Source: Patescibacteria group bacterium (GTDB taxonomy: Bacteria > Patescibacteriota > Patescibacteriia > 2-02-FULL-49-11). Taken from it: DNA of 64,000 bases. A program made the position numbers and the translations under genes. This document shows, piece by piece, positions 1 through 64,000 of this stretch. How positions within the stretch are numbered: position 1 is the first letter of the stretch; the number at the start of each line of letters is the position of its first letter. Location: the NCBI GenBank assembly GCA_041645165.1, contig JBAZQN010000010.1, positions 102-64,101 of the forward strand, read 5' to 3'. The notes under the pieces were generated by a model. It was not told where the DNA came from, did no database searches, and was given only the letters and a program-made list of their open reading frames with translations.

Positions 1-164
1 AACAGTTTCTAATGATCTATATCGTAAATGTCGAAAAGATTGATGATTTTTGTGTTTTAACCTTTTAAGGTTTGTATTACAGAAGAATCGATATTTATTT
101 ATAGACCGCTTATATTGTGTATTCTCCTAATTTTTTTAGGTAACTCCTCACTTACCTAAATCTA

Positions 165-272
165 GAAGCGAAGGAATACCAATTTTTCGAGGACTTATGC
201 CTGTAGTCAGGTAGGTATAAGCGCGAGGGTAGTTGGGTCGCGTCCGCAGAAAAATTGTGTATTCCTGAGCGA
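165..272 (+). ncRNA. Conserved ~108-nt structured element (copy 1 of 2) in the 5' leader of clpC; three predicted stems
   Basis: Near-identical copy at 60359-60467 upstream of another + gene. Stem CTTATGCCT/AGGTATAAG is CTTATGCCT/AGGCATAAG in copy 2, a G-C to G-U neutral change. Stem CGCGA/TCGCG has a variable loop. Outer GGAATAC/GTATTCC pairing. Confidence 0.4.
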
Positions 273-346
273 GAAAGAACCTGAGTGAGCAGTCACTTTT
301 TTAGGGATTGACTAATTTTAATAAAACATCATAATAAGACCTATGT

Positions 347-2845
347 ATGACAGAAAACTCCATACTCAATAAATTCACCTCGCACTATCAGCATGTAGTG
401 AGCAATGCCTACCGCTTTGCGATGTATGCTAAGGCCCCCCACATTGAACCGATCCACCTCTTGTGGGGCTTGGTAAGCGAAACAGGATCGCTCGCGCACG
501 AAATCCTGCGAAAAGCAGGCCTTCCCCCTCCTCCCCTCCCGCCGCTTGAGGGGGAGATAAAAAGCGCGCCAAGCTCCGTCTTTGCCCTTCCCATCACCGA
601 TACGGTGAAGGCGGTGATAAAAAAATCAGTGCTGGCCGCTTCCCGCTACCATCACAAATACATCGGCACCGAACATCTGCTTCTTGGCCTTCTCAACAGC
701 AGGGACGCAGTGGTCGAGAGCGCGCTCCAAGACCATCGGATTACCATCCCTGCGCTCAAGAAACACGTCGCGCTCGTAATGAAATCCACCTCGCGCTTCC
801 CGGATCTCACCCAGGCAATCTCCCGCGATGAAATGGAAGACGAAGAAGATGAAACCCGCACCCATTCGTCGAAAACAAAAACGCCTGCATTGGATTTTTT
901 TGCCAATGAGCTGACCTCCGTTGCCGCGCAGGTGCGCCTAGATCCCGTCATAGGCCGCGCAAAAGAAATCAACCGCATCATCCAAATCCTTTCCCGAAAG
1001 ACAAAAAATAATCCTATCCTCCTCGGCGACCCCGGGGTGGGAAAAACAGCGATTGTGGAAGGGCTGGCAAAACGCATCTGGGAGGGTAATGTGCCAGATC
1101 TCCTTCTGCGCAAACGCATTTACAGCCTCGACCTTACCCTCCTGGTCGCCGGCACGATGTACCGCGGCGAGTTTGAATCGCGCATCAAGCAAGTGCTCGA
1201 TGAAGTGCGCGCCGATCCCAATATCATCCTTTTCATCGACGAGATCCATAATATTATCGGCGCAGGGTCGGCCTCCGGGTCGCTCGATGCGGCGAATATC
1301 CTGAAACCCGCGCTCGCGCGGGGGGAAATACACTGCATCGGCGCGACGACGTATGAGGAGTACAAACAGCACCTTGAAACCGATCCTGCCCTTGAGCGGC
1401 GTTTCCAGGCGGTGCAGGTAAGTGAGCCATCGGTCGATGAAACCGTAGAAATTCTCAAAGGAGTAAAGGCATCCTATGAAACGCATCACCATGTGAGCGT
1501 CGAAGACGACGCATTAACGGCGGCCGCGCACCTCTCCGCGCAATATCTGCCTGAAAAACGCCTTCCGGACAAGGCAATCGACCTGGTGGACGAAGCATCC
1601 GCCATGAAACGCATAAGCGGTTCAGAAAACCCCTATTTGCGCGAATTGCGGACAAAAGAATCGGCCTTCGAGGCGGTGAAGAAGGAAAAAGAGGAAGCGG
1701 TGAAGAAGGAAAATTTTCCCCTTGCGCTCCAGAAAAAAGAAGAAGAAAGAGCCATTGCCGCAGCTATTGCAGATTTGCATAAAAATGAACAAAACCGCGA
1801 ATCAAGCGCTTTGCGCTACGGTAACGTGACCCGGGAAGATATTATCCACGTGCTTTCCGACATTACCGGAATCCCCTTGGGACGGATTGAAGAGGAAGAG
1901 CGGGGCCACCTGTTAAATCTGGAAACGCTCCTTACTGAGCGGATTATTGGCCAGGAAGAAGCGCTCCATGAAGTGGCAAACTTTATCCGGCGTTCGCGCG
2001 CCGGCTTATCCGGCGACAAGCGCCCCTTGGGTTCATTCATTTTCCTCGGGCCTTCTGGGGTAGGGAAGACGGAAACCGCGAAAGTGCTCGCGGAAGTGGT
2101 GTTCCGCGATCCGGAAGCGTTCATAAGATTCGACATGTCGGAATTCAGCGAAAGCTTCAATATCTCCAAACTTATCGGCGCGCCCGCAGGCTACGTAGGG
2201 TATAGGGAGGGCGGAAAACTCACCGAACTCGTCAGGCGCAAGCCCTATTCAGTCATTCTCCTGGATGAAATAGAGAAAGCGCACCCCGATATATTCAATC
2301 TCTTCCTCTCGATCCTTGATGACGGTTTTCTGACCGATGCGACCGGGCGAAGAGTAAATTTCCGGAATACTATTATCATCATGACCTCGAACATCGGGCT
2401 CTCCTTGTTTAACGCGAATGCCTCGCTTGGGTTCTCGTCTGCAGACGCGAAACGCGGAACCGTATATGAAGAAACGAAAATGCGGGTGTTGGGCGAACTG
2501 CATGAACGGTTTCGCGCCGAATTTTTAAACCGCATCGACCGTATCATGGTCTTCCGCCCTTTAAACACCGCATCGCTTAAAACAATCGCCGAACAGCAGC
2601 TCCGCCAAATCCAAGCGCGCCTCGCCAAACAATCCATTACGCTCACATGGGATAAAAAAGCAGCCGATCTCATCACGAAGCTTTCCCAGAGTCCCAACGA
2701 GGGCGCGAGAAAAATTTCACGGGTTTTAAGGCAACACGTGGAGGACGCGCTCACCGATCTTTTGCTTAACAGTAAAGCGCGCACCGGCTCGGTGATCCGC
2801 CTTACTGTACGAAAAGACGCTATCGCGCTTGTGAGCTCCAAGTAA
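347..2845 (+). CDS. clpC: ATP-dependent Clp protease ATP-binding subunit (ClpC-type AAA+ chaperone)
   Basis: 832-aa ORF. Clp_N repeats. Two Walker A motifs ([16 protein letters not shown]). Short middle linker. LGF ClpP-docking tripeptide (NASLGFSS). Confidence 0.85.
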
Positions 2846-2847
2846 AC

Positions 2848-2899
2848 TAAGGAAACCACCCCCCTCCCTTCCTTTATAAGGAGTGGACAAGGGGAGGTC
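2848..2899 (+). repeat. Short variant of a conserved leader motif (TAAGGAAACCACCCC...CCTTCC...AAGGAG..GGGGAGGTCTC)
   Basis: Shares ends with 6448-6530 and with the reverse complement of 12887-12955. All three copies sit 5' of and co-oriented with the next gene. Confidence 0.4.
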
Positions 2900-2906
2900 T
2901 CAATAA

Positions 2907-3641
2907 TTAAATTCCAATACGAAATATAATTCTCTCTTTGATACCCTCCTCAACCTCATCACGCCCCGCGAATGCTTCCAATGCGGGAGCGTAGGCGCGT
3001 GGCTGTGCGCGCGGTGCACCGCGTCTCTTCCTCTGCTCCACCCAATCCCCTGCCCGGTATGCCAGCGCCCCACCACGGCGGGAAGCGCGCATATCCAATG
3101 CAGAAAAAATCTGGGATTAGAAGGCTGCCTGTTGGCTGCCAATCTTTCCCATAAAACCATGGAACTTTTGCTCTATGGATTGAAATACCACGGATTGAAA
3201 TCAGCGGCCATACCCTGTGCGCGTCTGCTTGCGCGCGCGCTCACGGAAAACTACTCTTTATCAGAGCGCCCGGTCTCCGCAGCCTTCTGCCCTATTCCTC
3301 TCCATCCACAGCGCGAGAGGGAACGCGGCTATAACCAAGCACGCTTGATCGGCAAGGCACTCTCGCATGAGCTTTCGCTTCCCCTTCGAGAGCTCCTTAT
3401 CCGCACACGCGCAACTAAGGATCAGGTGAAATTAAACCGCGCACAGCGGCTCCTCAACCTTGACGGCGCATTCGAACCGCAGCAAGATGCCATTCTGCAG
3501 GAACAGGTCGTGTTTCTTATTGATGACGTGGTCACCAGCGGCGCGACGCTGCATGCCGCGGCATCCGCCCTTCGGAAACAGTGGCCGCATTTACAAATCT
3601 GGGGACTGGCGGTGGCATACCATGCGCATGGAAACAATTAA
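2907..3641 (+). CDS. comF: ComF family protein (phosphoribosyltransferase domain with N-terminal zinc finger); start codon unresolved
   Basis: PRTase motif LIDDVVTSGATL. In-frame upstream region encodes LLNLITPRECFQCG...CARC...CPVC (ComF zinc finger). There is no ATG/GTG/TTG in frame before the TTG at 3132. Confidence 0.6.
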   Translation, partial: LNSNTKYNSLFDTLLNLITPRECFQCGSVGAWLCARCTASLPLLHPIPCPVCQRPTTAGSAHIQCRKNLGLEGCLLAANLSHKTMELLLYGLKYHGLKSAAIPCARLLARALTENYSLSERPVSAAFCPIPLHPQRERERGYNQARLIGKALSHELSLPLRELLIRTRATKDQVKLNRAQRLLNLDGAFEPQQDAILQEQVVFLIDDVVTSGATLHAAASALRKQWPHLQIWGLAVAYHAHGNN

Positions 3642-4052
3642 TTCTTAACTTTGTAATAAACTTGCCCAGTATATCAACATCCAACGCCACACGTGACGCG
3701 GATGGTAGTGTACTCTTGTATGGTTGCGAACTTGTAGTGTTGGTGCACAATCTTGTGTGAAGATAACGTGTGGCGATCGGTGAGGGAGGCGTGAAGGTAC
3801 ATCTCGACGTTCTTACCAGACCCTTCTATCTCATCATTATTTACTACTCATAAGTTTATGCCTCCCTCTTGGATGTTGTATTATCTGGGCTTGATTATTG
3901 TGAGATAATTTCGTATCCTTTCCCTGCTGGTTCTTTAACGCGGAGAAATGGCTGAATGCCAGTCAAAGACATCCGGCGGGCGTTCATAGACGCCCGGGCG
4001 ACACGAAACCTCAAATTTTATATTGCGAGGCATCGCCCGAACAAATTATATG

Positions 4053-4138
4053 GAGAGGTGGCTGAGTGGCCGAAAGCGGCGCCGTGCTAAGGCGTTAGGG
4101 ATGCAAGTCCCTCGTGGGTTCGAATCCCACCCTCTCCG
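4053..4138 (+). tRNA. tRNA-Ser (anticodon GCU), long variable arm
   Basis: Cloverleaf readable. Acceptor GGAGAGG/CCTCTCC. Anticodon loop GTGCTAA. T-loop GGTTCGAATCC. Long extra arm. Confidence 0.8.
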
Positions 4139-4290
4139 AATGAGTTTACGAATGAGGAAAGAGTTCCGCAACTGCTTGCGTGGCGTGTGGAATGAGAAAG
4201 GTTTGGCGATGTGCGCGAAGCGGAATCTTTACCCCGATGCATATCGGGGCCACCCTCTCCGAATTTGAAAATTATAAAATTAAAACACAT

Positions 4291-4378
4291 GGAGGGGTCG
4301 CATAGCGGTTTAGTGCACCGGTCTTGAAAACCGGAGTACCGCAAGGTACCGTGAGTTCGAATCTCACCCCCTCCGCCA
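4291..4378 (+). tRNA. tRNA-Ser (anticodon UGA), long variable arm, CCA encoded
   Basis: Acceptor GGAGGGG/CCCCTCC. Anticodon stem CCGGT/ACCGG with loop CTTGAAA. T-loop GTTCGAATC. 3' GCCA. Confidence 0.8.
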
Positions 4379-4406
4379 GACTTCGCCAAGGCTACGTCTA
4401 GGCTAG
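4363..4406 (+). repeat. 44-bp perfect direct repeat (copy 1) that includes the 3' end of tRNA-Ser(UGA); att-like
   Basis: CTCACCCCCTCCGCCAGACTTCGCCAAGGCTACGTCTAGGCTAG recurs exactly at 4705-4748. The repeats bracket the GIY-YIG ORF. Confidence 0.7.
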
Positions 4407-4438
4407 CCTGAAGCCTTGAATAAAATAAATAAAGTGAT

Positions 4439-4699
4439 ATGTTTTATACTTACATACTCAAAGAGAAACAAAAACATCATTTCTATGTTGGTTCGTCGAA
4501 TGATCTGAATGAACGCCTTCAAGAACACGCACAAGGATTAACAAGATCAACAAGAGGAAGGGTGTGGAATCTGTATTGTTATTTCGCATTCCCAAGTGAA
4601 ACGCTTGCAAGAAAATTTGAACAATATTTAAAGACTGGATCTGGAAGAGCTTTTGCCAAACGGCATTTTGAATTTCAAGTTGACGAAGCTTTAGCGTAG
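4439..4699 (+). CDS. GIY-YIG nuclease family protein (COG2827-like small ORF)
   Basis: 86 aa. MFYTYILKEK..FYVGSSNDLNERLQEH. Lies between the 44-bp direct repeats. Confidence 0.7.
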   Translation: MFYTYILKEKQKHHFYVGSSNDLNERLQEHAQGLTRSTRGRVWNLYCYFAFPSETLARKFEQYLKTGSGRAFAKRHFEFQVDEALA

Positions 4700-4704
4700 T
4701 CACT

Positions 4705-4748
4705 CTCACCCCCTCCGCCAGACTTCGCCAAGGCTACGTCTAGGCTAG
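4705..4748 (+). repeat. 44-bp direct repeat (copy 2)
   Basis: Identical to 4363-4406. Confidence 0.7.
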
Positions 4749-4851
4749 TACCGTATCTCGTTAACGTCCCATAGTGATCCGCTTCCAGATTTTATTAAAA
4801 CTCAAGCTGAAAGGCGTATTTCCCGCTATGGGAGACCAAAGAGATACGGCA
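4749..4851. mobile_element. ~103-bp palindromic MITE-like insertion with ~25-bp terminal inverted repeats, nested in the repeat-2 flank; possible CTAG duplication
   Basis: TACCGTATCTCGTTAACGTCCCATAG ... CTATGGGAGACCAAAGAGATACGGCA. The flanking homology (CTAG CCTGAAGCCTTGAATAAA versus CTAG TCTGTAGCCTTGAATAAA) resumes after the insert. Confidence 0.5.
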
Positions 4852-4955
4852 CTAGTCTGTAGCCTTGAATAAATAAAGCGCATCCGCCAATGAGGGAACA
4901 TAACCTCATATGAAGAAGAAACATACGGATGAATCGAATATGGTATACTGGAAAC

Positions 4956-6167
4956 ATGAAAAAATTCATGTTTTTCTTTTTTATTTTTGCGGCTTTTTTT
5001 GACACAGGAACGCGCGCGGAAGCGGCAGAGACGCTCGCGGAGCGCTTACGCGGGCGCATTCTCCTGCAAGTCGAGAGCTATGGCAGAGCATGGTATGTGA
5101 ATCCGGCGGATGGGACGCGGTATTATCTCAAGGACGGAGAAACCGCGTTTGAACTTATGCGCTCATTCGGGCTGGGGATTACGGACCGCGATCTCGCAAA
5201 AATTCCCATTGCACGCGGGCAGGCGGCGGATCGCACATTGGCAGCCCGGCTCTCAGGGCGCATTCTCCTGCAGGTGGAAAAGCGCGGAGAAGCGTGGTAT
5301 GTGAACCCTTCAGATGGCCTGCGCTATTACCTGCAAGACGGAAATGCGGCGTATGCGCTCATGCGCCAATTTGGGCTGGGGATAAAAGACAAGGACTTGC
5401 GGAAGATTGAAATGAACGATGTGCAGATCGTGCAAGATACTACGTTTGATGACGTGGCGTATGTGAAACTCTCGGGAGGCGACATTGTCGCGGAAAAACA
5501 CCAAAACCAAATCCTCCCTCCTGCTTCGCTCACGAAACTCATGACCGCACTCGTGCTTATCGACCATGATTTTGATTTTCACCGGACGCTAACCCTAACC
5601 GCCGATGCCCTTGCCTTCCCCAAGGCGCTCGTGGGCGACGATACCACCAGCGAGATTGAACTTGAAGCGGGAGACCAGGTGCAGGCCGACGATCTGTTTA
5701 TCGCCATGCTGGTGGCGTCTTCCAACCAGGCGGCGATTGCCTTGGTGGATGCGAGCGGCATGACGCGCGAGGAGTTTATCGCCGCCATGAACGCGCGCGC
5801 GAAAGCCATGGGATTGACGCGCACCCGCTTCTTTGATCCGGCGGGGCTCGACGCGCATACCGTCACGACGCCCTATGAAATGGCGCTCATTGCGCAAGAG
5901 GCGTTTCTCGCGCCGGAAATCTTTGCGGCCGCGCGGCAAGATGCGCATACCATTACCATGCAGCAGCCGCCGTACCGTTCATTGTTTGTCACTGACCGCA
6001 ATACCACGCTGAAGCCCTACCATCCTGACGCAGTAAAAGTCGGATTTCTCATCGAAGCCCAGCGCTGCGTGGCGTTGATGAAGGACGGCGATATTGTCGT
6101 GATCATGCATGCGCGGAGCATGAGCGAGAGAAACGGCATACTGAACAAGCTGCTCAGCCGCGAATGA
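4956..6167 (+). CDS. Serine-type D-Ala-D-Ala carboxypeptidase (peptidase S11) with a duplicated N-terminal ~55-aa domain
   Basis: Signal peptide MKKFMFFFFIFAAFF. SxxK (SLTKLMTA). SSN. Tandem repeat RLxGRILLQVE..G.AWYVNP.DG.RYYL.DG twice. Confidence 0.75.
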   Translation: MKKFMFFFFIFAAFFDTGTRAEAAETLAERLRGRILLQVESYGRAWYVNPADGTRYYLKDGETAFELMRSFGLGITDRDLAKIPIARGQAADRTLAARLSGRILLQVEKRGEAWYVNPSDGLRYYLQDGNAAYALMRQFGLGIKDKDLRKIEMNDVQIVQDTTFDDVAYVKLSGGDIVAEKHQNQILPPASLTKLMTALVLIDHDFDFHRTLTLTADALAFPKALVGDDTTSEIELEAGDQVQADDLFIAMLVASSNQAAIALVDASGMTREEFIAAMNARAKAMGLTRTRFFDPAGLDAHTVTTPYEMALIAQEAFLAPEIFAAARQDAHTITMQQPPYRSLFVTDRNTTLKPYHPDAVKVGFLIEAQRCVALMKDGDIVVIMHARSMSERNGILNKLLSRE

Positions 6168-6447
6168 CAAACCGTTTAAGACGACTGCGGCCGCAAGATA
6201 TCCCACCGCGCCCTTGCACCTTGAGACAGTAGAAGAACTCAAACGATGGTAGCTATTTTTCGACCTTCGGAAATTTTAAGCCCTTATTACACGATTTAAA
6301 CGACTCGTTTTCTTGAAAAAGCATTCTCAAAAGTATTGTTCTACAGTCTCACCTTATAATCCTCTTTTTACATACCCTGCGGTGGCGCCCTGGACAGCTA
6401 ACGAATGAAGAAAACTTGCCGCCTGGGTAAAAATCTACTACAGTGAA

Positions 6448-6530
6448 TTAAGGAAACCACCCCATCCCCTTCCCGCGTCAAGCTCGGGACAGGCTCTTAG
6501 TAAGGAGGGGACGTGAGGGAAGGTCTCTGT
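6448..6530 (+). repeat. Conserved ~80-nt leader element, full-length copy
   Basis: The 45-nt core is near-identical to the reverse complement of 12887-12940. Contains AAGGAGG followed by a 13-codon GTG-initiated mini-ORF. Confidence 0.45.
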
Positions 6531-6600
6531 GATGTGATTGAAATTCCGATGTAATGAGTTTTGGAAAATAACGATCATTATTTAATAAACACGCAGCCTT

Positions 6601-7089
6601 ATGGTAAATGACAACCCCGCGCCATTCTCTTATCCCCTCACGTGGTCCTTCCCGGAGTACCCGAAACATGAGAGAACCGCAGGATGGTTCATCATTGCGG
6701 TACTCATCGGCGGTGCGCTCTTCGCATATGCGCTCCTCACAGGCAATTATTTGTTCGCCAGCATCATTATATTCATATCGCTCATCATCGCCCTCCAGCA
6801 CTTCCGCCATCCCCTCACTATTGATTTTGCCATCACTGAGGACGGCATCAGCCTTGCCGGGAAAGCGCTGCCTTGGAAAGATATTAAGTCATTCTGGATG
6901 ATCTACGAACCGCCAGAGGTAAAAACACTTTACTTCACCTTCAAAGGGCTGCGCCCCACCCTGAAGATCCCCATTGCCGAGCAAAATCCCCTCCACATCC
7001 GCGAAGCGCTCAACCCTTATGCGGAAGAAGACCTGGAGCAAGAAAATGAATCGTTTTCAGATGCAGTGGGAAGGATGTTCAAATTGTGA
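6601..7089 (+). CDS. Hypothetical membrane protein (two TM helices)
   Basis: 162-aa ORF with a hydrophobic segment FIIAVLIGGALFAYALL...IIIFISLIIAL. Confidence 0.45.
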   Translation: MVNDNPAPFSYPLTWSFPEYPKHERTAGWFIIAVLIGGALFAYALLTGNYLFASIIIFISLIIALQHFRHPLTIDFAITEDGISLAGKALPWKDIKSFWMIYEPPEVKTLYFTFKGLRPTLKIPIAEQNPLHIREALNPYAEEDLEQENESFSDAVGRMFKL

Positions 7090-7090
7090 A

Positions 7091-7150
7091 ATTTTCAATG
7101 CTCAATTTCTCCCCCTACGAGAGATCTCCCGAAGGGAGACAATTTTCAAA
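7091..7150. repeat. ~60-bp intergenic repeat ATTTTCAATGCTCAATTTCTCCCCCTACG.G.GATCTCCCGAAGGGAGACAATTTTCAA (G/C-tract palindrome family)
   Basis: Near-identical at 53201-53260 and, inverted, at 51146-51205. Confidence 0.7.
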
Positions 7151-7245
7151 TAATTCTCAATGCATCAATATTTCAATGTTTGAAAATTGAATCATTGGAG
7201 CATTAATTGTAAATTGAGAATTGGAAATTGAAAATTTTATCATGT

Positions 7246-7317
7246 GCGCCCGTCGTTCAATGGATAGGACACAAGATTGCGGATCTTGTAATGCAGGTTC
7301 AATTCCTGCCGGGCGCA
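7246..7317 (+). tRNA. tRNA-Arg (anticodon GCG)
   Basis: Acceptor GCGCCCG/CGGGCGC. Anticodon stem CAAGA/TCTTG with loop TTGCGGA. T-loop GGTTCAATTCC. Confidence 0.7.
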
Positions 7318-7371
7318 AAAAGTGCGGGGTGAAATTCCCTGCAAGGACAACGATTGGCCTTATAATGATAG

Positions 7372-7400
7372 AAACCCTAGGTAGGGGGTTTTTATTTTTA
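7372..7400 (+). terminator. Probable intrinsic terminator after tRNA-Arg
   Basis: CCCTA-GG-TAGGG hairpin followed by GGTTTTTATTTTTA. Confidence 0.5.
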
Positions 7401-7427
7401 TACTAAAATGCCTGACTAATCGAATTT

Positions 7428-7531
7428 GTCATTCCTGATTTAATCAGGAATCCAGAAACAAAAATACGCAAAAACGTTCGTGGTGTCGGTTTTTATTTTC
7501 TTCTCTGGATTCCCGCTTTCGCGGGAATGAC
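7428..7531. mobile_element. ORF-less hairpin-bounded mini-element (GTCATTCC-hairpin-GGAATCCAGAAA ... TTCTCTGGATTCC-hairpin-GGGAATGAC)
   Basis: Same termini as the GIY-YIG-carrying elements at 15526-15897 and 19158-19612 and as the copy inside tsaC at 44401-44498. The left 25 bp recur at 56306-56330. Confidence 0.6.
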
Positions 7532-7559
7532 GACGGGGAAATCGAAAATGGAGTAGCAG

Positions 7560-10328
7560 TTGAGTATAGTTGATAATTTCATCCAACCGCCGCATACTGA
7601 TAACATGAATACCCTTTCTCTTTCTGATTCTCTTGCAGAACTCGGGCCCATGGGAAAACGGCTGAGCTCCCGTTTGAAGAGCCTCGGCATTATGAGCATC
7701 GAGGATCTGCTCTTTCACTATCCCTTCCGCTACGAGGACTGGTCTCGAGTTCTGCCTATCAAAAATCTCATCCCCGGCATGCAAGCCACGGTGAGCGCGA
7801 CGGTAAAAACTATTTCATTCCGTCCCGGGCGATGGAAGATAAAACCGCTCATTGAAGCGCTCCTTGAGGACCAGAACGGCGATCACATTCGCGCGGTATG
7901 GTTCAACGCGTCATACCTTATTAAAACCCTTACCCCGGGCACCGCGCTTCTGCTTTCCGGAAAAATTGACCGCTCAAAAGACGCGCTCCAACTCACCCAT
8001 CCCGTATGGGAAAAAAACACAACTCACGCCCCAATGCATACCGCGCGTATTATCCCGATTTATCATGCGACGAACACCATAAGCCAAAAACAGATCCGCT
8101 CGCTTATGGCAGTTTCTCTTCAAAATATCCCCTCCATCCCTGATCCGCTTCCCTCGTGGATAGCGTCAGGCGCCAAAATCATCCCTCTTGATCGCGCGAT
8201 CCGCGCCATCCATTTCCCGTCCACGTGGGCGGCTTTGAGTGCGGCGCAAACGCGGCTGAAATTCGACGAATTATTCCTTTTACAACTGCGCAGCGCGCTT
8301 GCCCGACAGGAGCTTACTGCGCTTAAAAGTACCCCCATTCCGTTCCATGAGACTCTTACGCGCACATTCGTTGCCCGTCTCCCTTTCAAGCTCACCACCG
8401 CACAGAGAAAAGCCGCCTGGGAAATTATTAAAGACCTCGGGAAGGGCAAGCCGATGAACCGCCTCCTGGAGGGCGATGTGGGATCGGGAAAGACCGTGGC
8501 CGCCGCCATTGCCGCCTTAAATGTGATTGCGAGCGGCCATCAGGTCGCCTATCTTGCGCCCACCGCCATACTCGCGGCACAGCAGTTCGCGACGTTTTGC
8601 CGTCTTTTTTCCGACACCCCCCTATGTCCCCCCCTTACGAAGGGGGGGAACGGGGGGGTCTTCACCATCGCGCTCATCACGCAGGGGGATATCAGGGTGA
8701 ATAAAATTCAAAGTTTCCCGCCTCAGCGGGATCCCGCATACCTTAGAGAATCAGATTCAAGGGGCGGGACAAAACCCAAAGTTCAAAATGAGAGAGGGTA
8801 TAAAAAAATTTCTAAGCAGGAGCTTGCAGTACTGTTAAGAAAAGGGAGAGTCGACATTTCGATTGGCACACATGCTTTACTTTCTGAACATATCCAATTT
8901 CAAAAACTGGCACTGGTCATCGTCGATGAACAGCACCGTTTCGGCGTCAACCAGAGAGCTGCGCTCCTGCGCAGATCAGCGCAGATAAAAACGCAGATAG
9001 ACGCAGATGCTGATGACTTTCTATATAAGGAATTGACATATCAAATAAGAGGAGCAGCATTTGAAGTGGCAAATAGCTTAGGCCTCGGTTTGAAAGAAAA
9101 TGTGTACCAAAAAGCACTTGAAGAATCATTAAAACAAAAAAGGCTCTTATATGAGCGAGAAAAATCAATTAATGTCTCATTCCACGATACGCGCGTGGGC
9201 AGCTTTAAGCCTGATTTTATTATTGACCAAAAGGTTATCGTAGAACTTAAAGCACTACCTTTTATTGGTAAAATTGAAGAAAAGCAACTCTGGAGTTACC
9301 TCAAAGGTTCAAATTACAAAGTTGCGTTACTCATCAATTTTGGCAACGATAAACTGGATATCAGAAGAATAATCTACGACACCGCGAGAGATAAAACGCC
9401 CCAACCGTCACCAAATCAGCATGCATCTGTGATTAATCAGCACATGTCTGCATCAAGTGATCTGCGACCATCTGCGTCTCATCTGCGTGAATCTGCGTAT
9501 GTGCCGCATCTGTTGTCCATGACCGCCACTCCCATTCCCCGTTCGCTTGCGCTGGTCGCCTACGCGGACCTAGATTTGTCAATCATCAATGAGCTGCCCA
9601 AAGGCCGCGCGCCGATTACCACTAAAATCATCCCGCCTGAACAACGGCAAGACGCGTATAATCTCATCAAGCAAGAGCTCTCATCCGGTCATCAAGCATT
9701 TATCATTTGCCCGCTCATTGATCCTTCCGATGCCTTAGGCGTGAAATCGGTGAAAGAGGAAGCAGAGCGCTTGAAACGAGAACACTTCCCCCATGTGAAT
9801 CTCGCCGCGCTCCATGGCCGCATGACGCCTGCGTCAAAAGACAAGATCATGGGCGCGTTTGCACAAGGAAGTATCCAGGTGCTGGTATCCACGCCAGTGG
9901 TCGAAGTGGGCATTGACGTGCCGAATGCCACGGTAATCCTTATAGAAAGCGCAGAACGGTTTGGGCTGGCGCAACTCCATCAGCTCCGCGGCCGGGTGGG
10001 AAGGAGCACCCACTCCTCGTGGTGCTTGCTCGCGACCGAAACAGAACAAGAGGAGGCGTTGAAACGCCTCCACGCGGCGGTCTCCTCCCGCGACGGCTTT
10101 GCGCTCGCCGAAATTGACCTAGAGATGCGCGGACCGGGAGAAGTGTACGGCACCCAGCAATCCGGCTTCCTCGACACTTTAAAAATCGCCAAGCTTACCG
10201 ATGTCATCATCCTTAAGCAATCAAAAGAGACGGTTGCCCGCCTCCTCCAAGAAGATCCCGCGCTTTCCCGCTACCCCTTACTCCAGCGCCGCCTCGCCGT
10301 ATTCGAGGAATCAGTGCATTTTGAATAG
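7560..10328 (+). CDS. recG: ATP-dependent DNA helicase RecG carrying three in-frame repeat or domain insertions
   Basis: Wedge N-terminus. Walker A GDVGSGKT. DEQH. TATPIPRS. RGRVGR. 922 aa against the ~700 typical of RecG, which is my recollection rather than a measured comparison. Confidence 0.85.
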   Translation: MSIVDNFIQPPHTDNMNTLSLSDSLAELGPMGKRLSSRLKSLGIMSIEDLLFHYPFRYEDWSRVLPIKNLIPGMQATVSATVKTISFRPGRWKIKPLIEALLEDQNGDHIRAVWFNASYLIKTLTPGTALLLSGKIDRSKDALQLTHPVWEKNTTHAPMHTARIIPIYHATNTISQKQIRSLMAVSLQNIPSIPDPLPSWIASGAKIIPLDRAIRAIHFPSTWAALSAAQTRLKFDELFLLQLRSALARQELTALKSTPIPFHETLTRTFVARLPFKLTTAQRKAAWEIIKDLGKGKPMNRLLEGDVGSGKTVAAAIAALNVIASGHQVAYLAPTAILAAQQFATFCRLFSDTPLCPPLTKGGNGGVFTIALITQGDIRVNKIQSFPPQRDPAYLRESDSRGGTKPKVQNERGYKKISKQELAVLLRKGRVDISIGTHALLSEHIQFQKLALVIVDEQHRFGVNQRAALLRRSAQIKTQIDADADDFLYKELTYQIRGAAFEVANSLGLGLKENVYQKALEESLKQKRLLYEREKSINVSFHDTRVGSFKPDFIIDQKVIVELKALPFIGKIEEKQLWSYLKGSNYKVALLINFGNDKLDIRRIIYDTARDKTPQPSPNQHASVINQHMSASSDLRPSASHLRESAYVPHLLSMTATPIPRSLALVAYADLDLSIINELPKGRAPITTKIIPPEQRQDAYNLIKQELSSGHQAFIICPLIDPSDALGVKSVKEEAERLKREHFPHVNLAALHGRMTPASKDKIMGAFAQGSIQVLVSTPVVEVGIDVPNATVILIESAERFGLAQLHQLRGRVGRSTHSSWCLLATETEQEEALKRLHAAVSSRDGFALAEIDLEMRGPGEVYGTQQSGFLDTLKIAKLTDVIILKQSKETVARLLQEDPALSRYPLLQRRLAVFEESVHFE
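8616..8661 (+). repeat. G/C-tract palindromic mini-insert inside recG, in frame (encodes ..PLCPPLTKGGNGG..)
   Basis: CACCCCCCCTATGTCCCCCCCTTACGAAGGGGGGGAACGGGGGGGTC. Same family at 15079-15117, 47275-47316 and 59489-59531. Confidence 0.7.
8715..8775 (+). repeat. CGGGATCCCG-core ~60-bp repeat unit inside recG, in frame
   Basis: TTCCCGCCTCAGCGGGATCCCGCATACCTTAGAGAATCAGATTCAAGGGGCGGGACAAAA. Same family at 15428-15490, 23123-23183 and 43921-44028. Confidence 0.65.
8958..9500 (+). mobile_element. In-frame insertion in recG encoding a GxxExxY (PD-(D/E)XK-like) domain, bounded by inverted heptamer arrays (CGCAGAT x4 on the left, ATCTGCG x4 on the right)
   Basis: Left array 8971-9009 and right array 9459-9497, period about 10-11 bp. 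The encoded segment LTYQIRGAAFEVANSLGLGLKENVYQKALEESL...VELKAL...LINFG has the hallmarks of the GxxExxY family and lies between the DEQH and TATPIPRS motifs. Confidence 0.6.
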
Positions 10329-10405
10329 CATCTGCGCTCCGCGCATATCGAAGATAAACGCCAATTATTACCGCGTATTTATCAAAGAAAAGTTTGAAAT
10401 AATTT

Positions 10406-11019
10406 TTACTTTAAACTAAACTCAATCAATGACTTTTTAACTTCGTTGTCATTAACTTTAAAGCCAGACAAATATACAACTTCTTCGCGGTAATCAACAT
10501 CATCAAAATAAGCAAGTTGATTTCGAAACATTCTTTCATTAAATTCACTTCCAAAAATCTGTCTAGTTTTTTTAATAATTTCCACGATTGAATGATAATC
10601 CCTCATGATGAAATAAAGATCCACGCAGTCTTTCCACTTGGCGCGCATGCCCAAAGCGTAAGCTTTCATGGCAGCTAATGTTAATAAATCAGGCATCTTA
10701 ATAATATCATCAAATTTTTTATTGTAATCTATCTTAAAATCATACTTGAAAAAAGTCATTTTTACCTTATTGACTATCAGATTAAATTGGTCTGTTTCAG
10801 CATAAAGTAATTTATCTATCTTTGCGAGTTGGCTTACTTTTCTCTTTATAACGGCGTTATTGAAACTCTTGTCAGTAAAAAGATCAAAATCAATAGAATG
10901 TCTGTGTCCAATATGCAATGCCACAGCAGTACCGCCAACTAAATCAAAATCCCGCGAAAAATATTTCACTACAGGCAGCAGTTTTATTTGCTCGATTGTT
11001 AATATCTCTTTATGCATAC
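10406..11019 (-). CDS. Nucleotidyltransferase, AbiEii/DUF1814-like
   Basis: LVGGTAVALHIGHRHSIDFDLF motif. The likely start, MHKEILTIEQ, overlaps the upstream ORF's stop (ATGCATAA). Confidence 0.5.
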
Positions 11020-11225
11020 CCAGTATATAAACTTCCCGCGCCAAACGCACGATTTTGACGAGTATAAGTTATTAATCTTAATTTTGTTGAAAAATTAAAA
11101 CCTTTATTATGTTCTTCCAATCGCTTCTTCAGGTTACGAGCAAACTCAATGTGCCTCTCGTCATCCTTCTTGCTTTCCAACACATAGACGCAGGAGAACA
11201 TACGGGAAGTTGTATTACTGGGCAT
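11010..11225 (-). CDS. Degenerate GIY-YIG-like small ORF
   Basis: MPSNTTSRMFSCVYVLESKKDDERHIEFARNLKKRLEEHNKG. GIY-YIG-like, but the YIG tyrosine and glycine are replaced. Confidence 0.3.
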   Translation of the reverse strand: MPSNTTSRMFSCVYVLESKKDDERHIEFARNLKKRLEEHNKGFNFSTKLRLITYTRQNRAFGAGSLYTGYA

Positions 11226-11472
11226 ATTTATTAAAATAAAGCCTGAAGTAATTTTTTGATTTTGGCAAATAATTGCACCTTTTCTGTTGCGACTTTTCCC
11301 TGAAAATCCGCGCCGCTTTTTTAATGCCCAAAATTTTAATAACTTTCTGCACATCGTCCCAGTCGCCGTAATTCAAAACCGCTTCCAGAATAGTCGCGTC
11401 TGAAAGTCCGTCATAGTTCTTTGTTGACCACACCAGGTATGGCTTTTTCTTTATATAATTTTGCAGCGTCAT
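11215..11472 (-). CDS. Hypothetical small protein
   Basis: 86-aa C-terminal portion (MTLQNYIKKKPYLVW...) of the 169-aa ORF. The upstream part of that ORF is translation of REP elements. Confidence 0.25.
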   Translation of the reverse strand: MTLQNYIKKKPYLVWSTKNYDGLSDATILEAVLNYGDWDDVQKVIKILGIKKAARIFREKSQQKRCNYLPKSKNYFRLYFNKYAQ

Positions 11473-11490
11473 AATTGAATTACACCGTTC

Positions 11491-11511
11491 GTTCAATCTT
11501 GCAGATTGAAC
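11491..11511. repeat. REP hairpin GTTCAATCT-TGC-AGATTGAAC plus conserved 3' flank
   Basis: The ~60-nt unit CGTTCGTTCAATCTTGCAGATTGAACGATTGTTTTTATCG.CGAACA..CCGGTA is also at 30436-30500 and 41497-41561. Confidence 0.75.
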
Positions 11512-11598
11512 GATTGGTTTTATCGCCGAACAGGCCGGTAATGCACATAATATCCAAGGATAGAGGCAGACGGTCGAATGGCTGATCAACTCTGCGGA

Positions 11599-11660
11599 TT
11601 CAGTCTGCAAGACTGAACCAACGTTAGTTCTATCTGCGTAAATCTGCGTTACATCAGCGT
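11599..11660. repeat. REP hairpin variant (TCAGTCT-GCA-AGACTGA) followed by an ATCTGCG heptamer array
   Basis: CAGTCTGCAAGACTGAACCAACGTTAGTTCTATCTGCGTAAATCTGCGTTACATCAGCGTTGATCTGCGTCC. Confidence 0.7.
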
Positions 11661-11730
11661 TGATCTGCGTCCATGTCGCCGCCTTCGCGCAATCGGCGCA
11701 TTTTGAGTAAAGCTGATCACGCACTCCTGT

Positions 11731-12864
11731 CTATCGAAATACTGTTTCAGGATAACATCTGCAACCTGACAATGATGAAGTACACCTGGTATAAATAGGG
11801 CCTGAAAATTCCTTCCCGCACCACTCACCATAATTACATTCACTATCAATCGTGCATACCCTACTGGGGTCCTTTTCACACTTCCATACTTCTTCACCGG
11901 ATCGAACATTTGTATAGCTCCTTGTACATTTATCAAATGGGGTACGACACCATAACGTGTAATCGTTAGTACCGTACTTACAGACCTCTCCATGCTTAAT
12001 ATGGCACCTTCGGCTCGTGCCCGACACATCGCAATACATCTGTATCATAAGACCGTCATCTCGATACTCCGGGCATCCCTGATCTTCCGCATTAACCTCA
12101 CAAGGATCACCTGGTTCAACTAATTCACAAATCCCAAGATCTCCAATTTCTTTATAACAGAAATTATAGAAAGGTGCGTCCGGAATCGAGGAATCTCTCT
12201 TAGATCTACATTCGATATTAGTCCTACATCCATCCAAGCACGCTTGTTTCTCAAAAGAACACACACAGGGCGGATTAGGACACTCGTTGCACGGCTCCCC
12301 TGTTGATTTAAACCCATTAGGAGATCCATTAGCATCAACCGTAACGCACGTATCAGCCGATGTGCCGGTGAGCGGCGAAAGCGTAGCGGGAGTTGCGCAC
12401 TTTTCCGTCGCCTTATACGCCCTGCACGGCGTGATCCACCACGCGTCATTTGAGAAAATGGTGGCAGGCTTGCCTTCGGTTGGAATGCCTTTGAGTGAAA
12501 TAATAATCCAGTTGGGCCATACCCATGCGGCAAGCAGGATGATGAATAACCCCACCACAGTGCCGGTTACCATCTTTTTGCCTTTTTCCACCTCTTCTGC
12601 CTTGCCTTGAGACATAAGAAGGCTAAATCCCCCGTAAATAAACAACGCAAGCGCAATAGCACCACAGAGCGACAGTAAAAACCTCACCCCTTTGCTTGCG
12701 ATGAGTAAAAGGTCGCACAGCGAACATGCGCCGCATGTAAAACAGTCAGTAGCTACTGCCTCTTTGGAAAAAAAGCTGTACGCCTGCGCAGAAAAAACGG
12801 AGTAACTAAACACTCCAACAATTATTAATAAGATGATAAGTATTGGTTTTCTTAAACTAGGCAT
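11731..12864 (-). CDS. Membrane protein with a VirB2/TrbC-like pilin module and a Cys-rich C-terminal ectodomain
   Basis: Helix-loop-helix AIALALFIYGGFSLLMSQGKAEEVEKGKKMVTGTVVGLFIILLAAW, then more than 40 Cys in about 250 aa. Confidence 0.45.
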   Translation of the reverse strand: MPSLRKPILIILLIIVGVFSYSVFSAQAYSFFSKEAVATDCFTCGACSLCDLLLIASKGVRFLLSLCGAIALALFIYGGFSLLMSQGKAEEVEKGKKMVTGTVVGLFIILLAAWVWPNWIIISLKGIPTEGKPATIFSNDAWWITPCRAYKATEKCATPATLSPLTGTSADTCVTVDANGSPNGFKSTGEPCNECPNPPCVCSFEKQACLDGCRTNIECRSKRDSSIPDAPFYNFCYKEIGDLGICELVEPGDPCEVNAEDQGCPEYRDDGLMIQMYCDVSGTSRRCHIKHGEVCKYGTNDYTLWCRTPFDKCTRSYTNVRSGEEVWKCEKDPSRVCTIDSECNYGEWCGKEFSGPIYTRCTSSLSGCRCYPETVFR

Positions 12865-12886
12865 AAATTAACGAAACCGCCCCTCA

Positions 12887-12955
12887 AGTCCCCTCCTTGC
12901 TAAGAGCCTGTCCCGAGCTTGACGCGGGAAGGGGATGGGGAGGTATCTCCTTAGT
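12887..12955 (-). repeat. Conserved leader element (minus orientation) immediately 5' of the 11731-12864 gene
   Basis: Reverse complement matches 6462-6515 almost exactly. Confidence 0.45.
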
Positions 12956-13035
12956 AAAAAAGATTGTCGTGCCAGAGGCAGATCAGCCCATGGCTGAAAA
13001 TTCCGATACGATAAATTAAATCCTAAAGAGCCGCC

Positions 13036-14541
13036 TCATGGGGTGATAACTTCATTATCTCCAGAATTTTGCCCACCTACCGTATATACGCCTGGCGGAC
13101 AATGCGATGACTGATGGGTTCCAAGATCCTGGCCTGACTCAAAATGCCACCACTCTTCGCAAAACCGATCTAAGCCCACTTCATTCATCTTCGCTTGGAA
13201 CTCCTTGACCACGGGACCCGTGGGCGGGGTGCCGCTAGGCGGTGTGTAAGCTCTGGTAAGCATATTGCATGCGGCGTCATTAATTACCCCTGAAGGTAAA
13301 ATGCCGCTTGATATTTCAAGGCACACGTCTACCGCATACCCTGCCTGGTGCGGCGCGTCGCATGAAGGCACTGCCGCTTTATTGCAACCTGTACAACTAT
13401 ACGGACAACTGGGAGGGGTAGGTACGCTGTAATCATAGCACCCTCGCAAGCCAGCCTGGTTCGCCATGGAGCGGTACGCCGAATTGATGACAAGCGTGAA
13501 TTTCACATTCGAGCTTTTCCAACTATTTTCTCCTTTAAGCCAATCTTCAAGCTTTTTATTATTAAGTTTCGCTATCACTTGAGACATAAGCCGCGGCGGC
13601 TGTTCCACCTGGCTATTATCAACGCGGATAGGTGCCTTGGGGAATACTGTGGGGTCCGCGATCGATAGAAAATTAGGCGACGATTCTGTCTTGGTGCACG
13701 CCTGCGGGCCGAAATTCATATTCACATTAGTCGCTTGCGATTTTACGTCTTCCAGAGTGCTCAATGCGGTATCAAACTCCACAAGACGCGGGTTGATGGT
13801 GTAAAAGAGCAGATAAGAGGTAAGCGCGATGATGAGCCCGGTGATGGCGCCCATGATGGTGCTTTTCGCGCTCGTGATTTTTTCAGGCGACCCGCCTGCC
13901 ATGAGGTACTGGAACCCGCCGATCATGATGCCAATCACCGCAAGAAGCCCTATGGACGCGATGATGAAATAATAAAGGCCGGCAATGTACTCGCCAATTG
14001 TTTTACTGCTCAAGTCAATGCTCCTCCCCGCGACAAAATCCGTGCCGGGAATAGATATTTGGGGTTTAAATTTAATTGCTTCGCGCGGTTTAGGTTCAAT
14101 ATACACTTTCAATTCGCCGCCGCCGGAAGGAACAAACGCCTGCACCGATTGTTTCACGTCCGGACACGCGCACTGGCCTGGATCTTGGTAATTGCACGCA
14201 TAGTATAAGCCATTCTGGGTTTTAACGCCTTTCACGGTTATCTCCCCTTTTACGGAACCTGCACTTACTATATTCTGCTTAGCTCCAGTATACGATTCAT
14301 AAATCAACGTTTGCCCACATTCACCTGGTTGGAGACCGCTAAAACAAATGTTTTTAACCTTATCATCTGTCTTTACGTTTTGCCCTAATAGAGCATTACT
14401 TTCAGCCGCTTGCGGATCATTAAGCTGGCACACGCAACACTGCGCGCTGGCAGCAAGGGGGAAAAAATGGATACCAACAATGCCTGTTATGAAAATTATT
14501 GAGAGAATTACCTTCTGTATCCTTAAACGGCAATATAACAT
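13036..14541 (-). CDS. Fusion protein: Cys-rich N-terminal region, VirB2/TrbC-like pilin module, and C-terminal M15 (VanY-like) peptidoglycan peptidase
   Basis: Pilin module IGIMIGGFQYLMAGGSPEKITSAKSTIMGAITGLIIALTSYLL. M15 motifs SAYRS, HQAGYAVDV, EEWWHFE. Confidence 0.6.
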   Translation of the reverse strand: MLYCRLRIQKVILSIIFITGIVGIHFFPLAASAQCCVCQLNDPQAAESNALLGQNVKTDDKVKNICFSGLQPGECGQTLIYESYTGAKQNIVSAGSVKGEITVKGVKTQNGLYYACNYQDPGQCACPDVKQSVQAFVPSGGGELKVYIEPKPREAIKFKPQISIPGTDFVAGRSIDLSSKTIGEYIAGLYYFIIASIGLLAVIGIMIGGFQYLMAGGSPEKITSAKSTIMGAITGLIIALTSYLLFYTINPRLVEFDTALSTLEDVKSQATNVNMNFGPQACTKTESSPNFLSIADPTVFPKAPIRVDNSQVEQPPRLMSQVIAKLNNKKLEDWLKGENSWKSSNVKFTLVINSAYRSMANQAGLRGCYDYSVPTPPSCPYSCTGCNKAAVPSCDAPHQAGYAVDVCLEISSGILPSGVINDAACNMLTRAYTPPSGTPPTGPVVKEFQAKMNEVGLDRFCEEWWHFESGQDLGTHQSSHCPPGVYTVGGQNSGDNEVITP

Positions 14542-14553
14542 AATACCACGGTT

Positions 14554-15426
14554 TTAAAATTCAAGCTCTACTAACCTCTCAATCTTTTTCTCCGTAATCT
14601 CTCCCGTCAAACGGTAAGAATTTATAAACAGGGCAGGTATCCCGTCAATATCAAGCGCCTGCGCCTCATCCATGCCCTGATTCACAAGATCAGTGGTCGC
14701 GCGGGTTTCTACACAGCGGTTGAATTCTTCAAGATTAAGCCCTAATTCTGATGCTATTATACCATACTTCGACGCAGATGCTCGCAGATAAGACGCAGAT
14801 TCACGCAGATCGTCGTTCATGACTTCGTCACGGGTCAATTTATCTATAAATTCCCAAAATTTACCTTGATTTTGCGCGCAACGGGCGGCAAGGGCGGCGG
14901 GGCGGGAGGCAGGATCTAAAGGATTCGGGAAATCTTTCCATACCAGATGCGCAGATGGTCGCAGATAAGACGCAGATTCACGCAGATCGTCGCGGATATA
15001 CGCAGATATTTGTTTCACCGCATCGCGGCACACTTCAACCACATGGTCGCAAAATAATACGATATTGACTGGTTCGACACCCCCCTCTTGCATCTCCCCC
15101 CTTTCTAGGGGGGAGGATATTGCTGGCAACACCGGGTCAGTGGGCAATACCGTGGGCGCAAACGGCGTATCTTCGCGCAGAGGCGCTAAAGGTTTAACCA
15201 GCGTGATGAGGGGGTCGCTAAAGGTGCCTTGCGCGAAACTGTCAGAGGCAAGCTCTGACGCTACATTTTGATTTTGGACTACTCTCTCTTGTTGATCGTC
15301 TTGAGACGACACAATGAACCCGAGCGCGCTCTTCCCAACTGCAAGCGCTCCCAAACCAAGGACGGCGAGAGAGAACAGCGTAATAGTGAGCGTGCGCGGG
15401 TGTATTTTCATAACTTTAAATCTCAA
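14554..15426 (-). CDS. DsbA-like thioredoxin-fold thiol:disulfide oxidoreductase carrying repeat-derived in-frame inserts
   Basis: DsbA-like C-terminus GIPALFINSYRLTGEI. Signal/TM N-terminus. Two direct CGCAGAT arrays (14770-14815, 14948-15010) encode DDLRESASYLR twice. G/C-tract insert at 15079-15117. Confidence 0.5.
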   Translation of the reverse strand: MRFKVMKIHPRTLTITLFSLAVLGLGALAVGKSALGFIVSSQDDQQERVVQNQNVASELASDSFAQGTFSDPLITLVKPLAPLREDTPFAPTVLPTDPVLPAISSPLERGEMQEGGVEPVNIVLFCDHVVEVCRDAVKQISAYIRDDLRESASYLRPSAHLVWKDFPNPLDPASRPAALAARCAQNQGKFWEFIDKLTRDEVMNDDLRESASYLRASASKYGIIASELGLNLEEFNRCVETRATTDLVNQGMDEAQALDIDGIPALFINSYRLTGEITEKKIERLVELEF

Positions 15427-15427
15427 A

Positions 15428-15490
15428 TCCTCACCGCTCAGGCGGGATCCCGCATACCTTAGATAAAATAATTCAAAGTGCGGGACAAAG
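15428..15490. repeat. CGGGATCCCG-core repeat unit (intergenic)
   Basis: TCACCGCTCAGGCGGGATCCCGCATACCTTAGATAAAATAATTCAAAGTGCGGGACAAAG. Confidence 0.65.
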
Positions 15491-15525
15491 TTTAAAGCTC
15501 AAATGGATGACAAAACTGCACTAAT

Positions 15526-15897
15526 GTCATCCCGGGCTTGACCCGGGATCCAGAAATAACAATAACACTAAAAATCATCAGAAAGATCTTTCCATCCTGG
15601 ATTTACCTCCTCAATCAAACGCAATTTCCACGCCCGTTTCCACCGTTTCATTTGTTTTTCCCTCGTGATTGCCGCATAGATATCAGAAAATTCTTCATAG
15701 TACACCAGTGTATGTACGTGATATTGCCGGGTAAATCCTGGTACCGCTCCCACCTTATGCTCATCTACTCTGCGTCTAAGGTCGTTCGGTACTCCAACGT
15801 ACAAAGTTCCGTTTTTCTGACTCGCCATGATGTACACGTAATAACTCTGCATGATTTTTGTTTATTTTTTCTGGATTCCTGCCTGCGCAGGAATGAC
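15526..15897. mobile_element. Hairpin-bounded element carrying a GIY-YIG gene
   Basis: Left end GTCATCCCGGGCTTGACCCGGGATCCAGAAA. Right end TTTCTGGATTCCTGCCTGCGCAGGAATGAC. Same termini as the ORF-less copies at 7428-7531 and 44401-44498. Confidence 0.6.
15568..15852 (-). CDS. GIY-YIG nuclease family protein
   Basis: 94 aa, YVYIMASQKNGTLYVGVPNDLRRRVDEH. About 80% identical to the 19200-19484 paralog. Confidence 0.7.
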   Translation of the reverse strand: MQSYYVYIMASQKNGTLYVGVPNDLRRRVDEHKVGAVPGFTRQYHVHTLVYYEEFSDIYAAITREKQMKRWKRAWKLRLIEEVNPGWKDLSDDF

Positions 15898-15949
15898 AAT
15901 GACTGAAAATTGAACATTGAGAATTGAAAATTTCCACACTGTTCTGCTT

Positions 15950-17251
15950 CTATTTCAGTCTAATGCGATACACTTTCTCAAACGTTTCCAAGAAAAGCGA
16001 AGAATTGTCGGGCGTAAGGTAGAGCTTCCGCACATCCTTGATAGTCTGCACTCCTTCTTCCACCGGCACCGCAAGGCGGCGATTGATGCCATTGCCCAAA
16101 TCGGTGCTCCATACGGTATATGTAATCCCCCGCGCGGATTCAGGCACGAGTCCCGCCCCTGAGGGAAGCTCATCAGGCACGGCGCAATACACGGTCACGC
16201 TGTCCTCTCCAAAAGCGCAGCGATCCACCCATGTGGAGAGCCCGAGCGCATATTGGCGCGCGCCCGTCCGGTCGCCCCCGACATCCGCCACCCAGAGCAT
16301 AGGCTGGTACCCCGCGCCCGCAAGAGTGGTGGAATAGAGCACTCTTCTGCCGTCAGGGGACCAAATACCGGAGAAGCCAGACCCTTGCACCTCAAGCGAT
16401 TTAAAATTCTCTCCCTGCATACCTATGAAAAATACTTCTTCGCGGTCAATGCCAGTCGGCTTATGGTACGTGGCGACTACTTTGTAATCCGGAGACCATT
16501 GGGGAGCGACCAGCATACCGCGGTCGCCGGTTGCCTGTACCGCTTGGGCGCCGGTCCCGTCCACATTGGAAACCACGATCCAATTATCCCTTGCGCTGCC
16601 CGTCTCCAGCTTGTAAGAAATGGCTCCCCCGTCCGACCTGAAAGACGGCGCGGTCAGGTCTTTGGGGAGCACGGCCGTTTTTTTGGTGGTAAAATCATAA
16701 TACACATTCGATCCGTCTTCATACTCTAATATAGCGCTATCGCCTTGCGGCGCCCACACCACCTCTGAAACGCCTGGGAAAGATTCGTTCGCAAGCAGCC
16801 GTTTTCCACTGCCGTCGGCATTCACGCGGTAAAATTTGGTATCGGTCGGATTATAATAGCTCAAGCCTCCGCTGGGGCTCACGTCAATATTCATAGGAAA
16901 CCCTTCCACTACCGCCTCTGTGCGCGTTTCCCTGCCGCGCGCCACGTCGTCAACCACGGGCCGATAGCCGGTGCCTGTTGTCCCCCCTGTGGGTTCTCCT
17001 CCGCCTTCAATGGGTAATCCCCCTTCCACAGGTTGCCGCACTAGCCCTCCGGGTCCTTCGCCCGCGCGCGGCAGCGCGCCCACGCCGCCCTCTGGCGGTT
17101 TTACCCCGGGCACGTTAAAAAGCCGGAAACGCCAACCAATAAAAAGAATAATGGCGGCAGTGCCGATGATGCCGAAAATAATCAAGCCGACGCCGATGAG
17201 GAAACGAATGTTAAAACGAGGCATATTCAATTGATAAATTCCAAATCCCAA
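15950..17251 (-). CDS. Membrane-anchored TolB-like beta-propeller protein
   Basis: N-terminal TM helix. Gly/Pro-rich linker. Repeated W.P.G-type blades (VWAPQGDS, QWSPDYK, IWSPDGRRV). Confidence 0.55.
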   Translation of the reverse strand: MGFGIYQLNMPRFNIRFLIGVGLIIFGIIGTAAIILFIGWRFRLFNVPGVKPPEGGVGALPRAGEGPGGLVRQPVEGGLPIEGGGEPTGGTTGTGYRPVVDDVARGRETRTEAVVEGFPMNIDVSPSGGLSYYNPTDTKFYRVNADGSGKRLLANESFPGVSEVVWAPQGDSAILEYEDGSNVYYDFTTKKTAVLPKDLTAPSFRSDGGAISYKLETGSARDNWIVVSNVDGTGAQAVQATGDRGMLVAPQWSPDYKVVATYHKPTGIDREEVFFIGMQGENFKSLEVQGSGFSGIWSPDGRRVLYSTTLAGAGYQPMLWVADVGGDRTGARQYALGLSTWVDRCAFGEDSVTVYCAVPDELPSGAGLVPESARGITYTVWSTDLGNGINRRLAVPVEEGVQTIKDVRKLYLTPDNSSLFLETFEKVYRIRLK

Positions 17252-17345
17252 TGTCCAATTTCCAATAAAATCCCAAGCCCCAATTCACAATTGGATATTT
17301 GGATTTTATTTGACATTGGGATTTGGTCATTGGGATTTCCCGGCA

Positions 17346-18254
17346 TTAGCCGGGAAGTTTCTTCTCCTCTGGCTTTGCCGGGAGCTTAGTGGCGATCTCG
17401 GAACGATACCAGATATAAAAAACGGAAAACGTCAAGATCGGCAGAAAGCCAAGCAGCGGCACACAGTCAATTAATGTGGGCAAAAGCGACTTTATAATCC
17501 GATCCGCAAATTCCATATTCTTGCGGCCAAGATAAAAAAAAGTGCAAAACCCCCACACCACTCCGATAATCCAAGTTAAAACCTGACCCAATGAAAGCGT
17601 TCCAATGTCAATCAAATCCTTGACAAGCGCCAATGATATCAGGAATCCCCACATGAATGTCGAATGATCTTTCGCTTGTATCCCCTGCTGTTTTTTTTTG
17701 CGCTTCAAAAACGCTTTCGCTTTATTCTTTAACCCCTTTTCTTTTTTCCATGCCTGCCGCTGCTTGTCATTCAAACGCTTGAAAGCCGCCTCTCTCTCCG
17801 CCATCATGCCCATGCCGCGATTGATTCCCACCCCGCTCTTTGCCAAGGCTCCAAAATTTTTTCCTAATACACTTCCCGCATTCCCGCCCGCTAATATCCC
17901 CAAAGCCCCCACTCCCAGCCTACGTCCTAAACCGCCCTGAGCCATACTAGCCACCCTCTTTTCGTTCTGCTTATCACGCGCAAGCTTCTGCGCATACTGC
18001 TGTTGTTGTTGTTCCTTATCGCGCTCTGCCTTGCGCTGGCGCATATTATCCAGAAATCCCTGCTTTTGACCTTCCGGCTGGCGTTGTCCGGTCGCGGCGT
18101 ATTGCCTATCATCTTTATTCTTCGCTTGCGTGCCGCCTGCTCCGCCAACAAATCCCCCACTACCAGAGAAAGCACCTCTCCCTTGATACGCATCCTTCAT
18201 TGCCTTCTTCATTGCTTTGCTGGGAATATTCGATTTTGCTTCCGTATCGGCCAT
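17346..18254 (-). CDS. Hypothetical membrane protein (Gly/Lys-rich N-terminal half, C-terminal TM helices)
   Basis: 302-aa ORF in the minus-strand block. C-terminal hydrophobic helices. Confidence 0.4.
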   Translation of the reverse strand: MADTEAKSNIPSKAMKKAMKDAYQGRGAFSGSGGFVGGAGGTQAKNKDDRQYAATGQRQPEGQKQGFLDNMRQRKAERDKEQQQQQYAQKLARDKQNEKRVASMAQGGLGRRLGVGALGILAGGNAGSVLGKNFGALAKSGVGINRGMGMMAEREAAFKRLNDKQRQAWKKEKGLKNKAKAFLKRKKKQQGIQAKDHSTFMWGFLISLALVKDLIDIGTLSLGQVLTWIIGVVWGFCTFFYLGRKNMEFADRIIKSLLPTLIDCVPLLGFLPILTFSVFYIWYRSEIATKLPAKPEEKKLPG

Positions 18255-18304
18255 ACCAGTATTATTAGTTTTTTACCGCCGCACATGATGGTAATATTCA
18301 ATCC

Positions 18305-18411
18305 GTAGCGTCGGAGCTCGTCTCCGACATCCGTGGTGGCAGACAAGCTGCCACGCTACAATTCCGCGGTTTCAGTCTGCAAGACTGAACCAACTTCTGC
18401 AAGACTGAACC
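18305..18411. repeat. Composite intergenic repeat: three-stem element (GTAGCG[GTCGGAG..CTCCGAC][GTGGCAG..CTGCCAC]CGCTAC) plus tandem REP hairpins plus ATCTGC repeats
   Basis: Three-stem unit also at 36432-36486 (reverse complement) and partly at 30515-30595. REP hairpins at 18370-18390 and 18395-18411. Confidence 0.6.
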
Positions 18412-18429
18412 AACGTTGGTCATTCTGCG

Positions 18430-19104
18430 TTAATCTGCTTCTACTTGCCGCCAATAGGCTCCTGACACCTTCCACATCCCTTCTTCTTTCGTCATGCGTA
18501 AATCAAGTTCCTGATAAAATACCTTTGTATTTCCTCCTGTCCCCTGCATTTGGACACGCTGGGTAGTAACGACATAAGACGCCGATCCTTGACTCGGATC
18601 AAATTGCTGTTCCTTCACGTTCAGCGCCTTCGTGCGCACTCCAAGATATACCGATGGGTCTGCCTGTGTAACAATCTGCGCGCGCTCTTGTGAGAGCGCA
18701 TACGTTTGCATTGCCGCCGTCATGAAGGGAAGGAGCGTGCGGATATTGGAAACGTCCTGCTGGTTCGAGTAGCTGCCCCACCGTTCCGCAAACACACTGC
18801 TAAGCTGGAGAAGATCGCTCTTCAATTGCACTAAAGGATCAGGAGGCGGCGCAGGAGCGCGATTGGCGGCGGGCGCGGGAGCAGCGTTTGATGCGGGCGT
18901 GGGGGTGGGGGATGTTGCCTGCGGAGCTGCGGGAGAAGGCTGCTTTTGCACCGATTCAATCAATGCTTTCGTATCGGAGGGGGGAGGCGCAATTGTTCTG
19001 CGTGCAACAAAAAAGTACGCAAAGGCGGCAATCAATACAAAGCTGGAAAATATTAGCAATAATTTAATTTTAGAGGACATACGGTACGATATATAACATA
19101 ACAT
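18430..19104 (-). CDS. Hypothetical membrane-anchored protein (Pro/Ala-rich linker)
   Basis: 224-aa ORF. TM helix LLLIFSSFVLIAAFAYFFV. Confidence 0.4.
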   Translation of the reverse strand: MLCYISYRMSSKIKLLLIFSSFVLIAAFAYFFVARRTIAPPPSDTKALIESVQKQPSPAAPQATSPTPTPASNAAPAPAANRAPAPPPDPLVQLKSDLLQLSSVFAERWGSYSNQQDVSNIRTLLPFMTAAMQTYALSQERAQIVTQADPSVYLGVRTKALNVKEQQFDPSQGSASYVVTTQRVQMQGTGGNTKVFYQELDLRMTKEEGMWKVSGAYWRQVEAD

Positions 19105-19157
19105 TCAAGATTCATTTTAATTTTCAATTTCAAATTATTCAGTCGGCCTCTTCACTT

Positions 19158-19612
19158 GTCATCCCCGACTAGGTCGGGGATCCAGAAAAAACAATAACAT
19201 TAAAAATCATCAGAAAGATCTTTCCATCCTGGATTTACCTCCTCAATCAAACGCAATTTCCACATACGTTTCCATTTCTTTAATTGTTTCTCTCGCTGGA
19301 TGGCAATTTTTATATCAGTGTATTCCTCATAGTAGACCAGCAAATGTATGTGATATTGTTGGGTAAATCCCGGTATCAGTCCATTCTTATGCTCATCTGC
19401 TCTGCGTCTAAGATCGTTGGTTACCCCAATGTACAACGTCCCATTTTTCTGGCTTGCCATGATGTACACATAGTAACTCTGCATGATTTTTGTTTATTTT
19501 TTCTGGATTCCTGCTGGAGTTTATCCCGTACCGCGATACGGGGCAGGAATGACGAGATAGGGTGGATTCCTGTAGGAGTTTACCTCGTACTGCGATACGG
19601 GGCAGGAATGAC
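19158..19612. mobile_element. Hairpin-bounded element carrying a GIY-YIG gene; right terminus duplicated
   Basis: Left end GTCATCCCCGACTAGGTCGGGGATCCAGAAAAAA. Right end CTGGATTCCTG...GGGGCAGGAATGAC occurs twice (19503-19553, 19562-19612). Confidence 0.55.
19200..19484 (-). CDS. GIY-YIG nuclease family protein
   Basis: 94 aa. Paralog of 15568-15852. Confidence 0.7.
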   Translation of the reverse strand: MQSYYVYIMASQKNGTLYIGVTNDLRRRADEHKNGLIPGFTQQYHIHLLVYYEEYTDIKIAIQREKQLKKWKRMWKLRLIEEVNPGWKDLSDDF

Positions 19613-19749
19613 AGCGATTTGTGAACCCCTCCCTGCGGCAGAGACCGCAGGGCATCAGGTCTTACGGCAAGGATGGTTATCATCCCTGTGGCAAAGACCA
19701 CAGGGTATTCACGTAAATAAATTAGCATTGAAAATTTATCGATCGTTGG

Positions 19750-21660
19750 CTACTTCCCTGCAGCAACGGCCGGCGCTCCTTCCTGCTCCAGCGTCTGGTT
19801 AAACTGGCGCTTTGCCTCCTCGATTTCCAAAAGCTGGCGCGGGTCAGAGGTGATGATCTGGTCTTCTGTATAGGAGGCAACCACCTTGATGGCCGCGTGC
19901 TTGCTGCCCGCGAAGAAAATGCCTTCGCCCACGCCGCTCTCGAGCAGCAGATACCGCTCGCCCTGGGTGAGCAAGAATACTTTCGACACCGCATCCACGG
20001 CAGAGGGCGATTGACGGAGCAGTATCTGGAGCCCGGAATTATTTACAATCGCCTGTCCATAGGGTGAACCTAAAAAGTCGTTCACATCCTGCGTAATAGT
20101 GGTCAAACCCAGGTAGTATTTGCGGCAACGCTTTGCCAAGGCGTAGATGAATTTTGCCGAATCCTCATGCTGCATGAGCCACCATGCCTCGTCGATCACG
20201 AGAATGCGCTTCTTAATGGAGGAACGGACGACATTCCAGATGAAATTAATAATAGTATAAATCGCCATGGGCCGCAGTTCATCTTCGAGGTCCCGCACCG
20301 AGAACACCACGAGCTGGTTATTGAGATTGATGTTCGTGCGATTATTGAGAAGCCCCGCAAACGTGCCTTCAGTGTATTTTTTTAGGCGCAGCGCCACGTC
20401 ATCACCGCCCTCCATGCCGCGCAAAATGTCTTCTAGGTCTGAAAGCACCGGCATCTCCGCGTGAGTAAGATCCGAAGAAGGGGTAATATCCTTTTTCGCA
20501 TACGTCTCAAGGATTGCGCGGTCGAGGAGCGAATCTTCCTGATGCGAGAGCTCCCCAATCATGATCCGGATAAGCCCTTTCAAAGTGATCACCGCCGAGC
20601 GGATGATGTCGCCCGCCTTCAAATCTTCTCCTATGGCGCGAGGAAGGTCAAAAGGATTAATCTTGCTGTCGGAATTCAGGGAGATATTGATATAGGTGCC
20701 TCCCACCGCCTGCGCCAGATACTGGTATTCTCGCTCTGGGTCAATAATGATAATCTCCGTGCCGAACATGAGCGAGCGCAGGATTTCAAGCTTAATGGCA
20801 TACGACTTGCCCGCGCCTGATGTGGCGAAGACTACCATGTTTGCATTAGGGAGCGAAAAACGGTCAAAAAGGATGAGGGAGTTATTATGGCGGTTGATAC
20901 CGTAAAGGACGCCATTGTCGCTCGAGAGTTCAGAAGAGACGAAGGGGAAGGATGACGCGGCAGGAGAAGTATTCATATTGAAACTGACGCCCAGCTCGTC
21001 TATTCCCAGAGGCAGCGTTGAATTAAATCCCTGCTCCGCCTGCCACGTGGCGCGCCGGGTAAATACCAGCTTCGATCCGATAACGCTTTCTACCCTCTCC
21101 GTAAGCCTGTTAAGCTCCTTTATATTTGATGAGTATAAGGTGATATACAGCGCGCATTGGAAGAAATGCTCCGTTCCTTGCGTAATATCGTCCCGCAATT
21201 TTTCAATATCCTGGAGCGCAGTCTCCCGCACCGGGTCGCGAGGCGCCCCTTTCTCCCTGTCAGCAGAAAGCTGCGCTTCCAGCACCCCCACCTTGTTCCT
21301 CAATTGTTTTAAGATAATCTCTGGCTCTATGGGATAAAAAAATATTCCCACGTCAAAAGTGGCGCTCATGTCAATAATAGGCTCAAACCACCCCACCGAG
21401 ACATAGCGAGGATATGTCACCACGAAAAGCGTGCGCACAAACATACCCCCCAGCTCCAAATGATCTGACTGCACCCGGAGGGAAGAAGGCGCGATAAAAT
21501 CGCGGATAGATACGGTCCCCTCGCGATACACCTTTTCCGCGCGCAGGAGCTCCTCGGAGGGAAGCGCTGTTTTTTCAACCCGCGACACATCCGCATTCGC
21601 TTCCTGCGCAGGACGGGGCGCTTTCGCCGATTGAGATCGTTTCTTTAAGAAGTTGAACAT
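19750..21660 (-). CDS. virB4: Type IV secretion/conjugation ATPase, VirB4/PrgJ family (C-terminal ATPase part)
   Basis: Walker A GAGKS. Typical VirB4 C-terminal architecture. Confidence 0.8.
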   Translation of the reverse strand: MFNFLKKRSQSAKAPRPAQEANADVSRVEKTALPSEELLRAEKVYREGTVSIRDFIAPSSLRVQSDHLELGGMFVRTLFVVTYPRYVSVGWFEPIIDMSATFDVGIFFYPIEPEIILKQLRNKVGVLEAQLSADREKGAPRDPVRETALQDIEKLRDDITQGTEHFFQCALYITLYSSNIKELNRLTERVESVIGSKLVFTRRATWQAEQGFNSTLPLGIDELGVSFNMNTSPAASSFPFVSSELSSDNGVLYGINRHNNSLILFDRFSLPNANMVVFATSGAGKSYAIKLEILRSLMFGTEIIIIDPEREYQYLAQAVGGTYINISLNSDSKINPFDLPRAIGEDLKAGDIIRSAVITLKGLIRIMIGELSHQEDSLLDRAILETYAKKDITPSSDLTHAEMPVLSDLEDILRGMEGGDDVALRLKKYTEGTFAGLLNNRTNINLNNQLVVFSVRDLEDELRPMAIYTIINFIWNVVRSSIKKRILVIDEAWWLMQHEDSAKFIYALAKRCRKYYLGLTTITQDVNDFLGSPYGQAIVNNSGLQILLRQSPSAVDAVSKVFLLTQGERYLLLESGVGEGIFFAGSKHAAIKVVASYTEDQIITSDPRQLLEIEEAKRQFNQTLEQEGAPAVAAGK

Positions 21661-21763
21661 ATATGCGCTGAATGACGCTGACCGTCACGCTTGCCTTAAT
21701 CGCGGACTAACGCGGAAAATCGATGTCAGCGTGAGTCCGCGTAACGTCTGCGTACGTCTGCGT

Positions 21764-22450
21764 TTATTCCTCCACCTCCATCTTCCCTATCTCCGGCGCC
21801 TTTTCGCTCACTACCACCTCTGGATTATAGGTCGCATACAAAAGTTCTATAAGCGACTGGGTATCAAGCTCCACCGAATTAAGGCCAATCGCCTGCAAAC
21901 CGCCTTTCAGGTGCGCCACATTCCTGTCTAGGCTTGAGCGGTACTGGCGGAACTTTTCCTCTTTCATCTTTATCACCTTGGTTAAGGAAAAAGTTTCCGA
22001 CATGCGCGTGACCAAACTTTTCTGTTTGTCGGAAACCGGATTATACGGCACTACGACATAAAACCGCTTCGATACGATAGCGCCAAGGCTCACCAGCTCC
22101 GTGATGAACTGCCGATAATCTGCCATCTGTATGCGAAGGAGATCATTTGACTGCTCGCGTTCGCGCTGTTTCAAATCGTCAAGGTAGGTATCAATGATGA
22201 ACCGGCGCGACTGGATGATAATTTGCACTGAAAAGGAAAGGGAATTAAGAAATGAAATATACCCTTGCACGGTGGCAGCCTGCTCTTCGGGGGATTTGAG
22301 CGCGAAGTTTACTGACGATACCAAAAGAACGGAACGCAAACTCCCGTCTCTTAAAATAATGGTATCTTCACGAACCTCCGCAATGGGCAGATACCGCTGC
22401 GTGGAGGGCGGATGGGTCTTTTTTTTGCTGACACCTTGCTGAAAAGGCAT
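21764..22450 (-). CDS. VirB4 N-terminal-domain-like protein (apparently split VirB4)
   Basis: YLPIAEVREDTIILRDGSLRSVLLVSS..ALKSPEEQ resembles the VirB4/TrbE N-terminal domain. Sits immediately upstream of the ATPase ORF. Confidence 0.4.
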   Translation of the reverse strand: MPFQQGVSKKKTHPPSTQRYLPIAEVREDTIILRDGSLRSVLLVSSVNFALKSPEEQAATVQGYISFLNSLSFSVQIIIQSRRFIIDTYLDDLKQREREQSNDLLRIQMADYRQFITELVSLGAIVSKRFYVVVPYNPVSDKQKSLVTRMSETFSLTKVIKMKEEKFRQYRSSLDRNVAHLKGGLQAIGLNSVELDTQSLIELLYATYNPEVVVSEKAPEIGKMEVEE

Positions 22451-22626
22451 AGTGCTATAAATCCCTTAGTAGGCAATTCCGAACCCTAAATTTATAAATA
22501 TTAGAATTTTCAATGCTCAATTTCCAATTTTCAATCAATGTCTCAATGCCGCAATTTTCAAACGTTTGATAATTGTTTCATTGAAAATTAAATGAAAATT
22601 GAGACTTGAAAATTGAAAATTATCAA

Positions 22627-23058
22627 TTAGGATTTTTCTTGCTCTGCCTCATAGACCCCTCCGGTATCTACCTCAAGCGCAAGTTCAGCGAGGCGCGTGC
22701 GGCTAAAACGCCGGTGAGGCTGCTCAAGCACTGCGGAGAGATCCTCGCCTTGAGGCGCCGCTTCTAGACCTTCAGCGTCAAATTTGTTCCATACCCGCAA
22801 GGAGGGCTTCATGCCGAGCTGAAAAACGGAAAGGAGAAAATGATGGAAATACCGACCGTTCACCTTATAAAACCCAAACACACCTACCATCGCAAAGGTG
22901 AAAAGCGCAACCAGGATAAACAGGGAAATATCAAACAGCTTATAACACACGACGAGGAAGAGTCCTGCCACGATCATCATGATGAACTGCCGCGTGGTGA
23001 TCGGCCCGAGGATTTTATCTTCCACGTCGATAAATTGAGGAACGACGAATTGATCCAT
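22627..23058 (-). CDS. PrgI/VirB3-like small T4SS membrane protein
   Basis: MDQFVVPQFIDVEDKILGPITTRQFIMMIVAG... fits the PrgI family N-terminal pattern. Two TM helices. Precedes VirB4. Confidence 0.55.
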   Translation of the reverse strand: MDQFVVPQFIDVEDKILGPITTRQFIMMIVAGLFLVVCYKLFDISLFILVALFTFAMVGVFGFYKVNGRYFHHFLLSVFQLGMKPSLRVWNKFDAEGLEAAPQGEDLSAVLEQPHRRFSRTRLAELALEVDTGGVYEAEQEKS

Positions 23059-23122
23059 AAACTTTGATAAATCCTAAACTCTCTCGCTACGCGAGATCTG
23101 GCGTAGCCAGATAAATCCGAAA

Positions 23123-23183
23123 TCTCCCGCCCAGACGGGATCCCGCAAACATTAAATTAAGTAAATTCATAGTGCGGGACTAA
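23123..23183. repeat. CGGGATCCCG-core repeat unit
   Basis: TCTCCCGCCCAGACGGGATCCCGCAAACATTAAATTAAGTAAATTCATAGTGCGGGACTAAAC. Confidence 0.6.
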
Positions 23184-23277
23184 ACAAATACAAACAGTAA
23201 AATTCAAAACGCGATTTGTATTTTTGAACATTTGGGCTTGTTTAGAGTTTCGTGCTTAGGATTTAGAATTTCTCATA

Positions 23278-24483
23278 TTAGTATGCCAGTTTTCGGTTAA
23301 TGTCCGCAATAGCGTCAAATTCTTCTTTGGTAAATACTGGGTGGTTTTTCTTCGTATGCTCTTCAATCACGTGCGCCACATCCATACCTTTCTCCAGACT
23401 TTCTGCGCCGACCACCAAATAGAGTTGATGAAGAGGTGAGGACTTCCACGCCATCAGCCCCTCGTTTCTCTTCAAGAGAGATTCATCGGCGAGCAATTCT
23501 ATCTTTTCCACCACTTTTGACGCCATCATGGATACCGTCGTGCCTAAACGGCGGAAATCCTCTATTGTCATGGTCTTGAGTTCGTCGATGGGTCCCATCA
23601 CCCTACGAAGGGTACGCACGTCAGTGACCGTGGGGCGCAATTCCGCCGTTGGCATCTTAGGAGGCGGCGGAGGCGACGACGGCGCAAGAGGGATTCTTGA
23701 TTTTTGATTTTTGATTCTAGATTCTTCAAGCTGGTACGACGGATGGATGAACGGCCGCGGTTCCTTGACAATGAGCGGCGGCGGAGGTGGAAGCGGTTTT
23801 GGAGGAACCACTTCAGTTTTCACTGGTGTTAGGATTGGCGGAGTGAGATGGAAACTGGCAAGGGCAGGCGTCACCTTAACCCCCCGCACCTCATCTTCAA
23901 ATGCGGGCCTCCGCTCTTCTATAAGCTGCAGGAGCGTATTCGCGGACGCATTGTCCATATTCACGCCTCCCAAATTCCGCGGCCGTGTGAGCGTCTCTTT
24001 TGTTTCAATAAGATCCCTAATGTCTTTGAGCCGGGAAACTATCACGCGGGCGAGCCGAGGCTGGACTTCTGCATCAACCACAAGACCCGAAGCCTTTAAA
24101 ATCTCATCAGCCTTTTTACTCGCAAGCTCATGAATCTTCTCGATGCGGTCTTTATCGCCCGTCTGCCGGTATCCGTCAACCTCCTCTTCATCGCTCACGT
24201 CCACATAATAACGGGCAACCGGCTTCGGAACGGGGACAAGGGAAGAGGGTATAAGAGGGCGCGCAGGGAGGTTTGAAACGGCGCGAGGGGCTGCGGGAGG
24301 AAACATAGAGACACCCACGGGCGCAGGAGTCCGTTCGATATTCATACGCTTCACGCGGTCATCTTGCGACGTGAGTGACGCATCCCAATCCTCCAAAACG
24401 CCATTTTTAAGCACCTTGAAGCGGCCGTCCGCGTCACGGACGACTAGCTCGCCAATGTGGGTTTTATCTACAGGATCTGGCAT
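23278..24483 (-). CDS. Hypothetical Pro-rich protein
   Basis: 401-aa ORF with PPPPP tracts. No recognised domain. Confidence 0.4.
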   Translation of the reverse strand: MPDPVDKTHIGELVVRDADGRFKVLKNGVLEDWDASLTSQDDRVKRMNIERTPAPVGVSMFPPAAPRAVSNLPARPLIPSSLVPVPKPVARYYVDVSDEEEVDGYRQTGDKDRIEKIHELASKKADEILKASGLVVDAEVQPRLARVIVSRLKDIRDLIETKETLTRPRNLGGVNMDNASANTLLQLIEERRPAFEDEVRGVKVTPALASFHLTPPILTPVKTEVVPPKPLPPPPPLIVKEPRPFIHPSYQLEESRIKNQKSRIPLAPSSPPPPPKMPTAELRPTVTDVRTLRRVMGPIDELKTMTIEDFRRLGTTVSMMASKVVEKIELLADESLLKRNEGLMAWKSSPLHQLYLVVGAESLEKGMDVAHVIEEHTKKNHPVFTKEEFDAIADINRKLAY

Positions 24484-24526
24484 AAATATAAATGCTTTTA
24501 ACTAGTGTATCATAATTCTCCTCACC

Positions 24527-25306
24527 TCACTTATTCTGAAACTTCTCGCGAATGCGCGCCTGCTCCACCTGGTGCCATTTCTGCTCGTCAGCTAACTTCT
24601 TCTCCAGCGATTCAACCAGTTTTCTCAATAACCAATCGGTTTTATTGATAAGCTCATAGAATATCTCATAACTCAAATCATTTACAGTGATTTTGGCTAA
24701 AGGCGGATAAAGGATAGTTAAAGGACGATATAAGAAATCCTTGTTTTCCTTTTTCCTCCTTTGATCTCCTTTACCATCCTTTAACGCCCAATTGAACTCA
24801 CCAAGATCAACTCCGATCCCGACGAGACTCGATCCCGGCCTTGACACAAGAAACCCATCTTCGGTCATCTCCCTCACATCACCCTTCACCTCTTCCAAAC
24901 TCCCTTGGCTAAAACCCCAGAAATCCAGGTATTCGCGCGTGGTCGCTCGCTTATAGCCTTCCTCAATATTCCGCACTACACTCCGCGCCGCATCGTCTAA
25001 CTGCGCCTTGCGCCTATATTCAGACCTCGGCAATGCATCAGTCGCAAGACGAACCAAATAGCGCAACAGCACCGCGTTCGACCACTGCACGAGATAACGG
25101 TAGCCTTCTGGATCCTGCCACACCCGAGACCGCTGCTGTGGACGCTCCGGCCGCGACAGCTCCCATACTGTCTTGATGCTCATGGATGCTCCCAACTCGC
25201 TCGACGACAACCCACTCAATTCACAATTTGGAAAATTCTCCGGCGCTTCTGACCAATCAGGATTCTTAAAATCAAACGTCTCGATAAATACCCTTACGCT
25301 GGTCAT
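24527..25306 (-). CDS. Four-helix-bundle protein (23S rRNA IVS-protein family-like)
   Basis: LVRLATDALPRSEYRRKAQLDDAARSVVRNIEEGYKR ... FSQGSLEEV. Confidence 0.4.
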   Translation of the reverse strand: MTSVRVFIETFDFKNPDWSEAPENFPNCELSGLSSSELGASMSIKTVWELSRPERPQQRSRVWQDPEGYRYLVQWSNAVLLRYLVRLATDALPRSEYRRKAQLDDAARSVVRNIEEGYKRATTREYLDFWGFSQGSLEEVKGDVREMTEDGFLVSRPGSSLVGIGVDLGEFNWALKDGKGDQRRKKENKDFLYRPLTILYPPLAKITVNDLSYEIFYELINKTDWLLRKLVESLEKKLADEQKWHQVEQARIREKFQNK

Positions 25307-25349
25307 ACACCCCTATTATTTTTTCTTTATACTCCTCCTCTCTCCTCCA

Positions 25350-26813
25350 TTACTTTTCTTTTATTGCATCCATCCACTTAAACTCGCCCGTTTGTAAATC
25401 ACCATACGCCAAATGCGCGTACTCTTCTTCCCCCGCTTTTCTGCATTCATTGCTTAACGTGAGGACAACCAGCTTCGCCGATTCTTCCGGCAATTTCAAA
25501 CGTTCGATCAAAATATGCTTCAAAAACGCCAAGAGGTGTTTCGCCGCCGCCGGATCTTGCTTGAATTCCTCTATTTGGGATCTGTCCCGCTCCTTGTATG
25601 TTGTTTTCAAGGGTAAGCGGGATCCCGCCTGAGCGGGAGAATTTGGGATTTGGGATTTTTCGATTTGGTGTTCCCAATACCGCTGATATCGAGCGGAAAT
25701 CCCCACCGTTGTTTTAAGCGTCTTCCTTCGACCAAGCTCCCAAAGTGTCGCAATGACTTGAGGGATTTGACTACGGTTAATGCCACTAAAAAATTCTTCC
25801 TCTAGTTCGATCGATCCGAGGGGCTCTTCTCTTTTCACATTTTCCTCTAATTGTTTAAGCGCCTTCTGAATGACAGGTTCCTCCGTCCACTTACGATATT
25901 GCTCAATCATCTTGTCTGCAGGAGAGGTAACTCCCAGCTCTTTCATCGCCGCTTCTCGCTTCTCTTTAAATTCATCTTCAATCGCTTTCATCGCAAGCTC
26001 GGTCAATCGCTTGTATTCTGCATACTGCCCAGGAGGGATCTCCTCAAGTTTTCCTTCCTTGAGCGTCACAGGCTTCCCATCCTTAACCGCAGAGACCGTC
26101 TCCTCGAGACCCTCAAGAGTAGCGGAAGACAGCGGGAGCTTATCGCGCAACATCAGTATCATGCGAACGCGTATTTTTTCATTTTCTGGAAGCCGTACAA
26201 TACTAGAACCCTTGGTGAGATATGCTGAACGCTTGAACGCGTCAGCATATCCCGTCCCGACATTAGAAATGTAATCTTTAATCCAATTTTCTATGGTCGG
26301 CGTTGCTTCACGGCCGCCAAGGAGAGGACCTTGAGCGGTAATACGCTCCTGGCTGCGTATAAGGGTATCTAAAAGCCTTTGTTTTATCTCATCTCTCCTT
26401 TTATAGCTATATTCTTTCTGCACAAACGCTTTTACTGCATCCATGCTCTCTTTGCCATGAATATCCAGTACGAGCCCCAAATGGGCATTAAATAATTCTG
26501 TTACTTCATCTAATTCAAGAAGAGGAACACAAATAGCGCGGCATACCCACATCATATTCGTTATCTTCTGGTATGCTTCCGGATACTTCATGAGCAAATC
26601 CGGATACCCTTTAAGGAGCAGCTTAAACGCCCGTAGCTGCTCAAACGCATCTTCCATCATCACGAACTCGCGGAGGTAAGCTACATACTCGTCATATTGC
26701 GCGAGCGCCTCCGTATTCACAAATGTTTCCACGGGCGGGGGCGCCGTGAGGTTACCGGCATCCTGTACTTCATCAGGCTGCGCCAGAGGAGTAAGTTGTG
26801 GTTCATCTGCCAT
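25350..26813 (-). CDS. Hypothetical protein
   Basis: 487-aa ORF. No recognised domain. Confidence 0.4.
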   Translation of the reverse strand: MADEPQLTPLAQPDEVQDAGNLTAPPPVETFVNTEALAQYDEYVAYLREFVMMEDAFEQLRAFKLLLKGYPDLLMKYPEAYQKITNMMWVCRAICVPLLELDEVTELFNAHLGLVLDIHGKESMDAVKAFVQKEYSYKRRDEIKQRLLDTLIRSQERITAQGPLLGGREATPTIENWIKDYISNVGTGYADAFKRSAYLTKGSSIVRLPENEKIRVRMILMLRDKLPLSSATLEGLEETVSAVKDGKPVTLKEGKLEEIPPGQYAEYKRLTELAMKAIEDEFKEKREAAMKELGVTSPADKMIEQYRKWTEEPVIQKALKQLEENVKREEPLGSIELEEEFFSGINRSQIPQVIATLWELGRRKTLKTTVGISARYQRYWEHQIEKSQIPNSPAQAGSRLPLKTTYKERDRSQIEEFKQDPAAAKHLLAFLKHILIERLKLPEESAKLVVLTLSNECRKAGEEEYAHLAYGDLQTGEFKWMDAIKEK

Positions 26814-26825
26814 AAAGAAGGAATA

Positions 26826-29800
26826 TTAATATCCTCGGAAGAATCGCTCAAGAAGAAAATTATTTCTCCTTACATCGCCAAAACCAGGTGGTATGGCACG
26901 CATTGATGATAAAAGCTGACGATTTACATCTCTCATCGCAGCCCTATCCGCAGGCATCTCCTGAGACAGTCGGCTTAGGATGTTTAGTGCCTCTGGCGAG
27001 CCAAGATTCTTCTGCATACTCGGCTGCATGCGGCCCTGGCTCAATAATCTTGGCATCTTAAAGTAGTTACGTGCATAAAGAGTTACACCCATCGGCATGA
27101 TATGTCCTTCCCGGTTACCGGTTTTGCGAAAATCTTCCGAACTGAACGGAACTTCATTAAAGAGCGCGAGACGGTTCCGGTTACGCATGAAACTCTCAAA
27201 GTCTACCTTTTCTATTTCAGCCAAACATTCAATATTCCGTTCGATCTCTTTCGCCCACATTGGCTCGCCCGTGAAGTAGTCAATGTCCACCGCTCGCGCC
27301 ACGCCCCAGTGGCCAATCCCCTCGCCGGTATAGCTCACATCGTTGCCCACTGCCAAACCAATATCAGAAGTAAGCCCTAATCCTGGCTTATTCTTGAATC
27401 CCTGACGTTTAATGCCATATTGATCAATATAATCATCCCACGACAAGTCCATCTTCTCTGCCATCTCCTTTGTGAGTCCGCCTTTATTTCCTACCAATTC
27501 TCCCATAACAAATTCTTTCAGACCTCCGGCGTTTGAACCATAGTTAAACCAATTCTGCAGCTCATTCTCATTACCATACCTCGTAGCCTTTCTTAAGGCA
27601 GCCGCAGCACGCACGCCGTCTTTTTCCTTAATCGCGTCCTCCGCAATTCTCACCAGCTCTTTCCAGTTATCAGTGGTAAGCTTCCGCTCTTCTTCGTCAA
27701 TGTCATGGCGCGTATGTTGGCGCGTCTCATAATCGAAAGATGGCCTGATTTGGTCAGCATCTTTTTTAATTTTGTCTATTTCAACATCGAGCATTTCCAC
27801 CTCACGCCGCTTCTCTTCCCGATCAGCCTCAGTAATTCGGGGAGTATCTTGTAACTTTTTGTACATTTGCGCTTGCTTCTTCGCGGCCTCGATAAATCCT
27901 TGGTTAAATTTTTCCTCTTCTACACTTGCCAATAATAATTTCTTTCCACCATCATATTTTTTTCCTTGTAATTCATCAAATTGACTTAATCGGTCTAACA
28001 ACTGTCCTCTTGTTTCTGCTGCCCCACGGGCGTCCCCGCCCGCAATAGCGCGGGCAAGTTTATTTGGCAACTCTTCCAAGTCCTTATGAAGCTTCTTGAA
28101 GTCCTCAAGCGCCTTTGCTTCTTTCTTTAATTCCTGTATCATCTTTTCTTGTTTTTCTTTTTGAATCTTCAATGCAGGTGTTTCTCCCTCTTTCGTTATC
28201 TTATCCTCAACAAATTTAAGATCCCCCTCTGCCCTCTTTATAACTCCACCTGGAGCATTAAGTTCTATCAGGCGTGCTTCGCGCTCTTTAACCTGCTGCT
28301 TCGTAAGTCCTCCTTTTGTGAATAAATCTGCTCTCTCCTGTTCATTTATTTCTTTTTGTGCAAAGTATGCCATTGCTCGTTGCTCGAAGTCAGCAGGCGA
28401 TTCCTTTTTGATTTTTTCAAGATCATCAATAGTTTCTTTTATTTCTTTTTTCTTATTTAAAATGCTATTAGGGTCTTTCTCGCTAAGCAGACCTTTCAGC
28501 TCTATAATGCGTGTTTGCTTTTCTTTCCACCTCGCCGATCTGTCCTCTTCATCGAATTTCTCTTCATCTTCCTTTTCTTTTACCATGGCATCCACACTAT
28601 GTTCGAATCTTATCACATCAGCCATAGCTTCCTTCATCTGTTCAGGTTTAAGAGCGGAAAACTCCTGCCGCCGCTTGAACTCTTCTCTTAGTTTATCAGG
28701 ATCATCCTTACCTTCATTATCTTCAAGATATTCTTCTACGGTTCCAATACCCTTCGCCGGATCAATTGATGTATATATACGCTTCTCCCTATTTAGTGCT
28801 TTTTTTGCCTCATCAATATCTAGACTTTCCAACTCGCCCCGAAAAGATTGCTCCATCTGGCTATAAGCATCATGATCTACTTGAATTTTCCCTATCATTG
28901 CTTCTCCTATATTCCCTTGTGCTATCTCTGCTTCGATCTCCTCTTTTCTCTTTCCCACCGCCTCTGCCTCTTCTCTCATCTTTTGATATTTTTTTCCAAA
29001 CACCACTCCAGGCCCCTTGGTGACTAGCTCTTTGAGTGTTCTCGTGTCCCATCTATGGCGCAAATTATACGCGGGAGCCGAGAGGAATTGTTTCATGCTC
29101 CCCGCTTCCTCACGCTTCTTTTGGATCCGGTCCACTCTCTGGCGGCGCCAGCGTTTCCCCTTCTCCGTCACGTTCTCTGTCCATAGTTTCTTTAATCCCT
29201 CTTTTGAAAGCAACTCTTCTGAGATACCTAGTCGCGATGCTGCATCCTTCCCTATACCGGCCCCTGCGGCTTTCCCCAAACCGCCCACGCCTTTCGCGAT
29301 TCCCTTAAAAGGCGCGGCGCCCCACTGCTGCAGCTTTCCGGACACCGTGCCGGCGAATTGGCCGCCCATGACCCCAAGCTGCTGGGTGAGGGTAAGAGAC
29401 CCGACGAGGAGCGAGATCACGATGATAAAGTTGATAAGGCTGTCAGTCCTGCCCACTTTCGTCTCAAACGGATTGTATTGGTCTATAGTCGTCTTTTCGC
29501 CCGCCAAAAATTTGCCAAAGGTGGTATTTTCCCGCCGGACAAACGATCCCTGCTGCATGATGGCAAACGTGAGCCACAAAAAAAACGCGAGGACCGGGCC
29601 GACGATCAGGTGGGAAGTGAATTTTTCCCACCACTGGCTTGAATATTTCTGGCCGCCCGGGAACGCCGAAAGGAGATACGCAAGGGGAGAGAGCACGGTA
29701 AGCGTCCAGAGCATAATGACGCGGAACACCAAGACCAAGATAAACGCAAGGAGCACGCCTGCCGTCACCGCCGCCACGGCAAGCCCCAAAAGAAGCCCCC

Positions 29801-30413
29801 CCAGCACTTTCATAGACTCCACGTTTCCCAGGGATGCGGTCGTCTTAGCTGAATAACTCAAAATGTCCCCAATGCCTACCGCATCAATGATATTCCCGCC
29901 GGCGATGTCCCGAAATGAATTCACAAACGTGAGCATGATGATCTGGGCAAGGTCAATGAAGAACCCTGTGATCATCCGGGAAAAATTGATGAGTACCGCC
30001 ATGATGAGGAGCTTCGGAAGGAGCGCGCGATAAGAATAGGATTCCACTTTAAATATAGTCGCGACCGCGATCACCAAGAGCACTACGATGAAAAACATGT
30101 TGGACACGTCCCGCACCACGGTCCATCCGAGCTGTACCCCGTACTCGGTCGCGAAATCGTTATAACTTGCCACCATCACCAAAATGGGAATCAGCGTCAC
30201 GGTGACCAACATGCCAAAAAACCACACGATCCCATAGATGAGCGTGGTAACCATTGTGATGAGCGTTCCTTCTGCTATATTCACAAGCCATCCTAGCTGC
30301 GCATGCGCGCCGGGAACCAATAAAAACACGCCCATCAGCGCGAGCGCCGCGCTCATAAATATCGTAGCATGGCGAAAATGCATTTTTTTAAATTGTGCAA
30401 AGCAAGTAGACAT
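26826..30413 (-). CDS. VirB6/TrbL-like polytopic membrane protein with a very long Lys/Glu-rich coiled-coil extension and a C-terminal globular domain
   Basis: 1195 aa. Signal peptide plus about 7 TM helices in the first ~350 aa, then a long charged heptad-like region. Confidence 0.45.
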   Translation of the reverse strand: MSTCFAQFKKMHFRHATIFMSAALALMGVFLLVPGAHAQLGWLVNIAEGTLITMVTTLIYGIVWFFGMLVTVTLIPILVMVASYNDFATEYGVQLGWTVVRDVSNMFFIVVLLVIAVATIFKVESYSYRALLPKLLIMAVLINFSRMITGFFIDLAQIIMLTFVNSFRDIAGGNIIDAVGIGDILSYSAKTTASLGNVESMKVLGGLLLGLAVAAVTAGVLLAFILVLVFRVIMLWTLTVLSPLAYLLSAFPGGQKYSSQWWEKFTSHLIVGPVLAFFLWLTFAIMQQGSFVRRENTTFGKFLAGEKTTIDQYNPFETKVGRTDSLINFIIVISLLVGSLTLTQQLGVMGGQFAGTVSGKLQQWGAAPFKGIAKGVGGLGKAAGAGIGKDAASRLGISEELLSKEGLKKLWTENVTEKGKRWRRQRVDRIQKKREEAGSMKQFLSAPAYNLRHRWDTRTLKELVTKGPGVVFGKKYQKMREEAEAVGKRKEEIEAEIAQGNIGEAMIGKIQVDHDAYSQMEQSFRGELESLDIDEAKKALNREKRIYTSIDPAKGIGTVEEYLEDNEGKDDPDKLREEFKRRQEFSALKPEQMKEAMADVIRFEHSVDAMVKEKEDEEKFDEEDRSARWKEKQTRIIELKGLLSEKDPNSILNKKKEIKETIDDLEKIKKESPADFEQRAMAYFAQKEINEQERADLFTKGGLTKQQVKEREARLIELNAPGGVIKRAEGDLKFVEDKITKEGETPALKIQKEKQEKMIQELKKEAKALEDFKKLHKDLEELPNKLARAIAGGDARGAAETRGQLLDRLSQFDELQGKKYDGGKKLLLASVEEEKFNQGFIEAAKKQAQMYKKLQDTPRITEADREEKRREVEMLDVEIDKIKKDADQIRPSFDYETRQHTRHDIDEEERKLTTDNWKELVRIAEDAIKEKDGVRAAAALRKATRYGNENELQNWFNYGSNAGGLKEFVMGELVGNKGGLTKEMAEKMDLSWDDYIDQYGIKRQGFKNKPGLGLTSDIGLAVGNDVSYTGEGIGHWGVARAVDIDYFTGEPMWAKEIERNIECLAEIEKVDFESFMRNRNRLALFNEVPFSSEDFRKTGNREGHIMPMGVTLYARNYFKMPRLLSQGRMQPSMQKNLGSPEALNILSRLSQEMPADRAAMRDVNRQLLSSMRAIPPGFGDVRRNNFLLERFFRGY

Positions 30414-30435
30414 GAATGGTTATCGGTTTCACGTG

Positions 30436-30616
30436 GTTCGTTCAATCTTGCAGATTGAACGATTGTTTTTGCCGCCACACAGGCTGGTAATACATCGTAT
30501 CGGAATATCAATCTGTAGCGTCGGAGCTTGTCTCCGACTCAACCGATCGTGTGGCCCCTTTAATACAAACTGTCAGGCGGCTGATCAACCCTACAGTTCA
30601 GTCTACAAGACTGAAC
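30436..30616. repeat. Composite intergenic repeat block: REP unit, partial three-stem element, REP hairpin variant
   Basis: GTTCGTTCAATCTTGCAGATTGAACGATTG at 30436-30465. GTAGCGTCGGAGCTTGTCTCCGAC at 30515-30538. GTTCAGTCTACAAGACTGAAC at 30596-30616. Confidence 0.65.
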
Positions 30617-30728
30617 CAACAATGATTGAAAATTTAGTCATTGAAAATTAATTGAAAATTGAACATTGAGAATTGAAAATTGCACTTAGCTTTATTTGAC
30701 ATTGGGATTTGGAAATTGGGATTTTATG

Positions 30729-33700
30729 CTATGGTCTCACCCTTATCACCCCGCCATAGGCTTTCCAGACTTGCGGATTCGGGAGCGGGCTTGCGGCGGG
30801 TGTAGCGCACATGGATCCCGCGCATGCAACAGCCGTGCCTGGCGGATTCTCGCAGCTGCCATTGCATAGACCCCAATTATCCATCACCTGCACGTATGGT
30901 TTGAAGAGACAATAGGTGCCATCCCAACAATTTACCCCGCCCGCGCCACATACAGGCAGATCATACTCCCCTTCAGGGCCAATCTGTTTGCCGCCCACGC
31001 CGCACTGATACGTGTGCGTAACAATATGCGGATCCTGCGAGGATTGTTTGGGCTCTATCCGCAATCCTTCCACTGAAGTAATCTGCGAACCATCGCGCCA
31101 GTCGACGCGATATGAAGTCAAAGGTTTATGGTCCTCATCCACGCTACTCGTAAATTTAAGCGCCACGCCGCCGGCGCGCTTAAACATTTTGAGGAGGCCA
31201 TCGATCCATATTTGCTTCACTCGCGGCTGGGCCGCTATTTTAAGGGCGTCGGGGTCGGTGCCATCCAGAATATCCCACGCGTCCACGCAGCGATCTGATA
31301 CTCGGCCGACACACCCTGCCGTCGTTCCCGGCGTACAGCAGTAGCCGTATCTCCCCGTTTGAGGATTAAAAGCCCACACGCTATAGGCTTTCGCAAAAAG
31401 CTCGCGCAAAGTCCCCTTGCCGCGTTCCGCGCCGCCATCAAGGGCAGTATAGAAATTCTCCCAATTCTTCATCTCTTTTGGCTTATCAACCCCCGCGCAA
31501 ATGCCTGGCGCTCCCACATCGCCCTTGACGTAGCCGCAATTCGTTTCCTCATCACATAACTTCCCCACTTTTTCATCGCTTCCCGTGATGCACACTCTGC
31601 CCCCCTCTGTTCCACTAACACCGCTGCAAATCCCGGATATGGCACATTTGACTTTGATAGCGATCTCGTCATTAGGATTGCACTCAATACTGCCATTATT
31701 GCTACAATAATAAGCTGCATAACCATCTATGTCTGGGCCCTTGGCGCACGCACCAGCATAATTGCAATCTTCATCTTCCTCACACTCAGCGCCTACATTG
31801 CCGGCGCTGCACACCTTCTTCACCGCCCGGATCCCATACGGCGCGCCTGCGCGGTACTGGTACGGCGCTGTCTGCCCTTGAGTTATGGGCGCTTCCACGT
31901 ATGCAGGGCCTGGCCACGTGGCAGGATCGCCAGGATCAATGCCTGACCCTCTCGGCAGCACAAGGCCGCCATACGGCTCGTAATCCTGTTCGTATGGATA
32001 CTTGGGCGCGTTATACGGGGACTTAAAGCCGCCTGGCCCAATCCGTGTCGCATACGGCAGGGTTTCACCGTCCTGCGTCACCACTTGCGCAATCACGTTG
32101 CACCGCTCCCCGCGGTAGGTGATGATGCCTTTAAACTTAACTCTCCCTGAACCACCGCTGCCATCCTTATAATACACATGCAGGATTTTTAATTTGTTAT
32201 TCTCGCCAAATTCCAGCCATGCCGAAATCATATTACAATCATTTTCATGGGCGCCTTTTTCGCACCGCAAATAGGCATAGGGATTGTAGAGAGCATGATA
32301 TTTATCTTTATCATCGTCAGGACCGCAGTTCTTGGTGGAGGTAAGACCATTGCGCCAATGATCTTTATTCGACTGGTTCAAAATAATCGTTCCCTTCTTT
32401 CCACTTAATGAGAGATTAATATCTGTATCATCATTCCTCATTGTGCAGTCGTACGAATCGGAAGTGCCATCATCCATCTGTATGTCATCAATCCTCACTT
32501 CAATTATTTCATTTTTATATATATCCAACCAACTAAGATCAATAGGAAAACTGCAAGACTCACTCTGACATTGGCCGTATGTGTCGCTGGTAATCGCCCG
32601 ATCATAATACGGCCAGTCGCCTTTTGACTCGAGACAGTAATACAAGGGCTTCCTGCCAGTATAGCCTGCCACAGGCTCGCTTGAGAACAAATCAGAGGTC
32701 CCCAAAAGCACGTCCACCGGCCACCAAATCAGGCAGTCGTTTGCGGGATCAAGGTAGCGGCTAGGATTTGGATCCTGCCGCTCCACGCAATAGCCTTTCC
32801 ACCCTTTATACTCTTTGCCGGACGCTGCTTCCAGAAAATCGCAGGCAGGCGCGTCTTGCGTAGGATACGTGCGGCAGGAGCGCGGAAGCGTGCGCCCTTC
32901 CGCGATGGCAAGCGCGGGCTGGATAGTAACATCGTCAATATAGAAAGGGCTTGGCGCGATCGCGCTGCTTTCCTGCTGCACGAACTGAAGGAAGGCTTGC
33001 CCGCTTAAATTTTCAGGAAGCTTGCCATCCTCTGCCTTGGTGCCAAGCCGCATCTGATACGTCACCCAGCTGTTGTCAAGGGTAACTTTCTGCGCTCCTT
33101 TCCCAATCACAAAATTATGATAATCATTGCCAATGGCAAGCTGAGCGCGAATTGCCCTCAACACGCACTCTTCGCGCTCATCGTGAAATATAGGGCAATC
33201 CGCGCTGATGTCGCACAGTCGCGTTTTAGTTCGTTCGCAATGCCCTTCGTTTTTATCGGTGCGGGCGCGGAACGTAAGCATCATCGTGTCCATGCCAGGC
33301 GCGGAAATAAATGTGCCTAAGGGGATAAACGCGCCAGACCAATGCTCTGCCCCCGGCACCACCTTCAAGATAAATGTAGAATAGAACGCATAGCCTGATT
33401 TGCGTTCAACATAAATGCTTGCGCCATAGCGCGGCTGCCATGGCGAGGGGGCGCCAGTTTCAAAATTGCCATTCTGCACCTTTACGGTTCTGCCGACTTC
33501 ATTCATGCGCACGTACGGGTAGAGGCCGTCAACGCGCGGGTATATGCACACGCCATCCGCTGCGGGACATGCATTGGTTGCGGAGCACTCTCGAGTTGTA
33601 GTAATAGAGCAATAGCCAATGCTCCAGGCTAAACCTACTTTAGAATACCCTGATACGTCCTTAATGAAGTGTATCTGCGACGGCGTGTCAAAGGTGAGGT

Positions 33701-35678
33701 TTGCCCGGCCAGTTGCGCCTTCCAGCGCCACAGGATTTGCGCATTCCCCTTTCGGATCGAGCGTATCGCACACGCCAAGGTCAAAACACATGTCTTCATA
33801 CTTGCCCTGCTGGTTTTTTAAGCGTACTGCTGACTGGCAGTAGAGCCAGTTCTTGCACACGCGGTCGCGCGTGACTTTCATGATCTGGTTCGCGTCCGGC
33901 TCGATCGCAGGACACGCAGGTACCGTCACCCTCCAATACTTGGGACCCGCAGTCTCCGGGGGATTAGCGATTTGCGCGGTAATGTTTACGCAATACGAAA
34001 AGAGACATTGGGCGGGAGCGGCACAGTCGATATTACTGCTACAGGAGTCAAAAGGCGATTTTGAACATCTGCCGGTTGTTGGTGAGAGCGGTGTTGCCAC
34101 CACTGCGTGGGATAGGGTATACACCTCATCAGTCCGTGAACCTTCCGGTGCAGTCACACGACAACTTCCTAAACCCCATGGAATGTTTTGCCACGATACG
34201 GTCCCTCGTGCAGGCTTTGTCGTGCCATAAGTCACGCGGAAGGAACGACAGGTAACATCAGAAATGCCCGCGTCTACAATCCGCAGTGTCTCCGCGGTAG
34301 AACCGCTCACGATAAACTGCCCGTTATACTCGGCTTGCACAAACCCTGTCACGTTGCAGGTAATATGAAACGAATATGTTCCTCCTGCATTGAGCCCTGG
34401 GAATACTACTTTGTGGGAAATGGGATTGCCAGTTGATATCTGCGAAAGACCGCCAGGGGTCAAGGTGGTGGTGCACACGCTTGGCATGAAAGTTTCAGGA
34501 TAAGTCACCCACGTAATAGTCTCTTCAGCCGGAGCCGATGTTTCAGAAATTACATGGTGGATATAGAGCTGTTTGGGCACGATGGAAGAACAGGGCTTGG
34601 TGCAGCACACGTCGGTGGTGGCGGCGCCCGCAGCGTCTACATCCGGCACTTCTTCCCCTTCTATGCAGATGCTTGCGGTCGAACATGCCGCGTAATGCTG
34701 GCATCCTAAATCGTCCACGCACGTCACGGTGGCATCATACACACACTTTCCCGTTGTTATATTGCATCCCACATCAGCGCGGCACGTTTCTGACAAACCG
34801 TGACCGGAATAGCAACCATTGTGCGCGGGATCATTCACTACGCATTCATCCCCTGAACCGCCGCCGTTCACATCCCGGCAATGCCCAAACAACGCCAAGG
34901 GGCATCCCGCTGACGTTGTGCACGGATCGCCAATGTTCAAACCGTCTTGGCACACCATGAGCGCAGGATTACAAAAATATCCTCCCCAGCCACTAGGCGG
35001 CGGATCTATGCAGGTGCGCAAGCCAATCGTGTACGTACCGCCGTGCAACCCATTGGGAGCAAGTACGTCAGCAACGCCGCCGTTAGGCGCGACATAAACC
35101 ACGTGGTTCCTGATAGCAGCATCTGGATTGTTTTGGTCAAAATTCACTTCGGTGACGCCCGGGGTAGTTCTGGTCCGAAATATAAGAGTCACAAATGTGG
35201 CATCATCAAACACGCCCTTAGGCGCGCCGCGCACGATATGAATCGTATTGCGGTCAGTCAGGACGCCTGGAATTATGTCCTGAACCGTTACTTGGGTAAA
35301 AGGGTCTGCTGCGCTAATACACGCATCTTGCAAACCACTAGCCTCGCAGTCATCCTTCCTGATATCCAGCATTGTGGGATCATACGTAATCACCACTTCT
35401 GCCGCATACAAGGGCTGTTGAGAAGGGTTAGAAATCATCACATTCAACGGCATGGCGGTGTTAAAAGAATACCTGCCGCTTGCCGGCCGCAGGGAAAGCT
35501 CCACATTGGGATTTCCAGCTGGGTTTGGAGTCACTTGCGCAAAGAGCAATCCTACCCCTGCGGCCACCGCGAGGAATATCACGATCTTGACCCACAGCGA
35601 AAGCGCGCCAAACCAGCTATGGAAGCGCTGCCACAATTCCTTTACACTCAAATGCATTTGTTCATTATTGTCAGGCAT
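30729..35678 (-). CDS. Giant (1649-aa) Cys-rich secreted or surface protein with an N-terminal signal-anchor
   Basis: TM anchor WFGALSLWVKIVIFLAVAAGVGLLFA. More than 100 Cys. Gly-rich. No recognised catalytic motif. Confidence 0.6.
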   Translation of the reverse strand: MPDNNEQMHLSVKELWQRFHSWFGALSLWVKIVIFLAVAAGVGLLFAQVTPNPAGNPNVELSLRPASGRYSFNTAMPLNVMISNPSQQPLYAAEVVITYDPTMLDIRKDDCEASGLQDACISAADPFTQVTVQDIIPGVLTDRNTIHIVRGAPKGVFDDATFVTLIFRTRTTPGVTEVNFDQNNPDAAIRNHVVYVAPNGGVADVLAPNGLHGGTYTIGLRTCIDPPPSGWGGYFCNPALMVCQDGLNIGDPCTTSAGCPLALFGHCRDVNGGGSGDECVVNDPAHNGCYSGHGLSETCRADVGCNITTGKCVYDATVTCVDDLGCQHYAACSTASICIEGEEVPDVDAAGAATTDVCCTKPCSSIVPKQLYIHHVISETSAPAEETITWVTYPETFMPSVCTTTLTPGGLSQISTGNPISHKVVFPGLNAGGTYSFHITCNVTGFVQAEYNGQFIVSGSTAETLRIVDAGISDVTCRSFRVTYGTTKPARGTVSWQNIPWGLGSCRVTAPEGSRTDEVYTLSHAVVATPLSPTTGRCSKSPFDSCSSNIDCAAPAQCLFSYCVNITAQIANPPETAGPKYWRVTVPACPAIEPDANQIMKVTRDRVCKNWLYCQSAVRLKNQQGKYEDMCFDLGVCDTLDPKGECANPVALEGATGRANLTFDTPSQIHFIKDVSGYSKVGLAWSIGYCSITTTRECSATNACPAADGVCIYPRVDGLYPYVRMNEVGRTVKVQNGNFETGAPSPWQPRYGASIYVERKSGYAFYSTFILKVVPGAEHWSGAFIPLGTFISAPGMDTMMLTFRARTDKNEGHCERTKTRLCDISADCPIFHDEREECVLRAIRAQLAIGNDYHNFVIGKGAQKVTLDNSWVTYQMRLGTKAEDGKLPENLSGQAFLQFVQQESSAIAPSPFYIDDVTIQPALAIAEGRTLPRSCRTYPTQDAPACDFLEAASGKEYKGWKGYCVERQDPNPSRYLDPANDCLIWWPVDVLLGTSDLFSSEPVAGYTGRKPLYYCLESKGDWPYYDRAITSDTYGQCQSESCSFPIDLSWLDIYKNEIIEVRIDDIQMDDGTSDSYDCTMRNDDTDINLSLSGKKGTIILNQSNKDHWRNGLTSTKNCGPDDDKDKYHALYNPYAYLRCEKGAHENDCNMISAWLEFGENNKLKILHVYYKDGSGGSGRVKFKGIITYRGERCNVIAQVVTQDGETLPYATRIGPGGFKSPYNAPKYPYEQDYEPYGGLVLPRGSGIDPGDPATWPGPAYVEAPITQGQTAPYQYRAGAPYGIRAVKKVCSAGNVGAECEEDEDCNYAGACAKGPDIDGYAAYYCSNNGSIECNPNDEIAIKVKCAISGICSGVSGTEGGRVCITGSDEKVGKLCDEETNCGYVKGDVGAPGICAGVDKPKEMKNWENFYTALDGGAERGKGTLRELFAKAYSVWAFNPQTGRYGYCCTPGTTAGCVGRVSDRCVDAWDILDGTDPDALKIAAQPRVKQIWIDGLLKMFKRAGGVALKFTSSVDEDHKPLTSYRVDWRDGSQITSVEGLRIEPKQSSQDPHIVTHTYQCGVGGKQIGPEGEYDLPVCGAGGVNCWDGTYCLFKPYVQVMDNWGLCNGSCENPPGTAVACAGSMCATPAASPLPNPQVWKAYGGVIRVRP

Positions 35679-35732
35679 ATAGCCTAGTAGGATTTATAAG
35701 ACCTATACGACTTATAAGACTTATCCGTCTTA

Positions 35733-36455
35733 TTATTTTACAATAAACGCCTCATCTTTCACATCCGTAAACACATATTTCTCCGCGGTCATGTACGGCA
35801 CGAACTGCGATTCTTGTTTATCAATAGTAAAGATGATCTCTCCTGCTTTCAGAGGCTTCACCTTGATCCCTGAAAGCAGCCCGCTGCCCGCAAATCCTCC
35901 CTCGCCTCCTTTTGCCCCGGGACCGGGAATAAAGCGCACGATTTCTATCCGCCCTGTAGTCTCAAGCGCACCCGGAGGATTTGCTTCCATAGGCAGGCTT
36001 GTGCCCTTCGCATTTAAACCCTTAAACTCAACCTGCTTCGGATCATAGGTGAGCACCGCTCGCACGACCGTAATATGCGTATCATAGGTATCAAAACGAA
36101 TTTCAACCAATCCTTCTTTTCCCACGCTTAAACTCGTCTTCCCTTCAGGAAGCGATAGGGAAATCGCGCCTTTCAAATCCGGCCGCACGATGGGCGCTGG
36201 TGGTGATTGTCTTTGCGCGGGGAGGGGTGATGGCGGCGCCGGTTTTGGTGGTTTTGGCGTGAAATAATTCACCGCGAGCGCCACTACTACTACCCCCGCC
36301 AGCGCTCCAAGCAGCACAAGAAGGCGGGAAGAAGAACGAGGCTTTGCATCTGTTGATGGAACATTAGTTTGAGAATCTTGTGGAGACATATGATTGATGT
36401 TAATTTTTATAAATAAATGCAAAGTTTCATTGTAGCGTGGCAGCTTGTCTGCCAC
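35733..36455 (-). CDS. Hypothetical membrane-anchored protein
   Basis: The annotated N-terminus is translation of the three-stem repeat. The true start is probably the MSPQDSQTN Met near 36389. Confidence 0.4.
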   Translation of the reverse strand: MADKLPRYNETLHLFIKININHMSPQDSQTNVPSTDAKPRSSSRLLVLLGALAGVVVVALAVNYFTPKPPKPAPPSPLPAQRQSPPAPIVRPDLKGAISLSLPEGKTSLSVGKEGLVEIRFDTYDTHITVVRAVLTYDPKQVEFKGLNAKGTSLPMEANPPGALETTGRIEIVRFIPGPGAKGGEGGFAGSGLLSGIKVKPLKAGEIIFTIDKQESQFVPYMTAEKYVFTDVKDEAFIVK

Positions 36456-36486
36456 CTGTGAGTCGGAGGCAAGCTCCGACGCTACC
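36432..36486 (-). repeat. Three-stem composite repeat (reverse-complement copy)
   Basis: Reverse complement matches 18305-18359. Confidence 0.6.
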
Positions 36487-36536
36487 AGATCTGGGTAATT
36501 CGGGGGTACTACTGGGGTCTGCCGCCTTAGAGTTTA

Positions 36537-39500
36537 TCACTGTTGGTACCCGCATGTTCCTCCCGTATCGCAATCATTATCCGTAATACATGGACGCGGA
36601 TTCCCCACAGGAGAGTTAGAACAATGCTTCGCGGTGATAATGGTATCTGGCCCGCCGCCGGTCTCATGGAGCCCCACGCATCCTGCTTCAGGATCAAGCT
36701 CGCCTTTGCAGTCGCTTAATTGGCTCTGGATTTTATCTTTCGGCACATAGAGGAAATCGCACGCAGACACCGAGCAGGTGCCACCGGGCCCTGGCGGGGT
36801 TGCCGTAGTGCTGCATTGCGCGTCCGTGGTACACGCAAACGCTCCGTCTTCGCTGCATGCTTTCTGCCCATACACGAGCGCCCTTGAACACCCCTCCGGC
36901 AGCCGCGGATCCTGATACTCGGTGCAGGTGGACACTTGCGGTTTGCAGCGCGCCACTGCGTTCGAGCAAAGGCCTTGGCTGCCCGGGCGGCTAAAATCCA
37001 TGCAGTCTGCGTCGCTCAAACAGCGGTTCTTCACTTTCGGATACGTCACGCCTCCTGATATCGCATCACGCACGGCTCTGCCGCCTATGCAAAATCCTAA
37101 CGGACGGCAGGTGCCGCCTTCAGGGCATTGCGTCGTCGCGTTCGTGCAACTCCGATACGGCGCGTTCGAACATACGCTTGTCACAGTAGGGCAAGGAGTG
37201 GAGGTGCCGAGCTGATACCACGTCGTGACAGTGCCCTCAGTCTCATACTCGCAGGTGTAGCCGGTCGGATCTTTGAATGAAGGAAAGGAGCTATTATCAG
37301 TCCTAGTCAATGTCGCACAATACTCTTCAGGGAGTGTGCAGAGACTCGTGATCTCCCCGATCTTACCGATCTCATCGCTGAACGTGTCAGGATCAACCAT
37401 GACAATAGTGTCGGCATACGTGCTGGTGGCCACTCCATTCGCGGAATTCCAAAACGCCACACTCGCCTGCCCCAGGAGCGTGCAGCCTGCCTGATTTGCA
37501 CTGCATGCCGCGTCTTGAGAAGGGATAAGGTAGGCAAGCGCATCAGCGGGCACGGTTACTATTGATGCAGGGCTATTGAAGCGATCCGTGGCATTGGAGT
37601 TATAGAACGTCTGCTCGGCTGGATTACTCGAATTCTGCGTGTCAATGAGCGCTTCGCATCCCACGAACCGTTCAGGGCACAGCGTAGAAAACTTCTTGAA
37701 ATAGTATGTCTTCTCTGTCCCTCCTTGACGGTACGCCGCGCAGTTGAGCTGGGCACCCGCTACCGTAGTTATGGGGGGAACTTGACTATTTTGATCGCAC
37801 GTCTCTGGCGTATACCAACTATCTTTAATCGCATACACCTGCGCGGTCTGCACTATTACATTATCAATATAGGTAGTGCTTCCTACCGTTATCCTCACTT
37901 GGGCAGGTGATGCGCTTGTTGCAGTAAATGGACCAAGCGTATACGACTTCCATGACGTGGTAACACTGTCCGCATAGGACGCAGGAGTGGCCACCGCTGC
38001 CTGCCCAGTGGAATCCACAAGCGAAGCGGAGATAGTGCTTGCAGAGTCAGCGCGCGCCCAGAATTTTACATTATAGAGCCTGCCTGTTTCCACGGAAAAC
38101 CCAGGCCGATACGCACTCGCGCTCCCCGCCGTACCTCCCGCCATTTTAAGTGAATGGTTATTGAGCACGGCAGCTTCATTGGAAATAGATAGCGCCGTTC
38201 CAGCAGCCGGGGACCATGGCTCATACGACCCGCTCTCAAAGGTATCAGAAAAAAGCTGCTGCACATTGCTGCCGTCGCCGCGGCGGTATTCGCGGCACCC
38301 CGCGGATGATGGCGCACATGTGGCACTATAATAGGGAATTGCTTGATACACACAGTGGCCATTTGCATCCGCTTCTCCCCGGTGTTGCGCGCACCAGCCG
38401 CCCGCATCTGGCAACGTGCGCCGCAGAGGGTGGCAATCGTCAGATGCTATAATCACTTTGGAGAAATAGCGATAGTAATAAGTAAGATTGCTATCAATGA
38501 ACTCTCGGCAGTCAAGATCAGGGTTGAGCGAGTTAAAGTCATTCTGGCAGTTGATGCCATCAGGGCTCCGCAAGGAATCTACTATTTTTGCTCCAGTGAC
38601 CGCGGGCTCGCTTGTCGCGCCTCCGCTCGGGATCAATGTCCACACCTTCAGCTGGAATCCAACCGTGTCAGACCCCTCCCAGGTGTAATAAGTTGCTTCG
38701 CCGCTCCCGGGAAGTTCGCATTGTTTCAATTCTGTATAATACTCCTTGCCTTCGCCGCCTTGGGCAACCTTGTCGAGATTGGTAAATTCATCGCACCCGG
38801 CGTCTTGCGCCGGGCATGAATGCGCAGTGGCGGGAATAAATTGGGCTACCGGAGCAGGAGGCATATTGGTGATAGGAATACCAGCTTCAAAATTCGTCTG
38901 CATTTGCTCATACTTCTTATATCCCACACATTCTGCCGGGCACTCATCATTCCAATTGCTCACCGTATTGGTTGCCGGAGCAATAGTAGCCATGGTCGGT
39001 TTTGCCGGAATGCCTATCTGCAGCTCGGTAGGATCAAGCGGGGTATAGAGGGCGCAACCCGCATACATACCCTCTTGGCCTACAGGTCCCATGCACGATT
39101 GCGCGGTATTATTAAGATAAACCGATTCTGCTTCTCGTGGAGCTCCTTGTTGCGGCGGCGTGGGCGTGCCGCGATACGTATCAGTAGGAGGATCCGAGGT
39201 TACATCTTGTAACACATCTGCATATTCTTGAGCGGTAAGTAAATGCTTTGCCTCATCCCTATGCCGAAGACGAATATAATCTTTGCACCCCACTGCATTC
39301 GGCTCTTTGCACGCGGCCTCTGCCATGGTAAGCGCTGATTGGTTCAGGAAATAATTATCCGGCGCAGCCACGCTGTCCACCCATCCGCCGGCATCCCTGC
39401 GTCTCGCGTACCTGCGGCACCCTTCAGACGCCACTCTCGTGCACCCTTGCGCATCCGTAGTATTGAGGAGAAAGCTTACGGTCTGATCTGATCCTGCCTT

Positions 39501-41561
39501 TTTAAGCTCTAGGCATGACGCATACTGCGCGGGGCACGACTCGCCCAAAGACCACACTTGCTTTTCCGTCGCGCAATACCCATACGCCAAGCACCCTGTA
39601 GCTCCCCCTTCCACGATGCAGGAGCGCTGATTCGTGCACACGTTCTCGCGGCTGATGGCAGGGGACGCGATATCAGGAGGGCAGAGAATCGTGCCGTTCC
39701 CGTTCGTGTCAGTGTCGCAGATGGGTAAAGTGGCGAGCGTTACCTTCAGGTCCGCTTCTCCCGGCCCTTCCCGCACGCACTTGGTAAGAGGCGCTTTCAG
39801 AATCCAATTGGGATCTACGAGCCTGCAATATGGAGACAAAAGCCCGCCATTTTGTCCGCACTTGTCATGCGCGTCGAGAAGTTCGCCTAATGTCACGCGC
39901 GTTTGCGCAAAATTCTTGATATAGAGCGCAGCAAGCTCCCAGCCTACGGGCACGATGCGGTACTTGCGCAAAATCACGATGGAACGGTAAGGGATTCCTG
40001 ATTGCCAGTCCGGTTGCGAACCGCCTTGTTCAAAACCAAAGGTAAGATTGCGGGAAAGAAGCCCTTGGCACTTGGGACAGCCCCCTGTCCCTACAGGCTC
40101 CACTGCTTCTCGCACTGACAAATGGGGATTCACGTCAATCGCCAACCTGAACAGTTCCGAAATCACGCGGTTCTCCGGGCCAGTGGTATTGGATGAAAGC
40201 TCCGAGAGCAGATCCACCGCGCTGTCAGTCGTGAAATCTGTCTTCATAATTTCGGCAAATGCGAGCTGCGCGCCCGCGGTAAATCCAATGAGGCCGCTTG
40301 AAGGGCCGTAACTTGACAAAGACCGGTCAGTCGCAGGATTGAATCCGCCGCTGGTAATGCGCTTGAATAGTTTGCTTACTAAAGTGTTCGTGAACACCTT
40401 AAATGCATCAGCGACCGCGTCGCCGGTGAAGAGGAGCATAGGACCATATGGCTTCTTAGTGAGCGCCTCTCTGGTCGACTCGGATACTAGTGTCGTCGGC
40501 GTCTTGAGCTCACCTGTTATTAAATCTTTCACTGGATTAAATCCTTCCCCCTCTTTCCGTTCTAGCTCCTTCGCCGTACGCGCTTTCGTCTGCGCGCTAT
40601 ACCCTTCTGCCACGATGGAGAGCACCGCGCCGATGTCATTCTCCGCAGGATTGAAGTATGTGGCAAACTTGGGCAGGTCTTTGAGCTTCAACTGCTTATA
40701 GTCAGTGCGGAAAATATCCAAACCATTGATGCGCACTGATGTCCGCGGCAGATTTTTCCTGATCTGGCTAAAGGTGCACAAAGGTTTTGAAGGCGCCAGG
40801 ATTTCACGCGCGGTAAGTTTTATTTTCGCTTCAATGTCTACGGATATGGGAGAGCAGAGGGTAAGCTTCTGATGGAGCGTACCGCGGAGTTTAGCTTTAC
40901 TCGCATTACTTTTATCACGCGCAGCCTGCGTCTTTTTATTTTTTATCTGACATTGCATGAGTTTTTCTGCCACTGCCTCGTATTCAGAACTACCAAAGCT
41001 AAGACATAAACCATCACCCTGTAATTCGCTACAACCAGCATTCCCTTGCTCATCAATTTTCCATTTTCCTTGGCAACAGTACTTCGCACACTCCTCTGGC
41101 ATTTCTGGCTTAGTAAGCTCATCAATCGCCACATCAACGCCAGTGGTTAAAAATATTCCCAACGCTTCGTCTTTCGCATCGTCCAAATACTTCTTCCACC
41201 CTTGAGTGATGAACGCGGGCTTCTGGCCTTGCCCTCCGCTTCCTAAATAGCTAGCATAGTCGTAGGCCACCTTATTCAAAAAATACTGCAAACCGCTTTT
41301 ATACGCCACCGCCACTACGGTCTTCAAGGCTTTGTCAATAACTCTCCAGATTGTATCCAAAATAGTCTTCTTTTCTTGAGCGACATCTACTACGACAGCC
41401 TGTGCATTGACATAAGGGATATGTAAAAAAGGAACGACAGCAAAACTCATCGTCACACACAGGAGGGCAATAATCGCGAACCATTTACGACGAGCCACCG
41501 TTCGTTCAATCTTGCAGATTGAACGATTGTTTTTATCGTCGAACAAACCGGTAGTGCTCAT
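36537..41561 (-). CDS. Giant (1674-aa) Cys-rich secreted or surface protein
   Basis: Signal/TM segment WFAIIALLCVTMSFAVVPFL. Cys-rich throughout. The N-terminal 20 codons are translation of a REP unit. Confidence 0.6.
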   Translation of the reverse strand: MSTTGLFDDKNNRSICKIERTVARRKWFAIIALLCVTMSFAVVPFLHIPYVNAQAVVVDVAQEKKTILDTIWRVIDKALKTVVAVAYKSGLQYFLNKVAYDYASYLGSGGQGQKPAFITQGWKKYLDDAKDEALGIFLTTGVDVAIDELTKPEMPEECAKYCCQGKWKIDEQGNAGCSELQGDGLCLSFGSSEYEAVAEKLMQCQIKNKKTQAARDKSNASKAKLRGTLHQKLTLCSPISVDIEAKIKLTAREILAPSKPLCTFSQIRKNLPRTSVRINGLDIFRTDYKQLKLKDLPKFATYFNPAENDIGAVLSIVAEGYSAQTKARTAKELERKEGEGFNPVKDLITGELKTPTTLVSESTREALTKKPYGPMLLFTGDAVADAFKVFTNTLVSKLFKRITSGGFNPATDRSLSSYGPSSGLIGFTAGAQLAFAEIMKTDFTTDSAVDLLSELSSNTTGPENRVISELFRLAIDVNPHLSVREAVEPVGTGGCPKCQGLLSRNLTFGFEQGGSQPDWQSGIPYRSIVILRKYRIVPVGWELAALYIKNFAQTRVTLGELLDAHDKCGQNGGLLSPYCRLVDPNWILKAPLTKCVREGPGEADLKVTLATLPICDTDTNGNGTILCPPDIASPAISRENVCTNQRSCIVEGGATGCLAYGYCATEKQVWSLGESCPAQYASCLELKKAGSDQTVSFLLNTTDAQGCTRVASEGCRRYARRRDAGGWVDSVAAPDNYFLNQSALTMAEAACKEPNAVGCKDYIRLRHRDEAKHLLTAQEYADVLQDVTSDPPTDTYRGTPTPPQQGAPREAESVYLNNTAQSCMGPVGQEGMYAGCALYTPLDPTELQIGIPAKPTMATIAPATNTVSNWNDECPAECVGYKKYEQMQTNFEAGIPITNMPPAPVAQFIPATAHSCPAQDAGCDEFTNLDKVAQGGEGKEYYTELKQCELPGSGEATYYTWEGSDTVGFQLKVWTLIPSGGATSEPAVTGAKIVDSLRSPDGINCQNDFNSLNPDLDCREFIDSNLTYYYRYFSKVIIASDDCHPLRRTLPDAGGWCAQHRGEADANGHCVYQAIPYYSATCAPSSAGCREYRRGDGSNVQQLFSDTFESGSYEPWSPAAGTALSISNEAAVLNNHSLKMAGGTAGSASAYRPGFSVETGRLYNVKFWARADSASTISASLVDSTGQAAVATPASYADSVTTSWKSYTLGPFTATSASPAQVRITVGSTTYIDNVIVQTAQVYAIKDSWYTPETCDQNSQVPPITTVAGAQLNCAAYRQGGTEKTYYFKKFSTLCPERFVGCEALIDTQNSSNPAEQTFYNSNATDRFNSPASIVTVPADALAYLIPSQDAACSANQAGCTLLGQASVAFWNSANGVATSTYADTIVMVDPDTFSDEIGKIGEITSLCTLPEEYCATLTRTDNSSFPSFKDPTGYTCEYETEGTVTTWYQLGTSTPCPTVTSVCSNAPYRSCTNATTQCPEGGTCRPLGFCIGGRAVRDAISGGVTYPKVKNRCLSDADCMDFSRPGSQGLCSNAVARCKPQVSTCTEYQDPRLPEGCSRALVYGQKACSEDGAFACTTDAQCSTTATPPGPGGTCSVSACDFLYVPKDKIQSQLSDCKGELDPEAGCVGLHETGGGPDTIITAKHCSNSPVGNPRPCITDNDCDTGGTCGYQQ
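41497..41561. repeat. REP unit at the 5' end of the giant gene
   Basis: CGTTCGTTCAATCTTGCAGATTGAACGATTGTTTTTATCGTCGAACAAACCGGTAGTGCTCAT. Confidence 0.7.
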
Positions 41562-41652
41562 AAAATCAAAACTGGATATTTAGATTATGCAACTGAACAA
41601 AATCTTGACGTCAGTGGAACAGGCATGCCTGTTCCCTACGATCACTTGGTTC

Positions 41653-41673
41653 GTTCAATCTTGCAGATTGAAC
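41653..41673. repeat. REP hairpin (loop TGC) flanking the RAYT gene
   Basis: GTTCAATCTTGCAGATTGAAC. Confidence 0.75.
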
Positions 41674-41693
41674 CATTGATTTGAAGGACGAAA

Positions 41694-42191
41694 TTAAACA
41701 GGAGTAACCACGATCCTCGTCGGATACCTGCTTGCCGACGACCACCGCCAATCTTCTGGCGCATACACGTATCCTTTGCGCACGGGATTGTTATGAATAT
41801 ACTGCATCTTCTGTCTTAAAAATTCCTCTGACTCAACGAGTTCCGGATAATTTCCGCTCTGCCAGAACTGATATCCTCGCTCGGCCGCGAATATCCTCAA
41901 TACACTCGGTTCGGTTGCGATAATGTTCTTCTGCAATTCTTTCGATAAAAACGTCTTCATGTCCCTGATCACGCCGATGAGATCGCGGGCTGAACCGATG
42001 AAATGAAGGTGATTGAGCATAAAGACGAACGCGTAGATTCTTAATTGTTTCTGCTTTTGGCAATATACGAAACTATCTTCTAAGATTTCAAAGCGATGAT
42101 GGCGGTCAAAGATATAATACCAGTTTTTAACGGTAAACGTCATGAAGTAGACGCCGTCCTTTCCTGCTCTCGGTATTCGTACTGATGGCAT
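41694..42191 (-). CDS. REP-associated tyrosine transposase (RAYT; IS200/IS605 TnpA-like Y1 HUH enzyme)
   Basis: HUH motif NHLHFI. C-terminal YIHNNPVRKGYVYAPEDWRWSS. Flanked by inverted REP hairpins. Confidence 0.7.
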   Translation of the reverse strand: MPSVRIPRAGKDGVYFMTFTVKNWYYIFDRHHRFEILEDSFVYCQKQKQLRIYAFVFMLNHLHFIGSARDLIGVIRDMKTFLSKELQKNIIATEPSVLRIFAAERGYQFWQSGNYPELVESEEFLRQKMQYIHNNPVRKGYVYAPEDWRWSSASRYPTRIVVTPV

Positions 42192-42217
42192 ACTTCATAC
42201 CGCTCATTAAACGGGTG

Positions 42218-42275
42218 GTTCAATCTGCAAGATTGAACCAACGTAATACTATCTGCGTTCTTCTGCTTCTACTAG
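42218..42275. repeat. REP hairpin (loop GCA, inverted relative to 41653) plus ATCTGCG/TCTGCTTC repeats
   Basis: GTTCAATCTGCAAGATTGAACCAACGTAATACTATCTGCGTTCTTCTGCTTC. Confidence 0.75.
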
Positions 42276-42277
42276 AG

Positions 42278-42958
42278 TTAAGGTTGTGGTTGCTGCTGCA
42301 CGGTCTGTTCCTGTTCTTTGAGCGTATCCTGATACATCTGCATTAAAGTAGCGTCGTCAATCTGTTTGAGCTGGTCTTCTGTCACCTGCCCAGTAGCCAA
42401 AAGGAGCGTCCTCAACTCTTGGGGCGTCATTTTTGAAAGGTCAGGAGGAGGCGCCGCAGTTTCATTTCCCTGTGCAGGGGGAATAAGTTCATTGAATTGC
42501 GGCGTGGAACCTACGGGCGCAGGCTGGCCTGCCTGCGCAGGCAGGCCTGTGCGGCATTCCGTGCCTTTCGGGCAATTGGGATCGTTATTCGAATCAATTT
42601 CAACCTTGTCGGTATACGTATCGCCGTCAGAATCTTTCAAGTAAGGCGAAGTGCCGTACACATTCAGTTCATCATAATCAGAAAGCCCGTCGCTGTCAGT
42701 GTCTTTCGTCTTTAGTTCCTCATTATTCGTTGAAAACTGGGCAGTTACCTGTGGCGCGCTCACAGCGCCGAATTGATTCTCTTGGCCTGCCTGCGCAGGC
42801 GGGCCTCCAGAAAGCCGCAGATCGCGCCAAATCTTAAATCCTCCCACGCCAAGGGCAAGAAACCCAAAAAATAAAATAGACCCAAATAGCACTTTTGGGT
42901 TCATTCCTTTTGATTCCACTTCTTCGCTTTTATTTTGTGGCAAAGATGAGTCAGGCAT
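42278..42958 (-). CDS. Membrane-anchored protein with thrombospondin-type-3/dockerin-like calcium-binding aspartate repeats
   Basis: DTDSDGLSDYDE..DSDGDTYTD. N-terminal TM helix. GLPAQAGQ occurs twice. Confidence 0.45.
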   Translation of the reverse strand: MPDSSLPQNKSEEVESKGMNPKVLFGSILFFGFLALGVGGFKIWRDLRLSGGPPAQAGQENQFGAVSAPQVTAQFSTNNEELKTKDTDSDGLSDYDELNVYGTSPYLKDSDGDTYTDKVEIDSNNDPNCPKGTECRTGLPAQAGQPAPVGSTPQFNELIPPAQGNETAAPPPDLSKMTPQELRTLLLATGQVTEDQLKQIDDATLMQMYQDTLKEQEQTVQQQPQP

Positions 42959-43045
42959 CTATTGTATTTTATCTTGCATTTTAACGAATAGAGAAGAGGA
43001 AAAGGCTGATAACAATATAGCATAAAATTACATTCTTGTCAAAAT

Positions 43046-43903
43046 TCATATTTCACCATATTTTGAACGAAAAAGCGCTATCCAATCGTCTATATCTAGC
43101 TCTCCCGGACGCCTCTCTATTAACGCAGATAAACGCGGATTAAGACGCGGATTAACGCAGATATCGTTATCGTGAGGTAACGATAACGTGGTATGAATCT
43201 TACGCCGGGGAAAACGGAATGCAGGTTTGATGAAGCTGAAAAACGTTTCACTCTTGATATTTCCTCGCCGCTCGGCCGCTTGAGCGTCGCGAAGATCAAT
43301 CCGCACCAATGCGCTCTCAACCGCCGGCTGGGGCCAAAACGCAGAACGAGGAATAATCCTTAAAATTTCAACCTTGCCATACCATTGCACAATCACCGAA
43401 AGGAGAGACATATGCGGCGGACGTGCGTAAATCCTCTCTGCAACTTCTTTCTGAATAATGAGCACCATACGCTTCGGCAGATGATCATCCCGCAAAATGT
43501 AAGAAAAAAAATCAGAAGTAATGGAATAGGGAAGGCTTGCGACGACCACGAAATCCGACCACTGATGAACTGATGAACTGATGAACTGAATCGCATCTCC
43601 CTCAACAATCTCAACATTCTTCATTGAGCGGCGCTTGCACTCTTCTCGCAAAAATTTCACTAACTTCGACTCAATCTCTATCGCAGTCACGCGTCCTGCC
43701 GCGCCCGCAAGCGCAAATGTCAGCGCGCCGAATCCAGGACCGATCTCGTACACTGCATCAGCTGGCGTAATGCCCGCCGCCGCCACGGCGTCTTTCACCA
43801 CGCTCTCGTCAATTAAAAAATTCTGGCCGCGGTCTTTTGTCGGCCTGATGCGGTATTGCTCGCACAAAGATTTTAATTCGGGAACAGAAAGGAGAGAAGA
43901 CAT
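43046..43903 (-). CDS. rsmA: 16S rRNA (adenine1518/1519-N6)-dimethyltransferase
   Basis: RGQNFLID. VYEIGPGFGALT. Contains an in-frame 9-bp x3.5 tandem repeat (CTGATGAAC) at 43556-43590. Confidence 0.8.
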   Translation of the reverse strand: MSSLLSVPELKSLCEQYRIRPTKDRGQNFLIDESVVKDAVAAAGITPADAVYEIGPGFGALTFALAGAAGRVTAIEIESKLVKFLREECKRRSMKNVEIVEGDAIQFISSSVHQWSDFVVVASLPYSITSDFFSYILRDDHLPKRMVLIIQKEVAERIYARPPHMSLLSVIVQWYGKVEILRIIPRSAFWPQPAVESALVRIDLRDAQAAERRGNIKSETFFSFIKPAFRFPRRKIHTTLSLPHDNDICVNPRLNPRLSALIERRPGELDIDDWIALFRSKYGEI

Positions 43904-43920
43904 TAGAAAAAATTTTCAAT

Positions 43921-44028
43921 TTCTCCCGCTTAGGCGGGATCCCGCTGACATTTAAAGAAAATGATCAAAGAGCGGGACAATTCTCAATTTTTCCCGCTTG
44001 GCGGGATCCCGCTGTGGCGGGACATTCA
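43921..44028. repeat. Two tandem CGGGATCCCG-core repeat units
   Basis: TTCTCCCGCTTAGGCGGGATCCCGCTGACA...AGCGGGACAA, then TTTCCCGCTTGGCGGGATCCCGCTGTGGCGGGACA. Confidence 0.6.
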
Positions 44029-44093
44029 ATGACTCAATGATGCAAATGATTGAAAATTGAAACATTGAAAATTATTTGAAAATTGTAAATTGG

Positions 44094-44822
44094 TCATTGA
44101 ACATTTAGTCTGAGTGACCCTACTCGCAATACCCTCACTGAACCATCAGTATTTACTTGAACGACAGTTGAAGGCTTCCTCCTCAGCAGTGTTCCCCCAT
44201 CAATGACGAGGTCTGGTTTAAATTTTTTTCCGCTGAATGCGCGCACTGTCGCTGATGCGCTATAGAGCGCTTGCGTGCCGGAAACATTCGCGCTTGTGGC
44301 GATGAGGGGTTTGTCTAATCCACAAACGAGCTTGTGGGCGATTGGGTGCGGCGAGATGCGGAGGGAGAGTGTAGGGATAGATCTCGGTTCACTATTCACC
44401 GTCATCCCGGGCTTGACCCGGGATCCAGAAACAAAAACAAACAAACCCGCGCGATTTTTGTTTTTTCTTGTCTGGATTCCCGCCTGCGCGGGAATGACAG
44501 TTGTTTGAACGTATGAAGATGCGCGTTTCAACGGCAACACCAAAGATAACGGCCCCGGCCAATAGTGCCGTGCGAGCCGACGGGCAACAGGAGAAAATAC
44601 TACGTAACGCTCTGCCATTGACCTTGAAGCAACGATGACTGACAGCGGCTTTCCCTGCGGCCTTTGTTTGATGCGCCTTACTTTCATATGAACCTTCGGG
44701 TTCGTCCAATCACCGCCCAGACCATACGAAGTTTCGGTGGGAAAGGCCACCACGCCACCCTCACGGAGCACTCTTAATGCCACGCGAAGTAGTATCGGGT
44801 CATTAACTGAAATTACCTTCAT
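44094..44822 (-). CDS. tsaC: L-threonylcarbamoyladenylate synthase (TsaC/YrdC) interrupted in frame by a ~98-bp hairpin-bounded mini-element
   Basis: PTETSYGLG. HYWPGPLSLVLP. ATSANVSG. Inserted segment TTVIPAQAGIQTRKNKNRAGLFVFVSGSRVKPGMTV is encoded by the element at 44401-44498. Confidence 0.75.
   Translation of the reverse strand: MKVISVNDPILLRVALRVLREGGVVAFPTETSYGLGGDWTNPKVHMKVRRIKQRPQGKPLSVIVASRSMAERYVVFSPVARRLARHYWPGPLSLVLPLKRASSYVQTTVIPAQAGIQTRKNKNRAGLFVFVSGSRVKPGMTVNSEPRSIPTLSLRISPHPIAHKLVCGLDKPLIATSANVSGTQALYSASATVRAFSGKKFKPDLVIDGGTLLRRKPSTVVQVNTDGSVRVLRVGSLRLNVQ
44401..44498. mobile_element. ORF-less hairpin-bounded mini-element inserted in frame in tsaC
   Basis: GTCATCCCGGGCTTGACCCGGGATCCAGAAAC...TCTGGATTCCCGCCTGCGCGGGAATGAC. 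Confidence 0.65.
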
Positions 44823-44984
44823 ACGCTAAGCGCGGTGGAAATCCCAATACCCAAACCCCAATGACCAATTAAATCCCAATTACCAATACCAAAATTGAGC
44901 ATTAGGGAATTTGAGCATTGATTGAGCATTGGACATTGGAAATTGGTCATTAATTTGACATTTGAAATTTGTCATTGAGATTTC

Positions 44985-47900
44985 TCAATCTTGTGTAACA
45001 AGATTGAGCAGTTTCCCTTTCACATACACCTTCCTCGCCACCTCTTTTCCTTTCAAATACTTCTGAATCTCGGGCAGTGCGTTTGCCGCCGCATATACCT
45101 CTTCTTCTCCCGCATCGCGGGACACTTCTGCCACTCCCCGCTTCTTCCCATCGATCTGTATGACCACCTGCACAGTCTCCTGTGTCATCAGCGCGAGATC
45201 AAAAGCCGGCCACGGCTCTTTGAAAATAGACCGTGCGTTGCCAAGCTGTTCCCATAACTCTTCCGTGATATGCGGCGCAAACGGCGCAAGAAGAATGAGG
45301 AGCGCCTTGTAGCCGGATAAAGTATCAGCGCGGTCTTCAAGGGCAGGTAATTCGTTCGTGTACGTCATGAGCTGTGCGATCGCAGTATTAAATTTAAACG
45401 CTTCAATATCTTCTGTAACTTTCTTAATCGTCTGATGCGCCAAACGCGCAAGCGCGTCGCTTTTAAACGCACTTACTACGCCCTTAAACGCCTGCGTATG
45501 AATGCGTGGTGAATGCGTATGAATGCGGGTCCCCAAGGACCATACGCGCTCCAAAAACCTCCTTATCCCTACGATGCTGCGCATGCTCCAAGGTTTTGCA
45601 TCTTCAAACGGGCCCATGAACATTTCATACAATCGCATAGTGTCTGCGCCGTAGATTTCGATGACTTCATCGGGATTGATGACATTGCCTCGCGATTTCG
45701 ACATCTTTTGCCCGTCCTCTCCCAAGATCAGCCCTTGATTTTTTAACGTAAGGAAAGGCTCGTCAAAATCAATAATCCCCAGCCAATGCAGCACCTTGGT
45801 AAAAAACCGCGCATACATCAGATGCATGACTGCATGCTCTGCCCCGCCGACATAGAGGTCTACCGGAAGCCACGCATGAATCTTCTCGCGGCTTGCAAAT
45901 TCTTTCGCATTGCGAGGATCCGTATAGCGGAAAAAATACCAGGAAGAGTCCACAAAAGTATCCATCGTATCGCACTCCCTCCGCACGTCTTCGCCATACG
46001 AACCGCACTTGGGGCATCTCACCTCATGGAATTTTTTTGACCGCTTAAGAGGCGACTCCCCCGTAGGCCGGAAATCAACATCATCAGGCAACCGCACCGG
46101 TAGATCTTTTTCCGGGACCGGCACCTCACCGCACTTCACACAATAGATAATGGGAATCGGCGCTCCCCAATAGCGCTGACGCGAGATGAGCCAATCACGC
46201 AGACGATAGGTAACCTGCTTCCTGCCAAACTTTTCTGCCATTTTTAAAAGAGCCTCTTCCGACGACAGTCCGGTAAACTCCCCCGACTCGACAAGCATCC
46301 CGTGTCCTATATAACATCCTACATCCATAACCTCCTTGAGTAATTCCGGAAATTCAAGGGTCCCCATATCTTTCATCGTGAAATGTCCCCGTCCTTTTAA
46401 TTCTCTCAGTTCAGCGTTTAATTCCTTCGCATACCACCGTGCACTTTCCTTGCGGTATTCTTCTTCATTGTCGGAAATAAAGATGATAATTTTTCTCACC
46501 TGATCCTTAATCTTTGGATTTATGTCAAAATCATATAACGGACCAAGACGCTGACGATTCTCGGTGATGGTTTTCCTACCAGGCGCCACCAAAAGGAGGG
46601 TATCAATTTTTGCATCCGTCTCTCCCAGCCACCGCACCGCAAATGCGCCGCCCGCGCTATGCCCTATCACTACTGAATTTTCATCTAAGGGAAGGTGTGC
46701 TACCTGCTTTTTCCATTCATCATATTGCGGCTCCCAAGCATTCGGCATGAGTGGATTAAATACCTTGAAACCTCGTTCTTCCAACTTCGGCGTTATCCAT
46801 CCCAACCAGTGATGGGTATTTTCTGGAATATAATCAGCTTTCCCGCGTGGATCAGATTTTGGAGATCCGTGTACCATAAGCACCTTTCTCTCTTTTGGCC
46901 GTATTACACACTTGATCGGCAAATTGAATTTTTTTGCAAACACATAATCCCGCTCGTCATGTGCCGGAACGGCCATAATTGCGCCCGTACCATAACCCAT
47001 GAGCACGTAATCAGCAATCCAAATTGGTATCTCTTCCTTAGTGGCGGGATTGATTGCGGTTATCCCTTGTAATTCAACACCAGTTTTTTCCTTCTGTAAC
47101 TGACCACGCTCCAGTTCAGTTTTGCTTTTAGCGCTCTGAATATATTGTTCAACAAATTTGAAATTTGAAATTTGAAATTTGAAATTTTCAATTATGGGGT
47201 GTTCCGGTGCGAGCACCATGTAAGTCGCCCCAAATAACGTATCCGGCCTCGTGGTGAATACTTCGATCCATAACTCCCCCTCTCCCCCTCTTACCTTAAG
47301 AGGGGGTTGGGGGGCGTTACTCACTATAGGAAATTTTATCAATGCTCCTTCACTTCTCCCAATCCAATTCTGCTGCATGAGTTTGATAGGTTCCGGCCAA
47401 TTAATCTTTTCAAGGCCTGAAAGCAGTCCTGCCGTGACTCGCTTGTTCCTTTTCGCGTCTTGTGTCCGATCCTCGATAAAATCAGTGATTTTGAAAAACC
47501 ACTGCGCAAGCTCTTTCTGCACTACCGTATGCTTGCAGCGTTCGCATTTCCCGTCCACCACTTGCTCGCGCGCGAGCACGGTTTGGCAGTGTGCACACCA
47601 ATTCACCGGGGCTAATCTCTTATAGGCCAAGCCGTGTTGGTAGAGCAAGAGGAAAAACCATTGCGTCCAGCGGTAATAATCAGGATCTGCGGTATTCACT
47701 TCCCGCGACCAATCATAGGAAAACCCCAGCGACTTGATCTGGCGCCGAAAATTTTCAATGCTCTTCGCAGTGGTCTCCGCGGGATGCACACCCACTTTGA
47801 TCGCGTAATTCTCCGCAGGAAGCCCGAACGCGTCCCATCCCATCGGATGAAGCGCCATAGAGCCCCGCATGCGCAAATAGCGGCTCACGATATCGGTGGC

Positions 47901-48104
47901 AGTATAGCCTTCGGGGTGCCCTACATGGAGCCCTTGCGAGGAAGGATAGGGAAACATGTCGAGCACATAGCGGCGATCTTCGCGCTTTCTCCCCTCATCA
48001 TCAGCGCGAAACGCGCCCTGCGCTTCCCAGCGCTCCTGCCATTTCTGCTCAATTTTTTTATGGTCGTAGGAGTGAGACATAACAGTACATAATCCAAAAA
48101 CCAA
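44985..48104 (-). CDS. leuS: Leucyl-tRNA synthetase with an in-frame ~200-aa alpha/beta-hydrolase domain insertion and two small repeat inserts
   Basis: HPEGY-type HIGH region and KMSKS. Insert ...VHGSPKSD...VVIGHSAGGAFAVRWL...LLLVAPG lies between the editing domain and YRLRDWLISRQRYWG. G/C-tract insert at 47275-47316. AAATTTC x4 at 47155-47185. Confidence 0.85.
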   Translation of the reverse strand: MVFGLCTVMSHSYDHKKIEQKWQERWEAQGAFRADDEGRKREDRRYVLDMFPYPSSQGLHVGHPEGYTATDIVSRYLRMRGSMALHPMGWDAFGLPAENYAIKVGVHPAETTAKSIENFRRQIKSLGFSYDWSREVNTADPDYYRWTQWFFLLLYQHGLAYKRLAPVNWCAHCQTVLAREQVVDGKCERCKHTVVQKELAQWFFKITDFIEDRTQDAKRNKRVTAGLLSGLEKINWPEPIKLMQQNWIGRSEGALIKFPIVSNAPQPPLKVRGGEGELWIEVFTTRPDTLFGATYMVLAPEHPIIENFKFQISNFKFVEQYIQSAKSKTELERGQLQKEKTGVELQGITAINPATKEEIPIWIADYVLMGYGTGAIMAVPAHDERDYVFAKKFNLPIKCVIRPKERKVLMVHGSPKSDPRGKADYIPENTHHWLGWITPKLEERGFKVFNPLMPNAWEPQYDEWKKQVAHLPLDENSVVIGHSAGGAFAVRWLGETDAKIDTLLLVAPGRKTITENRQRLGPLYDFDINPKIKDQVRKIIIFISDNEEEYRKESARWYAKELNAELRELKGRGHFTMKDMGTLEFPELLKEVMDVGCYIGHGMLVESGEFTGLSSEEALLKMAEKFGRKQVTYRLRDWLISRQRYWGAPIPIIYCVKCGEVPVPEKDLPVRLPDDVDFRPTGESPLKRSKKFHEVRCPKCGSYGEDVRRECDTMDTFVDSSWYFFRYTDPRNAKEFASREKIHAWLPVDLYVGGAEHAVMHLMYARFFTKVLHWLGIIDFDEPFLTLKNQGLILGEDGQKMSKSRGNVINPDEVIEIYGADTMRLYEMFMGPFEDAKPWSMRSIVGIRRFLERVWSLGTRIHTHSPRIHTQAFKGVVSAFKSDALARLAHQTIKKVTEDIEAFKFNTAIAQLMTYTNELPALEDRADTLSGYKALLILLAPFAPHITEELWEQLGNARSIFKEPWPAFDLALMTQETVQVVIQIDGKKRGVAEVSRDAGEEEVYAAANALPEIQKYLKGKEVARKVYVKGKLLNLVTQD

Positions 48105-48173
48105 AGATCAAAAATCAAAATTATGGAGTCCCGTAATTACGGGACGAAATTCCTTCATTTTGCATTTTGAGTT

Positions 48174-49571
48174 TTGCATTTTGAGTTACATGTTGATTGT
48201 ACCATTGACTCAATGAATTTCCAATGGTATACCCAAGTAATGATACGGTCACATAATACCATGCCCAAATTATTCCGCCATATTACCCTCGCCTTTCTAC
48301 GTTTCCTCGTCCGCCTACTCACTGGATTAGGCAAAGGCATCGCGCTTGCGGGAAGACGTCTCTATCGCTCGCTCTCCTCCTCGACGAAAATCGTGTCAGG
48401 CATAAAGGGTATCATGGTGCGCCTGTATGAAACCCTCCGTACACTCCGCGCAAACGCGCGCGTAATCCATCCTCAAGGAAAAATACGCATCCTCCTCACC
48501 CATCCCTACACCCTTAAGGTAATCATTGCGGGAATGATTCTTCTAGTTATCTTCACAAACATTAACTCGCGCTCCGTCGCTGCTGATGAACTGGGGCACA
48601 ACAGCCTCATCTACCGCTTGATCTCCATTGATGCCCGCATGATCGTGGTCGACGCGAGCCCTGCAGCGCTCCCTCAAGCAGGCAGAACATTCAGGGATAC
48701 CATTGAGAGAGAAAATTCCACGAATGAGGGGATCGCGGGCATGCCGTTAGCGCTCGATACGAGTATCGGCACAATAGTGCGCCCAAACCCCACTGAAACC
48801 TTGCGCGGAAGCCGCCCGCGCGACAGCATTATCACTTACACGGTACAGCAGAATGATACCATAAGCGGCATTGCCTACCGTTTCACGCTCTTCGCGCGTA
48901 CGATTCTTTGGGCGAATAATTTAAGCGGCACCTCCGTAATCCGTCCCGGCGACTCTCTGGTCATACCTCAAGTGGACGGCGTGATCCATACGGTAAGGCG
49001 CGGTGACACTCTCCAGGGGATTGCGACGAGATACCGCTCAACCATTGATAAAATTACCGCGCTCAATAATATCTCACAAGGAGCAAAACTTGAACCCGGC
49101 ACGCTCCTCACCGTTCCGGATGGCCGCCCCCCATCCGTAAGCGTCCCTGCGCAAACCCGAGTTGCCACGCGCACTGCACCAAGAAATGTGGGGAGCGCGC
49201 GTTCTCCTAGCGGTGGCCTTATCTGGCCCACCACTGGCCGCGCCATAACCCAATATTTCAGCTGGCGCCACGGAGGACTCGATATCGATGGCAACCTTAG
49301 TTCCCCGATCTACGCGGCGGAAAGCGGCACGGTAGAAATCGCGCAGGGAGGGTGGAATGGCGGATATGGCAACGTCATCGTCATAAGCCATAGTAAAAGC
49401 ACAAAGACAAGGTATGGCCACCTTTCCCGCCTCTATGTGCGTCCGGGAGAACAAGTGCAGCGAGGGCAGATCATCGGTATGATGGGGTCCACCGGCCGTT
49501 CTACAGGATCCCACCTCCATTTCGAAATCCTTATTAACGGCGCGCGCAAAAATCCGTTAAGCTACTTTTAA
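48174..49571 (+). CDS. LysM-domain M23 family metallopeptidase
   Basis: Two LysM motifs (YTVQQNDTISGIA, HTVRRGDTLQGIA). M23 HLHFEI. N-terminal TM helix. Start uncertain. Confidence 0.75.
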   Translation: MHFELHVDCTIDSMNFQWYTQVMIRSHNTMPKLFRHITLAFLRFLVRLLTGLGKGIALAGRRLYRSLSSSTKIVSGIKGIMVRLYETLRTLRANARVIHPQGKIRILLTHPYTLKVIIAGMILLVIFTNINSRSVAADELGHNSLIYRLISIDARMIVVDASPAALPQAGRTFRDTIERENSTNEGIAGMPLALDTSIGTIVRPNPTETLRGSRPRDSIITYTVQQNDTISGIAYRFTLFARTILWANNLSGTSVIRPGDSLVIPQVDGVIHTVRRGDTLQGIATRYRSTIDKITALNNISQGAKLEPGTLLTVPDGRPPSVSVPAQTRVATRTAPRNVGSARSPSGGLIWPTTGRAITQYFSWRHGGLDIDGNLSSPIYAAESGTVEIAQGGWNGGYGNVIVISHSKSTKTRYGHLSRLYVRPGEQVQRGQIIGMMGSTGRSTGSHLHFEILINGARKNPLSYF

Positions 49572-49935
49572 TTAAGGAGTTTGACCCCGTTAGAGGTCGC
49601 CCTGCCGAAGGCACGGCTTCAACCGCCTAAGGGGCGGCTTACCTCTCACGGTACGCGCTCACTGGGGGCATCGCCATCCTCGCGGTTTAAGCCCCCCTCT
49701 TGGTCTCCCCCCTGATAAGGGCGCTTAAAAAAATAACATTTCACTTGTCCCATAGGTTTGTCCTTATTTTGTTGACGTACGGCGTAGATGGCGGGATATG
49801 TTATTTTTTTACGGCGCCTAAGGGGGAGACCACACGCCTTGTCCTCCCCCTATGGCTTCGCCATATCTTGATGATATAAAGGGGGAGGTTTGGTGGGGGT
49901 GTTGATGGTCAGTGAGCGCTTACCTCCTTACGGGG

Positions 49936-49964
49936 TTGACTGTTCGGTTTTTGTTCGGTATACT
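49936..49964 (+). promoter_or_regulatory. Sigma70-like promoter upstream of lexA: TTGACT, 17 bp, TATACT
   Basis: Consensus-like hexamers with 17-bp spacing. The spacer contains TGTTCGG twice. Confidence 0.45.
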
Positions 49965-50146
49965 ATATTTAGTTTTCCACAGATAATACTACTTCTGTCT
50001 TTTCCTAATAACTCGCTCACAGTCACCATTCAGGCTCGAATGCAAAAATCAAAATCCAAAAGTCAAAATGAAAATGTAAAATCTTTAAATTTTGATCTAT
50101 CATTTTGCATTTTGAGATTTACATTTTACATTTACCCACATTTCCT

Positions 50147-50755
50147 ATGCTCACCAAACAACAAACCAAAGTTTTAGACATTATTAAAAATTGCATTAAG
50201 GACCACGGGTATGCTCCTTCCATCCGGGAAATCGCGGAAGAAATGGGTGTTTCCTCCCCTGCCACGGTAAACGAGCACCTCGAAGCGCTCGTGCAAAAGG
50301 GATTCTTGAAAAAAACGGACCGCGCCATCCGCAATATTGAACTCACGAAAAAGGTGTGGATGCTCAGCAAAAGCATTGAGCTGCCGCTCGTGGGGCTCAT
50401 TGCGGCAGGCGAGCCGATTGAAGCGATTGAACAAAGGGGAGAAACCGTCGCCGTACCCACCGAGCTTGCGGGCGACGAGAACTGCTACGTGCTGCGGGTG
50501 AAAGGCGATTCCATGATGGAAGACGGGATCTTAAATGGAGACTACGTGATTGTGGAACGCACCTTCTATCCTAAAAATGGCGACGTGGTGGTGGCGCTTC
50601 TGGATAATGAACACGCGACGCTCAAACGGTATTACCGGGAAAAAGACAGGATCCGGCTGCAGCCCGCAAATAAAAACTACAACCCTCTCTTCGTAAAGAA
50701 TCCCGCGATTCAGGGAATTGTTAAGGGATTGATAAGAAAATTTGCGGTAGCATAA
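50147..50755 (+). CDS. lexA: LexA repressor
   Basis: wHTH N-terminus. S24 peptidase C-terminus with cleavage-site region AAGEP, Ser (GDSM) and Lys (LKRY). Confidence 0.85.
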   Translation: MLTKQQTKVLDIIKNCIKDHGYAPSIREIAEEMGVSSPATVNEHLEALVQKGFLKKTDRAIRNIELTKKVWMLSKSIELPLVGLIAAGEPIEAIEQRGETVAVPTELAGDENCYVLRVKGDSMMEDGILNGDYVIVERTFYPKNGDVVVALLDNEHATLKRYYREKDRIRLQPANKNYNPLFVKNPAIQGIVKGLIRKFAVA

Positions 50756-50819
50756 TGCCGAATTTCAAAATCTCACCGCTCAGGCGGGAAACTTTGAGCT
50801 TTGTCATTTCAAAAGGAAT

Positions 50820-51068
50820 ATGTCCCTCACCTCGTACCACGACCCCATTTCGGTGCTTGCCTCCTTCCGCGGAGGCGAAGTGAAACCCGTGGCGTTCAAA
50901 TGGGGAGGGCGCGACTGGCACGTAAAACAGGTGAATCTCGTGAGCGCCTCGCGCGACGGCCGCGCCAAACTCATATATTTCTCCGTCTCAGACGAAGCAA
51001 ACGCGTTCAAACTCCAATTCAATAGCGAAACATTGGAGTGGGCGCTGGAGGAAGTGTGGCATGATTAA
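50820..51068 (+). CDS. Hypothetical small protein between lexA and dinB
   Basis: 82-aa ORF in the same orientation. No recognised motif. Confidence 0.35.
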   Translation: MSLTSYHDPISVLASFRGGEVKPVAFKWGGRDWHVKQVNLVSASRDGRAKLIYFSVSDEANAFKLQFNSETLEWALEEVWHD

Positions 51069-51145
51069 TTTTCAATTATCAATTTTCAATCAATGACCTA
51101 ATGAATCAATTTTCAAACTTTGAACATTGCGAAATTGAAAATTGT

Positions 51146-51205
51146 TTGAAAATTGTCCCCCTTCGGGAGATCCCCCGTAGGGGGAGAAATTGAGCATTGA
51201 AAATT
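51146..51205. repeat. Inverted copy of the ~60-bp intergenic repeat
   Basis: Reverse complement matches 53201-53260 and 7091-7150. Confidence 0.65.
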
Positions 51206-52620
51206 CACTCACTATGCTCCATCAACGAGTAGTGCTTCACATCGACATGAACAGCTACTTCGCCTCGGTGGAGCAGCAGGCAAACCCGTTCCTGCGCGGA
51301 AGAGCGGTGGCAGTCTGCGCCTATCTCTCTCCGAACGGATGCGTCATTGCATCGTCCCGGGAGGCAAAGGAAAAAGGGGTGAAAACCGGCCTGCGCGTGC
51401 GGGATGCGCGCTCGCTCTACCCTCCCACTATCTTTCTCCAAAACGATCCTATCAAATACCGCACGACGACCGAGGCCATTTTTGGCATCTTTGCAGAATA
51501 TTCTGACCGCATAGAGCCGTATTCCATTGATGAGGCGTTTATCGACCTCACGGGTTATGCCGCGGATCTTAAACACGGCGCCGAAATAGGCAGGGAAATC
51601 AACCGCAGAATCAAGGAGGAAGTGGGCGAGTGGCTGCGCTCCTCCGTAGGGATCGCGGAAACGCGCTTCATCGCGAAGCTCGCCTCGGACACGGGCCCCA
51701 AAGACAGCGTTACGGTCCTCCCCTCTTCCCAACTTGCTTCTTATCTCAAGACGATCTCTTTGCGGGACATTTGGGGCATCGCAGGAGGCCTGGAGCGCCG
51801 CCTTGCATCAATCGGCATCACAAGCCCTTTAAGATTCCGGCAAGTGCCCATGATGCACATCCTGTCATCCTTAGGGAAACCAGGCTATTATCTCTGGGCA
51901 TCGCTTAATGGAATTGAGCTCAACGGGGTAGCGAAGGAAGAAGAGCATACACAAAAGTCTATCGGGCACTCTTACTGCCTGCCTAAAAAAACAAACGATC
52001 CAAAAACACTTGCGGCGATCCTCATGAAACTCTGCGAGAAGACCGGCCGCCGCTTGCGCGCGGCGCGCGTTGAAGCATGGAATATTTCTGTGGGACGACG
52101 GTGCGAAAATCCTCTAGCCTTCCACCAGTATCCCTCTCCACGAGGACGTTCGATTGGAAAAAACCCTCCGCAGCTTGCCCGAGCACGACCCCTCGATGCA
52201 ATCGAGGGTCGGGCGAGCGAGGCGGAGCACGGTCGCGCGCAGGAGCGACCGATGCGTGTTTTTTCAACGAACGTCCGAGCTCCCTTATTTGATTCTTTCG
52301 ATATCTTCCGCGAAGCGTGGCGGCTTCTCAAAGCCGATACGATTTCGAGTCCCGTCTCCATGCTTGCCGTGTCCGTATCGCGCCTGATGCCCCCTTCTGC
52401 CCAGTTCAGCCTTTTCCCTTGCCGTCGCGGCGGCTCCCGCAGGGTGGCATGCGCGCTTGATGCCATCAACGACCGCTGGGGCGAATATACGGTGATGCGC
52501 GGCGCCATGTGGCATACACAAAAAAATGCTCCCGATAGAATTGGCTATCGGAAGAGCACTGAAATCCCAAAATGGAGGGAGACAATCCAGTCTATCCCTT
52601 TGGCGGAAGATGCAGAATAA
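51190..52620 (+). CDS. dinB: DNA polymerase IV (Y-family, DinB) with an unusual C-terminal extension
   Basis: VLHIDMNSYFASVEQ. SIDEAFIDLTG. The extra C-terminal ~120 aa contains a palindrome CGACCCCTCGATGCAATCGAGGGTCGG at 52190-52216. Confidence 0.8.
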   Translation: MSIENSLTMLHQRVVLHIDMNSYFASVEQQANPFLRGRAVAVCAYLSPNGCVIASSREAKEKGVKTGLRVRDARSLYPPTIFLQNDPIKYRTTTEAIFGIFAEYSDRIEPYSIDEAFIDLTGYAADLKHGAEIGREINRRIKEEVGEWLRSSVGIAETRFIAKLASDTGPKDSVTVLPSSQLASYLKTISLRDIWGIAGGLERRLASIGITSPLRFRQVPMMHILSSLGKPGYYLWASLNGIELNGVAKEEEHTQKSIGHSYCLPKKTNDPKTLAAILMKLCEKTGRRLRAARVEAWNISVGRRCENPLAFHQYPSPRGRSIGKNPPQLARARPLDAIEGRASEAEHGRAQERPMRVFSTNVRAPLFDSFDIFREAWRLLKADTISSPVSMLAVSVSRLMPPSAQFSLFPCRRGGSRRVACALDAINDRWGEYTVMRGAMWHTQKNAPDRIGYRKSTEIPKWRETIQSIPLAEDAE

Positions 52621-53161
52621 CCTCCGTGATCTTCTCAACTGTTTCATTAAGTTTCCCCTCCCGGTTCACCACGCGATAATCATAGTCATGCGCGGCCTTG
52701 AGCTCTTCCATCGCCTCATGCCAACGAACGTTCAGCTGCTCATCGGAGAATCCTTTTTCCACCATGCGACGCCGGATGCTCTCTAAGCTGTCAGGCTCAA
52801 TGAAAATACGCACTGCGTCCGCATACATATCCATCACTTGTTCAGCGCCTCTGACGTCAATTTTCAGCAGCACATTGCGCCCCCCGCGAAGCGCCGTTTC
52901 TACCGCTTGCCGCGGCGTGGCAAATTTCCTGTTGCGCACGGGCGCCCATTCTAAAAACTCGCCCCGAGCAACCCGCGCATCAAACTCTTTATTATCAACA
53001 AAATAGTGGTCTATGCCGTCTACTTCTTCGGGGCGCTGTTCGCGCGTCGTCACGGTAATAATCCGTGCAAGGTTCAGCGCAGGCCTTTTCAAGAGCTCCT
53101 TGACGACTGCGTCTTTGCCCACTTGCGAGGGTCCTGAAATGATGATAATGCGGCCGGGCAT
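52592..53161 (-). CDS. gmk: Guanylate kinase
   Basis: ISGPSQVGKDAV P-loop. TTREQRPEEVDGIDHYFV..EFLEWAPV. Confidence 0.75.
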   Translation of the reverse strand: MPGRIIIISGPSQVGKDAVVKELLKRPALNLARIITVTTREQRPEEVDGIDHYFVDNKEFDARVARGEFLEWAPVRNRKFATPRQAVETALRGGRNVLLKIDVRGAEQVMDMYADAVRIFIEPDSLESIRRRMVEKGFSDEQLNVRWHEAMEELKAAHDYDYRVVNREGKLNETVEKITEVILHLPPKG

Positions 53162-53200
53162 GACAGAAATTCTAATTTCTAAATCCTAAAAACTCTAAAA

Positions 53201-53260
53201 ATTTTCAATGCTCAATTTCTCCCCCTACGGGGGATCTCCCGAAGGGAGACAATTTTCAAT
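53201..53260. repeat. ~60-bp intergenic repeat copy
   Basis: Near-identical to 7091-7150. Followed at 53275-53350 by an AT-rich unit near-identical to 22545-22630. Confidence 0.7.
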
Positions 53261-53357
53261 CAATATCCCAATGTCATAATTTTCAAACGTTTGATAATTG
53301 TTTAATTGAAAATTAAATGAAAATTGAAGCTTGAAAATTGAAAATTATCAAAACAGC

Positions 53358-54371
53358 CTAGGATTTACTGCGCTGAAGAAGTGTATACACTTGCTGCAAC
53401 TCAACAGGTAAGGGCGCATGATAAGTCTTTACCTCTCCTTGCAGATCAGTAAATGTAAGAGATGATGCATGGAGAAATGGGCGATTGAGGGTTGTTTTTA
53501 TTTGCCTGCGCGCCTTTCCTCCATAAAGCGGATCCCCGATGATAGGATGCCCTATCGCGGCAAGGTGTACCCTGATCTGATGCGTACGACCTGTCTTAGG
53601 AAATACCTTAAGAAAGGTGAGACGGGGGAAGCGCCTCGCGACTTCAAACCTTGTCAACGCTTCTCTCGCGTTGTGAGAAATTTTCAACGTTTCTGCGTCA
53701 GTCTGTGACCTCCTCTTATGAGGAAGCGCTGTCATTGTACCACGCCTTCGCGGACTCGTGCTACGCGTGAGAGGGAGCGCAATTTCGCCATGGTCATTCA
53801 CAAAGGTCCCCGCAACCAGCGCGTGATATTCCTTTTCGATTTTGCGTTCGCGAAATGCGCGGGAAAAATAATCAAACGCCTGCGGCGTACGGGCAATGAT
53901 CATCACGCCGGATACCAGCTTGTCCAGACGGTGCACAATCCCCGGGCGAGATGGATCTCCCCCAATCTTGCGCAATTCAGGATACCGAGGAAGGAGTAAA
54001 TCAATAAGGGTTGCGCCATGAATCCCAGGCGCAGCATGGACCGCGATCCCTGCCGGCTTATCAACGATGAGATAGTCATCCGTTTCGGCAATAATGGAAA
54101 TTTTCACATCTGCGTTGATCCGCGATAAAACCAAACGTGACGATCCGCGTTGATCTGCGATCTGTTTCACCTCCTCAACCTTCTGCCCTTCCTTCAGCGC
54201 GTAATGCGGCGTCATTGACTTTCCCTCAACCACCCACCTCCCTGCCTTAATATCACGCTGTATGGCAACCCGCGACTGTTCTGGCAATTTCTCCACCAAA
54301 AATTTATCTAATCGCTTGCCTTTGTCTGCTGGTTCAACAATAAATTGGGAGGTCATACGCAATGAGAACAA
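53358..54371 (-). CDS. rluD: RluA/RluD-family 23S rRNA pseudouridine synthase with an S4 domain
   Basis: HRLDKLVSGVMIIART catalytic motif. N-terminal S4-like RLDKFLVEKL. Confidence 0.8.
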   Translation of the reverse strand: MFSLRMTSQFIVEPADKGKRLDKFLVEKLPEQSRVAIQRDIKAGRWVVEGKSMTPHYALKEGQKVEEVKQIADQRGSSRLVLSRINADVKISIIAETDDYLIVDKPAGIAVHAAPGIHGATLIDLLLPRYPELRKIGGDPSRPGIVHRLDKLVSGVMIIARTPQAFDYFSRAFRERKIEKEYHALVAGTFVNDHGEIALPLTRSTSPRRRGTMTALPHKRRSQTDAETLKISHNAREALTRFEVARRFPRLTFLKVFPKTGRTHQIRVHLAAIGHPIIGDPLYGGKARRQIKTTLNRPFLHASSLTFTDLQGEVKTYHAPLPVELQQVYTLLQRSKS

Positions 54372-54403
54372 TGTTGCTCTGTAATTTCTTATAAAAATTT
54401 TAT

Positions 54404-54943
54404 TTATTCCTCTGTCCGTAGGACTATATGTCGCCTCACATACTCATTTTTGATAAATTTTGATGAGTATGGCAGATATTTTTTCTGCAGACTTTCGCTT
54501 AAGGTAAAAAAGTCACTTGTTACCTTTCCTGAACAGTTTTTGTTTCCGCAATTGCATTTCCAAGTATTGCCAGTATGAGCATTGATTCGGTAGTCAACGG
54601 TTATTTCTTCTCCTTTCTTGATTGATTTCAATGCAAAGTATGGTACCTTCTTTTTTGAAGACTCTTTCGGGATTGCATTTGGATTACAGGAATGATTCAC
54701 GAAGCGTCCTGGCGGATTCATAATTTCCCACGTTTCTCTATCTATTTCATTCAGATGATCTCCTTCGCTTTTTAGAATTTTTTCTAAATCTCTTTCTTTC
54801 ACCGACCGTCCGCGATAATTAACAAAAACTACTTCACCTTTACGAAAATTCCTAAGAGCGAATACTCCTTTCCCTTTCTTCTCGGCTTCTTTTATTTCTA
54901 CACCTTTTCTCATAATTTTCCTTTTCCTTACGCCCAATAACAC
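54404..54943 (-). CDS. SET-domain protein (putative protein-lysine methyltransferase)
   Basis: GKGVFA. FVNHSCNPN. GEEITVDY. Post-SET CNCGNKNCSG. Confidence 0.6.
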   Translation of the reverse strand: MLLGVRKRKIMRKGVEIKEAEKKGKGVFALRNFRKGEVVFVNYRGRSVKERDLEKILKSEGDHLNEIDRETWEIMNPPGRFVNHSCNPNAIPKESSKKKVPYFALKSIKKGEEITVDYRINAHTGNTWKCNCGNKNCSGKVTSDFFTLSESLQKKYLPYSSKFIKNEYVRRHIVLRTEE

Positions 54944-54952
54944 CTTTCGAAA

Positions 54953-55579
54953 TTACTTCAATGTCCACAGATAAAACCTGAATTTCTTTTCACTTCCTTT
55001 GATATTTGCACGAATGCCGACTCTTCGAGCGGTTAAAATGTCTTCTTTATGCACTACCACATCTCGGTCTTCCAACCAAAGTATATTGTCAGTAAGGTCA
55101 GCGCCATAAAGATGAGTAGTGATCCCAAAAGACTTGCATAAATTGCCGGGAGATTTTGTGAGCCCTTCTTCCGCAACATCTTTGCCGAAATTCTTTTTCA
55201 TCAGATTAATGCCCTCTTCAGGAATGAGTGCTCTTATAAAAACGACCTCGGGTATATCCTTTTTATTCACCACCACCGCACACTGGTAATGCATCCCATA
55301 AATCTTATATACGTACGCATAGCCGCCATCGCGATACATCACCTCGGTTCTCTTCGTCCTTTTATTCCCGTGCGACACATGATCTACAAACGCGGGATAA
55401 GCCTCAACATCCGTAATCATTCCCGAAATGATTCCTTGCTCCGTTTTATGCACCAAATACTTGCCAAGGAACTTCGGCGCTAAGGCTACTGCACCCTCTT
55501 GATAGAATAATTTTGGCAGTTTCTTATTCATGGTTTCATCTTTTGTTCCGTTATGCTTTCTCAATTTTATCCTACTCAC
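54953..55579 (-). CDS. mpg: DNA-3-methyladenine glycosylase (Mpg/AAG family)
   Basis: ALAPKFLGKYLV. ITDVEAY. SPGNLCKSFGIT. Confidence 0.7.
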   Translation of the reverse strand: MSRIKLRKHNGTKDETMNKKLPKLFYQEGAVALAPKFLGKYLVHKTEQGIISGMITDVEAYPAFVDHVSHGNKRTKRTEVMYRDGGYAYVYKIYGMHYQCAVVVNKKDIPEVVFIRALIPEEGINLMKKNFGKDVAEEGLTKSPGNLCKSFGITTHLYGADLTDNILWLEDRDVVVHKEDILTARRVGIRANIKGSEKKFRFYLWTLK

Positions 55580-56298
55580 GTAGAAATCCTCCTTAGGAGC
55601 GCTGTCCCATCACGATAATGTTCGGCCTTAAGAATAAAAGAGAAACGATCTAAATCCAAACAGAGATCAAAGTCTCTTTCCGGCTTCCATGTCTTCTGCG
55701 GATCAAAGAAGGATTGGCTTGCTTCGCTATATCTCAGACGGTTAATGAGAGGAGCAAATTCTTGTGCTACACCTTCCAACGCATTCCGCACATAACCTGC
55801 ACATTCCGTATCTTCATCAGACAACTGAACGCCGCCTCTCCCCATGCATACCAACGACACCTTACGAGGTGCCATACGGTTCACATACTTCACCACTGCT
55901 CCTGCGTTGATAAAACTTCCAGTGATGACTTCATCTGCATTAGTCGCGTTCACAATACCCTGCGTACCGGAGGAGGTTGTAAGAATAAGCGTTTTTCCAC
56001 TAAAGTCAACATGCTCAATTTCAGTGGGGGAGTTCCCATAGTCGAATCCCGCTACTTTCTTCCCGTCCCTTTCTCCGATAAGGATACTCTCTGGTATCTT
56101 ACTTTTAAGTTGTAATGCCTGAGTGACGCCACCAACGCATATCATACGCGCCGCACCATTACCAAACGCGTAACAGGCGGTAGAAAAAGCGCGAAACACA
56201 TCGATAATCACCGTAAGGCCTTCTGCCTTCTTAGCTCCCTCGATCAATTGAAGAATACTAATTTCCATACATTGCCTACAAATATACTGAATGAGCAA
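55576..56298 (-). CDS. comB: 2-phosphosulfolactate phosphatase family protein (ComB-like)
   Basis: VIIDVFRAFSTA. LTTSSGTQG. Confidence 0.55.
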   Translation of the reverse strand: MLIQYICRQCMEISILQLIEGAKKAEGLTVIIDVFRAFSTACYAFGNGAARMICVGGVTQALQLKSKIPESILIGERDGKKVAGFDYGNSPTEIEHVDFSGKTLILTTSSGTQGIVNATNADEVITGSFINAGAVVKYVNRMAPRKVSLVCMGRGGVQLSDEDTECAGYVRNALEGVAQEFAPLINRLRYSEASQSFFDPQKTWKPERDFDLCLDLDRFSFILKAEHYRDGTALLRRIST

Positions 56299-56357
56299 CC
56301 TAATCCCGAATTTGTCATTCCTGATTTAATTTCGATGTTATACACCTTAAAAAATTT

Positions 56358-56855
56358 CTATTTTTTCAATAAAAATTGCTTTAATTTTAATGTCGCCTCA
56401 TCAACCTTGGTCAAGTTACTTTTGGTTTTAAAAGTTTTCTTAGCGAACTCCATAATTGGACGCACAGATTCTATTTTTCTGCCAAATTTTCTTTTCATCC
56501 AATCAAAACGTGGAAATACCCAAACGTGGAAATGATGCAACGTGTCTTCTTCCTGGATAAGGTAAACAACCTTAACGCCAAGAACCTGCCTTAAGGCTGA
56601 ACGTAAGCGATATAATAATTTTATGAAATCCCGTTGTTCTTTGTCAGTAAATTCATCAACACTTTGAATATGCCTTCTGGATGAAATAATCACAAAACCC
56701 GGAATAGGAATTTCATAGTCTTGGTGGGCATCAAAATATTTTGACTTTACAATATCGCCTAGGCTTATTTCACCTTTTTCACGGGTACACCCAAGGCAAG
56801 TTATTTTTTTCACTTGGCCTGTATAATTGATTATTTTATTAATTGACCTTGACAT
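56358..56855 (-). CDS. HIT-like protein (degenerate histidine triad)
   Basis: LHHFHVWVFPR. The canonical HxHxH is incomplete. Confidence 0.4.
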   Translation of the reverse strand: MSRSINKIINYTGQVKKITCLGCTREKGEISLGDIVKSKYFDAHQDYEIPIPGFVIISSRRHIQSVDEFTDKEQRDFIKLLYRLRSALRQVLGVKVVYLIQEEDTLHHFHVWVFPRFDWMKRKFGRKIESVRPIMEFAKKTFKTKSNLTKVDEATLKLKQFLLKK

Positions 56856-56904
56856 ACCATGAAATTAAATTTTTCAATAATGAAGAGAATACGAATTATA
56901 TTTA

Positions 56905-57468
56905 TCACGAAAAAGTGCTCATTTCAGTGAGATATTTTTTTGCTTCCTCATACCACGGCTGGGCAATCTGTTTGGCGAAAGGAGACGATATCCTGTGAAA
57001 CACCATACGTATTCTCCTCCCCGCCTCGCTGGTACTGCCATCACGCATAGATTTCTTGGCAAGGCTTACGGCCTTTTCTTCCAAAAATGCCAAACAATCG
57101 GCATCGCACAATACATTTTGATCTTCATCGCCCCCTGTCTCATGATTCGCCACAAAGTGCTTGACTCGCGCGATGAGTTCTTCTTCCGCACCTTCGTGCC
57201 GCAGGAATTTTTCAATATCAACCGCGCTTAAGTCCTGATGTTTGCGCAATAGTGCGGGATCATCAGACCCCTTTTTCCAGTCTCCATAAAACGCCCTTTC
57301 AATATCATGCGCTATCCCGGCAATGAGCAATGCCTCATCCGCGTCAGGTTTAAGCTTCTTAATCCAGTATACGGTGCGCTGGTGATGCGAGATATTGCTC
57401 AAGGCTCCCGCCTCCGTGAAAGCATCTATAACAAACCGTTCCACCTTATCAAACATAATGTGATCCAT
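56905..57468 (-). CDS. HD-domain phosphohydrolase
   Basis: LIAGIAHDIER HD motif. Confidence 0.55.
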   Translation of the reverse strand: MDHIMFDKVERFVIDAFTEAGALSNISHHQRTVYWIKKLKPDADEALLIAGIAHDIERAFYGDWKKGSDDPALLRKHQDLSAVDIEKFLRHEGAEEELIARVKHFVANHETGGDEDQNVLCDADCLAFLEEKAVSLAKKSMRDGSTSEAGRRIRMVFHRISSPFAKQIAQPWYEEAKKYLTEMSTFS

Positions 57469-57501
57469 TTAACTTTTGCTTATATGTTCCCTAGAGACTG
57501 A

Positions 57502-58410
57502 CTAATCAAACACGACGGTAGTCATCATTAAATCAAAAACACTGTTCACTGGCCCCAGCGTTGTCTCAAAAATGTAATTGATCCCGTTATGCTTAATCAT
57601 GTAACCGTACCCTGAACCCATGCCCACATATTTAAACTTTCTAAATTCTTGGTTATTGATGGTTTCGTTGAAAGTGAAATAAGCCCCTTCCACGCTGTCG
57701 CTCCCCGTCGTCCTGACGTGAAACCTGTTCCCGGGATGGTTTTGCGTTATGATGAAATAATTATTTTCCGGCGTCTCCACGGTATATGACCCGTCGTTTG
57801 GATATTTTATGCTCACGCCCAAGTTTCGATAACTCTTCCACGCCGAGGTGGTATCAGCTATCTTAAAAGTTTTCACGATATCTTCGATTTCCCGCATTCT
57901 CGCAACCATCGTTTCATTGATAGCGCCTTGCGAGGATGAATATCCAAAGACATATTCACCACTTTCACCCAGATAGGTCGGTGCAGGATCCTCTTCTGAT
58001 TTTATTTGCTGCCACTGGCTCTTTGTGTGCATACTGATGTTAAATAATGAATCCTGGGTAGGAAATCCAAAATCAATGGAATCACTGATGCCAAACGAAC
58101 CCCAATCAAGTGTTCGATTTTTTGTGGCATAACCGCTCCATGTGTTCGACAGGGTTAACGTGAATCCGTATTGCGCATTATCGTAGACAATTATTCCAGC
58201 ATCGTCGGCTCCTTGATTAATATTCTGAGATTCGTCTGCAATGGGCTGTCCGCCATTATTTTCACCTGCTGCGGAAGGCGCACTGTTTTGAGCGGTTGGG
58301 GTAGAGCTGATCGGCTTATTTTGATCCGCCTGCCGCTGACTGCAGCCGGTAAACAGAATGATGCCCAATGTGAGTATGCTTAAAAATATATATTTCCTCA
58401 TATTTTTCAT
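57502..58410 (-). CDS. Putative lipoprotein
   Basis: Signal peptide with lipobox-like FTGC. Ser/Gly/Asn-rich linker. Confidence 0.45.
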   Translation of the reverse strand: MKNMRKYIFLSILTLGIILFTGCSQRQADQNKPISSTPTAQNSAPSAAGENNGGQPIADESQNINQGADDAGIIVYDNAQYGFTLTLSNTWSGYATKNRTLDWGSFGISDSIDFGFPTQDSLFNISMHTKSQWQQIKSEEDPAPTYLGESGEYVFGYSSSQGAINETMVARMREIEDIVKTFKIADTTSAWKSYRNLGVSIKYPNDGSYTVETPENNYFIITQNHPGNRFHVRTTGSDSVEGAYFTFNETINNQEFRKFKYVGMGSGYGYMIKHNGINYIFETTLGPVNSVFDLMMTTVVFD

Positions 58411-59984
58411 TAATTTGATAATATAACGAGATAATGCTTCGCTTCTTCTTGAGTGGTGATTTTTCCTTCCAGCTGCGCTTCGCGGATGCGCGTTAATATT
58501 TTCCCCACTTCCGGCCCCTCGCCTATGCCAAGCATGGTCATGATGTCGTGACCGGAGAGAAGCGGTTTTGGCAGGGTATGCTTGCCTTTTTCCTTGAGCG
58601 CCTCAATGCGAACGCGCATACGTTTATAGTCGGCAATCGTCCCCTTGCCATCCTTGGCAATCGTAGCCGCTCCATCCGCATAAGAGAGCTTGAGAAGTTC
58701 TTCGCCTAATAAGGGATCGCGGAAGAAATATTTCTCAATGGTACTGGGGCGCAATTCGTCCACATCGCCGTGGACAAAAAGAAGGTGATGGCGGATGAGC
58801 GCACATACGCGATTCGCATCAACTCCGATGCCGGTGGGGCTGGTGAGTTTGAGCCGCTCAATAAGAGAAGCTACCATTTCCGCGCCCACCCTGTCGTGGT
58901 CGTTAAACCGTATCCGATCGGCGCCATGCGCTTCAGGGGTGGTGAGCGTGGGGGGTTTCCCTATGTCATGCAAAAGCGCCGCAAGCGCCAACTCCGCATT
59001 CCAAAGCGGCTGCGGAGCAGGAAGCAAAACAGGATTGCCGAATTCTTGGGCAAAAGCAGGAGACTCAATCACCGCGAGCGCAAGCCGCGTGTGAGTCCAC
59101 ACGTCTCCCTCCGTATGGAATTCTTGCGGTTGCGGGCACCCTTTCATCGCCAGAAGCTCCGGCATCAAAATGGAAAATGTACCGCTCGACTCAAAAAGGT
59201 CAAACGCCGCCAAGGGATGTACATCAAGCGCTTTCAAGAATTCTTGCGCTATTACTTCCGCAGGAATAATCCTTGCGCCTTGGCTATCAAGGTCAAGTAA
59301 ATGTGTGATACTGCGCGCGATCGCATCCCAGGTAGAGGCCTCAATTGTAAACCCAAGAGATACGGCAAACCGCAAGCCGCGCAATGCGCGGGAGTAATCT
59401 TCTCTCATGCGCTCATCAGGGTTCCCCACCGTCCTTAATTTTTTATCCGTGAGATCCTCTAAACCGTTAAACTCATCAACAAGGATACCTCCCTTTTGTC
59501 CCCCCCTTAATAAGGGGGGGATGGGGGGGTCGGTCACCCGCATGGCCATCGCATTGATGGTAAAATCCCGCCGCCCTAAATCCTCCTTCAAGGGAAGCGC
59601 TGGGTCGGATTGCGTATCCACATCGCGGTATTTCCCCGTGCCCCACGCGTGTTCGGTGCGCGGGAGTGCAATATCAAGGGCTTCCACAGAGGAAGGTTCT
59701 GTCAGTTTCAATTTATATACCCCAAATGTCTTGCCGACATAATTCACCGCGCCGAAACGCGACAACTGGGCTTCAAGTTCCGGCGTTTCGACATTGCGCA
59801 CCACAAAATCATAGTCCTTCGTATCAGCGCGCTCCAATAGGCAATCCCGCACTGCCCCTCCCACTAAATACACCTCTGTCTGCGGCAGCGATGCACAGAG
59901 CGCGTCAGCCCAACCCAAAATACCGCTTTTGCGCAGTTCGTCCCTATAGGCTTTGAGAACACTATTGGCTTTTTGCGAATCCAT
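58410..59984 (-). CDS. cca: CCA-adding tRNA nucleotidyltransferase with HD domain; carries an in-frame G/C-tract insert
   Basis: YLVGGAVRDCLL. DYDFVV. HD motif LHDIGK. Insert PPIPPLLRGGQKGG is encoded at 59489-59531. Confidence 0.8.
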   Translation of the reverse strand: MDSQKANSVLKAYRDELRKSGILGWADALCASLPQTEVYLVGGAVRDCLLERADTKDYDFVVRNVETPELEAQLSRFGAVNYVGKTFGVYKLKLTEPSSVEALDIALPRTEHAWGTGKYRDVDTQSDPALPLKEDLGRRDFTINAMAMRVTDPPIPPLLRGGQKGGILVDEFNGLEDLTDKKLRTVGNPDERMREDYSRALRGLRFAVSLGFTIEASTWDAIARSITHLLDLDSQGARIIPAEVIAQEFLKALDVHPLAAFDLFESSGTFSILMPELLAMKGCPQPQEFHTEGDVWTHTRLALAVIESPAFAQEFGNPVLLPAPQPLWNAELALAALLHDIGKPPTLTTPEAHGADRIRFNDHDRVGAEMVASLIERLKLTSPTGIGVDANRVCALIRHHLLFVHGDVDELRPSTIEKYFFRDPLLGEELLKLSYADGAATIAKDGKGTIADYKRMRVRIEALKEKGKHTLPKPLLSGHDIMTMLGIGEGPEVGKILTRIREAQLEGKITTQEEAKHYLVILSN

Positions 59985-60358
59985 ACGGTACGATTATTCC
60001 AGTTAGGCCTCTTTACAGTCGGCGCTAACCGCAGACCCGCCTGCCTACGCCAGTTGCGGGGAACGGTAGTATGCTTAATGTTAAAATCTTCCCTGACGTA
60101 CGGAGCGTTCCCGAGGAAAGGCAATGGCGGGCAGGTAAACGCAGATCGTCACGCCCGCCTGCCATAAACCTGTCCACGAGATGAGTGATATCTGAAAAGG
60201 TCGGTACCAACAACGTTATTCTGTTGAACCTTCAAGGAAGGCACTGGCGGGCAGGCTTGACCTTATCGCAGATAAACGCAGATATTCTTCTTACTCATTG
60301 TACGATATTCTCTTATGAGATAATAGAGTATAGAGTGATTGTTTATTGTTCTTAACCA

Positions 60359-60467
60359 AGAAGCGAGGGAATACCAATTTTTCGAGGACTTATGCCTGTA
60401 GTCAGGCAGGCATAAGCGCGAGGCAGCTTAGGTCGCGTCCGCAGAAAAATTGTGTATTCCTGAGCGC
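60359..60467 (+). ncRNA. Conserved ~108-nt structured element (copy 2) ending 6 nt before the methyltransferase start codon
   Basis: See 165-272. Same orientation relative to the downstream gene. Confidence 0.4.
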
Positions 60468-60472
60468 GGAAT

Positions 60473-61054
60473 ATGGCCGACGATATATCACAATTAAAAC
60501 AAGATATCATATTCACTGCCAACCTGCGAGGGCATGAGTTCACTTTCCATAGCGCGTACGGCCTGTTCAGCCCCAAAGAGATCGACCGCGGGTCTCTTTT
60601 GCTGATTGAAACCGTTGCCGTAAATCCTCACGACACCATCCTCGATGTCGGCTGCGGCTATGGCGCCATTGGGCTCACCCTGGCAATGCTCGCGCCTCAA
60701 GGCAGGGTCCACATGGTTGATAAAGATTTTGTCGCGGTTGAATACGCGAAGCAAAATGCCGCCCTCAATGGCATCGCCAACTGCGAAATTTATTTAAGCA
60801 ACGCGTTCAGCGCAGTGCCTGATATCAAATTCGACACCATCGTTTCTAACCTTCCCGCAAAAGCAGGCAATGAATTTTTTACTATCCTTTTCCATGACGC
60901 CAAAGCGCATCTGAAACCGGGAGGCAAGCTCTATGTCGTGACGCTCGCGGGAATGAAGAAATATATCAAAAGAAATTTCCAGGAACTATTCGGCAATTAC
61001 AAAAAACTACGCCAAGGCAAAACTCACGCCGTGTCGCTGGCAATACGTGAATAA
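60473..61054 (+). CDS. Class I SAM-dependent methyltransferase (small-domain, RsmC/RlmG-like)
   Basis: LDVGCGYGAIGLTLA. IVSNLPAKAG. Confidence 0.6.
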   Translation: MADDISQLKQDIIFTANLRGHEFTFHSAYGLFSPKEIDRGSLLLIETVAVNPHDTILDVGCGYGAIGLTLAMLAPQGRVHMVDKDFVAVEYAKQNAALNGIANCEIYLSNAFSAVPDIKFDTIVSNLPAKAGNEFFTILFHDAKAHLKPGGKLYVVTLAGMKKYIKRNFQELFGNYKKLRQGKTHAVSLAIRE

Positions 61055-61213
61055 GGACGGCTCGTCTGTAGATAAAGATACAAATTTTTATGATTGATAC
61101 CGCCAGAATAACATCAATGCCACCTAATGCCACAAGAAGCACGCTTTTAAATACAAAAAGGTCTATAGCATGTTAATGCGAGAAACCTCCGCATGGTGCG
61201 AAGGTAATAACAT

Positions 61214-61304
61214 GGTGGTCTATTCTTAAAGTAGTTCGGACGCATTTCGCCGCCTGCGGCGGCGAGAAAATCCCCCCGCAAAATTCCGAACCGAAATCCT
61301 GAAC
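61214..61304. repeat. Left 91-bp imperfect inverted repeat; outer 38 bp identical to the partner
   Basis: GGTGGTCTATTCTTAAAGTAGTTCGGACGCATTTCGCC...AAATTCCGAACCGAAATCCTGAAC. Reverse complement of 62575-62666. Confidence 0.7.
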
Positions 61305-61342
61305 TTTGACAATTTCAAGTTTTTCTTTGGCGGCAAATTCTT

Positions 61343-62425
61343 TTACCGCGTTAGGAAACTCCACCAAGGCTTCTTTACTGAAATGACATTTCCGGATTCA
61401 GCACTTACTTTGGTTTCGATCTGCATTGAAACAGGAATTACGAAAAGAAGTTTGGCTTGTTTTGTTCCCTTAACAGAATATATTGGTTGTTGAGATTCTT
61501 CTTTAAGTTCAATTGTGCTAACTTCGGTTCCCGCCGCCACTTTAGATGAGGCTTCTTCTGGCAAAATTTTGATTTCCTTATTTCCAGTTGATGTTTTAAG
61601 GGATAATTTATTCCCTTCAATAACAAGTTTTTCTGTTGTAACTGCAGTTGCTTTTTCAGATTGGAGAGATAGACCATTCGGGACTTTTTCTATGGAGACT
61701 GATTTTACGCCCGATTCTGAAGAAGAAATTTTTGCCTCAATGGGTTTTATTCCCTCTACTGGACAAGTTGTGGTATCTCCGGAACAAGTGCAGCCCACCG
61801 GACATTGTTTTCCCGGACAAGAATAAATTGGACAGCCGTTAGAATCTTTTTGAGCAGTAGGAATTCCACCAACGCAAGCGGTACAGGCGATGGGCGGTTC
61901 TACTGGACAAGTGCAAGTATCTCCGCTTTTCACGCAAGGAGCTTTACAAGATGGCACTGGACAAGTTGTGGTATCTCCGGAACAAGTGCAGCCCACCGGA
62001 CATTGTTTTCCCGGACAAGAATAAATTGGACAGCCGTTAGAATCTTTTTGAGCAGTAGGAATTCCACCAACGCAAGCGGTACAGGCGATGGGCGGTTCTA
62101 CTGGACAAGTGCAAGTATCTCCGCTTTTCACGCAAGGAGCTTTACAAGATGGCACTGGACAAGTTGTGGTATCTCCGGAACAAGTGCAGCCCACCGGACA
62201 TTGTTTTCCCGGACAAGAATAAATTGGACAGCCGTTAGAATCTTTTTGACCAGTAGGAATTCCACCAACGCAAGCGGTACAGGTAACTGAAGTTGTAATT
62301 TGCGTTGGATTTATTTCGATTGATTTAACAGAAGAAACGGTTGATTGAGCGTTTGCTGTTAGAACCAAAAACAAACCGCCTGACAATATCAGAGTTAGTA
62401 ATAAAATGTTTCGTTTCGCATTCAT
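61343..62425 (-). CDS. Secreted Cys-rich protein with three tandem 59-aa repeats
   Basis: Signal peptide. DNA tandem repeats of 177 bp across about 61790-62290. CxxC- and CP-rich units. Confidence 0.5.
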   Translation of the reverse strand: MNAKRNILLLTLILSGGLFLVLTANAQSTVSSVKSIEINPTQITTSVTCTACVGGIPTGQKDSNGCPIYSCPGKQCPVGCTCSGDTTTCPVPSCKAPCVKSGDTCTCPVEPPIACTACVGGIPTAQKDSNGCPIYSCPGKQCPVGCTCSGDTTTCPVPSCKAPCVKSGDTCTCPVEPPIACTACVGGIPTAQKDSNGCPIYSCPGKQCPVGCTCSGDTTTCPVEGIKPIEAKISSSESGVKSVSIEKVPNGLSLQSEKATAVTTEKLVIEGNKLSLKTSTGNKEIKILPEEASSKVAAGTEVSTIELKEESQQPIYSVKGTKQAKLLFVIPVSMQIETKVSAESGNVISVKKPWWSFLTR

Positions 62426-62574
62426 AGTTTTTGAAATTAAATGTTAATAATTTTTAGAAAAGTCGACTAACTTTTCTACTTATTTCTAATTAAAATAATA
62501 TGAAAAATTTTCTTTTCCCAAAATTAAAATACAGTTCGAGCCGATATTTTTATCAGGTTTTTTGGCAGTTTTTA

Positions 62575-62666
62575 AGTTCAGAATTTCGGTTCGGAATTTT
62601 TGGCCAGACCCTCGCCCCGCCCTGGCGGGGCGAAATGCGTCCGAACTACTTTAAGAATAGACCACC
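62575..62666. repeat. Right 91-bp inverted repeat
   Basis: Reverse complement of 61214-61304, with perfect 38-bp and 23-bp terminal blocks and a divergent centre. Confidence 0.7.
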
Positions 62667-62806
62667 AGACAGGAAATTGCAAGCAAGAGGCAGTCGCCTC
62701 CCCCGCATCAAGTGCGGGGTCGGCGACCAAATCATAAGGTTTTCTGGGCGAAAAAATCAGTTGGCGATTCTGCATTTTGGGAAAAGAAATTTTTAATCAA
62801 AACCAT

Positions 62807-64000
62807 ATGAAATACATACTTTACGCTCGCAAGAGCACCGAAGATGAGGACAGGCAGATTTTAAGCATTGAGGCCCAAGTCTTTGAATTAAAAGAATTTG
62901 CCGCCAAAGAAAAACTTGAAATTGTCGATCCGATTTTCGTCGAGACCAAAACTGCCAAAGAACCTGGGCGAATTAAATTCGCAGAAATGTTGTCATTGAT
63001 TGAAAGAGGGAAAGCAGAGGGGATACTTTCTTGGAATCCGGATAGATTAGCTCGTAATTCCGTTGATGGAGGGCGAGTAATTCACATGATAGATCGCGGC
63101 TTGATTAAATCATTGAAATTTCCAACATTTTGGTTTGAGCCAACACCGCAAGGACTTTTTATGCTCCAAATTGCTTTTGGTCAAAGTAAATATTATGTGG
63201 ATTCACTTCGAGAAAATGTAACTCGTGGAATGAGGCAGAAAGTAAGAAATGGAGTATGGCCAAGCAAAGCACCGCTCGGCTATCTCAACAATCCAAAAAC
63301 CAGAGGAATTGATGTTGATAGAGAAAAAGCACAAAAAGTGAAAAAGATTTTTGAACTCTACGCCACCAGAAATTACAATCTCCGCGAAATAGCCGAGTGG
63401 TGCAAACGGGTAAATCTCAAAAGCAATTTAGGCAACAGCATTTCAATTGGAAAAGTCCATGAGCTTTTACAAAACGTTTTCTACATCGGTCTTATGAAGT
63501 ATAAAGGCGAAATTCATGAGGCAACTCACGAGCCGCTAATTTCAAAGAAACTTTTTGATAAAGTGCAGGAAATTATGCGAGAAAAAGGCAAGCCGCAAAA
63601 AGTTAAGAAACATAATTTTGCTTTTCTCGGGTTTATGAAATGTCCTTGCTCGGCGGCGATAACAGCAGAAAAGAAAATTAAACCAAGTGGCAGAGAATAT
63701 GTGTATTATCGTTGCACAAAAAAGAAAGGGCCATGCCAAGAAAAACACTTTTTGCGACAGGAAGAATTATACGAACAGATTAAATCTTTTCTTCAAAAAG
63801 TTTCTTTGTCGAGCCACGACACAGAAAACGTTTTAGCCGAACTCGAAAAAGAAGAAATACAAACAAAAGAGCAAGCCAAAACAACTGTTCAAAATCTTAA
63901 AGTACAATTAGCTGAAATTGAAATAAGACTTGAAAAACTGCTCGACGTTTTTCTTAACGAGGTTATCTCTGTTGAAGATTACAAGGCGAGAAAAGAAAAA
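62807..64000 (+). CDS. Large serine recombinase (integrase/resolvase family), truncated at the window end
   Basis: Resolvase-type N-terminus YARKSTEDEDRQ...SIEAQ. Recombinase domain. Zinc ribbon CPCS...YYRCTKKKGPC. Coiled-coil. No stop before 64000. Confidence 0.75.
   Translation, partial: MKYILYARKSTEDEDRQILSIEAQVFELKEFAAKEKLEIVDPIFVETKTAKEPGRIKFAEMLSLIERGKAEGILSWNPDRLARNSVDGGRVIHMIDRGLIKSLKFPTFWFEPTPQGLFMLQIAFGQSKYYVDSLRENVTRGMRQKVRNGVWPSKAPLGYLNNPKTRGIDVDREKAQKVKKIFELYATRNYNLREIAEWCKRVNLKSNLGNSISIGKVHELLQNVFYIGLMKYKGEIHEATHEPLISKKLFDKVQEIMREKGKPQKVKKHNFAFLGFMKCPCSAAITAEKKIKPSGREYVYYRCTKKKGPCQEKHFLRQEELYEQIKSFLQKVSLSSHDTENVLAELEKEEIQTKEQAKTTVQNLKVQLAEIEIRLEKLLDVFLNEVISVEDYKARKEK

Follow-up and report, generated by a model that had tools for sequence, protein, structure and literature searches.

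REP/RAYT systems have so far been studied almost exclusively in Proteobacteria, and REPINs were reportedly described in Pseudomonas by Bertels and Rainey in 2011. Subclass 2.6 of the TnpA_Y1 proteins (Bertels group 5), found mostly in Bacteroidetes (median protein length 179 aa), carries the signatures NH[LIV]H, WQ and YIH[QN]NP (Quentin et al. 2018; Table 1 of PMC6006769), and both it and subclass 3 are atypical in that their flanking structures lack a GT[AG]G foot (PMC6006769). The window analysed here, a 64-kb stretch of Patescibacteria DNA, encodes a RAYT whose motifs NHLH, FWQ and YIHNNP fit the subclass 2.6 signatures and whose flanking structures are also atypical, without GT[AG]G. Judged by its motifs, this protein may belong to subclass 2.6 or perhaps to subclass 2.4 (YIxNNP).

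We consider it very likely that the system is a REPtron, in which a single-copy RAYT, an endonuclease of the HUH/Y1 type acting on single-stranded DNA, is associated with cognate REP hairpins. The observations behind this reading are the family, motifs and fold of the protein, the conserved bracket of hairpins around its gene, the dispersal of hairpins at gene junctions, polymorphism between strains, and the joint absence of RAYT and REPs from a syntenic relative.

The RAYT gene and its protein

The motifs NHLHFI (residues 60-65), YIHNNPVRKGYV (131-142) and DWRWSS (147-152) can be read in the translation of the ORF (Table 1), and the curated NCBIfam family model NF047646 gives it a score of 99.9 bits, where 80 is the cut-off. 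This model also matches all 58 of the aligned RAYT homologues, among which N60, H61, H63, Y131, N135 and P136 are invariant. In the alignment with E. coli TnpA_REP (PDB 4ER8), EHMHCI lies over NHLHFI and DYIYINP over QYIHNNP, with the HUH motif and Tyr in register. An AF2 model of the protein (pLDDT 90.8) has 4ER8 as its top PDB match in Foldseek (E 1.3e-8, TM 0.64), the IS608 and ISDra2 transposases ranking lower. The curated model, the motif alignment and the predicted fold support assignment of the ORF as RAYT/TnpA_REP, and bear out the sequence-only reading, which had named it as a RAYT with an HUH motif and a RAYT-type C-terminus. Pfam Y1_Tnp, which that reading had suggested as the HMM check, did not serve: the score of 19.1 is under the threshold of 23, and therefore the RAYT-specific NF047646, which the ORF passes, was used instead.

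It is improbable that the cassette is instead an autonomous IS200/IS605-type insertion sequence, in which TnpA and subterminal hairpins copy themselves as a whole, and that no domesticated RAYT acting for scattered REPs is involved. The HUH/Y1 fold is the same as that of IS608 and ISDra2 TnpA, the family occurs in several phyla, implying horizontal movement, and a different small gene sits in the syntenic slot of more distant relatives. However, none of the IS200/IS605 hallmarks (HMM match, Y...Q, multiple near-identical copies, tnpB) was found: in addition to the low Pfam score, the IS200 NCBIfam model matches only 2 of the 58 family members, the tyrosine motif is Y...NP (class 2) and not Y...Q (PMC6006769), and the window holds one RAYT copy and no tnpB. 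The gene, whose neighbours encode a TSP3-repeat protein and a 1674-aa protein, also stays at the same locus in the related strains L121 and L122 (~86% nucleotide identity), where synteny and both flanking hairpins are kept. Among the matches listed, 116 of 120 hairpin loci of other genomes have no RAYT. No empty site emerged when the RAYT slot was aligned with that of L211-L214, because the different small gene (PF05635) occupies it there.

Hairpins in the window and across the RAYT family

The inverted GTTCAATCT-NNN-AGATTGAAC hairpins that had been claimed to bracket the RAYT gene are both exact, GTTCAATCT-TGC-AGATTGAAC downstream and the GCA-loop pattern in opposite orientation upstream, where the REP ends 26 nt before the RAYT ATG and gives the best covariance-model match in the window (46.6 bits). 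The exact pattern recurs at 11491, 30440 and 41504, and variants of the form GTTCAGTCT...AGACTGAAC, with a compensatory A:T to G:C change, are found at 11598, 18370 and 30596. A covariance-model scan of the 64-kb window, run with filters off, recovered exactly 8 full copies (33-47 bits) and one truncated copy, the next distinct site scoring 10 bits; the chance expectation for the hairpin pattern is 0.00-0.05 matches. The truncated copy is the one at 18395, which lacks its left arm. Besides the RAYT-flanking pair, six full copies lie between nearby genes, and every copy is at a junction of minus-strand genes between 11.4 and 42.3 kb, in agreement with the gene-boundary siting in a minus-strand island reported by the sequence-only reading. 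The conserved unit it put at ~60 nt is real and measures 75 nt (the A-unit, at 11483, 30432 and 41496; 75-89% identical). An Rfam scan of the window returned three tRNAs alone, with no match at the hairpins.

Table 1. Coordinates of the RAYT gene and associated repeats in the window.
Feature	Position	Strand	Details
RAYT / TnpA_REP gene	41694..42191	-	165 aa; HUH H61/H63 in NHLH; candidate catalytic Tyr Y131 in YIHNNP
Upstream forward REP (RAYT coding strand)	42210..42246	-	hairpin 42218-42238; foot GTTG 42239-42242 on +
Downstream inverted REP	41645..41681	+	foot GTTC 41649-41652; hairpin 41653-41673; 20 nt past RAYT stop codon
Perfect 20-nt palindrome GGAACAGGCATGCCTGTTCC	41616..41635	.	between RAYT cassette and next REP unit
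75-nt A-unit	41496..41570	+	hairpin 41504-41524 and conserved extension; repeat family D9; covariance model 44.8 bits
Stand-alone GTAG-type REP doublet	36432..36485	.	folds with outer GTAGCG/CGCTAC stem; second REP family, only putative RAYT substrate
REP doublet 2	30432..30624	.	A-unit 30432-30506, hairpin 30440-30460; nested GTAG-type REP 30515-30538; B hairpin 30596-30616
Composite site	18269..18414	.	A-unit extension without hairpin 18269-18304; GTAG-type doublet 18305-18359; B hairpin 18370-18390; truncated B copy 18395-18414
REP doublet 1	11483..11626	.	A-unit 11483-11557, hairpin 11491-11511 forward on +; B hairpin 11598-11618 forward on -, foot 11619-22

A search for BIME-like pairs, also proposed beforehand, found inverted pairs of two REP subtypes: with orientation taken from the covariance model, 11491 (ATCT stem, GTTC foot) is paired with 11598 (GTCT stem, GTTG foot), and 30440 likewise with 30596. 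The feet of doublet 1 point outward, and folding gives just the two local hairpins; a description of the GTTCA-type doublets as long REPIN hairpins was rejected, as they fold as two local hairpins only. The feet of these hairpins in the window are GTTG or GTTC, and none is the canonical GT[AG]G foot. The doublets and the RAYT cassette have end sequences in common, ACGCAGATAG-n5-A-CGTTG-hairpin and CAAT[CG]-hairpin-GAAC. The palindrome beside the cassette also folds as a hairpin and is absent from L121/L122, whose alignment has a gap there.

Close relatives and the wider protein family support conservation of the inverted-hairpin bracket. In 80 metagenomic loci with RAYT homologues, a family hairpin lies within 400 nt of the gene in 60 and on both sides in 40, usually with a TGY loop at ~31 nt on the upstream side and an RCA loop at 25-56 nt on the downstream side (26 and 20 nt in the window), and the flanking REPs of the window match the family in position and orientation. 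The pattern GTTCA-N4-N3-N4'-TGAAC occurs 162 times in 314 kb of homologue loci and 0 times in shuffles. Its lower stem GTTCA/TGAAC is near-invariant, while the upper 4 bp differ between copies in a matched manner, a covariation whose statistics are partly circular because the hairpins were gathered through a stem-complementarity filter. The foot consensus is 5' G(94%)-C/T-T/G-G(92%), i.e. G-Y-K-G, with no GTAG foot.

Mobility, other repeats and gene starts

Comparison of related strains, suggested earlier as a check for insertion polymorphism, did reveal insertion/deletion differences. A 30-nt hairpin-precise indel relative to L207 lies at about 18267/18268, with its right end at the element boundary GAAC|; it is flanked by 3-nt microhomology (GTT/AAC) and could instead stem from replication slippage. 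The A-unit at 41496 is missing from the orthologous L121/L122 locus. In addition, 37 kb of syntenic contig from a more distant relative (L210+L211) contain no RAYT, no REP and no GTAG-type REP.

We infer the binding specificity, cleavage position, single-strand dependence and mobilisation in trans of this system as follows. The RAYT would bind the hairpin in single-stranded DNA, recognising it by its lower stem GTTCA/TGAAC, which hardly varies, and by the G-Y-K-G foot on the 5' side, and would cleave and rejoin beside the foot via Tyr131 and a metal held by His61/His63. The mobile unit would span from foot to foot, GTTG-hairpin ... hairpin-(C/G)AAC, and one of these units would enclose the RAYT gene. 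Both cassette ends recur in the doublets at 11.5 and 30.5 kb (140-190 nt), which therefore resemble mini-versions that lack the RAYT and were mobilised in trans.

A second repeat family in the window, of REP doublets (REPINs) of the canonical GTAG type, had not been mentioned by the sequence-only reading. Its doublets at 18305-18359 and 36432-36485 each fold into one long REPIN hairpin. These repeats are interleaved with the GTTCA units and have no visible RAYT of their own, which counts against our preferred explanation. One could propose that they are the real transposition substrates of the RAYT and that the GTTCA hairpins flanking the gene merely control its expression: REPs of the GTAG type are what RAYTs canonically act on, two GTTCA composite sites (30.5 and 18.3 kb) contain nested copies of them, and near-identical strains carry 1 versus 3 doublets. 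We think this very unlikely, as no GTAG-type copy occurs in 204 other loci (including the 80 RAYT-homologue loci and L121/L122), and the GTTCA hairpins are also dispersed without the gene. In the structural alignment with 4ER8, moreover, the E. coli GTAG-contact residues E100/H101/R104 are replaced by P/E/E; with these residues changed and a hairpin without a GT[AG]G foot, recognition must differ from that in the solved complex.

ATCTGCG repeats, which had been described as often trailing the hairpins, do so clearly only at 11632-11669; a single exact heptamer occurs at 42251, and near 18415 there are degenerate versions. The majority of the ATCTGCG arrays in the window are situated away from hairpins, and the arrays are a separate, independent repeat family.

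We also think a purely regulatory origin very unlikely, in which the hairpins belong to the host as terminators, operator sites or stabilisers of mRNA and arose independently of the gene beside them. The hairpins do lie at operon junctions, and A-type copies look like terminators on the plus strand, with an 11-bp stem followed by TTGTTTTTAT, but this orientation is antisense to the genes, the T tract is missing from most family copies, and the hairpins occur in both orientations. The bracketing of RAYT homologues in 40 of 80 unrelated loci, and the lack of hairpins in the syntenic relative without RAYT, also speak against it. A secondary regulatory role may nevertheless be served by the hairpins of the REPtron.

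One A-unit has a particular relationship to its neighbouring gene. The unit at 41496 abuts the 1674-aa coding sequence, whose start candidates are the ATG at 41561, a TTG, or the GTG at 41498-41500, and L121/L122 homology picks up exactly at GCTCGTCGTAAA, beyond the missing unit. Outgroups have short N-termini; they and the L121 orthologue begin MLKARRKF, MFLRPPRK and MLLRHRKQ and lack the A-unit peptide. The A-unit has replaced the ancestral start of the gene and provides its present start codon; it has taken over the ribosome-binding region and ATG of a large secreted-protein gene, whose annotated N-terminus is therefore REP-encoded, a point of consequence for annotation. Of the three copies earlier said to abut or be partly translated into gene 5' ends, the one at 41496 alone is truly part of a genuine reading frame; the unit at 30432 stops 18 nt short of a start codon and that at 11483 10 nt short. 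That the A-unit is a conserved coding leader of paralogous genes (peptide TGLFxDKxNRSICKIERTV) and not a repeat deserves next to no credence and was rejected: the ATG is at the same place in 2 of the 3 copies and the 41496 copy is in frame, but in that frame the 11483 and 30432 copies end in TAA and TGA, the ATG of the latter is displaced by one base, the L121 orthologue and outgroups lack the peptide, and the genes downstream are mutually unrelated.

Spread of the system and comparison with known systems

The RAYT of Smithella is 61-69% identical to Patescibacteria members, and that of Nitrospirota 75-78% identical to those of Brocadiaceae; such high identities across phyla imply horizontal movement. 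It is clear that this RAYT lineage has passed between phyla, and the lower stem of its hairpin has stayed near-invariant. No vector of this spread was identified among viral contigs (one distant match, 34% identity, without hairpin), phages (no RAYT match) or plasmids (matches of at most 39% identity: three in Bernardetia, one in Persicobacter (Bacteroidota) and one in Salinivibrio). A GGA/TCC-loop variant occurs at L052, L067 and L068, in MAGs labelled Methanosarcina, Methanobacteriota and Desulfitobacteriaceae; the flanks of these three loci are alike and unlike all others, and they were not counted as archaeal spread.

A broader proposal, which we find unlikely as a whole, would combine a horizontally transmitted REPtron lineage of anaerobic-community bacteria (at least 5 phyla, including ultra-small Patescibacteria), RAYT-less foot-to-foot mini-cassettes that insert right before start codons (0-18 nt away in all four cases seen) and were co-opted as portable 5'-UTR/translation-start modules, and one RAYT that may also serve the nested GTAG-type REPINs, i.e. 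two structurally different REP classes.

The RAYT-hairpin system is real but essentially of a known kind, and it is the host, an ultra-small Patescibacterium, that is unusual; a text search of a paper collection found neither the window hairpin sequence nor any account of REPs from the candidate phyla radiation. In this case two REP families coexist in a streamlined genome. A natural test system is provided by close strains that differ in single REP units, a relative that keeps the synteny but lacks both RAYT and REPs, and a precise hairpin indel; these comparisons could test both REP mobility and the idea of purely vertical RAYT-REP inheritance.

The E. coli system of TnpA_REP (RayT/YafM; 4ER8) and REP/BIME resembles that of the window in its HUH/Y1 fold, where HUH and Tyr line up, in having a ~165-aa gene between inverted REPs, and in hairpins that, within the window at least, are scattered between genes as inverted pairs of two subtypes. 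The proteins, however, share only 18% identity in the structural alignment and differ in the residues that contact GTAG, and the window RAYT family extends over several phyla; its hairpin has a 9-10-bp, A/T-rich stem, a 3-nt loop and a G-Y-K-G foot in place of GTAG. The nearest plasmid-borne relatives of the window RAYT are from Bacteroidota (39% identity), in keeping with subclass 2.6, whereas the window family measures 165-168 aa and is found in Patescibacteria, Desulfobacterota, Planctomycetota, Nitrospirota and Chloroflexota. As in Pseudomonas REPINs, the inverted REP doublets have conserved ends and resemble non-autonomous partners of a single-copy RAYT, and the GTAG-type doublets form a long REPIN hairpin; the GTTCA-type doublets differ in having 86-135-nt spacers and two local hairpins, not a single long one. 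With IS200/IS605 TnpA (IS608, ISDra2) the window RAYT shares its fold and, by analogy, probably its chemistry and the recognition of subterminal hairpins on single-stranded DNA, but it differs in its Y...NP motif in place of Y...Q, in the lack of tnpB, in being a single copy (64-kb window) at an apparently fixed locus, and in that hairpins of its type far outnumber the gene.

The RAYT protein and its hairpins

The 165-aa open reading frame at 41694-42191 (minus strand) carries the motifs NHLHFI, FWQ, YIHNNPVRKGYV and DWRWSS; a sequence-only reading had recognized an HUH motif and the C-terminus of a RAYT (REP-associated tyrosine transposase) in it. Profile and structural comparisons bear this out. 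NF047646, an NCBIfam equivalog specific to RAYTs, gives 99.9 bits against a cut-off of 80 and matches 58 of 58 aligned homologues, whereas the Pfam model originally proposed for this purpose, Y1_Tnp, stays under its threshold (19.1 against 23). In a phmmer comparison with PDB sequences the sole match is E. coli TnpA_REP (4ER8), with EHMHCI aligned over NHLHFI and DYIYINPVKHGW over QYIHNNPVRKGY. An AlphaFold model of the protein (pLDDT 90.8) also has 4ER8 as its best structural match (E 1.3e-8, TM 0.64), followed by the IS608, ISDra2 and IS200 transposases at around 1e-4. Residues N60, H61, H63, W110, Y131, N135, P136, W148, S151 and S152 are invariant in the 58 homologues, and conservation of MPSVRI at the N-terminus shows the 165-aa start to be correct, against the 149-aa version called by some pipelines.

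The gene is bracketed by inverted hairpins, as first read: GTTCAATCT-TGC-AGATTGAAC is exact at 41653-41673 and the reverse-loop (GCA) form is exact at 42218-42238. Allowing up to three mismatches, the hairpin pattern matches 8 sites in the 64 kb where 0.05 would be expected, and a covariance model derived from hairpins of the family and run with filters off recovers exactly the same 8 sites (33-47 bits, four per strand), the next distinct site in the window scoring 10 bits. The earlier count of nine or more dispersed copies becomes eight full hairpins, one further copy being truncated; their placement at minus-strand gene boundaries stands, with all eight lying within 11.4-42.3 kb where one minus-strand gene meets a co-directional neighbour. 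An Rfam search gave no match at these sites. The GTTCAGTCT/AGACTGAAC stem, found in three of the four GCA/ACA-loop copies, represents a compensated A:T to G:C change.

Read on the coding (minus) strand, every site begins with the upstream gene's stop codon, followed by a forward REP with foot GTTG and stem GTTCAGTCT. After a spacer come the conserved extension of the 75-nt A-unit, an inverted REP and the next gene's start; the feet point outward. Two doublets, at 11483-11626 and 30432-30624, share both ends with the RAYT cassette, namely ACGCAGATAG-n5-A-CGTTG-hairpin on the left and CAAT[CG]-hairpin-GAAC on the right. Likeness among copies ends exactly past GAAC on the right and, when the 30.6-kb copy is compared with the others, about at the foot on the left. 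These shared ends and boundaries give the doublets the look of cassettes that lack the RAYT. Folding gives two local hairpins only for each, which makes them BIME-like, a possibility the sequence-only reading had raised, rather than REPIN-like.

Strain differences and spread of the family

Insertion/deletion polymorphism between strains, a comparison also proposed at the outset, is seen for individual units. Two relatives at 82% aa identity (L207/L209) have the full composite downstream of a 217/224-aa gene, and compared with them the window is missing exactly a 30-nt inverted hairpin (...GGTAAAAAAC joined to TAATAATACTGG, versus ...GATAAAAAAC, AAATCATTCAATCCGCAAGATTGAACGAAC and TAATAATACTGC in succession); the right end of this indel is the element boundary, and a 3-nt microhomology is present. 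Two others (L121/L122, ~86% nt identity) have KsgA, the 223-aa gene, the RAYT and the large protein in the same order, together with both flanking hairpins, and are without the A-unit that occupies 41496-41570 in the window. Their homology to the window restarts exactly at GCTCGTCGTAAA, right past the A-unit's final bases (...GAACGAACGGTG), and their large protein begins MLKARRKF; outgroup large proteins have short N-termini too (MFLRPPRK and MLLRHRKQ). Because translation must include the conserved ARRK n-region, the corresponding 1674-aa gene of the window can only begin within the REP unit, the candidate starts being ATG at 41561, a TTG, or GTG from the A-unit's last three bases, and its gene call thus carries the REP-encoded N-terminus MSTTGLFDDKNNRSICKIERTV. 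In a relative at 61-76% aa identity, sampled over 37 kb of syntenic DNA (L210+L211), the RAYT, the GTTCA hairpin (the RAYT-linked family) and the GTAG-type REP are all absent; in this relative, as in L212-L214, a PF05635 gene takes the place of the RAYT.

Among 80 metagenomic loci encoding RAYT homologues (54-73% identity, 314 kb), a family hairpin lies within 400 nt of the gene in 60 and on both sides in 40. The typical layout on the coding strand puts a TGY loop ~31 nt upstream of the ATG and an RCA loop 25-56 nt past the stop, and the window bracket follows it at 26 nt upstream and 20 nt downstream. The pattern GTTCA-N4-N3-N4'-TGAAC, with at least three of four upper pairs, occurs 162 times in the 314 kb versus 0 in shuffles. 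In 118 distinct copies the foot consensus is G(94%)-C/T-T/G-G(92%). Their lower stem, GTTCA/TGAAC, hardly varies at all, the upper stem of four pairs occurs in many complementary combinations (ATCT, AGTT, ACCC, ATTC, GTCA, GCCT and others), and 94% of copies carry a T eight bases 3' of the stem. The stem pair counts (98% paired cells, 107 double changes) are descriptive, since copies were gathered with a complementarity filter; the evidence independent of that filter is the position of the hairpins beside RAYT genes.

A wider scan for GTTCARTCT-KSM-AGAYTGAAC, with one genome per species, matched at least 120 loci. Those listed comprise 33 from Chloroflexota, 37 from Desulfobacterota/Syntrophales, 33 from Planctomycetota, 7 from Nitrospirota/Nitrospinota, 3 from Patescibacteria and 7 others, and 116 listed loci are without a RAYT in the fetched block and are thus dispersed, gene-less hairpin copies. 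A GTTCAGTCT-GGA/TCC-AGACTGAAC variant with mutually alike flanks (L052 145-165, L067 3072-3092, L068 1545-1565), comes from MAGs that bear the labels Methanosarcina, Methanobacteriota and Desulfitobacteriaceae. It probably represents another kind of element or results from wrong binning of the contigs, and was left out of the family spread.

The window RAYT is 100% identical to MFA4873183.1 (WC659_04580) from a Patescibacteria MAG (70.9-kb contig), and homologues at 56-71% identity bear the source names Kuenenbacteria, other Patescibacteria, Smithella, Brocadiaceae/Jettenia/Kuenenia and Nitrospirota. The Smithella RAYT is 61-69% identical to Patescibacteria RAYTs, within the range among Patescibacteria (59-86%), and the Nitrospirota RAYT shares 75-78% identity with Brocadiaceae RAYTs; these cross-phylum identities imply, at the level of protein comparison, that the family has moved between phyla. 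Searches of phage records, known plasmids and viral contigs turned up no close relative.

Other repeats in the window

The ATCTGCG heptamers, initially read as often following the hairpin, are a separate family, with 36 copies in the window versus 10.5 expected, mostly in arrays of four (period ~10.5 nt) far from any REP. Between two inverted arrays of four lies a complete PDDEXK_3 domain (119 bits). This GxxExxY PD-(D/E)XK nuclease domain sits in frame inside a RecG-like helicase ORF (7560-10328, plus strand), between its DEQH and MTATPIPR motifs, and no such domain was seen in the RecG of the L210 relative; it looks like a mobile cassette.

A second REP family, GTAG-CGT[CG]G[CG]AG-CTYGY-CT[CG]C[CG]AC, has the canonical GTAG foot and six copies in the window, and was not mentioned in the sequence-only reading. 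Two of the GTTCA composite sites have copies of it nested within them. The doublets of this GTAG family number from 1 to 3 between samples with an identical neighbouring 217-aa protein (L206 4756-4981). None was found in the other 204 fetched loci, and the window shows no RAYT that would be cognate to it.

The (A/T)TTGAAAATT-like arrays, which take up many of the intergenic regions, may be promoter or UP-element regions; similar GGAATTT / AAAGTCAAA arrays lie upstream of genes in relatives. Intergenic slots equivalent to those of the 300-nt repeat hold PF05635 (23S_rRNA_IVP) genes in relatives (L206, L210-L214, L121), and the window ORFs tested gave no Pfam match; small genes appear to hop between such slots in this lineage. 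Synteny with L206-L210 places a type IV secretion-like cluster within the gene array at ~10-24 kb that bears the REPs; its genes in relatives match the families PrgI, TraC-like, VirB4-type ATPase (DUF87/AAA_10/TraG P-loop), T4SS_pilin and DsbA-like thioredoxin. Further along lie three cysteine-rich proteins of 1195-1674 aa.

Positions of hairpins and other repeats in the window
Feature	Position	Strand	Remarks
TGC-loop hairpins	11491, 30440, 41504, 41653	+	pattern match
GCA or ACA-loop hairpins	11598, 18370, 30596, 42218		pattern match
Truncated hairpin copy	18395-18414		
GTAG-type REP, inverted doublets	18305-18359, 36432-36485		fold with outer GTAGCG/CGCTAC stem; REPIN-like
GTAG-type REP	30515-30538		
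GTAG-type REP	15241-15264	-	
ATCTGCG arrays of four, inverted	8969-9009, 9460-9497		flank PDDEXK_3 domain
ATCTGCG arrays	14773-14810, 14950-15007	-	period 10-11 nt; within ORF 14554-15426
ATCTGCG array	60267-60283	-	period 10-11 nt
ATCTGCG array	11632-11669	+	period 10-11 nt
(A/T)TTGAAAATT-like arrays	7176-7237, 15897-15933, 22561-22622, 30621-30725, 44045-44106, 44916-44989, 47151-47206, 51120-51156, 53286-53347		intergenic
~60-nt repeat	8704-8787, 15420-15503, 23113-23154, 43912-44012		contains palindrome GCGGGATCCCGC plus CCCGC...GCGGG hairpins; shortly before the starts of minus-strand genes
300-nt repeat	15525-15824, 19157-19456; also 7428-7467, 44401-44440		81% identity; begins with hairpin GTCATCCCGGGCTTGACCCGGGATCCAGAAA
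198-nt tandem repeats (three)	61758-62351		100%, 100%, 77% identity; in ORF 61343-62425 (-)
121-nt direct repeat	156-276, 60351-60471		89% identity; 60 kb apart, near both window ends

Comparison with known RAYT systems

Overall, the gene is a genuine RAYT whose cognate REP hairpins are of an atypical, non-GTAG type, and together they form a REPtron that includes BIME-like doublets. TnpA_Y1 subclass 2.6 has the published signatures NH[LIV]H, WQ and YIH[QN]NP, with atypical flanking structures lacking GT[AG]G (PMC6006769); the motifs of the window RAYT fit this subclass, a putative assignment at the motif level only. By homology to TnpA_REP and IS608, the RAYT would recognize the hairpin as ssDNA, Tyr131 would cleave next to the foot, and REP units would be mobilized in trans. 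The residues of E. coli TnpA_REP that contact GTAG (E100, H101 and R104) are P, E and E in the window RAYT, a change that fits the different foot. The kind of system is already known, and a curated model covers the RAYT gene family; new here are the host, a defined hairpin consensus, natural indels and a donated start codon.

What the first reader, a model, noticed from the sequence alone, without database searches (positions are those of the whole stretch)
46380..47000. LeuS contains an in-frame ~200-aa alpha/beta-hydrolase domain
Between the editing-domain end (..KFNLPIKCVIRPKE) and the conserved ..GHGMLVESGEFTGLS..YRLRDWLISRQRYWG block there is a complete serine-hydrolase-like fold. It has VHGSPKSD, the nucleophile-elbow GHSAGG and LLLVAPG. 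The ORF is 1039 aa, against the 800-870 I would expect for bacterial LeuS.
Basis: partly seen in the sequence, partly recalled or inferred. Interest (0 to 1): 0.65.

Follow-up and report, generated by a model that had tools for sequence, protein, structure and literature searches.

The report
Serine hydrolase nested inside leucyl-tRNA synthetase
The leucyl-tRNA synthetase of this ultra-small (Patescibacteria) bacterium carries a complete, apparently active serine hydrolase inside its proofreading domain, and comparison shows that this hydrolase family is repeatedly built into, or encoded right next to, the same synthetase in many such organisms, which points to an undescribed partner enzyme of tRNA charging.

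Summary
The leuS ORF (window 44985-48080, minus strand, 1031 aa from the ATG) contains a 190-aa RBBP9/YdeN-type alpha/beta serine hydrolase (window 46320-46889; Pfam PF06821, E 1e-14; AF2 pLDDT 95; TM 0.80-0.84 to RBBP9 and YdeN). It interrupts a loop inside the CP1 editing domain, not the region after it. It is not an intein or a canonical LeuRS module. All LeuRS motifs are intact. The insert equals a whole free-standing gene minus its start and stop codons. It is not a one-off. In related Patescibacteria LeuS, this hydrolase sits at five different loops with its Ser/His/acid triad conserved. Other LeuS carry NUDIX, Ham1, nucleotidyltransferase or IS200-like domains at the same loops. Two leuS alleles 97-100% identical in DNA carry hydrolases only 33% identical, so cassettes are swapped by recombination. 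Free-standing homologues abut leuS on the same strand in 10 of 37 well-flanked metagenome loci. The best reading is a catalytically active aminoacyl-type hydrolase functionally partnered with LeuRS; its substrate is unknown. The main rival is a passenger in a permissive loop. I found no paper describing it.

The parts
44985..48080 (-). leuS gene, 1031 aa plus stop (an alternative TTG start at 48104 would give 1039 aa)
   Evidence: ORF list. TIGR00396 leuS_bact 988 bits. Thermus LeuRS 1h3n E 8e-227. Identical public gene call P0071.
46890..48080 (-). LeuS N-terminal part (aa 1-397): HIGH motif HVGH at 47916-47927, ZN1 cysteines at 47535-47597, first three quarters of the CP1 editing domain with the T-rich TTRPDT at 47238-47255 and the editing Asp375 at 46956-46958
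   Evidence: Motif coordinates. Pfam PF13603 profile 1-146. These motifs are kept in all 120 related LeuS.
46320..46889 (-). Nested RBBP9/YdeN-type alpha/beta serine hydrolase cassette (aa 398-587, RKVLMVHG...LLKEVMDV). It corresponds to a whole free-standing 187-192-aa gene without its start and stop codons.
   Evidence: Pfam PF06821. Alignment A3 to free-standing homologues covers residue 2 to the C-terminus. AF2 pLDDT 95. Foldseek hits RBBP9 and YdeN. Empty-site orthologue P0074.
46647..46664 (-). Nucleophile elbow GHSAGG; the Ser475 codon is at 46656-46658
   Evidence: Ser is invariant in 56/56 LeuS-embedded, 12 of 13 other-host-embedded (the remaining one is an alignment gap) and 170/170 free copies.
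46464..46466 (-). Probable triad acid Glu539 (the first Glu of the EEE run in SDNEEE). It aligns with RBBP9 Asp138. Asp537 (46470-46472) is an alternative.
   Evidence: RBBP9 alignment. This column is Asp or Glu in 53/56 LeuS-embedded copies. It sits just after strand 131-139 of the model.
46383..46385 (-). Triad His566 (GRGHF)
   Evidence: His in 49/49 aligned LeuS-embedded copies. Invariant in A3.
46866..46871 (-). His-Gly (HG) motif after strand beta-1, the usual oxyanion-hole element of alpha/beta hydrolases
   Evidence: H7 is nearly invariant and G8 invariant in A3. The oxyanion-hole role is inferred from family knowledge.
44988..46319 (-). LeuS C-terminal part (aa 588-1031): the last quarter of CP1 (GHGMLVESGEF...), the rest of the catalytic core with KMSKS at 45693-45707, the anticodon-binding domain and the C-terminal domain. 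There is no leucine-specific domain.
   Evidence: The Thermus alignment skips Tth 582-636.
47274..47315 (-). Short in-frame REP-like palindromic insertion (APQPPLKVRGGEGE) at the second hot-spot loop of CP1 ('site A'), where relatives carry hydrolase, Ham1 or IS200-like domains
   Evidence: The DNA is CCCCCTCTTAAGGTAAGAGGGGG and matches itself on the opposite strand. It is absent from orthologues. pLDDT is below 50 at aa 264-267.

Best explanation
The gene encodes a working bacterial-type leucyl-tRNA synthetase. A complete RBBP9/YdeN-type Ser-His-Glu/Asp hydrolase is nested in a surface loop of its CP1 editing domain. The module began as a free-standing ~190-aa gene that was captured whole. 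Cassettes of this kind move between leuS alleles by homologous recombination through the conserved flanks. The hydrolase is most likely still catalytically active and is a functional partner of LeuRS rather than a random passenger. By analogy with RBBP9, the family's best-characterised member found here, which forms an acyl-enzyme with an alpha-amino acid and needs a free alpha-amine, it probably hydrolyses an alpha-aminoacyl-X bond linked to leucylation. I rank the candidate substrates as follows: (1) aminoacyl-tRNA or aminoacyl-adenylate, meaning an accessory deacylase acting in cis, with the free-standing neighbours acting in trans; (2) leucyl or hydrophobic peptides or esters, supplying amino acid; (3) aminoacyl-adenylate-mimic inhibitors. 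Shown here: the fold, the intact triad, the nesting inside CP1, intact LeuRS motifs, recurrence at five loops, cassette swapping, and genomic linkage of free copies to leuS. Inferred: catalytic activity, functional coupling, and the substrate.
For: Fold and family.

Whole-gene cassette: free-standing homologues up to 56% identical align from residue 2 to the last residue.

LeuRS is intact: HIGH, KMSKS, TTRxDT and xHDxRD are present in all 120 relatives, and CP1 is contiguous once the insert is removed.

Purifying selection on the module: Ser 56/56, acid 53/56 and His 49/49 in LeuS-embedded copies. Vertically inherited inserts diverge about as slowly as the LeuS core, for example P0081 versus P0085 with core 82% and insert 84% identical.

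Recurrence: the hydrolase is nested at five distinct LeuS loops in many Patescibacteria lineages, and once in ValS.

Linkage of free copies: LeuS-Hyd with a 1-nt gap (L016) and Hyd-LeuS with a 5-nt gap (L012). In 80 metagenome loci, 22 copies are embedded in LeuS and 10 free copies abut leuS on the same strand, against 27 well-flanked free copies without leuS nearby. Two other contexts put the hydrolase in tight clusters with class II aaRS genes.

Chemistry: RBBP9 is an aminopeptidase that requires a free alpha-amine (PMC8866121).

Mobility: the leuS DNA of L003 and L004 is 97-100% identical in the flanks and about 45% across the cassette, and the inserts are 33% identical.
Against: The same hydrolase domain is also nested in UvrB, EngA/Der, a GT2 glycosyltransferase and YdjC. 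Unrelated cassettes (an IS200-like Y1 transposase, an aminoglycoside-nucleotidyltransferase-like domain, REP/MITE-like DNA) occupy the same LeuS loops, so these loops are simply permissive. The canonical CP1 editing site is intact everywhere, so no missing function calls for a replacement. Most well-flanked free copies (27 of 37) are not next to leuS. From the parallel-sheet topology, the triad sits on the face opposite the N- and C-terminal attachment point, so the active site probably points away from CP1; this is an inference, because no coordinates were available. No prokaryotic member has a known physiological substrate; ML-005, reported as YdeN-related, is a short-chain esterase. The metagenome loci are not phylogenetically independent.
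Confidence: 0.5

Rival explanations
1. Autonomous passenger. The CP1 loops of Patescibacteria LeuS tolerate insertions, and a housekeeping esterase or aminopeptidase gene has lodged there. It keeps its own unrelated job and gains only co-expression with an essential gene. Conserved leuS flanks then let the cassette spread by recombination, as happens for inteins, without any link to leucylation.
For: The same domain is nested in UvrB, EngA, GT2 and YdjC. Unrelated domains and REP/MITE-like DNA sit in the same loops. Presence and absence are patchy among close LeuS relatives, for example P0074 (empty) versus the query, and P0163 (which carries only a short ~50-aa non-hydrolase insert at site B) versus P0072 and P0083. 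Cassettes are replaced by recombination. The insert's GC3 of 0.43 is below every 579-nt window in the rest of leuS (0.446-0.648; the rest as a whole is 0.555), which suggests foreign origin. The LeuRS editing site is intact.
Against: This does not explain why free-standing copies sit directly beside leuS on the same strand in about a quarter of well-flanked loci, sometimes with gaps of 1-5 nt, both upstream and downstream. It does not explain why 18 of about 22 internally nested copies among the top 150 representatives are in LeuS or ValS. Some leuS loci hold several hydrolase paralogues, embedded and adjacent together (L025, L046).
Confidence: 0.3
2. Resistance or detoxification module. The hydrolase, like the NUDIX, Ham1 and aminoglycoside-nucleotidyltransferase-like cassettes in relatives, destroys aminoacyl-adenylate-mimic antibiotics that target LeuRS. 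This would resemble the way the serine peptidase MccF cleaves processed microcin C.
For: Rapid cassette turnover, allelic replacement and paralogue clusters at leuS look like an arms race. The co-occurring cassettes are all small-molecule or nucleotide-processing enzyme families. NCBIfam already lists an IleRS with an N-acetyltransferase domain (NF040702). The comparison with MccE and MccF rests on my own knowledge and was not tested.
Against: There were no hits in defence or phage libraries. There is no homology to MccF. No LeuRS-directed inhibitor is known in these habitats. Ham1 and IS200-like cassettes do not fit easily.
Confidence: 0.1
3. An intein, intron-like element, frameshifted or misassembled chimera, or a canonical LeuRS module that has been misread.
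For: The insert lies in a conserved essential gene and is absent from the nearest orthologue.
Against: No Hint, intein or homing-endonuclease family was found. The boundary residues are wrong for an intein: Arg at the start and Asp-Val before Gly-Cys at the end. No significant flanking repeats were found. The reading frame is continuous, and the same sequence appears in two assemblies. Dozens of independent genomes show the same architecture. Thermus and E. coli LeuRS have only a short loop at this position.
Confidence: 0.02

Closest known systems
Human RBBP9 (PDB 2qs9, 7oex), Pfam PF06821 Ser_hydrolase
   Same: Minimal lid-less alpha/beta hydrolase of about 190 aa, with a GHSxG nucleophile, a His, and an acid in the same positions. 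Foldseek TM 0.80 and 24-25% identity.
   Different: RBBP9 is a free-standing eukaryotic protein and an aromatic aminopeptidase. The residue that holds the alpha-amine (Glu108) aligns to Gln in the insert, in a loosely aligned loop, so specificity cannot be transferred. The window copy is nested inside an aaRS.
Bacillus subtilis YdeN (PDB 1uxo) and the metaproteomic esterase ML-005
   Same: Best structural match (TM 0.84). Same Pfam family. ML-005 is reported as a YdeN-related short-chain esterase (PMC6119806).
   Different: Both are stand-alone proteins with no known link to tRNA synthetases. The physiological substrate of YdeN is unknown.
ProRS INS editing domain and its free-standing relatives YbaK and ProXp (own knowledge)
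   Same: The evolutionary pattern matches: a hydrolytic module is either inserted into the body of an aaRS or encoded as a separate trans-acting protein.
   Different: The fold and chemistry are unrelated, with no Ser-His-acid triad. INS sits at one fixed site, whereas here there are five sites and cassette swapping. An editing role is proven for INS and only hypothesised here.
IleRS with an N-acetyltransferase domain (NCBIfam NF040702 ileS_w_GNAT)
   Same: A class Ia aaRS that carries an extra small-molecule-modifying enzyme domain, recognised by curators as an exception model.
   Different: The added domain and the host aaRS both differ. The query scores only 85.9 bits against a cutoff of 1999.
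Inteins in conserved sites of essential genes
   Same: Whole-domain insertion in a conserved essential gene, patchy distribution, and spread between alleles through flanking homology.
   Different: There are no splicing motifs, no Hint fold and no homing endonuclease. The insert is a metabolic-type enzyme that stays in the mature protein.

Membership tests
Bacterial-type leucyl-tRNA synthetase (TIGR00396) | Whole-protein score above the curated cutoff | tested here: met
   988.3 bits against a cutoff of 548.4. Thermus LeuRS E 8e-227.
Bacterial-type leucyl-tRNA synthetase (TIGR00396) | Class I signature motifs HIGH and KMSKS | tested here: met
   HVGH at aa 52-55 and KMSKS at aa 792-796. Conserved in relatives.
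Bacterial-type leucyl-tRNA synthetase (TIGR00396) | CP1 editing domain with the T-rich region and the conserved Asp | tested here: met
   TTRPDT at aa 276-281 and AHDERD with D375. PF13603 E 1e-57, contiguous after in-silico deletion of the insert.
Bacterial-type leucyl-tRNA synthetase (TIGR00396) | Leucine-specific domain before KMSKS (present in Thermus and E. coli; not universal) | tested here: not met
   The alignment skips Thermus residues 582-636. Insert-free Patescibacteria orthologues of 805-860 aa also appear to lack it, so this looks like a lineage trait; that is inferred from their lengths and was not tested directly.
Bacterial-type leucyl-tRNA synthetase (TIGR00396) | Leucylation and editing activity | not testable with these tools
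   Needs enzymology.
Ser_hydrolase PF06821 (RBBP9/YdeN) | Pfam gathering score | tested here: met
   54.9 bits against 22 for the insert alone, and 50.2 bits in the whole protein.
Ser_hydrolase PF06821 (RBBP9/YdeN) | Minimal alpha/beta-hydrolase fold superposable on solved members | tested here: met
   AF2 pLDDT 95.1. TM 0.80-0.84 and rmsd 2.3-2.6 A to 7oex, 2qs9 and 1uxo.
Ser_hydrolase PF06821 (RBBP9/YdeN) | GxSxG nucleophile, catalytic His and acid | tested here: met
   GHSAGG (S475), H566, and E539 (or D537), all at the C-terminal ends of strands. The columns are conserved across 239 copies.
Ser_hydrolase PF06821 (RBBP9/YdeN) | Hydrolase activity and substrate | not testable with these tools
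   Only RBBP9 (aminopeptidase) and ML-005 (esterase) are characterised.
Intein | Hint fold; N-terminal Cys/Ser/Thr; C-terminal His-Asn followed by Cys/Ser/Thr | tested here: not met
   No intein or Hint Pfam hit at E<0.1. The insert starts with Arg-Lys and ends with Met-Asp-Val before Gly-Cys. The whole insert is accounted for by the hydrolase fold.
Known aaRS editing-domain families (CP1, INS/YbaK, AlaX, ThrRS-N2, DTD) | Homology of the inserted block to one of these folds | tested here: not met
   The insert hits only alpha/beta-hydrolase families in Pfam, NCBIfam and PDB. If it edits, it would be a new kind of editing module.

The most novel reading that the evidence does not exclude
RBBP9/YdeN-type serine hydrolases are a previously unrecognised class of accessory proofreading or protective modules for class Ia aminoacyl-tRNA synthetases in Patescibacteria and DPANN archaea. 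They act in cis when nested in LeuRS or ValS, and in trans when encoded beside leuS. They are exchanged between leuS alleles as recombining cassettes, together with NUDIX and Ham1 modules.
Probability: 0.3. Interest if true: 0.85.

Novelty: new variant of a known kind. Interest (0 to 1): 0.7.

Why it matters
All known aminoacyl-tRNA proofreading modules belong to a handful of folds, and none is an alpha/beta serine hydrolase. This family turns up nested at five loops of LeuRS, nested in ValS, and encoded immediately beside leuS, across the two large radiations of ultra-small symbiotic prokaryotes. That pattern is the classic Rosetta-stone signature of a functional partnership, and it can be tested directly with one recombinant protein and a Ser-to-Ala mutant. 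The locus is also a clear natural case of whole-enzyme cassettes being inserted, swapped and lost inside an essential gene without inteins or introns. That bears on how domain insertions arise, and on why automatic annotation demotes these proteins to 'class I tRNA ligase family protein'.

Tried and rejected
- Alignment A1, which mixed full-length LeuS with 190-aa free hydrolases, smeared the short sequences along the whole protein. I discarded it and used A2 and A3 instead.
- The search for homologous proteins with the insert alone returned only short free-standing proteins and missed even the query's own LeuS. That list is therefore not a census of embedded copies; these came.
- The search for related loci with A3 failed because it had no conserved stretch. 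The genome-contig scan gave only one free-standing locus.
- The afdb50 fold library was unavailable.
- Model coordinates are not exposed. I therefore could not measure the distance or orientation between the hydrolase triad, the CP1 pocket and the tRNA path.
- There are no meaningful direct or inverted repeats at the cassette junctions, so there is no sign of a transposon-type mechanism.
- PADLOC and PHROGs gave no hits.
- The window holds no second hydrolase copy.
- Six literature searches found no description of a hydrolase, NUDIX or Ham1 domain inside LeuRS. The library covers only open-access papers and bioRxiv.
- The trees are neighbour-joining only, so the number of independent insertions beyond five is suggestive rather than established.
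Full report
**The observation**

The minus-strand ORF 44985..48104 is a bacterial-type leucyl-tRNA synthetase. It scores 988 bits on TIGR00396 against a cutoff of 548 and E 8e-227 against Thermus thermophilus LeuRS. The ATG at 48080 is the likely start, giving 1031 aa. This is the public gene call, P0071 (NCBI name 'MAG: class I tRNA ligase family protein [Patescibacteria group bacterium]'), and the Thermus alignment begins at residue 3-4.

Residues 398-587 (window about 46320-46889) match Pfam Ser_hydrolase PF06821 at E 1.3e-14 and 54.9 bits, against a cutoff of 22. They also match the solved structures YdeN (5.6e-8) and RBBP9 (1e-7). An AF2 model of the insert has pLDDT 95.1. It superposes on RBBP9 and YdeN with TM 0.80-0.84. 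In the full-length model (pLDDT 89, pTM 0.82) the domain also folds confidently. The LeuS region is identical in a second public assembly.

**Anatomy**

The Thermus alignment jumps from residue 365 to 376 across the insert. Pfam's LeuRS editing-domain profile is cut at position 146 of 185. When aa 398-587 are deleted in silico, that profile matches contiguously (1-183/185) and the protein becomes 841 aa. The hydrolase therefore sits in a loop inside CP1, not after it.

The closest orthologue by LeuS core is P0074 (70% identical, 817 aa, same leuS-sua5 synteny). It has a 9-residue loop at this point.

Aligned with free-standing homologues of 187-192 aa (up to 56% identical, from DPANN archaea and Patescibacteria), the insert runs from their residue 2 to their last residue. 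It is a whole gene without its start and stop codons, joined by linkers of only 3-5 residues.

The catalytic elements are Ser475 in GHSAGG, His566 in GRGHF, and an acid at Glu539. Glu539 aligns with RBBP9 Asp138, and Asp537 is an alternative. All lie at the C-terminal ends of strands in the model.

The LeuRS parts are intact: HVGH, KMSKS, the ZN1 cysteines, TTRPDT and AHDERD. The leucine-specific domain is absent.

**What it is not**

No intein, Hint or endonuclease family was detected. The junction residues are wrong for an intein. There are no significant flanking repeats. The block does not align with any canonical LeuRS segment. Defence and phage libraries gave nothing.

**It is recurrent**

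I examined the 120 best LeuS relatives, all from Patescibacteria.

- 60 have no large insert and are about 800-860 aa.
- The rest carry whole domains at recurrent loops. In query numbering these are site D (about aa 205), site A (about aa 254, just before TTRPDT), site B (about aa 396, the query's site), site C (about aa 652) and site E (about aa 850).
- The PF06821 hydrolase occurs at all five sites, sometimes twice in one protein (P0073; L028, L088, L091).
- Other cassettes, confirmed by Pfam, are NUDIX at site B, Ham1 at site A, an aminoglycoside-2''-adenylyltransferase-like nucleotidyltransferase at site B, and an IS200-like Y1 transposase domain at site A.
- The query itself has a 14-aa in-frame REP-like palindrome at site A.

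The unbiased search with the insert alone (1395 hits at E<=1e-3) showed that 17 of the 27 longer proteins (280 aa or more) among the top 150 representatives are LeuS or LeuS fragments. One is ValS. The domain is also nested in UvrB, EngA/Der, a GT2 glycosyltransferase and YdjC, and is fused end to end with NUDIX or Ham1.

In LeuS-embedded copies the triad is conserved: Ser 56/56, acid 53/56, and His 49/49 where aligned. Where inheritance looks vertical, the insert diverges about as slowly as the core (P0081 versus P0085: 82% core, 84% insert).

**It is mobile**

On a neighbour-joining tree of the LeuS core, insert states are patchy, and sister sequences often differ. On the hydrolase tree, the query's cassette groups with a LeuS fragment (P0191) and with free-standing proteins, not with the older LeuS-resident clades.

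The decisive case is P0072 versus P0083. Their LeuS cores are 96% identical, but their site-B hydrolases are only 33% identical. Their loci are syntenic with the window. At the DNA level the two leuS genes are 97-100% identical on both sides and about 45% identical across the cassette plus about 20 upstream codons. That is allelic replacement by homologous recombination.

The query cassette has GC3 of 0.43, against 0.555 for the rest of leuS. This is lower than any other window of equal length in the gene and is compatible with foreign origin.

**Link to LeuS**

- P0340 is a free-standing hydrolase, 58% identical to a site-A resident. It lies in the cluster MetS-TatD-Hyd-LeuS-Sua5, with 5 nt between the hydrolase and leuS.
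- P0003, 48% identical to the query insert, lies 1 nt downstream of an insert-free LeuS.
- P0353 lies in a cluster of overlapping or abutting genes with an acylphosphatase and a class II aaRS.
- P0047 follows a class II aaRS and a 2H phosphoesterase.
- Three other contexts show no aaRS nearby.

A larger sample of 80 metagenome loci held 86 hydrolase copies. Of these, 22 are embedded in LeuS ORFs. Ten are free-standing and abut leuS on the same strand: in 3 cases leuS lies downstream of the hydrolase with gaps of 3-64 nt, and in 7 cases upstream with gaps of 96-646 nt. The other 54 have no leuS in the available flank, and only 27 of those have at least 1 kb on both sides. So about a quarter of well-flanked free copies touch leuS, where well under 1% would be expected by chance. 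That expectation is my estimate for a genome of about 800 genes, and the loci are not phylogenetically independent. Some loci combine an embedded copy with one or two adjacent free copies (L025, L046).

**Mechanism**

The results show a real nested domain with an intact triad under purifying selection, an intact host enzyme, recurrent and recombining cassettes, and genomic linkage to leuS.

From these I infer that the domain is active and functionally tied to LeuRS. RBBP9 forms an acyl-enzyme with an alpha-amino acid and requires a free alpha-amine (PMC8866121). The most economical chemistry is therefore hydrolysis of an alpha-aminoacyl-X bond. My ranking is an accessory deacylase of aminoacyl-tRNA or aminoacyl-adenylate first, then release of leucine from peptides or esters, then detoxification of adenylate mimics.

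Several points count against tight coupling.

- The domain also occurs in unrelated hosts.
- The loops are permissive to unrelated inserts.
- CP1 is intact everywhere.
- By parallel-sheet topology, the active site should face away from the attachment point.

The main rival is therefore an autonomous passenger that spreads through the conserved leuS flanks.

**Comparison with known systems and novelty**

The fold is a clear member of PF06821. The host is a clear LeuRS. The combination resembles the ProRS INS/YbaK pattern of cis and trans hydrolytic modules, and the curated IleRS-with-GNAT exception (NF040702). It uses a fold not known in aaRS biology.

Six literature searches found no description of it. 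The architecture is visible in precomputed Pfam annotations of public proteins, so it is unreported rather than unseen. I rate it a new variant of a known kind, with a substantial chance of marking a new class of aaRS accessory module.

Noticed in passing
window 44394-44504 (minus strand, inside the Sua5/YrdC-like ORF 44094-44822): The Sua5 gene carries an in-frame MITE-like element, translated as ...VIPAQAGIQTRKNKNRAGLFVFVSGSRVKPGMTV..., with terminal inverted repeats. Partial copies lie at window 15526-15556, 7496-7531 and 15853-15898. Orthologous Sua5 proteins in L003-L005 are 200-206 aa, against 242 aa here.
   Followed up: partly
window 47274-47315 (minus strand, LeuS aa 256-269): A palindromic REP-like sequence (CCCCCTCTTAAGGTAAGAGGGGG) is inserted in frame at LeuS 'site A', the loop where relatives carry hydrolase, Ham1 or IS200-like domains. 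It is absent from orthologues, and the AF2 model has low confidence there.
   Followed up: partly
related proteins P0089, P0098, P0108, P0093, P0123, P0141, P0152, P0124, P0143 (no window coordinates): Related Patescibacteria LeuS carry NUDIX, Ham1, aminoglycoside-nucleotidyltransferase-like and IS200-like Y1 transposase domains nested at the same two CP1 loops. Hydrolase plus NUDIX often occur in one protein of up to about 1200 aa.
   Followed up: partly
proteins P0205, P0221, P0202, P0247, P0196: The same PF06821 hydrolase domain is nested inside UvrB, the double GTPase EngA/Der, a GT2 glycosyltransferase, YdjC and ValS. It is also fused end to end with NUDIX (P0227, P0229) or Ham1 (P0272).
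   Followed up: partly
L003 versus L004, leuS positions about 1000-1720 of the gene alignment: Two leuS alleles that are nearly identical in DNA differ by a wholesale replacement of the nested hydrolase plus about 20 upstream codons. This is a clean natural example of cassette exchange inside an essential gene.
   Followed up: yes
L016 (NCBI GCA_964469785.1): A contig with an archaeal-type tRNA-intron endonuclease gene encodes a bacterial-type LeuS (Pfam PF13603 editing domain), followed 1 nt later by the free-standing hydrolase. This hints that leuS and the hydrolase travel together between Patescibacteria and DPANN archaea.
   Followed up: no
window about 45500-45560 (LeuS aa about 850-870) and aa 202-216: The LeuS has a short tandem duplication (RIHTHSPRIHTQ) in a low-confidence loop of the anticodon-binding domain. 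In relatives this loop ('site E') holds a MITE-like insert (P0080) or a hydrolase (P0298). There is also a 14-aa basic insertion (RTQDAKRNKRVTAG) at 'site D', shared with P0090.
   Followed up: no
window 43046-43903 versus L001 5942-6791: The KsgA/RsmA gene downstream of sua5 is one 285-aa ORF in the window but is split into two gene calls in the other public assembly of the same contig. The two sequences diverge by an indel from L001 position 6276.
   Followed up: partly
window 44985-48080: This LeuS, and apparently the insert-free Patescibacteria orthologues of about 805-860 aa, lack the leucine-specific domain found before KMSKS in Thermus and E. coli LeuRS. For the orthologues this is inferred from length only.
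   Followed up: partly

Follow-up and report, generated by a model that had tools for sequence, protein, structure and literature searches.

At the right end of a 64,000-nucleotide stretch of a Patescibacteria contig (the window; JBAZQN010000010.1), a gene for a secreted, cysteine-rich protein lies between two inverted repeats, and a large serine recombinase (LSR) gene follows. Is this a cassette that inverts, the edge of a larger element, or a small mobile unit in its own right? Gene content, boundaries and related loci suggest that it is very probably an LSR-borne mobile element that carries a single cargo gene and inserts at the 3' ends of tRNA genes; this grading covers its identity, its boundaries and the assignment of its attachment sites.

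Extent and contents of the element

The features discussed below are collected in Table 1. The outer arms of the two repeats, which we call M, are 39 nt long and 100 per cent complementary (61213-61251 and 62629-62667), and the 27-nt inner blocks (61280-61306 and 62574-62600) match at 96 per cent. An earlier note on this DNA had described identical outer blocks with divergent internal hairpins, and both points held: the centres are wholly different in the two copies, yet each folds as a GC hairpin. A 38-nt block of the repeat occurs exactly twice in the window and was produced by none of 100 dinucleotide shuffles.

Table 1. Positions of the element's features in the window.
Feature	Position	Strand	Description
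M_L	61213..61306	+	Left element end, read as attL: core, outer block (P' half-site), GC hairpin and inner block
Core in M_L	61213-61218	+	TGGTGG, reverse complement of the tRNA ...CCACCA end
X'	61308..61345	-	Perfect inverted copy of recombinase codons 28-40
Cargo gene	61343..62425	-	360-aa secreted Cys-rich repeat protein
Tandem repeat in cargo gene	61758..62283		Period 198 bp, 2.7 copies
Leader block Z' a' Y'	62504..62572	-	Z' 62504-62524, a' 62526-62552, Y' 62554-62572
M_R	62574..62667	-	Read as P' arm of internal inverted attP copy
Promoter-like motif	62654..62682	-	-35 TTGCAA (62677-62682), 17-nt spacer, -10 TATTCT (62654-62659)
b'	62662..62774	-	Read as P arm of internal attP; 113-nt perfect inverted copy of recombinase 3' end
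Z	62774..62794	+	5'UTR element directly upstream of recombinase start codon
Large serine recombinase gene	62807..64000	+	398 codons in window; contains X (62889-62926) and Y (62948-62966)

The enclosed gene is as the earlier note gave it, and its product begins with what reads by eye as a signal-peptide-like sequence. Pfam returned no match for the protein, and exact-protein look-ups of it and of the neighbouring methyltransferase found none. Its internal tandem repeat had been given a period of 177 bp, which we correct in Table 1; one copy is missing from a second assembly of this sequence.

The recombinase gene starts 139 nt after the right repeat, in agreement with the roughly 140 bp first reported. 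Its product, 533 aa in full, matches three LSR domains in Pfam: Resolvase (PF00239, residues 4-151, E = 7.5e-20), Recombinase (PF07508, E = 3e-17) and, marginally, Zn_ribbon_recom (PF13408, 25.5 bits against a cut-off of 25.3). The motif YARKS contains Ser10. The best solved relative is the C-terminal domain of the A118 integrase, which is distant (E = 1e-6). Judged by these domains and by the attP/attB spacing described below, the protein is a large serine recombinase, or serine integrase.

Beyond the window, on the same contig, the recombinase ORF continues for 408 nt, running through a segment that we call b and into a 3' fragment of a tRNA-Val gene. A 1.9-kb transporter islet, an intact tRNA-Val gene, a tRNA-Ile gene and housekeeping genes such as IF-2 come next. 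The element spans 61213 to about 64294 (about 3.08 kb), with its right end 294 nt beyond the window. The arrangement first described is real but partial, being the left two-thirds of this compact unit, and the suggestion that it was the end of a larger integrated element did not survive. On the plus strand the order is host flank, core TGGTGG, M, X' cargo' Z' a' Y', M' core' b', Z, recombinase gene ending in a and b, core, and tRNA-Val 3' fragment. We found no recognisable gene for a directionality factor within the element, which holds only the recombinase and one cargo gene; a small factor, or one encoded by the host, may still act on it.

The same layout, with its six inverted-repeat pairs, was seen in 89 of 101 informative Patescibacteria loci, and more than 30 genome loci keep the six-pair architecture, at amino-acid identities as low as 54 per cent. 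Family elements measure 2.5-3.1 kb and carry one cargo gene and no phage genes. The family has at least 443 matches in species-representative genomes and at least 457 in metagenome contigs; all loci stem from metagenome assemblies, a kind of data in which repeats may be misassembled. A literature search found no description of this Patescibacteria recombinase/cargo element family.

Two other accounts of the locus can be weighed at this point. If the recombinase were part of a large prophage or ICE lying past the window, with the cassette at its edge, one could understand why the gene runs off the window and why G+C falls from 0.49 to 0.38-0.43 over the region. The end of the ORF just past the window, with a tRNA and housekeeping genes after it, speaks against this, as does the tRNA gene that immediately follows the recombinase in 52 of 59 relatives; locus L001 already contradicts the idea, which we consider very improbable. 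We give equally little credence to the repeats being a MITE or REP-like family independent of the recombinase. Each copy is indeed an imperfect hairpin of about 94 nt without coding capacity, but only two copies occur in 64 kb and target-site duplications are absent. When the repeat was searched for elsewhere, as had been proposed, M turned up only beside this recombinase family, at two fixed positions relative to the gene in more than 100 loci, with cores that match the adjacent tRNA end.

The tRNA target and the internal junction

At 52 of 59 loci the 3' end of the recombinase gene directly adjoins that of a minus-strand tRNA gene, with twenty-six isoacceptors represented. The tRNA-Val fragment fills this place in the window's contig, though ARAGORN does not call it. 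The element supplies the discriminator and CCA bases of the target tRNA, so the tRNA 3' end is restored. Each locus has a single core sequence, present at both ends and at the internal junction, that co-varies with the tRNA end (TGGTGG, TGGTGC, TGGCTCCG and TGGCGG among loci). Left flanks are unrelated between loci, with an information content of zero up to the GTG of the core.

The outer conserved block of M_L, its P' half-site, carries GTTCGGAC. In 30 of 32 loci, the TCGAAC of M lies exactly 5 bp farther from the core than the T-loop motif of the tRNA, which by its sequence it mimics. Serine integrases have their zinc-ribbon motif shifted 5 bp outward in attP relative to attB (PMC3783163), and the shift seen here matches that published signature. 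The examination of att sites that the earlier note had recommended thus identifies M as an attP half-site. The last 100 nt or so of the recombinase ORF constitute b, which is the P arm and forms attR together with the tRNA; it has no obvious dyad symmetry to the P' arm. M_R and b' on the minus strand make up an intact junction, b/TGGTGG/M, and the two repeats are better read as attL and an internal, inverted attP. Within a locus M and b are 98-100 per cent identical, against about 80 per cent from locus to locus.

We infer from this geometry that the LSR recombines attP with attB. It would join attP (b/M) to a tRNA end, the tRNA half alone being the conserved part of attB, and the crossover would fall inside the GTGG of the core, within limits set by comparison of the junctions. 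An empty target site would read GCGAAGGTAATAACA/TGGTGG/GCGGCAGAGGG, and a circle or tandem junction would read ...CAATTTCCTGTC/TGGTGG/TCTATTCTTAAAG with 'a-b' before it.

The internal junction also contains a promoter-like motif. The pattern TTGNNN-17-TATNNT spans it, pointing toward the cargo, and in 89 of 90 loci exactly 17 nt separate the TTG hexamer from the -10, a count in which the -10 is partly set by the search pattern itself. The copy in the window agrees with 8 of 12 consensus positions and falls below the threshold of a promoter scan. With its -35 in b and its -10 in M, the junction would supply a sigma-70-like promoter that would transcribe through M-Y-a-Z into the cargo, from a start predicted near 62646 on the minus strand. 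The consensus match makes such a role about an even call; the conserved bases could instead be recombinase contacts. A scan of the region detected no intrinsic terminator, and an Rfam scan of 60900-63000 at a permissive threshold gave chance-level matches only. We also considered M as a structured RNA, and its folds were not clearly above those of shuffles (z = -0.5 to -2.2).

Between the two copies of M, the cassette is bounded by X' on one side and by Z'-a'-Y' on the other. The X/X' pair is perfect over 38 nt (61308-61345 and 62889-62926), with its second arm within the recombinase ORF, and X' overlaps the cargo stop codon as the 3' boundary of the cassette. Z' is an inverted copy of the recombinase 5'UTR, a' of codons around 450-458 and Y' of codons 46-52. 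These patches, the X/X' pair and the 113-nt b' were all absent from the earlier note, and the literature search gave no precedent for a conserved internal inverted attP with recombinase-gene patches.

The cargo at the equivalent position is unrelated in other loci. It is usually a single gene, and its Pfam families are diverse, including subtilase, SDR and a radical SAM enzyme. In one pair of loci (L082 and L089) the recombinases are 98.5-99 per cent identical while the cargo has been exchanged, with X' and Z' as the exact limits of the replaced segment; this places a boundary of cassette exchange at X'. By these comparisons the Cys-rich gene is exchangeable single-gene cargo.

Several further ideas about the patches were set aside. 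We rejected an inversion between X and X' that swaps the recombinase N-terminus: the enzyme would lose Ser10 and with it its activity, and none of the loci is in this state. We also rejected one nested fold of all the repeat pairs, whether as RNA or as ssDNA, since the pairs cross and the structure would be pseudoknotted. X and Y do not fit as pseudo-attB sites giving rise to the M/X' and Y'/M' junctions, at which M is joined by its inner end and not by its core. The proposal that Z is a ribosome-binding region common to cargo and recombinase found partial support only: in 14 of 67 loci the distance from a to the cargo start is 30-39 nt, and in the others the start is scattered, up to 180 nt away. 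Covariation in an intragenic 16-nt repeat was uninformative because its arms are nearly invariant.

Mobility and rearranged forms

The clearest sign of movement is a unit of 2588 nt that is 100 per cent identical in two loci with different contexts (L085, 36-2623; L096, 2886-5473), with break points exactly at the start of M and the end of b. L085 shows a b/M junction directly, and among 60 homologous ORFs there are 6 that continue from b into M; such junctions could be tandem copies. Since neither an empty target site nor a closed circular contig was found among all the fetched loci, excision is a step that we infer.

Two equivalent copies of attP on a circle should produce two integration isomers. 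One isomer dominates, which means either that the copies differ in how they act or that the assumed mobile form is wrong. Other forms do occur. In three loci (L004, L023, L144) the b' that lies upstream of the recombinase gene is fused to the 3' end of a plus-strand tRNA, and these joins would speak for activity of the internal attP. The recombinase unit exists with all four combinations of ends: M'/b'...b/tRNA, tRNA/b'...b/tRNA (L004), M'/b'...b/M (L082, L083, L085) and tRNA/b'...b/M (L144, L084). Four loci (L024, L077, L039, L104) hold co-oriented arrays of two or three cassettes, whose junctions resemble products of microhomology or, in L039, have no M at all; L084 includes a mini-unit without a recombinase. 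An internal attP and repeated modules would be expected to recombine occasionally, leading to tandem arrays, cassette swaps and rearranged isomers.

The earlier note had proposed an invertible or excisable surface-protein cassette. Its core, a mobile unit driven by the recombinase with repeats tied to the LSR, stands, while the invertible part is weak. If the recombinase flipped the M...M' segment for phase variation, the cargo would face the junction promoter in one orientation (ON) and lie antisense to it in the other (OFF). A surface-protein gene between inverted repeats beside a serine recombinase is what one would expect of such a switch, and since the promoter-like motif sits just outside the flippable segment, a flip is predicted to silence the cargo. 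A flipped cassette was found in one case only, in L084 relative to L085 and L096, where the element is 99.8-100 per cent identical; the left junction of L084 differs as well (tRNA-Ile/b'/Z), so this is not a plain inversion. A single orientation dominates, being seen in 89 of the 101 informative loci, and this lends routine inversion no support; none of the twelve exceptions is a simple M/M' flip. The M centres in the window are wholly different, and serine integrases normally recombine attP with attB (PMC3783163), whereas a flip would need recombination between two identical half-site arrays. We regard phase variation by inversion as improbable. The reading as an element integrated at a tRNA gene can be extended, tentatively, into a self-mobile, integron-like platform in which P arms (b'...b) flank the recombinase unit and P' arms (M...M') flank the cassettes. 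Any P/P' junction might then dock on the universal T-arm/acceptor end of a tRNA gene, and cassettes might be inserted or exchanged beside the recombinase gene, with the junction promoter driving their expression. Conceivably, the internal junction would be both a cassette promoter and a spare attP, and this spare site might, with no directionality factor needed, bring about cassette shuffling, arrays and rearrangements from tRNA to tRNA; the patches X, Y, a and Z may perhaps serve as accessory sites through which the two junction copies come to differ in function. The four end combinations, the co-oriented arrays, the recombinase-less mini-unit, the near-identical recombinases with swapped cargo and the mostly one-gene cargo of diverse function all fit this extension. 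It sits less well with the single cassette of most loci, with array junctions that are microhomology-like or lack M, and with the failure to see a free cassette circle; no known mechanism captures new genes between X and Z, and ordinary homologous recombination between co-resident elements could give the same exchange. On balance we think the extension possible but doubtful.

Meaning and comparison with known systems

Serine integrases are prized for one defined recognition site each. For a family whose recognition motif, the T-loop and acceptor end, is shared by all tRNAs, one conserved half-site is enough; such a family would be a natural example of relaxed, structure-anchored targeting and would allow a clean test of the half-site spacing model. 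Patescibacteria (CPR) are bacteria with tiny genomes, for which few mobile elements have been described and genetic tools hardly exist. The elements occur widely among them and carry surface proteins, enzymes and proteases, one gene each, and so they may be a main route of accessory-gene exchange in these bacteria. They may also be a ready-made integration tool for Patescibacteria.

Phage-type LSRs (A118/LI, phiC31, Bxb1) share the same set of resolvase, recombinase and zinc-ribbon domains, and they also use half-site attachment sites whose outer motif lies 5 bp farther out in attP. Their carriers differ from the one found here, which is 2.5-3.1 kb long, with one cargo gene and without phage genes or a recognisable directionality factor. 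The element here targets tRNA 3' ends generically, across many species of tRNA and with the second half-site unconserved, and the P arm lies inside the recombinase ORF while an intact, inverted attP is kept within the element. The tycheposons of Prochlorococcus are likewise small integrative elements that carry cargo and sit at tRNA genes, in some cases as arrays. Of these, 910 of 937 use tyrosine recombinases and the rest an LSR, and many carry replication genes; the text of that paper makes no mention of an internal inverted attP or of recombinase-gene patches (10.1101/2020.12.28.424599).

Integrons resemble these elements in having a recombinase gene beside single-gene cassettes of diverse function, with imperfect hairpins as cassette bounds and a recombinase-side promoter, putative in the elements here, into co-oriented cassettes. 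They depend on the IntI tyrosine recombinase and on single-stranded attC folding, in contrast to the LSR here, and the platform considered here would itself be mobile and tRNA-targeted, usually with one cassette. Tn4451 (TnpX), Tn5397 (TndX), SCCmec (CcrAB) and IS607 are small or medium elements with serine recombinases and circular forms, and SCC elements use the 3' end of a gene as their insertion site and build up as tandem copies. Their recombinase subfamilies and targets differ from those of the element here, and we know of none with an internal inverted junction copy or generic tRNA-end targeting.

Hin, Gin and the shufflons also have a segment between inverted repeats beside a serine recombinase gene, and the conserved DNA in the 5' coding region of the recombinase here recalls the position of the Hin enhancer. 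The Hin and Gin enzymes are small and depend on Fis and an enhancer, and populations commonly contain both orientations of the segment; here, unlike in Hin/Gin systems and shufflons, one orientation dominates. In circles of the IS911/IS30 type, the joined ends assemble a -35 and a -10 from opposite ends of the element. The promoter-like motif described above is likewise divided between opposite element ends, but the assembled junction is permanent inside the element and is aimed at the cargo rather than the recombinase.

Attachment sites and extent of the element

The end of the window belongs to a serine-integrase integrative element, unusual in its generic tRNA-end target and its conserved internal inverted attP. 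The large serine recombinase (LSR) proposed in an earlier note proved to be an ORF with matches to Resolvase, Recombinase, and Zn_ribbon_recom. The closest solved integrase by sequence is A118 (E = 1e-6), and the enzyme is an LSR family member only distantly related to any solved integrase.

We reached a contig that continues past the window end (L001) through a 100% identical recombinase (P0001, 533 aa, from a Patescibacteria MAG). L001 and the window have 0 mismatches, apart from one 198-bp repeat unit fewer in the L001 cargo gene (9150-9477; 294 vs 360 aa), which reflects either true variation in copy number or a collapsed assembly. The recombinase ORF ends in b, the 3' end of the recombinase locus, whose final bases, TGGTGG, adjoin without a gap the reverse-complemented 3' part of a tRNA-Val (...GCCGCCCACCA). 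The right end of the element thus reads b-TGGTGG-tRNA', while the left end reads flank-TGGTGG-M, where M is the ~94-nt inverted-repeat module, and an internal junction reads b-TGGTGG-M on the minus strand. The internal, left, and right junctions fit the pattern expected of attP, attL, and attR, so that the element spans 61213 to about 64294 (~3.08 kb).

The zinc-ribbon domain motif of serine integrase sites is 5 bp nearer the centre in attB than in attP (PMC3783163). The site geometry of the element follows this rule: in 30/32 loci the TCGAAC-like motif in M is shifted by exactly +5 bp relative to the TCGAAC that derives from the tRNA T-loop. The 38-nt outer block of the inverted repeats, pointed out in the earlier note, is therefore a P' half-site imitating the tRNA T-arm with attP spacing. 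The end of the recombinase ORF itself serves as the P arm, and the protein's C-terminal tail and stop codon therefore depend on the joined sequence. Recombinase homologues have tRNA-antisense-encoded tails or, in 6/60, M-encoded tails.

In L001 the intact tRNA-Val(gac) follows after 1.9 kb. The segment between it and the displaced 3' fragment (11489-13406, past the window end) carries a transporter gene (sodium:solute symporter) and a short gene of HTH type; a ~38-nt insertion interrupts the T-loop of the fragment, and the segment has the appearance of an older islet at that tRNA-Val. Directly upstream of tRNA-Val(gac) is a small GIY-YIG-like ORF (13484-13783; MFTVYVLKGLKNGKRYIGSTG...). Duplicated copies of 17 nt from the tRNA 5' end (GGGCGGCTAGCTCACTT) flank it, giving the look of an insertion in or beside that gene. 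Within the window, intergenic DNA upstream of a methyltransferase gene (60118-60283) holds two short direct-repeat pairs, AAGGCA(A/C)TGGCGGGCAGG and GCAG(G/A)TAAACGCAGAT, spaced by 120 and 137 nt.

Inverted copies of the recombinase locus around the cargo

The inverted repeats of the earlier note were recovered with perfectly complementary outer arms, and a second inverted block lies within the M copies. The window has two copies of the 38-nt block, which none of 100 shuffles contained. The divergent internal hairpins are also real, the centres of the two M copies being unrelated in sequence with a GC hairpin in each. As had been proposed, a single gene lies between the repeats. Its product has a signal-peptide-like N-terminus, and we found no Pfam match for it. 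The tandem-repeat period, put at 177 bp, was instead measured as 198 bp. A homologue of this Cys-rich cargo protein (77% identical) lies directly downstream of bAvd and a reverse transcriptase, a diversity-generating-retroelement pair, on another Patescibacteria contig (L166 2425-4951), and a further one (L167) has an ordinary chromosomal setting.

Missed by the earlier note, several pieces around the cassette are inverted copies of patches of the recombinase locus. In the cargo sense the cassette reads M-Y-a-Z-cargo-X-M', which is the recombinase unit circularly permuted, with cargo in place of the N-terminal part and with the body deleted. Region 'a' is similar to the outer block of M, and a CAAAGAA motif recurs in X, Y, and a nearly invariant intragenic 16-nt inverted repeat. 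Both arms of the latter coincide with synonymous-site conservation peaks and vary little across 56 homologous genes, among which we saw no compensatory changes.

Features of the element within the window (primes mark inverted copies)
Feature	Position	Description	Match
M outer arms	61213-61251 / 62629-62667	inverted repeat, 39 nt	100% complementary
M second block	61280-61306 / 62574-62600	inverted repeat, 27 nt	96%
X'	61308-61345	recombinase codons 28-40	38/38 nt
Cargo gene	61343-62425 (-)	360 aa	
Cys-rich repeat	61758-62283	198 bp (66 aa), 2.7 copies	
Z'	62504-62524	recombinase 5'UTR	
a'	62526-62552	part of recombinase 3' end, beyond window	
Y'	62554-62572	recombinase codons 46-52	
b'	62662-62774	part of recombinase 3' end, beyond window	113 nt, 100%
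Recombinase ORF	from 62807	large serine recombinase	
Intragenic repeat	63543-63558 / 63793-63808	16-nt inverted repeat (CAAAGAAACTTTTTGA / TCAAAAAGTTTCTTTG)	perfect

Family layout and the internal junction

Scans with the recombinase protein gave at least 443 confirmed genome matches and at least 457 from metagenomes, from each of which 80 loci were taken. Judged by record title, nearly all of the matches listed are from Patescibacteria. The order M+, X-, cargo (-), Z-, a-, Y-, M-, b-, then Z+, recombinase, a+, b+, then tRNA (-) was found in 89/101 loci, counting those with enough upstream sequence among the matches listed. More than 30 genome loci, with protein identities as low as 54%, have all six inverted-repeat pairs. 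Identity of M and of b is 98-100% within a locus vs ~80% between loci, and the short patches likewise co-vary inside individual loci. A minus-strand tRNA gene starts exactly at the b end in 52/59 loci (26 isoacceptors), and the left flank has zero conservation up to the GTG of the core; the core itself varies with the element lineage and agrees with the 3' end of the adjoining tRNA. Of attB, only the tRNA half is specified.

Across the internal junction, a TATNNT hexamer is preceded, exactly 17 nt upstream, by TTG in 89/90 loci (most commonly TTGCAA or TTGACT with TATTCT), though this -10 conservation is partly imposed by the search pattern used. The motif is oriented so as to read through M, Y, a, and Z into the cargo, for which we infer that it acts as a promoter; the window's copy matches 8/12 consensus positions, below the scan threshold. 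Integration splits the motif at attL and attR and leaves only the internal copy intact, which would explain why an inverted attP copy is retained. The conserved bases may instead be recombinase contacts. Flipping the cassette relative to a junction promoter would silence the cargo, so the invertible cassette suggested in the earlier note is mechanistically possible. Routine phase variation by inversion is unlikely, however: one orientation dominates the loci counted for layout, the lone flipped example (L084 vs L085/L096) also differs in its left junction, and the two M copies in the window are not homogenised.

None of tycheposons, integrons, SCC elements, IS junction promoters, and DNA invertases matches the whole design of the element, although each has one trait in common with it, and we found no paper describing the family in the literature searched. 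Integration at tRNA ends with a retained internal attP accounts neither for excision that lacks a directionality factor, nor for the sight of only a single integration isomer where two are possible, nor for the retention of X, Y, a, and Z as exact inverted copies.

Mobility, cargo exchange, and contig ends

A unit of 2588 nt, from M start to b end, is 100% identical in two loci (L085 36-2623; L096 2886-5473). It is flanked by unrelated sequence and tRNA-Ala in L096 and lies between a b end (giving a b-M junction) and a different M in L085. With the same sequence in differing contexts, this element appears to move as a unit. Cargo can also differ between near-identical recombinase regions (98.5-99%, L082 vs L089), being replaced exactly between X' and Z': it is pilin-like in L082 and a subtilase in L089. 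The L089 subtilase cassette is also present in L082, flipped, on the opposite side of the recombinase. Across loci, the cargo includes DUF218, radical SAM enzyme, methyltransferase, NAD(P)HX dehydratase, SDR, MOSC, subtilase, and racemase, alongside many secreted or membrane proteins, and arrays of two or three cassettes in one orientation occur in some loci. In L004, L023, and L144, b' is fused, upstream of the recombinase gene, to a tRNA 3' end on the plus strand, as recombination of the internal attP with another tRNA would be expected to produce.

A second type of P'-like arm, TATTTTACCAA(A/G)(T/C)(C/T)CG(A/C)AC CTATTTTC, follows the recombinase end in L011 (~7460), L030, and L144 (~1880), replacing the tRNA or usual M. 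Many public contigs (L003, L014, L021, L028, L038, L062, L079, and others) begin or stop inside b' or M', just upstream of the recombinase gene, so assemblies of Patescibacteria MAGs frequently break at the inverted repeats of the element.
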